A stretch of DNA of 31,046 bases. Source: a virus. Its lineage: Duplodnaviria > Caudoviricetes. The stretch covers positions 1 through 31,046 of the IMG/VR virus record IMGVR_UViG_3300032227_000542, one strand, 5' to 3'. The translations under genes and the position numbers were made by a program. The number at the start of each line of letters is the position of its first letter. Within the stretch, counting starts at the first letter, position 1. The notes beneath the pieces were generated by a model. It had not been told where the DNA came from, ran no database searches, and saw only the letters and a list, made by a program, of their open reading frames with translations. Positions 1 through 31,046 of the stretch are shown here, one piece after another.

Positions 1-2
1 AA

Positions 3-1274
3 ATCGAATGTTTAAACGCCCTTGGGCTCGATTCCCCCGCGGAGGTCGTTCTCTTTGGAGGAGCTGCTGGGGGGGCAAAGTCGTTCACGGGTTGCGCGTG
101 GCAAATTCAGCGGCGTTTGAAGTACCCAGGAACGCGCGGGCTAATTGGGCGGTCCAAACTTGACACCTTGAAAAAAACGACGCTAAAAACGTTTTTCGAG
201 GTTGCTCAGCTATTCGGGCTCCGAGCGAATGAGCATTACCAATTTAACGCACAGTCGAACGTCATCACGTTTTACAACGGCTCCGAAATAATTTTAAAGG
301 ACCTGTTTTCGTATCCCTCGGACCCGTCGTTTGATTCGCTAGGGTCGCTCGAAATTACTGATAGCTTTTTAGACGAATGTTCTCAGATAAGCAAAAAAGC
401 CGTCGACATCGTTAGGAGCCGTATCCGATATAAACTTACTCAGTACAATTTAAGCCCGAAAACCTTGCTTACATGTAATCCGTCGAAAGGTTGGCTTTAT
501 AATGAAATTTACGCCCCCTGGCGCGCTCAGAACCTCCCTGAGTTTATATCGTTTATACCGTCCCGCGTTACTGATAACCCCCACCTCCCCGCCACTTATG
601 CCGAAACGCTGGCGAGGTTGCCCGAAATCGACCGCAAAAGGTTATTGGAAGGCGATTGGGATTACGACGAAACGGCTGACGCCCTTTTTATTACCGACGA
701 CATCCTAAGAGCTTTTCGCGATCCTCAAACGGACGGGGAGCTTTATATCACGGCCGACGTTGCGCGCTTGGGAAAGGATAGGACCGTTATCGCCCTTTGG
801 CGTGGGTTATCGCTCATTCACATAACCGAGCTTAGAAAAAAGAAAATCGACGAAACCGCCGCCGTCATTCGTGCAATGGCGGACCATCACAAAGTTAAAC
901 TCTCGAATGTCCTCGCCGACGCTGACGGCCTCGGGGCGGGGTTAGTGGACGTTTTGAAGTGCCGCGAGTTTCGTAACGGATCACGGGCCACTAAGCCCGA
1001 ACGGTTTGTTAACCTCAAAGCGGAATGCTTTTTTAAGCTGGCGGAGTTTATCGAACTCAATAGAATGGTTTTCCCTCAGGGCCACCGCGACACAATCGTA
1101 AAGGAACTCGATTTAATCCGCCGCAAAAACCCCGATGGCGACGGAAAACTCGCAGTAACAGGAAAGGAAGAGATCCAACGAACGCATGGTATGAGCCCCG
1201 ATTACGCCGACGCTATTGCCATGCGAATGTTTTTCGAGTTGTTTCCCAATTACGGGCGTTATTCATACGCCTAA
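3..1274 (+). CDS. terL: Terminase large subunit, 5'-truncated by the window edge
   Basis: Frame is open from nt 3 (IECLNALGLDSPAEVVLFGGAAGGAKS, Walker A-like); Walker B FLDE, coupling motif TCNP, nuclease motifs ADVARLGKD and SPDYADA. The track start at 117 omits Walker A. Confidence 0.93.
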   Translation: MECLNALGLDSPAEVVLFGGAAGGAKSFTGCAWQIQRRLKYPGTRGLIGRSKLDTLKKTTLKTFFEVAQLFGLRANEHYQFNAQSNVITFYNGSEIILKDLFSYPSDPSFDSLGSLEITDSFLDECSQISKKAVDIVRSRIRYKLTQYNLSPKTLLTCNPSKGWLYNEIYAPWRAQNLPEFISFIPSRVTDNPHLPATYAETLARLPEIDRKRLLEGDWDYDETADALFITDDILRAFRDPQTDGELYITADVARLGKDRTVIALWRGLSLIHITELRKKKIDETAAVIRAMADHHKVKLSNVLADADGLGAGLVDVLKCREFRNGSRATKPERFVNLKAECFFKLAEFIELNRMVFPQGHRDTIVKELDLIRRKNPDGDGKLAVTGKEEIQRTHGMSPDYADAIAMRMFFELFPNYGRYSYA

Positions 1275-1303
1275 AAACCTTCTGAAAGCCGCGTCCATGG
1301 CCG

Positions 1304-1321
1304 TTTTAACATTTTTTAACA
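1304..1321 (+). repeat. Direct repeat TTTTAACA x2 with 10-bp period, upstream of promoter
   Basis: TTTTAACA at 1304-1311 and 1314-1321. Confidence 0.6.
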
Positions 1322-1328
1322 AATGATT

Positions 1329-1361
1329 TTTGGATGTAGCAAAAAAGCAACAATATATTTG
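1329..1361 (+). promoter_or_regulatory. Bacteroidota primary-sigma promoter with operator-like spacer
   Basis: TTTG (1329-1332), 21-nt spacer, TATATTTG (1354-1361) matches the -33/-7 consensus; spacer holds TGTAGC-AAAAAA-GCAACA. Confidence 0.8.
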
Positions 1362-1385
1362 TCAAACAATTAAAAAACAAACCCC

Positions 1386-1565
1386 ATGAACACAGTAACT
1401 ACCGAAAGCATTTGCAACGAAATCGAAACATTAATTAACTGCCCAAAGTTTCGTGCCACTTGCGTAGAGGTTGCCAAAAAAGTAGGCATTACCGCTAAAG
1501 AGTGGAACGAAAATAAAATTAACATCCTTTACATGTTCGCCACACAAGTCGTTTGTAAAGGTTAA
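1386..1565 (+). CDS. Hypothetical early protein, 59 aa (MNTVTTESICNEIETLINCPKFRATC...)
   Basis: Translated by hand; A-rich leader directly after the promoter; not in the ORF track. Confidence 0.7.
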   Translation: MNTVTTESICNEIETLINCPKFRATCVEVAKKVGITAKEWNENKINILYMFATQVVCKG

Positions 1566-1577
1566 TAAAACCCAGGG

Positions 1578-1603
1578 GCGCGGCTGGCTAACGCGCATTT
1601 TTT
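1578..1603 (+). terminator. Short terminator-like hairpin
   Basis: GCGCG-GCTGGCTAA-CGCGC followed by ATTTTTT. Confidence 0.4.
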
Positions 1604-1630
1604 AAACGCAACCCCCTAAAACCTTATAAC

Positions 1631-1825
1631 ATGTATCAGATCATTATTAAACACCGCCAAAACAATACTGCCCAGGTTCTCGAGTATGTAAAGCTCGGCC
1701 AATGCCTTAACTCATTCCGCGAAATATGCGACGCCAAAGGCTATGAGTACGAATGGGAAGGCGATTTCCCAACCGCTGGCGGTATTGGCCACGATTACGA
1801 CATCGAAGTTTATTTAAATTTTTAA
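1631..1825 (+). CDS. Hypothetical protein, 64 aa
   Basis: ATG ORF with AACCCCCTAAA leader, in the early gene array. Confidence 0.75.
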   Translation: MYQIIIKHRQNNTAQVLEYVKLGQCLNSFREICDAKGYEYEWEGDFPTAGGIGHDYDIEVYLNF

Positions 1826-1845
1826 CCCCTAAAACCCTTTTTATT

Positions 1846-2139
1846 ATGAAAACAATGACAATTGAATTAGAACGCCCCGCAACGATTGAGGTACTCGAAT
1901 TCGAGCTCCCGTATTTCGCAAAGTTTAATAATTGCTATTACGCCGTAATGGATCCCCTCGAGGCTTTGCGCGTGTATAATTTTAGCTCAATAAAAGCGCC
2001 CATGATTGACATAGTACGCCACTCCTCGAGCGTTAAACAGGCCTTCGCTTGGGAAGCCGAACCCATCGACCGCGAGGAGTTCTTTCGCGTGTATAACGAC
2101 GCCCTGTTAGCTATTAACGAAATTCGTGAGAAGCTATGA
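1846..2139 (+). CDS. Hypothetical protein, 97 aa (MKTMTIELERP...)
   Basis: Start moved to ATG 1846, which follows the upstream stop and the leader motif; track start 1753 overlaps the previous gene. Confidence 0.75.
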   Translation: MKTMTIELERPATIEVLEFELPYFAKFNNCYYAVMDPLEALRVYNFSSIKAPMIDIVRHSSSVKQAFAWEAEPIDREEFFRVYNDALLAINEIREKL

Positions 2140-2240
2140 GAAGGGCGGCCCGATTTGTAAAATACGCCGCGTGGACGCTGGCTATTTACACCCTCCTCGA
2201 ATACTGTGAGGAGCTTAACCAATGTTTAGCGAACTTTTAA
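2136..2240 (+). CDS. Small hydrophobic protein, 34 aa (MRRAARFVKYAAWTLAIYTLLEYCEELNQCLANF)
   Basis: ATGA overlap with the upstream stop; fills the gap before the next gene. Confidence 0.55.
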   Translation: MRRAARFVKYAAWTLAIYTLLEYCEELNQCLANF

Positions 2241-2251
2241 AACCCTTTTAC

Positions 2252-2917
2252 ATGTACCCTTTGAACCCCGAAACGATGGCGCAAATTCAGAAATTTACAC
2301 AGCGCCTTAACAGCCAGCCCGACCCGCTGAGCGTCGAACAAACCCCCGACCGAAAGGCCTCGACGGTAGTTATAAGTCATATCGAAATGACGCTCGACGA
2401 GCTTTTTTTCGGCCAATGGAAAACCGAAAATTTTAAATGGAGCCCGATAGCCAATGAAATCCAAGGCGCTCTTGAGCTCGTAGTAATCCACCCCGTAACA
2501 GGTTACGAAATACGCCGAACGGGAGCCGCCTCAATTGTTATTATGGTAGATAAGGCGCCCGAAAACATCCAAGGCCAGGAGCGTAACCAATGGGCGCTTA
2601 ACCCATCCAACAAAAAACCTAACGCCCTCGACATGGCATTCGGAAAGCTAAAAAGCGAATGTTTAAAAAACGCAGCCCAAAGCCTCGGGCCCATCTTTGG
2701 CCGCGACCTTAATAGGAAAAATAAGGACGTTTATAAGCCGTTTAAGATAGCCAGCGCGGGCGAACTACCCGAGGCGCTTATATCACGCCTTGAGGTTGGC
2801 ATCCTTAACGGGGACCCCCAAGCCGCTGAGGCTATCAAAGCCCTCGAGGCCCATTTAAGCCCCGAACAAAAAACCAATTTACAAACCCTTTTAATTCAAA
2901 AAGAAAATGGAAATTAA
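2252..2917 (+). CDS. Single-strand annealing protein, Rad52/Rad22 (Sak)-like
   Basis: KSECLKNAAQSLGPIFGRDLNR resembles the Rad52-family helix motif; adjacent to an exonuclease; start probably ATG 2252 rather than 2222. Confidence 0.7.
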   Translation: MYPLNPETMAQIQKFTQRLNSQPDPLSVEQTPDRKASTVVISHIEMTLDELFFGQWKTENFKWSPIANEIQGALELVVIHPVTGYEIRRTGAASIVIMVDKAPENIQGQERNQWALNPSNKKPNALDMAFGKLKSECLKNAAQSLGPIFGRDLNRKNKDVYKPFKIASAGELPEALISRLEVGILNGDPQAAEAIKALEAHLSPEQKTNLQTLLIQKENGN

Positions 2918-3611
2918 CCCTTACCTCGCCGAGTATATGGCGGGCGTTAACCAACAAACGGCCGCCTGGGATAAACTACGCCTTGGACGCTTCACAGGCT
3001 CAGGAATTAGCGCCCTAATGACGGGCCCGAAAACTAAGGCCGCAAAGGAGGCGGGCGAACTAAGCGAAACCGCCAAAAAATACATTTACGAGAAAGTAAT
3101 GGAGGAGGTGACGGGCCAAAGCAGTAACGAGGCAACCTCACGCGCTATCGACTGGGGGAATGAATGGGAAGAACACGCCCTTTTAGAACTCAAAAAAGCC
3201 CTCGGGAGCCCTGATGAATCGACCGAACTCAAACCCTCGTTTAAACTGTTTAACGATTATTTCGGGTGCTCACCTGATGCGTTTATGATTGAGCCGAATT
3301 TCGGAGCCGTTGGGGTTGAAATAAAGTGTCCGTGGAACTCGGTTAACCATTACCTCCATTCCCAAGTTGAAACGGCCGAGGACCTGAAAAAAGTTAACCC
3401 TGATTACTATTGGCAAATCATGGGCAACATGTTAACCTTTAATTTGCCTGCGTGGATATTCGCCAGCTATGACCCGCGTCAACCTGAAAACCGCCGACTC
3501 CATTACGTCGTAATCGAGGCCGAAATCGACGCATTAAATGAGCTTTGCGAGCGTATGGAATCCGCCCACCGCTATAAAGAGTCAATTAAAACCGCTTGGA
3601 TTAATTCGTAA
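2907..3611 (+). CDS. YqaJ / lambda-exonuclease-like recombination nuclease
   Basis: WDKLRLGRFTGS, WGNEWE, GCSPDA, EIKCP and YYWQ motifs. Confidence 0.92.
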   Translation: MEINPYLAEYMAGVNQQTAAWDKLRLGRFTGSGISALMTGPKTKAAKEAGELSETAKKYIYEKVMEEVTGQSSNEATSRAIDWGNEWEEHALLELKKALGSPDESTELKPSFKLFNDYFGCSPDAFMIEPNFGAVGVEIKCPWNSVNHYLHSQVETAEDLKKVNPDYYWQIMGNMLTFNLPAWIFASYDPRQPENRRLHYVVIEAEIDALNELCERMESAHRYKESIKTAWINS

Positions 3612-3624
3612 CCCTTAAATTTTA
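3609..3624 (+). repeat. 16-bp direct repeat TAACCCTTAAATTTTA, copy 1 (early leader motif)
   Basis: Identical to 5974-5989; one mismatch to 9438-9453. Confidence 0.9.
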
Positions 3625-3628
3625 TCTT

Positions 3629-4996
3629 ATGAATTATTTAGAGTTTTTAGAATCTAAGCGCCATAGCCAAAGCGACTACGGGATTGAGCCCGTTTTTTAT
3701 CCTGAGCGGCTTTTCGATTATCAACGCCACGTAGCCAACTACGCCATTAAAAAAGGTCGGTGCGCTGTATTTTTAGATACGGGCCTGGGTAAAACGATAA
3801 TAGAATTAACCATAGCCGTAAACTATTTACAAAGCACCAATAAACCCGTCTTAATTATTACGCCTCTGGCGGTCGCTTTTCAATTCATTAAGGAGGCCGA
3901 GAAATTTGGTATCGATGATATCGAATACAGTAAAAACGGTAAGTTTAAAAGTAAAATAGTTATTTGTAACTATGAGCGGTTGGATCATTTCGACCCCTCA
4001 CATTTTGAATGCGTTATTTTAGATGAGTCAAGTATCCTCAAGAATTTCGACGGGGCTATTAAATCTAATATAACCTCGTTTCTTAAAAAAGTACGTTACC
4101 GTTTCCTGTTTACCGCTACGCCCAGCCCTAACGATTTTATCGAATTGGGAACGTCATCCGAGGCGCTTGGATATTTAGGTTATACCGATATGCTTACAAA
4201 GTTTTTTAAGAATAACGGTAACTCTATTGACATTAGGCACGCGGGCTCAGAATGGTATTTAAAAGCTCATGCCGAGCGTGATTTTTGGCGCTGGGTTGCG
4301 AGTTGGTCGATATCAGTTAAAAAACCTTCCGATATTGGTTTTAGTGATGATTTACATGTACTGCCGGAATTAATAGAGCTCGAAACGGTAGTAAATAATA
4401 AAAACCCCCTGGCGATTAACGGTCAAACATCGATGTTTAATTTTCCCGCCGTTAATTTCTTCGAGATTAAAAGCGAAGTCCGATCCACCATTACCGAACG
4501 TTGTGAAATGGCGGCTCAGAAATCAGCTAATAACGACACGTCGGTTTATTGGGTTAATCTAAATGACGAGGCCAAATTAATAGGCCAATTGGATAAAAGC
4601 GCCATAGAGATTAGCGGAAATATGAGCATAGATAAAAAGGAGGAAATCCTTTTAAATTTCGCCAGCGGTGAAATAAAAAAGCTCATAACGAAAACATCTA
4701 TTACGGCGTTTGGCCTGAATTGGCAACACTGTAATCATACGGTTTATTTTCCAACTTATTCCTATGAGCAGTATTACCAAGCTATTCGCCGCTTTTGGCG
4801 CTTTGGTCAGACGAAACCCGTTTACGTGGATCTAATCTTGAGCGACGGCCAAACGCGCATTATGCAAAGCCTAAATGTAAAAAAGGATAAAGCTATCCGA
4901 ATGTTTAAAGAGCTAACCTCCCAAACCAATAGCGACTTTAAAATTTCGACAAAAGAATTCAATAAAAAAATAACCCTTCCAAACTTTTTAAAATGA
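3629..4996 (+). CDS. SNF2-like superfamily 2 helicase/ATPase
   Basis: DTGLGKT, ILDESS, TATP, FGLNWQ and QAIRRFWRFGQ motifs. Confidence 0.9.
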   Translation: MNYLEFLESKRHSQSDYGIEPVFYPERLFDYQRHVANYAIKKGRCAVFLDTGLGKTIIELTIAVNYLQSTNKPVLIITPLAVAFQFIKEAEKFGIDDIEYSKNGKFKSKIVICNYERLDHFDPSHFECVILDESSILKNFDGAIKSNITSFLKKVRYRFLFTATPSPNDFIELGTSSEALGYLGYTDMLTKFFKNNGNSIDIRHAGSEWYLKAHAERDFWRWVASWSISVKKPSDIGFSDDLHVLPELIELETVVNNKNPLAINGQTSMFNFPAVNFFEIKSEVRSTITERCEMAAQKSANNDTSVYWVNLNDEAKLIGQLDKSAIEISGNMSIDKKEEILLNFASGEIKKLITKTSITAFGLNWQHCNHTVYFPTYSYEQYYQAIRRFWRFGQTKPVYVDLILSDGQTRIMQSLNVKKDKAIRMFKELTSQTNSDFKISTKEFNKKITLPNFLK

Positions 4997-5976
4997 TTAA
5001 GGACCAGTTAATTTCCGAAAACTTCGCGATTTATAACAGCGATTGTATGTATGTTTTACCGAGCCTAAAAAACGATAGCATAGACCTGGCGGTTTATAGT
5101 CCCCCGTTTGCTGGGTTATATAATTACAGTAGTTCCGAAAATGATTTTAGCAACTGTGAAAATAAAGATCAATTTTTAGATCAGTATGAATTCTTAGTAG
5201 CCGAAATGGCGCGCGTTACTAAGCCAGGTCGAATAAACGCCGTCCATTGTACCGACGTATTCGATAACCGTAGTTTTTTATGGGACTTTCCCCACGAGAT
5301 TATCAGAATTCACGAAAAGTACGGGTTCCATTATCGCAACCGTATAACCATTTGGAAAGAACCCCTCAAAGTTCGTATGCGTACTATGGTGCAAAGCCTT
5401 ATGCACAAATTTATAGTTGAGGATACGACGCGCTGTTTTACCGCTATGCCCGATTACGTTTTAATCTTTACCAAAACAGGCGAAAATGAGACTCCCGTAA
5501 CCCATCCTTTCGGGTTGACTGAATACTTTGGCGCGACTCCTTTTTTAAAAGAGCATGAGGAAACCTACGGCAATTATGCGGACTTTAAAAAGAAATGGAA
5601 AAACTTTACGGGCGATCCTCGGGAGAATAAATTAAGTCATATTACCTGGCAGCGATACGCATCGAGCGTTTGGGATGATATCAGAATCGACAACGTTTTA
5701 CCGTTTAAAGATTCCAAAGAAGACGACGACGAAAAGCATGTCCACCCTTTACAGTTGGACGTCATAGACCGAATAGTTGAATTATATTCTAATCTTGGCG
5801 AAACGGTTTTTACTCCATTTATGGGGGTTGGATCTGAGGTTTATAGCCCCGTTTCGTTGGGACGTAAAGGAATCGGAATAGAGCTCAAAGATTCCTATTT
5901 TAAACAGTCGGTTTTAAATATGAAGGAAGCCGAAAAGCGATTTAATAAAGTAGAACAATTAACAATAAATGTATAA
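4993..5976 (+). CDS. DNA methyltransferase, N4-cytosine/N6-adenine, beta-class motif order
   Basis: N-terminal SPPF catalytic motif, KHVHP, C-terminal FTPFMGVGS SAM-binding motif and GIEL; ATGA overlap with the helicase. Confidence 0.92.
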   Translation: MIKDQLISENFAIYNSDCMYVLPSLKNDSIDLAVYSPPFAGLYNYSSSENDFSNCENKDQFLDQYEFLVAEMARVTKPGRINAVHCTDVFDNRSFLWDFPHEIIRIHEKYGFHYRNRITIWKEPLKVRMRTMVQSLMHKFIVEDTTRCFTAMPDYVLIFTKTGENETPVTHPFGLTEYFGATPFLKEHEETYGNYADFKKKWKNFTGDPRENKLSHITWQRYASSVWDDIRIDNVLPFKDSKEDDDEKHVHPLQLDVIDRIVELYSNLGETVFTPFMGVGSEVYSPVSLGRKGIGIELKDSYFKQSVLNMKEAEKRFNKVEQLTINV

Positions 5977-5989
5977 CCCTTAAATTTTA
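5974..5989 (+). repeat. 16-bp direct repeat TAACCCTTAAATTTTA, copy 2
   Basis: Identical to 3609-3624. Confidence 0.9.
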
Positions 5990-5994
5990 ATAAA

Positions 5995-6420
5995 ATGAAT
6001 AAGAGAAGCCCTTTTAACTACGTCGCTCGCATTGAGCGCGTCCAAAAATGGATAACGGCCAACCCAGGTCTTCACGTTAACGAGATGCTCGACGAAATGA
6101 GCGACACCCCGCGCGGGACTTTGAGCGCGTTACTTAGTCACATGCTCGGCGCTGGGCACATATTACGGCACGAAAGAGGTTTTTACACCTTACCCGAATT
6201 AGTGGCGAGCCCTCGTTCGGTAGCGTATGATATCAAAAAGCTAAAAAAATCGCCCAATATTTTCAGAACGATAAAAAACCGTACCGCCAAGCCAAAGGGA
6301 GTACTCCCCGAAATGCCCCTAAATGCCCCTGAGCCGAATGAAATCGAGGCCGCCATTAACCTGTTGAAAAGTCACGGTTATAAAGTTTTCAAACCGACGA
6401 CGGAATTTAAAGAGATTTAG
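5995..6420 (+). CDS. Putative winged-helix DNA-binding protein
   Basis: PGLHVNEMLDEM...RGTLSALLSHMLGAGHILRHERGFYTL has a wHTH-like helix-helix-hairpin pattern. Confidence 0.6.
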   Translation: MNKRSPFNYVARIERVQKWITANPGLHVNEMLDEMSDTPRGTLSALLSHMLGAGHILRHERGFYTLPELVASPRSVAYDIKKLKKSPNIFRTIKNRTAKPKGVLPEMPLNAPEPNEIEAAINLLKSHGYKVFKPTTEFKEI

Positions 6421-6429
6421 TATTATTGC

Positions 6430-6528
6430 GACGGACTCTCATAATGAAATTTAAAAAATCCCCCTTCCGTTTATTGCCGTCAGCCGAAAGGCTATGGGAG
6501 TCCCTTTAAACGTTGGGGGGTATTTTTT
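6430..6528 (+). ncRNA. Candidate structured cis-regulatory leader (pseudoknot with GAAA tetraloop)
   Basis: 6433-6443 pairs with 6493-6503; 6453-6473 pairs with 6507-6528; AGCC-GAAA-GGCT hairpin at 6482-6493. Confidence 0.65.
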
Positions 6529-6531
6529 GAA

Positions 6532-7194
6532 ATGAAAAAATCTTTTTTACTTTACATCGACGCCCTCGAGGTTCTGAATGTTTTAACCGATGAACAAGCG
6601 GGGCAATTATTTAAAGCCATTCGAGCTTATCAGTTAGGAATTGAGTTCGAATCCGAGCCCATTATTCAAATCGCCCTGGCTTCATTCATTCAGAATTTTA
6701 AACGCGATAATGAAAAGTATTTAATGATAGTCGAACGTAACCGCTCGAATGGGTTAAAAAATAGCAAGTTAAAATATGAAACCCAAAAAACCCAAAGGAA
6801 CCCAGTGGGTTCCAATGGCATCCACTCGGGGCCACTCGTAACCGATAATGGTAATGATAATGGTAATGTAAAGGGTAATGGTAATGTTACTCAAGAAAAA
6901 AAGTCTATAAAAAAAGAATTTATCCCGCCAACCCTTGAGGAGGTAAAAACTTGGTTTATCGAAAACGGTTCCACCGCTCAGGCTGGCGCGAAGGCATGGC
7001 AATATTACACCGATGGGGATTGGGTTGACTCCAAAGGAACCCCCGTTAAGAATTGGCGCCAAAAAATGCGCGGTGGGCGCTGGCTTGAGGATAAACCAAA
7101 CGCTCAAACCAAACCCGAGGAGGTTTATCGGTCGCTCGATCGTGAATTAATGCCAGGCTCAGACATCCTTTACAAATACAATCCCCACGGATAA
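6532..7194 (+). CDS. Phage replication initiator / replisome organiser (DUF6291-like N-terminus)
   Basis: KKSFLLY...LTDEQAGQLFKAI N-terminus, low-complexity DNGN linker, FIPPTLEEV...KNWR C-terminus; directly upstream of dnaB. Confidence 0.8.
   Translation: MKKSFLLYIDALEVLNVLTDEQAGQLFKAIRAYQLGIEFESEPIIQIALASFIQNFKRDNEKYLMIVERNRSNGLKNSKLKYETQKTQRNPVGSNGIHSGPLVTDNGNDNGNVKGNGNVTQEKKSIKKEFIPPTLEEVKTWFIENGSTAQAGAKAWQYYTDGDWVDSKGTPVKNWRQKMRGGRWLEDKPNAQTKPEEVYRSLDRELMPGSDILYKYNPHG
6780..6886 (+). repeat. Iteron-like repeats, putative replication origin inside the initiator gene
   Basis: AACCCA x3, palindrome GGAACCCA-G-TGGGTTCC (6797-6813), CCACTCG x2, multiple TAATG repeats. Confidence 0.5.
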
Positions 7195-7209
7195 CCCCAA
7201 AAAACACCC

Positions 7210-8544
7210 ATGTTAACACCGCCCAACGATACTGAACTCGAAAAAATAGCCTTAGGAGCCATTTTACTCGATTTTAACGCACTCAAACGCGTTGAGGGTA
7301 TCCTAACGCCTGAAAAGTTTTTTGACCCGCGTAATGGGCTTATTTTCGATGCAATCCAAAAACTCAAAAGTGAAAATTTACCAATTGACATTTTAACCGT
7401 TACTCAAACGCTCAGAAAGTCGAAACAATTGAGCGCGGCGGGGGGGCCCATTTACCTATCGGAACTAACTACCCGCGTAAGTTCTACGGCCAACCTCGAG
7501 ACGTGGGCGCTGCAAATGGTGGAAATGTACCTAAAAAGGGAACTCGCTAAAATGGCGGCGCGGTTAGCTGAGGAGGCGTTATCGCCTGAGCATGACCCTT
7601 TCGACCTTTATAACAGCTATTCCATCCAATTAACCGACCTCATTAAATCCAACCTCAAAGGCGAGACCTCGCATATTTCACAAATTACCCCCGAAACGAT
7701 GCAAAGTATTGAGGAACGTGAGCGCCACGGCCTGAGCGGAATACCGACGGGAATTAGGACAGTTGACAACATTCTCGGAGGCCACCAAAAAGGGGACCTC
7801 ATTTATATTGCGGCCCGCCCAGGCATGGGGAAAACCGCCCTCGCGTTAAGTGTGGCGCTAAACATGGCTCAAAGCGGTTACCCCGTGGCGTTCTTTTCAC
7901 TTGAAATGTCACGGGCTCAGTTAGTTTTTAGGCTGGCGTCCATCCTTTCGGGAATAAACGCCGAGAAGCTCGCGAAATATACCCTCAATACCGAGGATAA
8001 AAAAACCTATTACCAAACCGTCGATCGTTTAAACGCCCTCCCGATATACATCGACGATCGCCCAGGCCTTTCGATACTCGATTTAAAAACCCGCGTTAGA
8101 ACTTTGGCTGAGCGTTCAAACGTAAAGGCGGCCTTTATTGATTACGTCCAACTACTGAGCGCGGGTAATAAAAAGAATTTCGGGAGCCGTGAGCAAGAAA
8201 TAAGCACAATATCGAGAGGCCTCAAGTTAATCGCAAAAGAAAATGCCATCCCCGTAATCGCATTAAGCCAGCTTAGCCGAGCCGTAGAAGCCCGCCAGGA
8301 TAAAAGGCCCCTCCTTTCGGACCTGAGGGATTCGGGAAGCCTTGAACAGGACGCCGACGTTGTCGCTTTTCTTTACCGCGCTGGCTATTACGATACCAAC
8401 TCACCAACTAACGGGGCCGAGTTCATAATAGCAAAGCATCGAAACGGGCGAACGGGGATGTTAAGCGTCAATTTTACCCCCGAAACGATGCACTACACCG
8501 ACATTCAAAACAAAACAATAATTAACGAATCATGGGAGCTATGA
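7210..8544 (+). CDS. dnaB: Replicative DNA helicase
   Basis: AARPGMGKT, FSLEM, IDYVQL, LSQLSR, DLRDSGSLEQDAD and IAKHRNG. Confidence 0.97.
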   Translation: MLTPPNDTELEKIALGAILLDFNALKRVEGILTPEKFFDPRNGLIFDAIQKLKSENLPIDILTVTQTLRKSKQLSAAGGPIYLSELTTRVSSTANLETWALQMVEMYLKRELAKMAARLAEEALSPEHDPFDLYNSYSIQLTDLIKSNLKGETSHISQITPETMQSIEERERHGLSGIPTGIRTVDNILGGHQKGDLIYIAARPGMGKTALALSVALNMAQSGYPVAFFSLEMSRAQLVFRLASILSGINAEKLAKYTLNTEDKKTYYQTVDRLNALPIYIDDRPGLSILDLKTRVRTLAERSNVKAAFIDYVQLLSAGNKKNFGSREQEISTISRGLKLIAKENAIPVIALSQLSRAVEARQDKRPLLSDLRDSGSLEQDADVVAFLYRAGYYDTNSPTNGAEFIIAKHRNGRTGMLSVNFTPETMHYTDIQNKTIINESWEL

Positions 8545-8798
8545 AAGTTTATAAGAACAAAAAAACGGGCAGTTACGACGTACTAACCGAGAAAAATTTA
8601 CTTTTCCACGTGGAAAAATGGGGCGTTTCGTTTGTTGGTATTGTAAATAATAATTGGCAGCCAGACGGGAAATTATTAAAAAGAACCCCAATAAAGATAT
8701 ATTTACGGCTCATTGATGAAATGACCAAAAACGGGCGTAAATATGAATTCCTTTTAAAATTTTATGAAACGTTGCCGCGTGTGCAAGGAAAAGTTTAG
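8541..8798 (+). CDS. Hypothetical protein
   Basis: ATGA overlap with the dnaB stop favours start 8541. Confidence 0.7.
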   Translation: MKVYKNKKTGSYDVLTEKNLLFHVEKWGVSFVGIVNNNWQPDGKLLKRTPIKIYLRLIDEMTKNGRKYEFLLKFYETLPRVQGKV

Positions 8799-9300
8799 TC
8801 CGACTTATTCGAGCTTGCAAGCCACTTGCACAAAGCCCCAATGTTTAATTGAATGGGGCCGAATGGCTGAGCGAAAAAAAACGAAACGGGAAATTCGGCA
8901 AATGCGAGAAAACGTTAAAAGCGTCAGCCAATACCGCCGCGAGCTTCAAAAAGTGTTTAACGAATTTATAAGGCTCAGGGACTTAAAAAAACCGTGTATA
9001 AGTTGCGGCCGACCGTTACCCGCTAAATATGACGCTGGCCACTTTTATAGCGTGGGGAGTTACCCAAACCTAAGATTTAACGAGGATAACGTCCACGGCC
9101 AATGCGTCGAGTGTAATCAGCATAAGCACGGCAATTTGTTAGAATACGCCCCCAGGTTAACCGACCGAATCGGATTCGAACGGGCCTCGAAATTAATGCT
9201 ACTTAGAAACGAGCCGTTAAGGCTGAGCCTCGACGAAATAAAGGAACTTACCGCGCACTATAAAAAGAAAGTAAACGAATGGAAAACGAGGAGCGAATAA
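8764..9300 (+). CDS. ninG: NinG/Rap-family recombination endonuclease
   Basis: N-terminal CxxC, FNEFIRLRD, CISCG, DAGHF and NLRFNEDNVHGQCVECN. Confidence 0.92.
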   Translation: MKRCRVCKEKFSPTYSSLQATCTKPQCLIEWGRMAERKKTKREIRQMRENVKSVSQYRRELQKVFNEFIRLRDLKKPCISCGRPLPAKYDAGHFYSVGSYPNLRFNEDNVHGQCVECNQHKHGNLLEYAPRLTDRIGFERASKLMLLRNEPLRLSLDEIKELTAHYKKKVNEWKTRSE

Positions 9301-9440
9301 AGGAATTAAAAAACGAGCTTTTTATACTAATGGCGCGGCGATCGCTCCGCCCATGCGTTACCGAAAACGCCCGCCAATGGAGTATAATGGCCGAGCTTTA
9401 TAAGCTAACAGGAAACGAGCGATACAAATTAAATAGTTAA
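9279..9440 (+). CDS. Hypothetical protein, 53 aa, ending LYKLTGNERYKLNS
   Basis: Translated by hand; fills the gap between ninG and the next gene; shares a C-terminal motif with 9825-10019. Confidence 0.75.
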   Translation: MENEERIKELKNELFILMARRSLRPCVTENARQWSIMAELYKLTGNERYKLNS

Positions 9441-9458
9441 CCCTTAAAATTTAAATAA

Positions 9459-9689
9459 ATGAGTAATTTTCAACCAAAGGAGGGCCAAGGCTCCCTTTTT
9501 AAAAACGAAAAAAAGCAAAACGAGAAAAGCCCCGATTATGGCGGCTCAGTTATCGTTAACGGCCGCGAAATGCGTCTGAGCGCGTGGGTAAAAGAGGGGA
9601 AAAGTGGTAAATTTTTAAGCCTCCAAATTAGCGAAAAGAAACAAGCCGAAACGCCAGCCAATGCGAGACAATCCGACGACATTTTCTGA
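9459..9689 (+). CDS. Small putative ssDNA-binding protein (DUF736-like)
   Basis: GSLFKN...PDYGG...LSAW...GKFLSL pattern with an acidic/aromatic DDIF tail typical of SSBs. Confidence 0.65.
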   Translation: MSNFQPKEGQGSLFKNEKKQNEKSPDYGGSVIVNGREMRLSAWVKEGKSGKFLSLQISEKKQAETPANARQSDDIF

Positions 9690-9828
9690 GTTAATCACTC
9701 AGCTAAACGCCTTAATTGCCAATTATGAAGGCCGAAACTCACAACTTTCGGACGGATTACGCGGGTACATTCAAGGCCTGAGGGAAGCGCGCCACCTAGC
9801 GCAAAATTTACACGACCGCGAGTTATGA
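9661..9828 (+). CDS. Hypothetical protein, 55 aa (MRDNPTTFSELITQL...)
   Basis: Translated by hand; ATGA overlap with the next gene. Confidence 0.65.
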   Translation: MRDNPTTFSELITQLNALIANYEGRNSQLSDGLRGYIQGLREARHLAQNLHDREL

Positions 9829-10019
9829 AAAAAAACCTCTTAGACGAAAAATTTAAACTAATCGCGGAAATTAACGCCCTGAGGGCTGAGCGAATCGAGT
9901 TATTAAAACACGAAATCGATTACTCCACCCACGAATATAAGTCCAATTATAAACGAATAAGGGCGATTAACAAACGTTTGTACGAACTAACAGGAAACGA
10001 GATTTATAACAAGCGTTAA
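9825..10019 (+). CDS. Hypothetical protein, 64 aa, ending LYELTGNEIYNKR
   Basis: Last + strand gene of the arm; paralogous motif with 9279-9440. Confidence 0.75.
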   Translation: MKKNLLDEKFKLIAEINALRAERIELLKHEIDYSTHEYKSNYKRIRAINKRLYELTGNEIYNKR

Positions 10020-10402
10020 ATTTCAAAATGGGGGCGGTCTTGGAACCTTTTCCAATCGCCCCCCCATTTTATAAGGCCGTTAAAATTCGCTTTTATTATC
10101 GCCGCAAATTTGGCGAATAATTCAGGGGACCAATCGAGAGCCCCTTCCGAGTCTTTAAATGCAATGTCGAAAGCCTGAGCGGGTTTAACGTTGTGTTTTC
10201 CCCCCGTTTTGATGTTGGTTACGATTTTACCCGCAACCGTCCGCCCCTTTGCGTAAAGCTCGGCTTGCTCCTCATTACTCCGAAACGTGCACGTTAAAAA
10301 TGGCTGGGGATCGTTTGGGTATAACGCCCGAAATTCATGGGCCGCCAGCGTGTAAGCCCTTTGGAGTCGGTAATCGCAATCGGTTAGTTTTCGGCTTGCC
10401 AT
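10016..10402 (-). CDS. Endolysin, peptidase M15 family (L-Ala-D-Glu peptidase-like)
   Basis: FRSNEEQAELYAKGRT, KHN...AFD, WGGDW and DRPHFE zinc-peptidase motifs. Confidence 0.92.
   Translation of the reverse strand: MASRKLTDCDYRLQRAYTLAAHEFRALYPNDPQPFLTCTFRSNEEQAELYAKGRTVAGKIVTNIKTGGKHNVKPAQAFDIAFKDSEGALDWSPELFAKFAAIIKANFNGLIKWGGDWKRFQDRPHFEI
10025..10070. terminator. Long hairpin embedded in the endolysin 3' end, possible terminator of the + strand operon
   Basis: AAAATGGGGGCGG-TC-TTGGAA / TTCCAA-TCGCCCCCCCATTTT inverted repeat just past the convergent stops. Confidence 0.45.
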
Positions 10403-10965
10403 TTTCTTAAAGTTTCATCCTTCATTCTCGAGCCCCTTGAGCTTCCGACATAATAGGCAAAAATCGAGGTTCCAATCGACAACACGCTCCCGAACGTCAT
10501 ATCCGCGAGGCGTTGGTTTTCGTGGGGGATTACGATAAATATTAACGATAAAACGACGCCAATCAATAGACTCAGGCCAATAATAACGACGGCGGCAAAA
10601 AGCCAGTCTCTTTTACCCGTTGCGCTCAGAAAGGCTGCCTCACGTTCACGGGCGCTTTTACGATCGTCGACCTCAGCTTTATAAAATTCGAGCTCAGTCG
10701 TTAAATCGAGGCGCGTCATTTCGAGTTCAAAGTTTAAACGCATCTTTTCGAACTCTAACGCGAGGGCGTCATGCTGCTCGCTTTTATGCTTTTGACCATT
10801 AAGCCAGGCGCCGACCGTCTCGAGGGCTTGAACGCCTGTAATATCGCCCGCTATTTCGAGGATATCGCCCGCGACGGGTTTAACCTTATCCCGAATAAAT
10901 GAGCCGAATTTTGAGCCCTTAATCCGCTCGCCAATGGGTTTCTTATTTTTCTTTTTTTCGTTCAC
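10384..10965 (-). CDS. Membrane protein, putative holin or lysis accessory
   Basis: Coiled coil followed by two hydrophobic segments and YYVGSSRGS; next to the endolysin. Confidence 0.65.
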   Translation of the reverse strand: MNEKKKNKKPIGERIKGSKFGSFIRDKVKPVAGDILEIAGDITGVQALETVGAWLNGQKHKSEQHDALALEFEKMRLNFELEMTRLDLTTELEFYKAEVDDRKSAREREAAFLSATGKRDWLFAAVVIIGLSLLIGVVLSLIFIVIPHENQRLADMTFGSVLSIGTSIFAYYVGSSRGSRMKDETLRKWQAEN

Positions 10966-11288
10966 TTTTTAGGCGTTAGAAAAGTCAGAACCCCCGAGAT
11001 AATTTTTTTATAATTAGCCATGACGTAAATAAAAAGTTTCTCACCCATGAGCGTAGTCATAGGAACCGCCCAGCTGGCTTCAACACTGTAACCGTACTTC
11101 TCGCAGTAAATTGAGGTCATATACCCCGAAAAAACGGAAAGCCCGATAACGGCCACCCATTGAATGACGGTTAGCGTTCTTTTCATGTATAACATGTAAC
11201 TAATTTTCCCCATCGTACCGAGTACGATTCCGAAAACCCAATTTTGGACGTTCGAAAGGAAATCCGCGAAAGCATCGAGAAAGCTCAT
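10962..11288 (-). CDS. Putative holin
   Basis: 108 aa, two to three hydrophobic segments, basic C-terminus, in the lysis cluster. Confidence 0.65.
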   Translation of the reverse strand: MSFLDAFADFLSNVQNWVFGIVLGTMGKISYMLYMKRTLTVIQWVAVIGLSVFSGYMTSIYCEKYGYSVEASWAVPMTTLMGEKLFIYVMANYKKIISGVLTFLTPKK

Positions 11289-11377
11289 TTTCGTTTTTTA
11301 GTTTTTAGTAAAAGCTCTTTTTCGTACCGCTTGAGGGCCTCAAGTTGCACGCGCTTTTTTTCAGTTAGTTTTTTCAT
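11285..11377 (-). CDS. Small basic peptide, 30 aa (MKKLTEKKRVQLEALKRYEKELLLKTKKRK)
   Basis: Fills the gap; starts 3 nt after the upstream stop and overlaps the holin start by ATGA. Confidence 0.55.
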   Translation of the reverse strand: MKKLTEKKRVQLEALKRYEKELLLKTKKRK

Positions 11378-11380
11378 CAG

Positions 11381-11944
11381 TTAGGGAATTTGGTTAATTC
11401 TCCTCACGCCATAAGTACGGCTTGAGGCGGTATTTCCCGAACTAAATAAATAAGTATTCGAACCTTTTGTTATTCCAATCGGGCAGCGCTGGGGCCAAAC
11501 GTTGTTATTATACTCAGGAAATAAACTCGAGTTAGCACATAAATAATCGACCATGAGGCTCGTGTAGTGCTCAGCGTTTTGTTGCCATTTATTTAGTTGA
11601 TCTTTAAAAACGACATCGGGCACGGGCGTAGAATCTTCCGAGGTCCTTTGTACCATCGTGGCGTTATCAATTTTATAGGTTAACGCGGGGGCCGCCTCGA
11701 CCATCGCCCACCATAAAACAACGCGGCGCGCGTAATCGTCCACAAGGGTCAAATAATCGCCCGCTAGGGTATTATTAGCCACGTCGTTTTTAATCTTTTC
11801 GTAAAGGTTGGTCCCAAGGTATGGCGCGAGAAATTTATCCTGAGCCAAATAAATCGACGGATAAAGTAAATTTGGATCCACCGCCCCGTTTACGTTGGTA
11901 TATTTTTTAATATATACGTCTGATATCAAAAGTATTTCAGCCAT
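11381..11944 (-). CDS. Putative head-tail adaptor / head completion protein
   Basis: Helical 187-aa protein right after the portal; AQDKFLAPYLGTNLYEKI pattern. Confidence 0.6.
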   Translation of the reverse strand: MAEILLISDVYIKKYTNVNGAVDPNLLYPSIYLAQDKFLAPYLGTNLYEKIKNDVANNTLAGDYLTLVDDYARRVVLWWAMVEAAPALTYKIDNATMVQRTSEDSTPVPDVVFKDQLNKWQQNAEHYTSLMVDYLCANSSLFPEYNNNVWPQRCPIGITKGSNTYLFSSGNTASSRTYGVRRINQIP

Positions 11945-13776
11945 TATCTTCTATAATTTTTACCGTTTACTCCATAAATCGGATTCGTTGGGAGGAACCC
12001 GTTAAAATCGCTATCAATTGGTAGCAACGCCACTAATTCAGGATTACGAATTTTATACCCCATACGCTCAGCCCTGGCGACCGCGATCCTTTGCGAATCA
12101 TTCGCGAGCGGGTTTATTCCTTTGGCGTTTATATAGACCTCTTTTTGGAAAAAATGGTAACAGTTTCCTCCGCCCTTCCTGAGCCAAATGGAGTAAAAAT
12201 TGGACCCGTTAGGCCCCCATCCTGGGTTAACGGGACGGTCCTCCATTGCTTCAATATCCTCCTTTCGATAAAGTTTATCCGCCGCCATCATTTTTTTACA
12301 GAATTCCCGCTCAGGGCTTTTTGAACCCGCATATCTATACCGCGTCATGAATGTAACGCCCGCGTAATTCGTTTCGTCTTGGTCGCTAGGCTTCATTGGT
12401 TTCGCGCTTCCCGTCGACGCCAATTCATGGGCGGTTATTTTAACGAGCTCCTCGTTTTCGGCGTCGTCAGTTTCGTAATCGACCTCGTAAGAATCTATTA
12501 AAATATAACCCGAAGGCGGGTCGGTTCCGAGGGCTATCAGCTCCTCGGCTATTTCCGAGCCCAGCGCCTCGAGTTCATTGGTTTCACGCGCGCAACAAAC
12601 GGGCTTTTTTTTTTCATCCTCAGCCATTACGGGAGCGGATGAAGCGGGAACCTGAGCCGTAGGCGCTGGCGTATTAACCGCAATTTCGCCCGCGTTAGTT
12701 AATGGAGAATTTGGAATAACGGTAATACTAATATTTGGCATTTCATAACTCAAAATTTCCTCGAGTCCTGAGGCTAATTTTCTTTGAGCGGGATCGACGA
12801 CCTGATTTGTAAAAATTTGGAGGCCGACCGCCATTTCATCTTTATTCGAACCGAACCCACCGCCCACGTCACGAATACCGAAAAGCAAAGGAGTCACCAC
12901 GCGGTGAGCGACCATGATTAACGAGGTCGATTCCTTACTCAAAAACTCGTATTGTTTATCGGCGTCCGATAGTGGAAAGGTTGTAATATCGGGTTTAGGG
13001 GTATCGCGCTCGTTAAACGTCATTATGAATTTACCCGCATTCCTGGCGCCCGTTAATTCCCTTTCCCAATCCCTTTTTATTTGTTGTTGTTCGTCGGGAG
13101 CTGGCGCGCCTTGGAATAGGCTAACAATCATAGAAGGGCTCAGGCCGTTCATGATATTATTTACGTGATAAACGCTAATTTCCCGCGCTAATTCAATGGA
13201 ATTTATAGCGCTATAATAGTCGGGACGCGGGTAAATATTAGCCCCACAATATGCGAACTTATAAAATATTTGGCGCGGCTCCTCGGTGTTATTTTTTGGA
13301 TTAAATACGGGTAAAAACTCGGGTTTATTGCGTTTCTTACGTGTATTCGCCCAATCGTTTGAGTGATAAACGCCAACGATTTCCTCCTCCTCATTTGTGA
13401 CAGCTATCCGACATTCCTCAAAGGGTAAATGGCGGATTTTCGCTATGTTTTGACGGTCAATTGAGTAAATGACTTCAATGTAATAACCGCCGTATTTTTT
13501 GTAATCATGAGCGCAACCGTAAAAAACATCGTAAGCGCTGAGCGCCTCCAATCTTGAGTTATAAACGCCAGCCTCGAGACCCTTTCCCGCGAACATGTCA
13601 CCAATCGAAATACACAGCGAACCGTGAACGGCTCCCGTGGCGGCGAGCTCAGAAAGATATTGAGGAAATAAATTATCGACGCCGTAATTAACCCAGCCCG
13701 AACGGTCGGTTTTTTCGGCTGAGCTCCTCACCGTATAATCGGCGAGGCTTATTCGTTTTACGTTATGGGTTTCCAT
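11944..13776 (-). CDS. Portal protein with C-terminal head-morphogenesis (MuF-like) extension
   Basis: YGVDNLFPQYL, YPRPDY, NIMNGLSPSMIV, GARNAGKF and IMVAHRV..PLLFGI portal-like motifs in aa 1-360; Pro/Ala linker; REFC...GGGNCYH domain. Confidence 0.85.
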   Translation of the reverse strand: METHNVKRISLADYTVRSSAEKTDRSGWVNYGVDNLFPQYLSELAATGAVHGSLCISIGDMFAGKGLEAGVYNSRLEALSAYDVFYGCAHDYKKYGGYYIEVIYSIDRQNIAKIRHLPFEECRIAVTNEEEEIVGVYHSNDWANTRKKRNKPEFLPVFNPKNNTEEPRQIFYKFAYCGANIYPRPDYYSAINSIELAREISVYHVNNIMNGLSPSMIVSLFQGAPAPDEQQQIKRDWERELTGARNAGKFIMTFNERDTPKPDITTFPLSDADKQYEFLSKESTSLIMVAHRVVTPLLFGIRDVGGGFGSNKDEMAVGLQIFTNQVVDPAQRKLASGLEEILSYEMPNISITVIPNSPLTNAGEIAVNTPAPTAQVPASSAPVMAEDEKKKPVCCARETNELEALGSEIAEELIALGTDPPSGYILIDSYEVDYETDDAENEELVKITAHELASTGSAKPMKPSDQDETNYAGVTFMTRYRYAGSKSPEREFCKKMMAADKLYRKEDIEAMEDRPVNPGWGPNGSNFYSIWLRKGGGNCYHFFQKEVYINAKGINPLANDSQRIAVARAERMGYKIRNPELVALLPIDSDFNGFLPTNPIYGVNGKNYRR

Positions 13777-14158
13777 TGTAAATAATATCGTCGTTAATGG
13801 TTATATTGGGGACGTCGTAATAAATCGTCGCGCTCGTTAAATCGAGCCAACCGATTCGGCACAGGCCAACGACCGCCGCGTTAGTTGGGTCTAAATTTAC
13901 GGCCGAATTTTGACCGTAAACATAGTATCGATAACGCCCAGGAAGGGTTAACCCGAGCGTCGTTACGGTTAATTGGGTAATTCGTTGGTTTTCTATTACG
14001 ATCGTCGGGACCTGAGCGAGCTCCTCACCAACGGTTGAATTTTCCTCATGAATTAAAATAAATAAATAATGCGAAAACGCGACCGCGAAATATTGCCGCG
14101 ACTCGTTCAAACTTAAATATAAAGTCTGGCCCGCCTGATTTGTATTTAGATAATTCAT
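13763..14158 (-). CDS. Putative virion structural protein, beta-rich
   Basis: Position between tail tube and portal; GRYRYYVYGQ. Confidence 0.6.
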   Translation of the reverse strand: MNYLNTNQAGQTLYLSLNESRQYFAVAFSHYLFILIHEENSTVGEELAQVPTIVIENQRITQLTVTTLGLTLPGRYRYYVYGQNSAVNLDPTNAAVVGLCRIGWLDLTSATIYYDVPNITINDDIIYNGNP

Positions 14159-14166
14159 TTTCTTAT

Positions 14167-14203
14167 AAAAAAGGGGCGAGGTTTAACGCCCGCCCCCGTT
14201 TTT
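14167..14203 (-). terminator. Intrinsic terminator after the tail tube gene
   Basis: Minus strand GGGGCGGG-CGTTAAA-CCTCGCCCC then TTTTTT. Confidence 0.8.
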
Positions 14204-14226
14204 AATATATAACCCTTTAACGAATA

Positions 14227-14772
14227 TTATTGAACTACCGTAATTCCCGAGAAATTATCGAAAGGAACGGACGTGTACGCCTCAAGGAAATCAGGTTGGC
14301 CAGGCTCTTGAGCGTTAACGGTAATTTGGTAACCGTTTAGATCGCCTTTCGCCTTTCCTGATTGATAAGAACCCGTAGTTAAAAATGCTCCGTCGGTACG
14401 GCCTACGCAAACGATTTGATCGTCGTACAATTGAACGAAAACGATAAGTTTCGCTTTGCTCATTTGCTCGAGTTCTTTCTTTTTATCGTTCGAAAGTTTA
14501 CCCAAAGTAAGCTCGACCGTTTGGTCGTAATAAAGCGTTCCGTTTTCGAGGTTAGCGGTTGGCACCACAGTAACGGCGCCTGTGTTGCGGTTAGGTTGGT
14601 ATTGGAAAACGTCAACGCTTCCCGCAACGCCAGGAAGGCCGTCGATAATTCCGTTAGCGTCTAACGTTATTCCGCTGGCGAAAAACTCCCAATTCGCGAA
14701 ATATACGTTTTTGACCCCGCCGACCCCCTCGTTACAATCGAGCATAAAGCCCGCACTCAGTAAACATGGCAT
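14227..14772 (-). CDS. Major tail (tube) protein
   Basis: 181 aa after the capsid gene; LDCNEGVGGVKNVYF, ENGTLYYDQTV and SGKAKGDLNGYQIT...EP patterns. Confidence 0.7.
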   Translation of the reverse strand: MPCLLSAGFMLDCNEGVGGVKNVYFANWEFFASGITLDANGIIDGLPGVAGSVDVFQYQPNRNTGAVTVVPTANLENGTLYYDQTVELTLGKLSNDKKKELEQMSKAKLIVFVQLYDDQIVCVGRTDGAFLTTGSYQSGKAKGDLNGYQITVNAQEPGQPDFLEAYTSVPFDNFSGITVVQ

Positions 14773-14793
14773 AGTATTATATTTTTAAAGTTA

Positions 14794-14815
14794 GGGGGGG
14801 GCTTTTAAACCCCCC
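14794..14815 (-). other. G/C hairpin after the capsid gene without a U tract (stabiliser or weak terminator)
   Basis: Minus strand GGGGGG-TTTAAAAG-CCCCCC. Confidence 0.5.
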
Positions 14816-14825
14816 ATTTAATTTT

Positions 14826-15725
14826 TTAGAACCAAGTACCGTAAGCGGCGATTTCGTTACCGATACCGAACTGAGCGCCCGCGAAAAACTTAGCGCTAAA
14901 GCGGACGTTATCCTCAGCAAATTGGCCCATATCGACAACCTGAATGTTATTCCAATCGCTCAGGACGTTAGTACCGAACCAAAGGTTAGATTTTTGAGCC
15001 ATTACGATAGTATCATCTGGCATGCCTGGGCAAATTGCCAACTGATAACCCAAATAAGATTTAGGCATTTCAGGACCGCCGTAAGTATACCAACCGTTAC
15101 CCGCCGCCGCGCTGGCTTGCATAAATGCCTCCCAAACGTTTTGCGCGATGTAAATAACAGGCTTTTCGGTTGAACGCTTTACAGCAGTTGGACAATCCGC
15201 AACGGTCAAAGCGATTTTAGCAATTACGTTGCTCGAGTCGATAGCTACGGGAGTGGCTACGAAATTAACGCCCGAACCGCCCGCATTCATAAGAGTCAAA
15301 AGTCCGTCGTATTGGCCCGCCGTAGCGTTAACGCCCGTCCAAAGGATTTCCTCGTTTTTCGCCGCGATTCCCTCGAGCATGTTAGCGATCAAAGTCTCGC
15401 TCAATGCTGGCTCGAGTTCACCGTTTTGTACGTAGTTAGCGCCCCAATCCGCGAGGAAAGTGTTTTTACAAAGGTTGCGTTGAACTTGGAATTTCTCAAG
15501 CGTTAAAACGCGCTCGGTAATAGTCACAGTACCCAGCGGCGTAAAGTCACAAGTTGGAGCCTCAAAAGTGATATTATCGACCAACTTTTTAACGATTTGT
15601 TTGTAGTCGATATTTTCTTTAACGGTCACGTGTTGGAGTGACTCGTTAGCAAGGAACGCGGCTTTAATATACTCACCCGCATATTTTCCCGCATAAGTTG
15701 TAGTTAACGATGTAGTCGTAGCCAT
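14826..15725 (-). CDS. Major capsid protein
   Basis: 299 aa after protease and scaffold; TTTYAGKYAGEYI N-terminus, EEILWTG...YDGL, SYLGYQLAICPGM and C-terminal G..IV-like end consistent with the HK97 fold. Confidence 0.85.
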   Translation of the reverse strand: MATTTSLTTTYAGKYAGEYIKAAFLANESLQHVTVKENIDYKQIVKKLVDNITFEAPTCDFTPLGTVTITERVLTLEKFQVQRNLCKNTFLADWGANYVQNGELEPALSETLIANMLEGIAAKNEEILWTGVNATAGQYDGLLTLMNAGGSGVNFVATPVAIDSSNVIAKIALTVADCPTAVKRSTEKPVIYIAQNVWEAFMQASAAAGNGWYTYGGPEMPKSYLGYQLAICPGMPDDTIVMAQKSNLWFGTNVLSDWNNIQVVDMGQFAEDNVRFSAKFFAGAQFGIGNEIAAYGTWF

Positions 15726-15737
15726 AGCTAATTTTTT

Positions 15738-16346
15738 TTATTTAATTTTTTCGATGTTGTTTATAATGCGTTCGCGGAGGGTCATCTGAGAAAATGGTTT
15801 TTCCGCTTTTTGCTCGCCCATGATTACGCGAGTAGAACTTTTTTCTTTTACCGATACGGTTGCGGGTTGCTTTTTTACAGCGGCCAATTCAGCCTTAACC
15901 GCTCCGAGTTTTTCGGTAGCTTTTGAAGCCTCATTTTTCACGATCGCGAGCTCAGTTTCTAACGCGGTTTTTTCGCCCTCAAGGGTCGAAACGCGCTCGC
16001 TGAGTTTATTAATTGCGCTCAGTAAATCGTCCGAGCTCATTTCCTTCTCCATTTCAGGAAGGCCCATTTCGGCGATTTGAGAAGCCTCGTTAACGTCGAT
16101 AAATTCACCGCTTTCGAGCTCATAACGGCCCGCGGTGGCTGGGACCATGTTACCCTCGGCGTCCTTAGTATAAACCTCGGCGCCAATCGCGAAACTTTCG
16201 GCGCTTGTATAAATGGGAGTCCCATCTATTAATTTGCCTTCCGTCTCGAGTTTAACTTCCTCGAGTTTAATACCGTGAACGCTTGGATCAATCCCAAACT
16301 TTGAAAATATATTTTTCAAAGAGTCTTTTAAATTGGTTTTTGACAT
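15738..16346 (-). CDS. Putative capsid scaffold protein
   Basis: Acidic N-terminal part plus coiled coil, between protease and capsid genes. Confidence 0.7.
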   Translation of the reverse strand: MSKTNLKDSLKNIFSKFGIDPSVHGIKLEEVKLETEGKLIDGTPIYTSAESFAIGAEVYTKDAEGNMVPATAGRYELESGEFIDVNEASQIAEMGLPEMEKEMSSDDLLSAINKLSERVSTLEGEKTALETELAIVKNEASKATEKLGAVKAELAAVKKQPATVSVKEKSSTRVIMGEQKAEKPFSQMTLRERIINNIEKIK

Positions 16347-16366
16347 GCGTATAATGTTTTGCGTAT

Positions 16367-16375
16367 GTAACGGAA
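16367..16375 (-). promoter_or_regulatory. Candidate late promoter element TTCCGTTAC, copy 1
   Basis: Intergenic, downstream of a terminator and 21 nt before the scaffold ATG; same 9-mer at 29032-29040. Confidence 0.5.
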
Positions 16376-16414
16376 ACGCCTATTTTTTTCCCTAATTACA
16401 AATTATACCAAACC

Positions 16415-16444
16415 AAAAAGGGCCCCTCGTTAGGAGCCCTTTTT
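16415..16444 (-). terminator. Intrinsic terminator after the protease gene
   Basis: AAAAAGGGCTCCT-AACG-AGGGGCCCTTTTT; the U-G wobble is valid on the minus strand. Confidence 0.85.
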
Positions 16445-16493
16445 AGTCTTCACCCTTAAACACTTGAACCGAAACTCACCTCGCGGTGATGCT
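16415..16493 (-). ncRNA. Candidate 3'UTR-derived small RNA (hairpin, seed, terminator)
   Basis: TCACC-GCGA-GGTGA hairpin, single-stranded GTTTCGGTTCAAGTGTTTAAGGGTG, then terminator. Confidence 0.45.
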
Positions 16494-17078
16494 TTAAAAT
16501 GAATTAAATAATTTTTCTATTTCCTGTAATGCAAGCGCCTCGGGGCTTACCGCGCCCATCGTTAAACCGACGTGGTCAAAGTAACCCTCAATCGAAAACC
16601 CTTTAACCTTTCCCTCTTTAACGCTCGCCCATATTTCGGGGTTATCTACTTTTGAACCGATTACCCAAGTTCCAACGGGTACGTCCATTCCTAAAAAAGC
16701 GCTTTTATCGTTTTCACTTTCCTTATACCACGATTCCACTACGGTGACGCCCTCAATAGGTTTCATATGTTCAAAAGTATGAGCATTTTGAAACCCATTT
16801 TTCATAAACGCGTGAGCGCAGTTATAAATCGTTTCTTTATCGAAAACGATATAATACTCCTCGCCCGTTTCCTTATCAATCCTTAAAATCGGTTTATCGG
16901 GAATTAGCGCGGGGCCGTAAAGCATACGCCGTTCGTTATCGAGGGCCTCGAGTTTAACTTCCTTTTTTAATGCGATCCAATTGGACTCAATGGCGGGAAA
17001 TTCTACGAGTGAAATAGCCTCGACTCCCAAGCTACCCTCGGGGCCAATTACACATTTAAATATTTTTTTCGAATCCAT
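16494..17078 (-). CDS. XkdF-like putative prohead serine protease
   Basis: AISLVEFPAIE, RMLYGPALIP, HTFEH, VESW, GTWV and KGFSIEG. Confidence 0.85.
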   Translation of the reverse strand: MDSKKIFKCVIGPEGSLGVEAISLVEFPAIESNWIALKKEVKLEALDNERRMLYGPALIPDKPILRIDKETGEEYYIVFDKETIYNCAHAFMKNGFQNAHTFEHMKPIEGVTVVESWYKESENDKSAFLGMDVPVGTWVIGSKVDNPEIWASVKEGKVKGFSIEGYFDHVGLTMGAVSPEALALQEIEKLFNSF

Positions 17079-17085
17079 TTTTTTT

Positions 17086-17157
17086 TATATTTGTTCCGAA
17101 TTAGTTTTCAGTTTCAAAATATGGGTTGGGCCTCCAAACGTGGGGGCCTTTCTTTTT
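17086..17157 (+). ncRNA. Candidate small RNA antisense to the late operon, with its -7 box
   Basis: TATATTTG at 17086-17093, then GGCCTCCA-AACG-TGGGGGCC-TTTCTTTTT terminator whose wobble fits only the + strand; no clear -33 box. Confidence 0.5.
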
Positions 17158-19405
17158 ATAGTCTCGCGAGGTCTTGAACTTTCGCCCGCGCCTCAAGTGA
17201 ACTCGCCACGTCGCCCGCGAGCACATAAGCGGGTTGAGCTTGCTGAGGTTGGTTTTGAATATTAAACGCCGCCAGCGGGTTAAACTCGGGAACGGTTCCA
17301 CCTGAAGCCGCCACGCCTTGAGCGCTGAGGCTTGGGACGCTCGTATTATTTCCCCCACTCGGAGCGGGCGAACTAAATGTCGTCGCCTTAATCTTTGCCA
17401 CGTTAGCAAGTCCCGCCGCAACCGCCGCCGCCGCCGCGATAAATGCGCGCGGTACCGATGTAGGGTCGCCAGGAATCAATTGGGACGCATAAGCGCCCTG
17501 AGCGGCTTTATAAGTCTCTATACCCGTCTGAGCGATTTGGAGAGCTTTTTGGCGCTGAAACGCGGCTTTTTGGCTTTGCTGGCTTTTACCCGCGAAAGCC
17601 TCATTTAACGAGAGAAGGGTGGAAACGGTATTGGTGGCCGCTTGGATTCGGGCGTCGCTTAATTGTTTCGCCTTATCCGCCTCGGCTTTGGCGGCGTCTT
17701 CCTGTTTTTTGGTTTCCTCATCGCGGTACCTTTGGCGGATTTCCCCCTCTTTGGTTAATAGTTCGTTTTCGAGGTTGGCCGCATCCGAGCCCGCCGCCTT
17801 TAAAATCTCGATACGTTCAAAATAGGAATCTCGGAGCGCCTGTAATTCGCGATCCTTTGCGCTGAGCCCCGCTTGAAAATTAGCCTCCTCGAGCGCCTCA
17901 AGCTCCGCCGCCTCATTTAGTGCATTTTGGCGGACTTGGTCCGCGAGCGCTTTATCCTTTTCGGCTTGCTGGGCGAGTTCGAGGTCCGAATATTTTTTAA
18001 GAACCCCAAGGCGTTCCGCTTCCTTTTCGTCCGCGATTTGATTAATTAAATTTTGATTATTGCCCGCCTGAGTTTTTAACTTTTCATATTTTAAATCGAG
18101 CTGGCGGAGTTCCTTTTCCTCATCACTTAAACCCGCCTGAAAACGAGCCTCGCGGGCGTCGCTAATTGCCTGAGTTACCTCCGCCTCGTTTTGTTTAATT
18201 TGTTGGGCGCGTTGTTGGGCGGCTTGTTTTGCGCGCTCGATTCGTTTCTTCTCCTCAGCCGCCGCGTCGGTTCGTATTTTCTCCGCCGCGCTCGCCTCCT
18301 CCTCAGCCGCTTTTATATTTATTTCACCATTTGCCGCAATTGCCTTAGATCGCGCGTCGAGTTGTTCTTTCGTTAATAGAACTCCTTTTTTTTCGAGCTC
18401 ATTAACCTTATTAATTAAGTTATCGTTTTCGGCGATTTCCTTATTACGATAGTCGTCGTTTATCGCTTTGACATCGCCGCCCGTTTTTTGAGCGTTAGCG
18501 ACCGCCAGCCTCCGAGCGTTATCGAGTTTTTTCTGATTCCCCTCGAGGTTAGCGATAGCCGAGTCCACAGAATCCGCCGCCGCGACCGCCGTTAAACCAA
18601 TGGCGTCGGTAAATCCTGTAATGGCATTTTTTACCGAACTAATTACGGAGCCAATTACCTCGAATGCAGTTCCAACGCCAGGGATTATATTGGCGAGTTT
18701 ATCGAAATTAGTAATTATGAGCGCTATAACCGAACCTATTAAAAATATAGGGTTAGTTAAAAGCGCTTTTCCAAGGTTTAAAACCGACTTGGTAAAAGCC
18801 CCCGAGCCTTCCGTCGCTCCTGAGAAATTTAACCCCTTTACATTTTTAGCCAACCCGTTAAGACTATCCGCCGCGCCGCCGAAATCGAGCGACCCGAGAC
18901 GGCTTTGGAGGTTGCGTAAATTATTTCCCGCACTCTCAAACGCTGGGCCCGCGTTGGCTCCAATCTCCTCGTTAAAATCTTTTTGGGCGTCCTTTAATTG
19001 CTCGAGCCGCGTTTTTAAATTCTGATATTCGGCCGAGGTTTTCGGGAGGTTGGTAGTTTGGAGCTCGTTTGTGAGGTCCTTTATTTGTTGGCGAAAGTTC
19101 TTAACGGGTTCCGAGGGTACGTTAGCGCCCAAATCATTCAACCGCCCTTTTAATTCCTCGACGCTTTGGCTAACGACTTTCGAGGACCCGCCGAGTTCTT
19201 TATATTGTAACGCGAGCTCGGTCCATTCGCGCGAACTTGGATCGACTGAGGCCAATTGCTTTTTAAGGTCCCCAACTTGCTGGGCCCAACCTTGAGCCGA
19301 GGCCCCCGCCTCGTTAATGGCGCCCGTGAGGTTGTCGATGCTTTTGGTAGCGCCCGAGTCATCGACCGTTAAAATTACTTGCGCCTTTAAATTTTCCTCA
19401 GCCAT
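17156..19405 (-). CDS. Tape measure protein
   Basis: 749 aa, Ala-rich coiled coils, internal repeats (FQAGLS x2), hydrophobic LLTNPIFLIGSVIALII segment. Confidence 0.85.
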   Translation of the reverse strand: MAEENLKAQVILTVDDSGATKSIDNLTGAINEAGASAQGWAQQVGDLKKQLASVDPSSREWTELALQYKELGGSSKVVSQSVEELKGRLNDLGANVPSEPVKNFRQQIKDLTNELQTTNLPKTSAEYQNLKTRLEQLKDAQKDFNEEIGANAGPAFESAGNNLRNLQSRLGSLDFGGAADSLNGLAKNVKGLNFSGATEGSGAFTKSVLNLGKALLTNPIFLIGSVIALIITNFDKLANIIPGVGTAFEVIGSVISSVKNAITGFTDAIGLTAVAAADSVDSAIANLEGNQKKLDNARRLAVANAQKTGGDVKAINDDYRNKEIAENDNLINKVNELEKKGVLLTKEQLDARSKAIAANGEINIKAAEEEASAAEKIRTDAAAEEKKRIERAKQAAQQRAQQIKQNEAEVTQAISDAREARFQAGLSDEEKELRQLDLKYEKLKTQAGNNQNLINQIADEKEAERLGVLKKYSDLELAQQAEKDKALADQVRQNALNEAAELEALEEANFQAGLSAKDRELQALRDSYFERIEILKAAGSDAANLENELLTKEGEIRQRYRDEETKKQEDAAKAEADKAKQLSDARIQAATNTVSTLLSLNEAFAGKSQQSQKAAFQRQKALQIAQTGIETYKAAQGAYASQLIPGDPTSVPRAFIAAAAAVAAGLANVAKIKATTFSSPAPSGGNNTSVPSLSAQGVAASGGTVPEFNPLAAFNIQNQPQQAQPAYVLAGDVASSLEARAKVQDLARL

Positions 19406-19577
19406 TAAACCAATTTATTAGAATGTAAATAATAAAGCCCCACCAAACAGCAAACGAGCCCCACACAAATAAACGGAAAAGCCAAAGCCGTTTACCCTTT
19501 AAAGCATAAGAGGGCGTTTTTGATTTTACGCCCATTCTGAGGAGCTTGAGCGTTGGAGTTATAGTGTTGGCCTTCAT
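19398..19577 (-). CDS. Small membrane protein, 59 aa (MKANTITPTLKLL...WWGFIIYILINWFNG)
   Basis: Translated by hand; starts immediately after the upstream TAA and overlaps the tape measure start. Confidence 0.65.
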   Translation of the reverse strand: MKANTITPTLKLLRMGVKSKTPSYALKGKRLWLFRLFVWGSFAVWWGFIIYILINWFNG

Positions 19578-22500
19578 TTATCTTATTTGTGTATAGTTAA
19601 GCCTCAAAAGTACGTTAACGCCTGTATAAGGGAAACCCGCGCCGCCCGAGGTTACCTTGAAACGATGCTCGCTCGTGTCGGTTGCGGTATCAATTGTAAA
19701 CGCCAGGGTTAAACCCGTTCCGCTATTCGCTGAGCTTATCGAAATAGGAGCCGACGCGGCCGTTACCCCTGAGATTTTTGACATATAAAAGGAGCCCGTT
19801 TGATAAATAAACAGCCCGTTAACATCGCTCGCATGTAATAAATAATCCACTACCCACGTCGTCGAATCGGGAATCGCTAAACGCTCGGCCACGTCATTCG
19901 ACGGGAATAACTCGAGCACCTGAGAAACGGCCGAAAATCCACGGGCGTTTGAAAATATAACCGTCCCCGCCTGAGCCGCTCCAAAGTCTCCCGAGGTTGT
20001 ACGATCGCCGCCTCCAAAATGGAACCCGAAAACGTTGGCGTAAGCATTACGGCCGAGAATAGTCGTTCCCTTATTCGCCCCCTCAAGTTTTAATATTGAA
20101 CCCACGGCGAGCGTGGCGGAGTTTCCGTCCTCAATAGTGAACTTTTCGCCAGCCAAAACACTAAAGGAGGTCTCGGGGCTAACTATTGCGTTGGCCGTTG
20201 CGGCGAGTACGTTGGTGGGCCTGTTTACCGATGGAGTCCCGAGCATAATAGCCGCCGCCGCGCCTCCGCCACCTGGGCCGCCTGGCGTATCGATACCCTC
20301 ACCAAATGCAAGGCACCGCCCCCCATCAACCTCACTCCACGTGTAACCGTAACGGGTGCAACAAATTTCATTGGCAGGTTGGGGGTCGCCGTTAAAATCT
20401 TCAAAAGTTACCTCTTGAACTTGACCCTCGGTAACGGTTACCGCAACGGGAACTAACGAGCAATCGGGAACGTCCTCGAGCACTTTTAAAAGCGTGAGTT
20501 TCGTAGATTCCTGAAGGCCTATTTTATAATCCGAAATTTCGAGGATACGCCAATAGCTATCTTTAATCCAATAGCGGTTATTAAAACCAAACGAAAGAAC
20601 GTCGCTAAAATCGAGCGCCAAATGAGCCTCCATAATTCGGGCCTGAGGCGAATAAAGCCCGTTTAAATACGGCCGCCAATATTCGTTAAATAGGTTTCGA
20701 AACGGTGGCGCTGTTATCGCATGTAACGGAGTCTCGGGTGCAAAGTTTAAATCGAAATCCGCTACGCTTGCATCGACGCTTGAGTAATTATTGAAAATAT
20801 TTACCGCCGTAGCCGCAACGTCTTGAGCGTAATCGTCGAAAAGTTGAACGGTTGCAATATCCGCCAGGAATAAAAACCGAAGGTTAGGGATAACGAACTC
20901 GCGGGCGGGGTTAATAAATTTCGGGATTACGATCGCGCTCCCGTCGATGTATGTCGCTGGCGTACTTTCGGCCGTTAGTTGAATTTTTAAATCCCCGTTT
21001 GCAAACTCATTCGGCTCAGCGCTTGAGTTTATTTGGTATCCGTTTAATATTTGGAAGCGTCCGTAAACGCGGCCGTTATCCTGAAAGAATTTACTAAATT
21101 GGTCCCCTCCGCCCTTATAAGTAAAATCGAAATTCCTTTTTTGAAATTCCGTCGTTGGGCTGAGCGTTACATCTTTGGAAATATCGAGCTTTTGCGTCCA
21201 ATTTTCTGTAATGCCTGAATTTATATAGTCCTTAATTGGCACGATTAAAACCTCCCGAGGTACGTCGCGGCTCGGAATCATCACGCCCGCGTGCATGTTT
21301 AAAACGTCCTTAACGAAATCAATCTTTTTAATAACGGGAGCGTTAGCCACCGCGTCGAAAGTATCCCCGTAAAGGCGGAAATAATCCACAAGCTCCCAAC
21401 CCGAGCCCGTTAACGGGTCGTTTGTTGCTGAGCCAATAAATAAAGGCGTGGCGGGAAAACTCGAATAGGGCCGCATTTCATCCCCCGCATTCATAAAAAG
21501 CGGGTCCGTAGTAAATTGAATCGCTTGGATTACACCGTTATTTTGGTCGGTACCCGAAACCGCTATTTCCAAATTAACGACGGTCGTATATGCTATCGGG
21601 CTTGTGTATCTTCTAAAAGTAATCCCCGCAGTATTGGCCCCGAATGTCCCCACGGGTTGAACGTGAGCGAAAAAACGGAAAGTATAAAACCCATCATTTG
21701 GCGCGACGAAACCCGTAGCGCTATAATTTCCCCCGTTATCAACAAGCGCCCCAAATAAAATGGGGTCGTTATCAGTTACGGCCGTAGTGGCGGCGGTTAA
21801 TCCCGCGTTAAAATAAATATCGCTCGCAGTTTCCTCAGTTACGACGCGTTGGCTGTTTATCCACGGTACCCAATACCCCGTTAAAATCGATTCCAAGGGC
21901 GTTGGAAGCAAGATAAAACCCGCGTCCGTTATAATCCCCTCGAATAGTTCCCAAGCGTTAACGAATGGGGTTAAATCCGCCGCGTAAATAGGTTGTTCGG
22001 AATTACTAACGGGCCGTGAATTAGGGCTCCCGAGTTGGTCCCAATTTTGCCCACGATCCACAAGCCCCCATTGAACGGAATTCCCGAGGTCCAAATCGAC
22101 CAGGCTCCAAATATCTCCCGAGGTGTAATTAAATGAAACGCCCACGTTCCAAATAACTAAACTGTTAGGAATGTCGACGCTCGTTATTACGCGGTTCATT
22201 ATGTTTGAGCCGTTATCGAAACGAATCGTTAACCCCACTAAATCGTCGGTTACGGGTAACGGATAAAAAAAGTCAGTTTCTCCAATGTTTACGTTGGTAG
22301 CCATTACCCCCGTTTTTAAAATCCAATCGTCTTGAGTTATTCCGTATTGGATAACATGGTTATAAGTTGGCAGCCTCGAAATCGTCCCGAGTAAGCCGTC
22401 CCCAATCGAGCGGAATAAATCGGGCGTCTCGCCGTAAAAGGTAACTTGAATATCCGTTAGTAAATCATTCTGGCGAAAGGTTTTCATGACCCGCAAATGA

Positions 22501-23078
22501 CCCCTAACGATCGGCACCGTATCGACCCGAATCTCGGCGGGTATCTTTGTAGCGTAAATATTCTCGGAGTCTAAATAATTGGAGTCATCTAAAAAACCGA
22601 AAACGGTAACGTTACGGTCGCTGGCGGGGATGCGAAACTCGCGCGTAAAATCGCCGAGCGCCTGAAAATTACCAACGTCCTGAAAAGCCCAATTTTGCGA
22701 AATCGATTCGAGCGGGTACAAATCCAAATAAGTTTCGGTTTCGGTGCCTAATTGAAAGGTTATATAAACGAGGTTAGGGTCGGGCGGGGCAAGTTCAACT
22801 AAAGCAAAACTAAACTCACCACTAACACCCGAAACGGTTGAAGGAACAGGGTCAAGATGATATGTTGCAAGTAACACATCCGAACTATCATACGCCTTTA
22901 TCGTACTGTCCCCTCCATTTGTGACCTGAGTAATAAAAGCGTTTAAAATATCAGGGGTTAAAAATGGCGGTACACTTCCGTCATTTAAAATAAAATTCAC
23001 AATACCGTTAGGTATCGCTCCCGTTTTATAAGTCGCAACACCGCCACCCCTTACAATTAAATGTACCTCATTTATCAT
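19578..23078 (-). CDS. Large tail tip / baseplate hub-like protein
   Basis: YLDLY...ISQNW...FTREFRIPAS N-terminus, NLFNEYW..Y...LY and I.DSYWRI motifs, beta-rich C-terminus; ATGA overlap favours start 23078. Confidence 0.75.
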   Translation of the reverse strand: MINEVHLIVRGGGVATYKTGAIPNGIVNFILNDGSVPPFLTPDILNAFITQVTNGGDSTIKAYDSSDVLLATYHLDPVPSTVSGVSGEFSFALVELAPPDPNLVYITFQLGTETETYLDLYPLESISQNWAFQDVGNFQALGDFTREFRIPASDRNVTVFGFLDDSNYLDSENIYATKIPAEIRVDTVPIVRGHLRVMKTFRQNDLLTDIQVTFYGETPDLFRSIGDGLLGTISRLPTYNHVIQYGITQDDWILKTGVMATNVNIGETDFFYPLPVTDDLVGLTIRFDNGSNIMNRVITSVDIPNSLVIWNVGVSFNYTSGDIWSLVDLDLGNSVQWGLVDRGQNWDQLGSPNSRPVSNSEQPIYAADLTPFVNAWELFEGIITDAGFILLPTPLESILTGYWVPWINSQRVVTEETASDIYFNAGLTAATTAVTDNDPILFGALVDNGGNYSATGFVAPNDGFYTFRFFAHVQPVGTFGANTAGITFRRYTSPIAYTTVVNLEIAVSGTDQNNGVIQAIQFTTDPLFMNAGDEMRPYSSFPATPLFIGSATNDPLTGSGWELVDYFRLYGDTFDAVANAPVIKKIDFVKDVLNMHAGVMIPSRDVPREVLIVPIKDYINSGITENWTQKLDISKDVTLSPTTEFQKRNFDFTYKGGGDQFSKFFQDNGRVYGRFQILNGYQINSSAEPNEFANGDLKIQLTAESTPATYIDGSAIVIPKFINPAREFVIPNLRFLFLADIATVQLFDDYAQDVAATAVNIFNNYSSVDASVADFDLNFAPETPLHAITAPPFRNLFNEYWRPYLNGLYSPQARIMEAHLALDFSDVLSFGFNNRYWIKDSYWRILEISDYKIGLQESTKLTLLKVLEDVPDCSLVPVAVTVTEGQVQEVTFEDFNGDPQPANEICCTRYGYTWSEVDGGRCLAFGEGIDTPGGPGGGGAAAAIMLGTPSVNRPTNVLAATANAIVSPETSFSVLAGEKFTIEDGNSATLAVGSILKLEGANKGTTILGRNAYANVFGFHFGGGDRTTSGDFGAAQAGTVIFSNARGFSAVSQVLELFPSNDVAERLAIPDSTTWVVDYLLHASDVNGLFIYQTGSFYMSKISGVTAASAPISISSANSGTGLTLAFTIDTATDTSEHRFKVTSGGAGFPYTGVNVLLRLNYTQIR

Positions 23079-24364
23079 GTCCAATAATCTTGCGAGTAAC
23101 TTAATTTCAAAGTCACGTTATATAATTTTCCATTCCGCTCGCGGCGTTCCAAAAAACTCGTTTCTGTTAAGGATACGGGCCGCATATCCGAGCCCGTTAA
23201 TAGTTGAACCTGATTCGATGCGAGCAACGAACGTAAATAAATATATTCGTTTTCTTGTATCCAATCGGACGTAATGGTTAGATTTTGTGTTACTATGTTT
23301 TGGCGGTCGTAAAGCTGGCGATCGTAGGGGGTAAATATTGAGGAGGTCCCGTTAAATAAAACCCGTTTAAACTGTTTACGTTCTACGTTATCTGTTATCT
23401 CGCTTTTCTTTATAAAATTGAAATAATCCCAACCGCCGCGAGAATTAACCCAAGCTAATCGAACGTTATCGTAACGGCAATCGTATTGCCCATAAAATTC
23501 GGCGTTATAAAAGTAATATCTAACGCTCGCCTGAGTGGCGGCGCCCGCAAAGCATTGAACGGTATAATAGCGCCATCCTGGGCTCGATGTCGGGTCGGGC
23601 ATACTTGGGACCGTGCTATTTTTTAAATTCTGAGGCCCGCAAGGAATCCCCTCCAAAGGGTCGCCAGCAAAAAGAACGTCAGTAGATGAAACCGAACCCG
23701 TCGAGCTTACGAGTGTAACGCGGTAACGGTCCGCTGTCGTTGGTGCTAAATAAGTGTCAATACCTGGGACCATCAATAAACCGTAATCGCTATCGAGTGT
23801 CGGTATAAACACTTGACCCGCTGTTAACGTAATTCCCAAACTTTCGGCGAGCGGCCAAACGTGAGTATTAGTTTTGCGGTCACTCATAGCGTAGGCGTTG
23901 GCACTATTGAGCGAAAATCGAATATTAAAATTCGAGCTCCCGAAAACGTTGGGGCGAAATCCATCCGTCGGTTGGTAGTACGCATTAAAAACAGCCGTTT
24001 GAGCGGTTTCGTCCACGCCCTCGTTTTGAGTCAATACCCCGTCGACGATCCACCATTCAGAAAAAACCAACTCGTAAAGGTTCCACCCATTCCCGAGGGT
24101 TTCCGTATATGTCGAGGCGGTTGAAACGTGGACGTTAGTCCCTTCCTGATTATGAAGGTTAACGAGCGGGCTCAAATCGAAATAAATATGGCCGTCGGGG
24201 CTCGGCTGTAAATAGAAAAAATAATCTTTTCCCGTGGCCGTATCGGTTACCTCAATACCAAATCGAAACCCAGCGTTACCGCTGTTAGTGCTCGTTAAGT
24301 CATAAATGAGTTTTTGGCCGCGTGGCGTCCAATCGTAAGGCTGTTCATTAATCGTTAGCGCCAT
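23075..24364 (-). CDS. Tail structural protein (distal-tail-like position)
   Basis: 429 aa, beta-rich, CRYDNVRLAWVNSRGGWDYFNF motif; precedes the hub-like gene. Confidence 0.65.
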   Translation of the reverse strand: MALTINEQPYDWTPRGQKLIYDLTSTNSGNAGFRFGIEVTDTATGKDYFFYLQPSPDGHIYFDLSPLVNLHNQEGTNVHVSTASTYTETLGNGWNLYELVFSEWWIVDGVLTQNEGVDETAQTAVFNAYYQPTDGFRPNVFGSSNFNIRFSLNSANAYAMSDRKTNTHVWPLAESLGITLTAGQVFIPTLDSDYGLLMVPGIDTYLAPTTADRYRVTLVSSTGSVSSTDVLFAGDPLEGIPCGPQNLKNSTVPSMPDPTSSPGWRYYTVQCFAGAATQASVRYYFYNAEFYGQYDCRYDNVRLAWVNSRGGWDYFNFIKKSEITDNVERKQFKRVLFNGTSSIFTPYDRQLYDRQNIVTQNLTITSDWIQENEYIYLRSLLASNQVQLLTGSDMRPVSLTETSFLERRERNGKLYNVTLKLSYSQDYWT

Positions 24365-24366
24365 TT

Positions 24367-24891
24367 TTATTTAATGTATTTATCGGCTTTTAAACGGGCC
24401 TGTTTAAATATTTCGTTCCTATAAAATAAACGGAACTCCTTACCGCTTTTTCTAAATTCATCTTGGAAGGCGTCCCGCATGTAATCTATTCCAACTATTC
24501 CACGGGTACCGATACGGCGCGCCATTCTCGCGGCTTCCCAAAGTCTCGTTTTTTGATTGTCCGATTTAAACAGGCTTTTGTCCTTCATCCAATCGTAAAT
24601 TGGCGAAACGGGCGGCCACGTTTTCGGGTCGTTATTTGGGCGGCGTCCCTTTTCTATTACGTCGGCGTAATCCCGCGTTGGATCGTTTGGTTTAACGCCA
24701 AACCATTGGAGAATCTGAGGCCCTCGTTTAAAATAACCCCAGGTCAAAGCGGCTAACAAATTACCACGATAAACGCGGTTAACCGACCGCCCGCGAATAG
24801 TTCGTTTTTTCCTGAGGTTAGCCTGAGCGCGTTTAATCACTCGAGCCCCGAATTCATCTAAAACGGGCCGATATGTTTCGAGTTTTGCCAT
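24367..24891 (-). CDS. Putative neck / tail completion protein (HK97 gp10-like)
   Basis: Basic 174 aa with RGNL...DYADVIEKGRRP pattern. Confidence 0.55.
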   Translation of the reverse strand: MAKLETYRPVLDEFGARVIKRAQANLRKKRTIRGRSVNRVYRGNLLAALTWGYFKRGPQILQWFGVKPNDPTRDYADVIEKGRRPNNDPKTWPPVSPIYDWMKDKSLFKSDNQKTRLWEAARMARRIGTRGIVGIDYMRDAFQDEFRKSGKEFRLFYRNEIFKQARLKADKYIK

Positions 24892-27608
24892 TATAATACC
24901 TCCGAATATTCGAGCACGCTGCCCGAGCCTGCTCTAAAGTTTCCACCAATAGATGACCTGAATCGAATTATCCACGTGCCCGAGGCCGTTACCCTAAAAA
25001 TTCCGTCAGCCGTAGCGAGTCCACTACTTGCCACGACTACGTTTGTACCTGTATCGTAGGCCGTTTGATTACTGACGCCATTAGTAGTTGCGGCCGTTGT
25101 TATTGTAAAACGAGCGTTGTTAATTGATGTCGTTGGGCCATTGCTTGAGAAAATCGCCGTGCCTGATGTCATTGCGAAACGAATCGTTGCGCGCCACTTG
25201 TAAGTTTTGCCCGCCGTAACTGCAAAGGATAGCCCCGTAACGTCCTCGAATCCCGTCCCAACGGTTAGCACGTCAGCCGCTAAAACGACGCTAATATCCG
25301 TACCGACCGATAAGTCTGTTTTCAATTGGGCGAGTGTCAAAGCGCTAACCGTATTGTCGGCGTTTATTCTGAGGTAACGAACCGCGCTCGGGTCGGGTAA
25401 CGTGGCGAGGTTAGTACCTACCGTAGTTAATCCAATAGAATTTTGTTTACTGTTAAACGTGGTCCAATCCGCACTCGATAACGCGCCTCGATTTGCTGCC
25501 GAGGCCGTGGGTAAATTAAACGTATGAGTGGAACCCGCCGAGCTAATCCCGAAATCGGTTCCCGCCGTACCCGTGGCGAGGTTTTGCACCTGGGCCGTTA
25601 TTCCATTAATCGCGTTTATTCCTGTGCTGAGCGTCGTTATAACTTGCGATAAATGCGAGTCTTCAGTATGTAGTTTAATCGTCCGTCCTGAGGTTGTTAC
25701 GAACACGCGTAAAGCCAATCTATCGGTTAGCGCCATAACCGTAGCGGGTACCGCCAGCGCCGTAAAATAGGCGTCGATAATTGTCCCCTGAGTAATACCC
25801 TCAGGCGTTGCCACGTCGGTAGCCAATAGCGTAAACGTGGCGCCGTCGTATTTATATAATTCGACGTAGAATGAAGGCGAGCCGCCACCTGAGGACGCAC
25901 TAAAATAAAGTTCTAAATTGAAATTACCCCCAGGAATTAACAACACGTTGGGGTCGTTTGCATCCGTAATAAATTGAGCGATTAAGCCGTTGCCTTGGGC
26001 GTTAGTTCGCGTGAAATCCGTACCCGCTCCGAAGACGGCCGTTTTGCTCATTTGGTAGTAAGTCGACCCGCCAATAACGCCTTGGTTAATTGAGCCGTTT
26101 AAATAGTAACTAACGGACGAACCGCCTCCGCTAGTCGTTGGAAAATTGGCGAGCTGCCCATCGCCCCGAACGTATTGCGTAGCAAGCCCCGCCCCCGTTA
26201 CCGCCAGCGTTCCCGCTGTGGTCACAGGTGAGCCCGTAACCGTAAAGGCTGAAGGCATCGTGAGTGCTACGCTGGTCACTGTGCCGCTGCCCGCGCTTAC
26301 CGTTGTATATTCAACCGCGCCCGTCGTCGCATTGGCCAACGTTAAAACTTGCCCATTGGTAGCCGTTCCCGCGCTTACGGCTGGCGTTTGAATGTATAAA
26401 TTAGTTGTATCTGTTTTGAATTGTTGCGTAGTCGCTCCGATTGTTGTTAGGCGCGCATCAACCTCGGCTATTTTTATATAGCTTTGGGCTGGCGTTAATT
26501 TTCCAACGATAGCCTCAAATATTCCCGAAGAATTGGGAAGGATTGAAAATCGCTCATTGCTTTGAAAAGTCAACTCGAATCCTTGACCAAGTATATCACT
26601 GTCTTGCGTTAATTGATTATCCGTTATAATAACATCTTGAAAGCCTTGCGGACTTGGGATAGTTGGTTTGTTTAGAATTTCCGCCACGCCACTAACCGCG
26701 TTCCAATCACTGTTAACCTGAGCCGCGGGAATCGTCGGTTTATTCAATATTTGATAATCCCCACTCGTTGCGTCCCAATCGACGGGGCTTTGACGTAAAC
26801 GAAACCCAGGGCCCAAAAGCGTCCAATAAAGCGCGTTAGTTGGCAGTAAGGCGTCGTTTTGAGCAATGCACTGATAAACGTTACCGAGATACCAAACGCG
26901 ATCACCAATTAAGTAAGGGTTGCCCGTGGCCGCGATATGGTTAATGTTAAACTCGGTCGCTACGTCATCCCCGCCAGCACCCCCCGGGGCGTCAATCGTA
27001 ACCGTTCCGTTTCCGTTATCGGTTAGGGTTACGTTGGTCCCTTGCTGTAAGTTTAACAGACTTTGGAGCCCGTTATTTACGCCGTTCGTTTGTAACGTGA
27101 TTCCAACCGCCACGCCCTCGCCGCCCGAACCCGAGCCTCCTATCGTAAAATCGGCGGGTATATCGCACGCGCTCCAATCCCACGGAACGGACAGCGTTAA
27201 TTGAAGGTTTACACCTACGAGGGTATGACTAAACTCATTAATGAAAACCTCGATGTTAGCGCCCCCATCGAGTTCCACGTAAGGCCCAAAAACTATTTGC
27301 CCGTTTTGCACCTCAGCGAGTAAATCCTCCGCCAGCTTAATGCAGTCGCTTATGCATTCGCGTTGGTATTCGGTCGGCGTTTCCTTATCCCTCGGAAGGT
27401 CGGCAAAGATTATCACAAACGAATAAAGGCGCGTCCCCTGGCGCGGTTCCACCTCGACGGGTAGAACATGCATCCAAGGGAATTGGACGTCCTTCTCAAT
27501 ATCGATATTGGACAAATCGCCGTGACTAAATCCCTTAATTAGAAAATGGGCCTCGGCAAAGGCTCGAAACCTATCAATTAAAACGTTATAACTTATTTGC
27601 GGAATCAT
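24891..27608 (-). CDS. Putative tail terminator domain fused to a long fibre-like region
   Basis: About 150-aa N-terminal domain (FPWMHV...YSFVIIFAD...ACDIP), Gly linker, CBM5/12-like module, DW..SG...ILNKPTIP x2 and Thr/Gly-rich fibre motifs. Confidence 0.7.
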   Translation of the reverse strand: MIPQISYNVLIDRFRAFAEAHFLIKGFSHGDLSNIDIEKDVQFPWMHVLPVEVEPRQGTRLYSFVIIFADLPRDKETPTEYQRECISDCIKLAEDLLAEVQNGQIVFGPYVELDGGANIEVFINEFSHTLVGVNLQLTLSVPWDWSACDIPADFTIGGSGSGGEGVAVGITLQTNGVNNGLQSLLNLQQGTNVTLTDNGNGTVTIDAPGGAGGDDVATEFNINHIAATGNPYLIGDRVWYLGNVYQCIAQNDALLPTNALYWTLLGPGFRLRQSPVDWDATSGDYQILNKPTIPAAQVNSDWNAVSGVAEILNKPTIPSPQGFQDVIITDNQLTQDSDILGQGFELTFQSNERFSILPNSSGIFEAIVGKLTPAQSYIKIAEVDARLTTIGATTQQFKTDTTNLYIQTPAVSAGTATNGQVLTLANATTGAVEYTTVSAGSGTVTSVALTMPSAFTVTGSPVTTAGTLAVTGAGLATQYVRGDGQLANFPTTSGGGSSVSYYLNGSINQGVIGGSTYYQMSKTAVFGAGTDFTRTNAQGNGLIAQFITDANDPNVLLIPGGNFNLELYFSASSGGGSPSFYVELYKYDGATFTLLATDVATPEGITQGTIIDAYFTALAVPATVMALTDRLALRVFVTTSGRTIKLHTEDSHLSQVITTLSTGINAINGITAQVQNLATGTAGTDFGISSAGSTHTFNLPTASAANRGALSSADWTTFNSKQNSIGLTTVGTNLATLPDPSAVRYLRINADNTVSALTLAQLKTDLSVGTDISVVLAADVLTVGTGFEDVTGLSFAVTAGKTYKWRATIRFAMTSGTAIFSSNGPTTSINNARFTITTAATTNGVSNQTAYDTGTNVVVASSGLATADGIFRVTASGTWIIRFRSSIGGNFRAGSGSVLEYSEVL

Positions 27609-27875
27609 TTTCGAAAAGTTGTTTTCATTATTCTCGTTTGCTCGGAGCTAAAGTCCCTCATGTAGCTCAGGTGCGTAAAAATCGCCGTCGCTGGCGTGTC
27701 TAAAACCGTTTCATGTTTGGTTAAATCATTCCCCGAAATCGACTCGAGAATATGATACCAACCGTAGCGCGCTAATCCTGAGGGGGTATAATCGTCGTCA
27801 GTTCCCTCACTATCAGACGGTCCAAAGAGTCCAATGAATTGTTGACTAATTCGGCGCCGATACTCGAAAAAAAAA
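27605..27875 (-). CDS. -1 frameshift extension of the chaperone (long form about 252 aa)
   Basis: -1 frame is open from the T9 run to TGA 27605-27607 (FEYRRRISQQFIGLFG...RYGWYHILESISGNDLTK...FTHLSYMRD) and ends in an ATGA overlap with the next gene. Confidence 0.75.
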
Positions 27876-28362
27876 GCAAGCCCCCTTGTATGCGATCCAT
27901 CGTTAACGCGTTAATCGCATGCATGTATTTTTTGACGTTGGCCGAATCGTATTTAACGAGGTTGTAATAATCCCCAACTTGCTCGGAAACGGGGCGGTAA
28001 ATAATCGCCGCCAGCTGAGGGAGGTTCGTGTAATCCGTATCCCCGTTTGTTAGCCAAATCGATTTCGAAAGTTGATCCAAATCGACGTGTTCACGGAACG
28101 TCATGTTATTAATATCAGGAATAAACCCGAGCTTAATTCCGTCCACGGTTACGGTGGGCGTGTGGGTATCTTTCCCCGTCATGCAAGCCGTCGTAAATAA
28201 ATCGATTACCGTTTGCACCGTTTCAGCCTTTAACCCCTCGCAGTATTCGCGGCTTTTGTTAATGGCAATCATCGCACGCTCGGTATCGTCGGAAGCCGTC
28301 TCGAAATCTACGAACCGTTTGAGGGTTATTTGGTCGGCGCTTACAGGAATATAAAGTTTCAT
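27772..28362 (-). CDS. Putative tail assembly chaperone, short form (196 aa)
   Basis: GFIPDINNMTFREHVDLD and AIIYRP; contains T9 slippery site CTT TTT TTT TCG. Confidence 0.65.
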   Translation of the reverse strand: MKLYIPVSADQITLKRFVDFETASDDTERAMIAINKSREYCEGLKAETVQTVIDLFTTACMTGKDTHTPTVTVDGIKLGFIPDINNMTFREHVDLDQLSKSIWLTNGDTDYTNLPQLAAIIYRPVSEQVGDYYNLVKYDSANVKKYMHAINALTMDRIQGGLLFFSSIGAELVNNSLDSLDRLIVRELTTIIPPQD

Positions 28363-28715
28363 ATATTGGCGCTTATGGTTATAATGGGTTGGTTATCCGC
28401 CCCCGTGAGTTCCTGGCGCTCGATGTAACCCCGTTTCTTTCCTTTGGTTTTCATGTAAAAAATAATCGCGGCCGTATCGTTAGAATTAATGAGCCCGTGT
28501 AATTTACTCTCGGCGAAATCGAGAACCATATCCTCCACATTTTCCACCGCCATTTTATACTCGGGATCGTGCTTCATCCAATAGTAATGAATGTCGCGGC
28601 TCATTCCAACAACCGCGGCCGCCTTGGTCACGATGCCCAGGTTAGCCTCCAAAGCCTCAATAAAAGCCTTTTTTTTGATGTTGAATTGCGCTAAATCAGT
28701 ATCGTTTTTTTCCAT
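28359..28715 (-). CDS. terS: Terminase small subunit (HTH type)
   Basis: KKAFIEALEANLGIVTKAA...YYWMKHDPEY HTH and AIIFYMKTKGKKRGYIERQELTG. Confidence 0.8.
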   Translation of the reverse strand: MEKNDTDLAQFNIKKKAFIEALEANLGIVTKAAAVVGMSRDIHYYWMKHDPEYKMAVENVEDMVLDFAESKLHGLINSNDTAAIIFYMKTKGKKRGYIERQELTGADNQPIITISANI

Positions 28716-28776
28716 AGCTTAAAAATCAATTTTTCCCGTAAACATTGGTATTCCACCGACGGCCAAATCGCATTTT

Positions 28777-28929
28777 TTAATTTTCGTTTTGGGCCCTTTC
28801 GGCTTGGTATTGGCAAACCGCGTACCGCTGGGCCGCATCGGGGAACTCTTTTATTGCTTTACTGTCAGCCATGCACCGCCCAATAAATTCGTGGCGGTCC
28901 TCGTTAGGTTGTCGCGTTGGGAGTGGCAT
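28777..28929 (-). CDS. Small phage protein, 50 aa (MPLPTRQPNEDRHEFIGRCMAD...EFPDAAQRYAVC)
   Basis: Translated by hand; MP.P...FI.RCM...QR.AVC pattern recalled from other phages, not searched. Confidence 0.7.
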   Translation of the reverse strand: MPLPTRQPNEDRHEFIGRCMADSKAIKEFPDAAQRYAVCQYQAERAQNEN

Positions 28930-29025
28930 TTACTTTCTTTTTTTTTGTTTAGTGTTCCTTATGGAGAATAGTTCTATTAATTCCCCTTTGATTCGTGCCC
29001 ATAGGGCTTTTATTTTAGTCTTCAT
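28930..29025 (-). CDS. Small basic peptide, 31 aa (MKTKIKALWARIKGELIELFSIRNTKQKKRK)
   Basis: TAA directly abuts the next ATG; follows the candidate late promoter. Confidence 0.45.
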   Translation of the reverse strand: MKTKIKALWARIKGELIELFSIRNTKQKKRK

Positions 29026-29031
29026 AGCATA

Positions 29032-29040
29032 GTAACGGAA
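29032..29040 (-). promoter_or_regulatory. Candidate late promoter element TTCCGTTAC, copy 2
   Basis: Intergenic at the head of the terS/tail operon; identical to 16367-16375. Confidence 0.5.
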
Positions 29041-29069
29041 TATCCGTACACTTTTGCCCGAAAACGTCC

Positions 29070-29531
29070 CTAATCGTCTAATTCGCCCTCGCTTATTTCG
29101 TTTTTTAGCCAGCTAATAATATCCGAGCCTCGGCATGAAACGCAACCGACGCGGCTCCCCGTCATCAGGTAAACCCATTCTCCGAGCTCCTTAACTGTTT
29201 GGCCTGTGATTACGCCCTGAGTCGGTAGGCCCGAAATGAAGGTCCTTAAAAGTTCCGTTTCCTCATCCGACAGGCGATAGCGCCCCCATTTATTAATCGG
29301 GCATCGGTATAACGAATATTTCGTTTTACGCGGCATATAACAGCCACACAGGCGCGTTTTACGTCGGTAGTGGGTTATTTTGTTGTTTTCCTGCGCCTCG
29401 GCTAAATCCTCGGGGCTGAGCTTGTTTCCTATTATGAGGGTTCCGCAACTGTGGGTTAACGGTCGGAAGTGCTTACAGGCCGTGCACGTCGCTAAACGTT
29501 GGGCCCGAATTGCTGGGGGTACGGTGAACAT
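29070..29531 (-). CDS. Cys-rich putative metal-binding protein
   Basis: RLATCTAC, LCGCYM, CPINKW and CVSC. Confidence 0.7.
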   Translation of the reverse strand: MFTVPPAIRAQRLATCTACKHFRPLTHSCGTLIIGNKLSPEDLAEAQENNKITHYRRKTRLCGCYMPRKTKYSLYRCPINKWGRYRLSDEETELLRTFISGLPTQGVITGQTVKELGEWVYLMTGSRVGCVSCRGSDIISWLKNEISEGELDD

Positions 29532-30024
29532 TTTTCCTAATTCGTGTTAATGCGTTTTCGACTAATTTATAAAGGGTCTTAATGGGGATTCCTGTTTTGG
29601 CGCTGGCGTCCTTATAACTAAAATCGGGGAGGGCGTATAACCTCAAAACGACGGCGTCCATTTGGGGCATGAGTGAAATATAGGCGTCGACGTACTCGTT
29701 ATTTAACCGCGATCCAAGCCACGGGGCCAATGGCTCCTCGAGATGCTTAACGCTATTTTCGTCCCAATTCCTGAGGAACTTACTAAATTTCACATGATAA
29801 CGGCTCGAGCGGTCGATAGCCATTAAAAACAAAGCGCGGTTAACGTAAAATTCGAGGGTTCCTTCATTCGCCAGGCGCTCGGCCTTTTCGCGTTGGTTTT
29901 CGAGTATCTTTAAAAGGGTTTCCGATAACAGGTCGTCGCCGCGGTGGGGGTCGCTCATTAATCCCCTTGCATATCTGAGCCATTTGGGATATAATCGAGC
30001 CGTTTCGTTTTCCAAAGTTTTCAC
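29473..30024 (-). CDS. ECF-like RNA polymerase sigma-70 factor (regions 2 and 4)
   Basis: LYPKWLRYARGL...DDLLSETLLKIL (region 2) and VLRLY...FSYKDASAKTGIPIKTLYKLV (region 4 HTH); start uncertain (GTG 30024 chosen, track gives 30051). Confidence 0.85.
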   Translation of the reverse strand: MKTLENETARLYPKWLRYARGLMSDPHRGDDLLSETLLKILENQREKAERLANEGTLEFYVNRALFLMAIDRSSRYHVKFSKFLRNWDENSVKHLEEPLAPWLGSRLNNEYVDAYISLMPQMDAVVLRLYALPDFSYKDASAKTGIPIKTLYKLVENALTRIRKNVHRTPSNSGPTFSDVHGL

Positions 30025-30029
30025 CCCGT

Positions 30030-30060
30030 TTTGAATGTAGCAAAAAAACAACTATCTTTG
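30030..30060 (+). promoter_or_regulatory. Bacteroidota primary-sigma promoter, divergent from the sigma gene
   Basis: TTTG (30030-30033), 19-nt spacer, TATCTTTG (30053-30060); spacer nearly identical to that of the 1329 promoter. Confidence 0.8.
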
Positions 30061-30091
30061 CAAGTGTAAATATAAACTAAATTACAACACT

Positions 30092-30226
30092 ATGACGTTT
30101 AACGAAATATCGGGGTTATTCCTAACCCACCTTAGCGCGGCCGTTCTCGGCTTTGCGTTTGGGCACTATCGCGGATGGCTATCTGAGCACAAACACAATG
30201 AGCAAAAGGAGGCCGAAAATGAGTAA
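30092..30226 (+). CDS. Small membrane protein, 44 aa
   Basis: MTFNEISGLFLTHLSAAVLGFAFGHYRG...; first ATG after the promoter. Confidence 0.65.
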   Translation: MTFNEISGLFLTHLSAAVLGFAFGHYRGWLSEHKHNEQKEAENE

Positions 30227-30400
30227 CCAAACCGAAAACGAAAAACTCGCCCAGGCTTACCGATACGGTTGGCAAGCCGCGATGAAATGTTTACAGGGCG
30301 TTTATAAACAAGGGGTCGATCCATTAGCCGAAATAATAGTTTTAGAGCATTTTAAGCAAAAGGAAAAAAAGCGCAAACCAATAAAGGAGGCCGAAAATGA
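30205..30400 (+). repeat. 18-bp direct repeat AAAGGAGGCCGAAAATGA at two gene junctions
   Basis: Copies at 30205-30222 and 30383-30400. Confidence 0.85.
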
Positions 30401-30404
30401 CTGA
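30219..30404 (+). CDS. Hypothetical protein, 61 aa
   Basis: Start moved to ATG 30219, which overlaps the upstream stop region. Confidence 0.7.
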   Translation: MSNQTENEKLAQAYRYGWQAAMKCLQGVYKQGVDPLAEIIVLEHFKQKEKKRKPIKEAEND

Positions 30405-30513
30405 GCTAAAATATACCGCGTTAGCCTTTGCGATTTTTTACGGAATAGTGAGCGTCGTTGCGTTCGCCTTAGTGCTTAGATTTTTTTATAAAAACTTTAA
30501 AAAATGGCTATGA
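30397..30513 (+). CDS. Small membrane protein, 38 aa
   Basis: MTELKYTALAFAIFYGIVSVVAFALVLRFFYKNFKKWL; overlaps both neighbours. Confidence 0.65.
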   Translation: MTELKYTALAFAIFYGIVSVVAFALVLRFFYKNFKKWL

Positions 30514-30755
30514 ATAAAGAAACCGAAAACCAAACTCCGATTAACGAATGGGTTGAAAAAACCCGAAAAAAGTTAAATTCTAACCCCCTGAGCCTTTCGG
30601 CTATGGCTTATCGTGAATTCATAAACGAAAGCCCCGAGTTGATCGTAAAAGAGGCCCAATTAATTAGAGAAGCATATCTCGAGGGATACCGCGCCGCGTT
30701 TGCAGATTTAAAAAGCCATTATGAAGAGAAAGGAAATGAGCCTGTTACCGCGTGA
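30510..30755 (+). CDS. Hypothetical protein, 81 aa
   Basis: ATGA overlap; EAYLEGYRAA motif. Confidence 0.7.
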   Translation: MNKETENQTPINEWVEKTRKKLNSNPLSLSAMAYREFINESPELIVKEAQLIREAYLEGYRAAFADLKSHYEEKGNEPVTA

Positions 30756-30906
30756 TGAGCTCCGCCAATTACGTTGGCAGTTTTTAGCCACCATACCGAA
30801 AACCGAGCTCGAAAGCTGGCGCCTAAATATGAATATCAAACGCGTTAACGCTGAATTAGCCGTAAGGGCTCAAAAAATAGTAAAAAATGAATCCCGAGAA
30901 ACTTAA
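30736..30906 (+). CDS. Hypothetical protein, 56 aa
   Basis: Part of the overlapping small-gene array; start 30736 or 30721. Confidence 0.6.
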   Translation: MSLLPRDELRQLRWQFLATIPKTELESWRLNMNIKRVNAELAVRAQKIVKNESRET

Positions 30907-31046
30907 TATACTAATATCCGAAACGTTTGGCACCCGAAACGAGTTCGCCCTAAAAATGAAGGTTTCGCGTTGGACGGCCTACCGTTGGCTCGATAACCCC
31001 GAAAGGATGGATTTAAAAGCCCTTAAACGCCTCGCAAAGCTCACAG
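30887..31046 (+). CDS. Cro/C1-type HTH transcriptional regulator, 3'-truncated
   Basis: Translated by hand: MNPEKLNILISETFGTRNEFALKMKVSRWTAYRWLDNPERMDLKALKRLAKLT. Confidence 0.8.
   Translation, partial: MNPEKLNILISETFGTRNEFALKMKVSRWTAYRWLDNPERMDLKALKRLAKLT

Follow-up and report, generated by a model that had tools for sequence, protein, structure and literature searches.

The window analysed here (the whole stretch of 31,046 nucleotides) is the record of a 31-kb tailed phage, 96% complete. The structured leader that concerns us occupies the gap between an ORF at 5995-6420, on one side, and the gene of a DUF6291 protein followed by that of DnaB, on the other. The ORF at 5995-6420 (141 amino acids) has no Pfam or PHROG match, its last base directly precedes the -7 box, and its C-terminal end is common to many relatives. 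The features of the locus are the following:

6421..6428, plus strand: predicted Bacteroidota sigma-A -7 box at -12 to -5, TAnnATTG variant of TAnnTTTG, placed by its spacing to P1
6433..6443, plus strand: 5' strand of helix P1 (the "key"), covarying with 6493-6503; G6433 is the predicted transcription start
6444..6509, plus strand: putative upstream ORF (uORF) of 21 codons (family mode 13), starting directly behind P1; conserved AUG and open frame
6453..6476, plus strand: 5' arm of the long stem P2, by fold and covariation, ending with a tandem U-U and the closing G6476
6477..6481, plus strand: loop strand L2, facing the P1 docking strand; its first C is invariant in the protein-selected alignment
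6482..6493, plus strand: cap hairpin P3, with a covarying stem and a free loop
6493..6503, plus strand: 3' strand of P1 (the "lock"), by covariation, in the internal loop
6504..6528, plus strand: 3' arm of P2, a G-run and a U-run, terminator-like by its U counts and covering the initiator start region
6532..7194, plus strand: DUF6291 protein (Pfam PF19808), likely replication initiator
7210..8544, plus strand: DnaB replicative helicase (Pfam DnaB and DnaB_C), next gene of the operon

The DUF6291 protein is likely a replication initiator, judging from the position of its gene and from a common C-terminal domain: it shares its C-terminal part (E = 8e-15) with the HTH_36, or O-like, initiator found behind the same type of leader, and that HTH_36 protein matches several replication-initiation PHROGs. 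A fold search with a model of the DUF6291 N-terminal part gave no match. Of the 111 named phage records in which a relative of the DUF6291 protein occurs, 93 are Flavobacterium phages, which, together with the promoter type, points to a Bacteroidota host. No integrase was found in five near-complete relatives or among the 30-31 window ORFs that were scanned, and no repressor exceeded the cut-off in the five records checked; prophage immunity is thus an unlikely role.

Elsewhere in the window, positions 6780-6910, within the initiator-like gene, hold a near-palindrome (6792-6818), short repeats of the AATGGT type (6838-6889) and an A-rich run, possibly an origin of the lambda-O type; the repeats double as codons of an Asn-Gly/Asp repeat. 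Promoter-like boxes at 1335-1361 and 30034-30060, TATATTTG and TATCTTTG, share a near-identical upstream stretch, ATGTAGCAAAAAA.CAAC, perhaps an operator or an extended promoter; the box at 30034-30060 is divergent from a phage sigma-factor gene (29473-30051). At 3629-5976, an SNF2-like helicase and a DNA methylase are two separate ORFs; in relatives L425, L436, L480 and L694 they form a single ORF of 739-751 amino acids (with both Pfam domains in L480), and this fused ORF comes with a leader of its own, a second copy whose key differs.

A preliminary description of the locus had proposed a pseudoknotted, switchable RNA leader. All its elements are in place: the long stem (6453-6473 with 6507-6528), GACGG at 6430, CCGUC at 6477, the box TATTATTG at 6421 and the ATG at 6532. 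So is the helix that ties the 5' end to the loop, P1, in which GGACUCUCAUA (6433-6443) pairs with UAUGGGAGUCC (6493-6503) over 11 base pairs, one of them G-U. The duplex is worth -16.0 kcal/mol in the window, against -15.5 +/- 1.4 in the family; the fold of the window leader has z = -3.4, equalled by 0 of 200 shuffles, and the plus strand folds better than the opposite one (-34.6 vs -27.0). Rfam models run on the window and 31 further loci returned one tRNA only and no match to the leader, which the preliminary description could not assign to a known family. The leader defines an RNA family absent from Rfam; its predicted fold is one long rod whose interior contains a docking loop.

To collect further leaders, a search with the DUF6291 protein fetched 80 viral loci, and a model built from their leaders detects the leader in 58 of them. 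Pattern scans of viral and metagenome contigs, together with a profile search, anchored 292 of 297 hits among the matches listed. At least 169 distinct leaders were collected from phage contigs; removing three that were mis-anchored and two that had no junction anchor leaves the analysis set of 164. The sequences are related, so that counts overstate the number of independent events. A loose pattern scan, which proved to be nearly all noise, gave a single clear match among 100 of its 120 loci and was set aside. A genome scan with the initiator alignment found eight distant loci, in which the profile search found no leader; a search with model R1 had no match in 151 genomes of the phylum to which a Robiginitalea genome belongs, in a run with no positive control, and its best score was 24.5 bits in the two regions of cultured Flavobacterium phages; blastn with two leader sequences matched no named phage.

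No description of the leader motif was found in the literature searched, and the term "DUF6291" is absent from it. The consulted portions of PMC2864571, PMC5737381, PMC2988022 and bioRxiv 10.64898/2026.09.22.753630 do not treat the motif. According to the consulted part of PMC10690425, a mining of IMG/VR yielded 8,495 anonymous candidates; no match to the motif was found in that part or in the supplement files searched, and the leader may be, unnamed, among these candidates.

An initiator-type gene comes first behind the leader in 95 of the 164 cases and later in 24; it was not found in 10 cases that offer 1.5 kb of sequence or more, and 35 contigs were too short. First genes include DUF6291, DUF1376-like, HTH_36 and other initiator-like genes, small ORFs, methylases, and HNH or GIY-YIG endonucleases; the leader is thus kept before several different initiator families. 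In other lineages (L460, L473, L486, L468, L450, L431, L559), it stands before free-standing endonuclease genes, identified as HNH or GIY-YIG by Pfam in L473, L486 and L468. Since no initiator was found near these genes, the leader may travel with homing endonucleases, or silence them.

Covariation among homologous leaders had been named as the check that could refute the pairing of the 5' end with the loop; it turns out to be far above chance. In 41 distinct protein-found leaders, 95% of the cells of P1 pair, with double changes in 6 of 10 pairs, and in 73 more diverse leaders 94% of the cells pair. P2 covaries too in the 41 leaders, and the stem of P3 has 98% of its cells paired over three pairs, each with double changes. 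Over all 19 counted pairs, 92.7% of the cells of the 41 leaders are paired, against 68.2% after shuffling (0/500) and 30-52% after sliding. Pairs 1-5 of P1 are Watson-Crick in 164/164 anchored leaders, and wobbles occur only further out. Because anchoring favoured good P1 helices, an unbiased figure was taken from a pattern that holds only the junction and the 3' G/U run, leaving out promoter, P1 and AUG: among its 127 matches listed, some of which are the same site in overlapping loci, 124 are not cut by a contig end, and 115 of these have at least 8 contiguous pairs in P1.

The other two structural proposals fared less well. GACGG and CCGUC, offered as an alternative pairing, are present as letters, but they pair at chance level (44.3% vs 42.3%, 67/500 shuffles), and three of the five bases of GACGG lie upstream of the predicted +1. 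The GAAA tetraloop is present here and is not conserved: it is replaced by GUCA in L002, GUAA in L001 and AUUC in many others. What is retained is a switchable leader before a likely initiator; the switching helix proposed for it is refuted.

The promoter box keeps a strict distance to the helix: TAnnWTTG lies exactly 12 bases before the P1 partner in 111 of the 124 unbiased matches, with a fixed spacing of 4 nt between the -7 box and the G of P1. Since the flavobacterial sigma-A box is at -12 to -5, according to the excerpted text of PMC9723704, P1 would start at the predicted +1. A TTTG at -40..-29, absent in this window, is found in 87 of 161 family members, against 6 in a control window.

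Directly behind P1 comes a conserved start codon: AUGAAA in 57 of 58 protein-selected leaders, and an AUG in 112 of 115 leaders from the unbiased pattern. The frame it opens is kept free of stops up to the loop. Among 95 distinct variants, only 2 have a stop before the loop in this frame, where shuffles would give 41, and the other frames have 49 and 31; the corresponding counts are 1 against 16 and 13 for 31 representatives below 80% identity, and 1 against 10 and 13 for 21 protein-selected variants. Within the loop, stops are enriched (59/95, against 33 and 24 in the other frames). The peptide, 10-33 amino acids long, varies in sequence and is not conserved. In the set of 164, the uORF ends in the loop or the docking strand in 120 cases, abuts the main start in 12, is fused in frame with the main gene in 8 and runs into it out of frame in 11. 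The selected feature is thus, on the evidence of the reading frames, likely the passage of a ribosome through the 5' arm of P2. In L064:762-883 and L559:3676-3796 the upstream AUG is missing and replaced by AUA or an A-run; these may be near-cognate starts or decayed copies.

At the other end of the leader, at least 5 U are found in the 8 nt past the last G-C pair in 132/164 leaders. In the 10 nt that precede the ATG, 6 T or more are found in 82% of 77 first genes and in 5% of 308 later genes, a count in which one search pattern required three T at that place. For this phylum, the consulted portion of PMC6847099 reports A-rich starts, unlike the T-rich starts behind the leader, and a host lineage without Shine-Dalgarno sequences.

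The P1 helix, so well conserved as a pairing, is hypervariable in its letters: there are 54 different 8-mers among the 164 leaders. In disjoint pairs of leaders picked by flank likeness only, P1 diverges by 0.42, 0.48 and 0.39 (about 36, 27 and 10 pairs), against 0.19, 0.21 and 0.07 for P2 and 0.05-0.11 for the flanks: P1 outpaces both although every change needs a second one 60 bases away. The alleles are orthogonal, with -14.7 kcal/mol for a key and its own lock and -5.4 across alleles, and their stability is kept in a narrow range (sd 1.78 vs 3.14, 0/300 permutations). In seven records with two copies of the leader (three, plus 4/49 in a further set), the keys differ every time, which is not significant given the diversity of alleles. 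Recombination between leaders could account for such fast change.

Three covarying helices, the spacing of the promoter box, a selected open frame, the U-run and a hypervariable key are the observations to be explained. We propose, with a probability of roughly 0.48, that the leader attenuates the replication operon in a ribosome-coupled manner, and that the short RNA it yields likely doubles as an allele-specific repressor in trans. Two features absent from the preliminary description, the conserved uORF and the hypervariability of P1, carry this mechanism, in which the transcription start, termination, translation, polarity and action in trans are all read from sequence. Host sigma-A would start the RNA at G6433. 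In the ON state, a ribosome would load on the upstream AUG at +12 and cross the 5' arm of P2 while the polymerase makes the 3' arm; with the uORF translated, P2 could not close and the initiator start would stay open. In the OFF state, P1 would mask the 10-11 bases directly before the upstream AUG, so that no ribosome could load; P2 would close, transcription would end at the U-run, after about 96 nt, and in any read-through RNA the closed P2 would bury the main start region. Once accumulated, the short RNA would expose its loop for pairing with newly made transcripts whose 5' end is free and carries the same key. The outcome would be negative feedback on initiator synthesis, and also the silencing of co-infecting phages of the same allele, hence a selection for new keys.

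Some observations bear on the details of this attenuator. With about 27 nt, the loop of P2 is rather long for intrinsic termination; the U-run has, besides, an A-run as pairing partner and may do no more than block translation. A second target downstream was looked for in 111 loci: 65 matches against 48 expected, scattered and with no positional peak. With no second target and no integrase, the role would be feedback and exclusion of co-infecting phages, and not prophage immunity. On the minus strand, 28 scattered boxes in 160 leaders, for this promoter type only, have no common position; without a conserved counter-promoter, the suggestion of a classical antisense target is not supported. The idea of a control of initiator dose keeps its likely initiator downstream, but must be widened, as the leader heads an operon and not one gene.

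The alternative that survives best, which we still consider unlikely, is an attenuator working in cis only, through kinetic competition: loading of the ribosome has to precede synthesis of the loop strand, the output is tied to the translation capacity of the host, and the diversity of alleles is neutral reshuffling. P1 is part of the predicted nascent minimum-energy fold in 156/164 leaders, so that any capture in trans must compete with the cis helix; the narrow stability of P1 suits a tuned race, and neither a second target nor an integrase was found. However, a helix with only a structural role should change more slowly than its neighbours, and P1 evolves more quickly than P2, the spacer and the flanks, with 0/164 non-Watson-Crick intermediates at its pairs 1-5.

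The geometry of the rod bears on another alternative, distinctly less probable, in which the polarity is opposite, as in IncI repZ: P1 in cis would be the ON state, straining or preventing the closure of the lower part of P2, and uORF ribosomes or a trans RNA would remove P1 and turn the operon off. P1 joins the closing G-C pair of P2 with no linker. By a rough span estimate, a P1 formed in cis as the coaxial continuation of a completely closed P2 is unreachable in 120/164 leaders; the span needed is 99 A and the reach 76 A on average. Once the A-U base of P2 opens, it is reachable in 146/164. A negative correlation between the lengths of linker and stem stemmed from mis-folded outliers and was disregarded. 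Holding P1 and the full P2 together in cis would thus be hard; moreover, the uORF mostly stops in the loop and could free the 5' arm before the U-run is made, and activation by a pseudoknot is known for repZ (excerpt of PMC8053102). On the other hand, P1 and P2 have no common bases and a side-by-side fold needs only about 43 A, and the frame kept open across the arm is simpler to explain if translation opens P2. The estimate fits the trans-acting attenuator as well, since a P1 that cannot be reached in cis may leave the loop of the terminated RNA free. With either polarity, the trans RNA would repress.

Around P1, the junction is nearly constant: the closing pair of P2 is G-C in 163/164 leaders and A-U in 1/164, a figure partly built into the search patterns, P3 abuts P1 with a gap of 0-1 nt in 148/164, and L2, which opens with CC, has 5-6 nt in 144/164. 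Such a small invariant core (G1-C, G-C, tandem U-U, CC) with constant loop lengths could be the binding site of a ligand that stabilises P1, either a metabolite or a protein of phage or host. We regard this riboswitch or protein-binding leader as improbable: it has no Rfam match, it leaves the hypervariable helix unexplained, and the invariance is in part a product of the patterns; the product of the first gene is not a common ligand, since first genes are unrelated (initiators, HNH, GIY-YIG, methylases). Least credible of all is a non-regulatory structure, either a single-stranded DNA fold at an origin, as adjacency to replication genes would have it, or a self-cleaving ribozyme, as a topology that we take to recall HDV-like ribozymes loosely would have it: the element begins at the predicted +1, contains a selected uORF, folds better as the plus strand, has a free P3 loop and no linker for a catalytic strand, and also stands before endonuclease genes far from any initiator.

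Returning to the ribosome-coupled attenuator with its trans-acting product, a broader proposal may be built on it, more speculative and less probable than the mechanism itself: non-temperate Bacteroidota phages would practise a form of RNA incompatibility, in which the short leader captures the free 5' ends of nascent transcripts with the same 10-nt key and blocks the replication operon of a rival, leading to an arms race between dozens of orthogonal keys, with a kissing-loop analogue in cultured Flavobacterium phages. The leader adds an undescribed and well-covarying RNA family, at likely replication genes, to a phylum devoid of Shine-Dalgarno sequences where little is known of RNA control. 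If the trans step is true, phages that have neither integrase nor repressor possess a plasmid-like incompatibility coded in RNA, and this would account for the competition between relatives that co-infect. The 54 natural pairs of keys and locks, energy-matched and largely orthogonal, would be ready-made switches for the genetics of Bacteroidota.

In its proposed working, the leader resembles phage P4 CI, the IsrK RNA of Gifsy-1 and the repY-repZ system of IncI plasmids, but it fails the defining features of each. P4 CI, with seqA and seqC, is also a leader RNA of a replication operon; it can pair with the 5' part of the transcript it derives from, and its likely output is premature termination (consulted part of PMC4825925). 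RNAs of the P4 CI and C4 kind are freed by processing and bring about termination in trans. The likeness extends to an upstream target in the same leader, complementary to the loop, which the covariation of P1 provides. Contrary to P4 CI, the leader has no second target downstream comparable to seqC, its phages have no integrase (0/5 near-complete relatives), and its target is the predicted 5' end itself, directly before the upstream AUG; it has no Rfam match to the related C4 of P1/P7 (RF01695) or to C4-like models. IsrK is a short terminated RNA that acts on its own long transcript and controls an upstream ORF with a non-conserved peptide (same part of PMC4825925), as the short form of our leader would; IsrK, however, is an activator, its pairing with orf45 spans about 30 nt and the coupling relies on an overlapping AUGA, whereas our uORF is contained in the structure and adjoins the main start in just 12/164 leaders.

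In the IncI/IncB system, repY-repZ (repB-repA) with Inc/RNAI, the leader ORF ends at or overlaps the rep start, whereas the uORF of our leaders seldom abuts the main start and mostly stops in the loop or docking strand. The common points are a leader peptide, a long-range pseudoknot and a variable RNA code before an initiator, as described in the excerpted texts of PMC8053102 and PMC10724649; here, the conserved AUG and the selected open frame make a putative translated leader ORF. The loop of our leaders pairs with the 5' end and not with a segment near the rep start, they belong to phages and not to plasmids, and their host lineage lacks Shine-Dalgarno sequences (PMC6847099, consulted portion). 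The plasmid systems also make a counter-transcribed antisense RNA, for which our leaders have no conserved counter-promoter of the type scanned.

Other systems are further away. As in attenuators of the trp type, a short ORF crosses one arm of a U-tailed stem, but the leader has no run of regulatory codons and no conserved peptide, and its control is apparently at the initiation of the uORF. The riboswitches of the SAM-II type have an H-type junction and a long last loop; the leader has no Rfam match and its P1-P2 linker is missing. HDV-like and theta ribozymes have a conserved L3, a P1.1 and a catalytic C strand, whereas the P3 loop of the leader varies freely and P1 runs straight into P2. 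The hairpins of T4 homing endonucleases also bury a start region in a stem, and some of our leaders precede HNH or GIY-YIG genes; in T4, a promoter within the stem relieves the hairpin, and no pseudoknot or uORF is described in the consulted part of PMC2988022, while the predicted promoter of our leader precedes the whole element.

A further comparison comes from cultured Flavobacterium phages. This exact leader was not found in the two regions scanned with model R1, but upstream of their initiator-primase operon lies a TAnnTTTG box and then a hairpin at the 5' end; 8 bases of its loop pair with those of the loop in a U-tailed stem, and compensatory changes are seen between tooticki6-1, mumin6-1 and morran9-1 (3 of 46 matching records compared). 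This second class of leaders, in which the box precedes a 5' hairpin that is joined, loop to loop, over 7-8 bases to a long U-tailed stem, was seen at L695:2120-2240 (MN812240, tooticki6-1), L697 and L698, L695:1086-1186 and L077:2851-3003; it also occurs before a NUMOD4 endonuclease and, in L077, before a DUF6291 gene, where it has no Rfam match. Yet another structured leader precedes the DUF6291 gene in L072 (2890-3003, z = -2.75, no Rfam match), with a loop that looks complementary to the stretch just 3' of the stem. By analogy, the leader of the cultured Flavobacterium phages offers a counterpart in which the proposed action in trans can be tested.

Follow-up and report, generated by a model that had tools for sequence, protein, structure and literature searches.

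Among the closest described systems are the Hfq-dependent small RNA GcvB of enterobacteria and the antisense RNAs of phages, of which c4 of phage P1 is one. GcvB is a stand-alone host sRNA of Shine-Dalgarno-using bacteria, where it silences C/A-rich translation-enhancing motifs in many leaders (PMC3879156). In Bacteroides, FopS and GibS combine a single-stranded G/U-rich 5' stretch with an intrinsic terminator and pair with translation initiation regions in several mRNAs (PMC11697453; PMC7366714). FopS-14 is derived from a 3' UTR, a FopS-like sequence has been reported in a Bacteroides phage, and FopS targets host polysaccharide operons, mostly from its own promoter (PMC11697453). The phage RNAs sar of P22, OOP and aQ of lambda, and 24B_1 pair with phage mRNAs and block their translation or trigger their decay, acting in the choice between lysis and lysogeny and mostly in cis against one gene; the phage sRNAs covered in the available part of a 2025 review concern lysogeny, exclusion or host targets, and none of the antisense RNAs described there comes from the 3' UTR of a virion gene or targets replication genes (PMC12197685). 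Early phage mRNAs can also be inactivated via a shared motif by the endoribonuclease RegB of T4, a protein nuclease acting on GGAG (PMC1702504).

The locus described here lies in a phage genome of 31,046 bases, which is the whole virus record and is referred to below as the window. Like FopS and GibS, it is predicted to present a single-stranded G/U-rich stretch in front of an intrinsic terminator and to pair with the initiation regions of several mRNAs, but its seeds are situated in the tails of structural genes and match the phage's own early genes. In contrast to RegB, the predicted agent would be a pairing RNA. The start of the FopS-10 primer has G/U richness alone in common with the seeds found here (PMC11697453). 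At E<=1, no Rfam match to FopS or GibS was obtained for the window and three distant loci (the presence of a FopS model in Rfam 15 is not confirmed), and no Rfam family came near its gathering score in the same sequences. The tails probably work in the manner of FopS and GcvB without being members of the FopS family by sequence. We posit, with moderate confidence, that both messages, tube and protease, have a 3' tail that likely acts as a base-pairing anti-leader RNA and would lower the translation of several early genes late in infection. In a full-text literature search, which covered few subscription papers, repression of early genes by the 3' tails of virion genes was nowhere described, and the literature found did not address how early translation is shut off in phages of Shine-Dalgarno-less hosts.

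Genome organization, predicted host and data sets

Genes for replication and recombination (exonuclease, helicase, methyltransferase, DnaB, NinG, SSB) are located on the plus strand of the window, and those for virion and lysis on the minus strand. The terms 'early' and 'late' are used as operational labels based on gene function and position, not on expression. The leaders of the window are A-rich and without Shine-Dalgarno motifs, and both plus-strand operons are preceded by TAnnTTTG boxes, which we take to be the Bacteroidota host-type promoter consensus. Together, these features point to a host of Bacteroidota type and no closer, and Flavobacterium is not established as the host. A first genome scan for the host gave no match, and a search over 5 of 64 parts gave three Bacteroidia DnaB matches (42-43%), which had the best E-values among the matches listed and do not assign the host.

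The sigma-70/ECF-like factor encoded by the phage is predicted to drive late transcription (Table 1). Of the 17 genomes, 12 have the GGGAAA..TCCGTT pattern ahead of the scaffold gene, and we infer that this predicted promoter is served by the phage sigma factor; the copy ahead of the scaffold gene of the window is predicted to restart transcription past the protease terminator. Two further hairpins were observed. The first is GC-rich (1565-1610, plus strand of the window; GCGCG..TAACGCGC), lies past the first early gene, has similar ends in relatives and is possibly a processing or antitermination site. The second is a conserved G/C hairpin without U-tract between the capsid and tube genes (14785-14815, minus strand, and relatives), which likely sets the mRNA ratio of both genes.

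Two scans for relatives gave 80 and 39 loci, and 20 of the 27 larger records were read whole. The resulting test set consists of 17 genomes, namely 16 relatives with DnaB and terminase plus the window. Bacteroidota controls comprised 40 stretches of 20 kb (800 kb) and 33 groEL loci, all from this one phylum, and duplexes were scored by RNAduplex plus opening energies.

Table 1. Positions of the features discussed in the text, in coordinates of the window.
Feature	Position	Strand	Remarks
Host-type promoter -7 box, main early operon	1354..1361	+	TAnnTTTG
Three early leaders	1833..2909	+	AACCCTTT copies at 1833, 2241, 2884
Helicase gene leader	3609..3631	+	ACCCTTAAA at 3611
Methyltransferase gene leader	4971..4995	+	TAACCCTT at 4971; 9-nt match to tube spacer
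Leader of 141-aa putative regulator	5972..5997	+	10-nt match to tube seed, 9-nt match to protease seed
DnaB helicase leader	7180..7212	+	6-7 nt matches in window; co-varies with both spacers in relatives
SSB gene leader	9438..9461	+	SSB gene 9459-9689
Portal gene region -31..-6	13782..13807	-	best predicted tube-spacer partner in window
Intrinsic terminator behind tube gene	14163..14203	-	stem 14172-14197; kept in relatives
Tube-gene 3' spacer	14204..14229	-	from the stop codon up to the terminator; 14208-14220 is the predicted seed
Putative tail tube gene, 181 aa	14227..14772	-	downstream of major capsid-like gene
Predicted late promoter GGGAAA..TCCGTT	16369..16392	-	second copy 29034-29059 (-)
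Bidirectional-type intrinsic terminator behind protease gene	16410..16447	-	hairpin 16410-16449
Protease 3' UTR	16448..16496	-	small 5' hairpin 16476-16489, then unpaired G/U-rich stretch with 9-mer 16452-16460
Head maturation protease gene (XkdF-like)	16494..17078	-	PF14550 E=1e-16; phrog_3017
Third unit	17086..17157	+	TATATTTG box, about 35 nt G/U-rich, terminator; in 9/17 clade genomes
Phage sigma-70/ECF-like factor	29473..30051	-	phrog_1740 E=5.5e-12; weak sub-cut-off Pfam sigma matches
Second host-type promoter -7 box	30053-30060		TAnnTTTG

Predicted seeds in the tails of two virion gene messages

On the minus strand, the tube seed (14208-14220) reads TTAAAGGGTTATA, and fold prediction leaves the tube spacer nearly unstructured, with a weak fold of 2-4 bp only. 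The protease UTR is predicted to fold (z=-4.05) into a 5' hairpin, an open single-stranded seed and the terminator. The terminators of the two genes (16410-16449 and 14172-14197) are the two best terminator hairpins of the minus strand, with a seed just upstream of each, which confirms the placement of both seeds between stop codon and hairpin in a previous, sequence-only reading of this DNA. In 3'UTR-derived base-pairing sRNAs the seed is likewise found just upstream of the terminator of the parent mRNA. A TAnnTTTG box, looked for as the mark of an own host-sigma promoter, was absent from both tails, and the terminator behind the tube gene is the predicted 3' end of the scaffold-capsid-tube message. 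The same reading had named the two genes protease and tail tube. The first name is upheld by the PF14550 match; the second stands in part, as gene position and Atlas leads of 0.83-0.84 to tail-tube clusters (below 0.9) speak for it, whereas the protein matches the unnamed phrog_19091 and has no named match in PHROGs, Pfam or PDB sequence search.

All seed and leader matches cited previously were recovered at their coordinates by an exact word search of both strands, including the pairing of the tube UTR (14208-14220) with 5972-5981 over 10 nt. Throughout the window, ACCCTTAAA occurs on the plus strand at 3611, 5976, 9440 and 16452 and has zero copies on the minus strand, while AACCCTTT occurs on the plus strand at 1833, 2241, 2884, 14211 and 16597. 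Not cited previously were a further copy, TAACCCTT at 4971, and the third unit (17086-17157, plus strand).

The tube spacer has a perfect complement of at least 8 nt to 9 of the 16 early leaders (shuffle mean 0.7), a level reached in none of 300 shuffles and by one of 780 late-strand windows, and the protease spacer has one to 3 of the 16 (4 of 300 shuffles; 1.9% of windows), although these leader counts are not independent events because the leaders have one motif in common. The matches of both spacers, which the previous reading had proposed to weigh against composition, exceed the shuffled controls, and the feature is real and non-random. When duplexes were corrected for accessibility, both seeds were predicted to pair better with the 19 early than with the 20 late start regions (p about 0.001). 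The duplex energy of the protease spacer was no better than that of shuffles (p=0.39), and fold-back of the tails on the leader of their own gene was not significant (tube p 0.07, 0.65; protease p 0.60, 0.89).

Co-variation among close relatives

The leader word ACCC is specific to early genes, in favour of the sequence-only reading: it was found in 30.5% of 275 early and 2.6% of 310 late leaders of the 17 genomes, and in 6.7% of 526 generic Bacteroidota leaders. Conservation of the exact seeds is poor: 3 of 42 rows have TTAAAGGGTTATA and at least 5 of 24 rows have TTTAAGGGT. A GGGT core is present in 27 of the 42 distinct tube spacers of the window's clade, and G exceeds C in 34 of these 42 and in 21 of 24 distinct protease spacer rows, one of which is false. 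One lineage has lost the G-rich tube seed, which is missing from about ten distinct spacers at 60-67% identity, and some of these genomes retain a G-rich spacer at the protease gene (G015, G016) or past the endolysin (G017).

When the window was excluded, own spacers matched own early leaders better than the leaders of other genomes (8-mers; p=0.0006 for tube and p=0.0008 for protease). This effect is modest, with no one target dominating in the window's clade; it is weaker at other word lengths, and for the tube spacer p was 0.015-0.32 once near-duplicates were removed. Same-sense, capsid-UTR and tube-leader controls of the own-versus-other comparison were not significant. By gene family, p<0.05 was obtained in 15 of 56 early tests and also in 9 of 88 non-early tests, from which it follows that relatedness inflates the p values. 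The most consistent families were SSB and DnaB, SSB being the sole family in which each of the four own-versus-other tests gave p<0.05, and the leader of the 141-aa regulator showed no co-variation with the seeds in relatives.

The early-over-late preference was above that of shuffled seeds in 13 of 16 relatives for the tube spacer and in 10 of 12 for the protease spacer, and early start regions contained 6 sites of 9 nt or longer against 1.5 expected and 11 against 1.3 expected. Only 3 of 17 genomes for the tube spacer, and 3 of 13 for the protease spacer, have their longest match in the start region of an early gene, the window being in neither set. Because the longest match is so rarely found there, the pattern in the window's clade looks like many short matches and not like one target.

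Some observations on gene arrangement were made in the same genomes. Compared with the window, G017 has its replication operon inverted (7459-13505), and its endolysin is followed by a terminator whose spacer contains TTTAAGGTG. Five genomes (G002, G003, G005, G013, G014) carry an early-strand gene of 344-349 aa between protease and scaffold that converges on the protease terminator, and its 3' spacer is likewise G/T-rich in the first three of them. Upstream of several small early genes (G001 2517-3255, G007 18807-19628, G016 14536-15163) lies a sequence resembling GGAGGTGA. This is unusual in a phage of Bacteroidota, and the sequence might be either a repeat or a genuine Shine-Dalgarno motif.

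A third unit and its distant counterpart

The third unit is predicted to be a candidate small RNA of about 60 nt that would be antisense to the tape-measure/protease intergenic region, that is, the protease leader region. In the 9 of 17 genomes that have the unit, variation of its promoter-type TAnnTTTG box (17086-17093) stays within TAnnTT[T/A]G, and no early-over-late preference of the unit was detected in the 17-genome clade. In a distant clade, a similar unit stands at the close of the late operon, with a match to the leader ahead of the first early gene (45 pairs; 8.6 vs 7.3 nt; none of 20000 permutations; two loci without a called ORF were left out), and a promoter-like box is present in 34 of the 45 pairs. 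In L322 (14735-14900) and related loci, the box is followed by a G/U-rich stretch and a terminator, and the matched first-early-gene leader lies about 70 nt downstream.

Co-variation in a distant clade

In the distant phages, the tube protein is 36% identical and the order of capsid, tube, spacer and terminator is retained. G exceeds C in all 19 distinct spacers with a called terminator, while 8 distant loci are without one. One early gene, of 124 aa, has a start region complementary to the tube spacer (28 distinct spacer-leader pairs), with a mean longest match of 11.4 nt for own and 7.8 nt for other pairs (none of 20000 permutations). The matches are located mostly at -11..+2 of the target gene; its start region has the longest match of the whole locus in 22 of the 28 pairs, and in 3 of the 28 the match is just 6-7 nt. 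Compensatory changes are visible in single columns, one of which reads C/C in 10 cases, G/G in 4, A/A in 2 and a mismatch in 1, and another A/A in 14 and T/T in 3; furthermore, two far relatives share a wholly different 12-mer between seed and leader. Seed type requires 7 changes on the tube protein tree as well as on the target protein tree (minimum 5), which corresponds to perhaps four to six independent events, and one group falls into different clades on the two trees, yet its seed and leader agree.

Since tail and target change together in relatives, the tails likely act as small RNAs. The seed and leader co-variation that the sequence-only reading had put forward as a check is strong in the distant clade and only modest in that of the window. 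As the homology between the two is positional and not one of sequence, the distant clade supports the kind of mechanism and not the exact targets of the window. For the distant target, the structure model has an OB domain plus two helices (pLDDT 74); calling it 'SSB-like' is a guess, since PHROGs gave no match, the Atlas clusters are unnamed and the OB-fold matches are weak (E 0.03-0.1).

Two further points concern the distant spacers. An antisense mini-gene beginning in the spacer was considered and rejected, an ATG being present in some distant spacers and missing from others. In L353/L488, where the target gene encodes 128 aa, the tube spacer has a perfect match of 16 nt some 1500 nt upstream of this gene, apparently in the leader of the first early gene, which suggests two seeds in one spacer.

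Alternative explanations

The tube tail might act mainly in cis, with a read-through transcript folding onto the portal start about 430 nt downstream and limiting portal output, so that the match to early leaders would be secondary. The top partner of the tube spacer in the window is indeed the late portal gene region and not an early leader, with the best accessibility-corrected duplex (-14.5 kcal/mol); duplexes of -12 to -18 kcal/mol were found in 8 of 17 genomes, and the own-versus-other energy of the portal family gave p=0.004. We nevertheless regard this as unlikely: the conserved third G of GGGTT pairs with the early ACCC and not with the ACCA of the portal, the portal site is codon-constrained, the distant clade has no comparable portal match, and the protease tail would be left unexplained.

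It is improbable that the tails target host mRNAs with A/C-rich leaders in a form of host shut-off, the early leaders of the phage copying the strong leader style of the host. Matches were found in 0.6-3.6% of 526 generic Bacteroidota leaders, which are controls and not the true host, compared with 9-17% of own early leaders, and the co-variation is gene-specific and concerns one phage gene. FopS does repress host mRNAs by pairing with their initiation regions (PMC11697453), and phages of different hosts would likewise give own-over-other matching.

Composition or chance (A/C-rich leaders without structure, together with a mild strand skew), or sites of an RNA-binding protein, would produce G/U-rich tails without a pairing role, and to this we assign similarly little probability. 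The shuffle, window, same-sense and host controls argue against it, as do the gene-specific compensatory changes in the distant clade; in its favour, early genes show an excess of C at their four-fold sites (skew about -0.2), late genes being neutral there, and the matches in the window's clade are short. DNA strand skew was rejected as the cause, being mild and contradicted by co-oriented genomes. In G017 and G019, the early genes are co-oriented with the late ones and the pattern is kept, with the G/U-rich unit still on the transcribed strand, so that the mirror tracks RNA and not the DNA strand. G-rich spacers as a general trait of Bacteroidota 3' UTRs were also rejected, since the stop-to-terminator spacers of the control are not G-rich, C exceeding G in 20 of 36 and in 20 of 27.

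We assign the lowest probability to a site that works in the DNA at both places, as a protein operator or in recombination, with no RNA duplex: the G-U wobble test for RNA-level pairing was negative (32 G-U vs 35 A-C, mirror duplexes being equally stable) and does not favour RNA, and a changing DNA-binding protein would likewise yield co-variation, but one copy is always found in the stretch from stop codon to terminator and its counterpart covers the start of translation (in most distant pairs at -11..+2), and the two are antisense at the RNA level whether the early genes are opposite to or co-oriented with the late ones.

Proposed mechanism and implications

For the preferred reading, in which the tails pair in trans with early leaders, the following course may be envisaged. 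The phage sigma factor would drive the late messages, and the terminator-protected tails of these abundant structural messages would accumulate late, either released by cleavage or still attached. Their unpaired G/U-rich seeds would then pair in trans with the start regions of early mRNAs, and pairing over about -20..+2 might block 30S loading on Shine-Dalgarno-less leaders. In Bacteroidetes, initiation relies on adenines at -3, -6 and -11 to -15 (PMC7366714), and the predicted pairing covers this adenine stretch. The most consistent targets would be replication genes, namely those for SSB and DnaB and, in the distant clade, the OB-fold gene.

The sequence-only reading had gone further and posited one fixed code through which late transcripts shut down a whole early regulon. 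Such a fixed code is not borne out, as about 10-14% of the early leaders of relatives have an 8-nt match, the 9-mer is not constant in its exact form even where proteins are 98% identical, and the distant clade indicates one gene above all. The better reading is that part of the early genes are damped, and shutdown of the whole regulon, while possible, goes beyond the evidence and is rather doubtful. Only tentatively do we suggest that widespread Bacteroidota phages might use an RNA address code to time their cycle, in which the early word ACCC/AACC is avoided by late genes and mirrored by the 3' tails of those virion messages that are most abundant.

The proposed pairing offers a testable answer to the question of how early translation is turned off, in which seeds and targets are named and compensatory pairs found in nature lend themselves to use as swap controls. 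If true, it would extend anti-leader regulation of the FopS/GcvB type to the temporal control of phages, with the tails of structural mRNAs as regulators. Making capsid and tail mRNA would then automatically silence SSB and other replication genes, with no need for a dedicated repressor.
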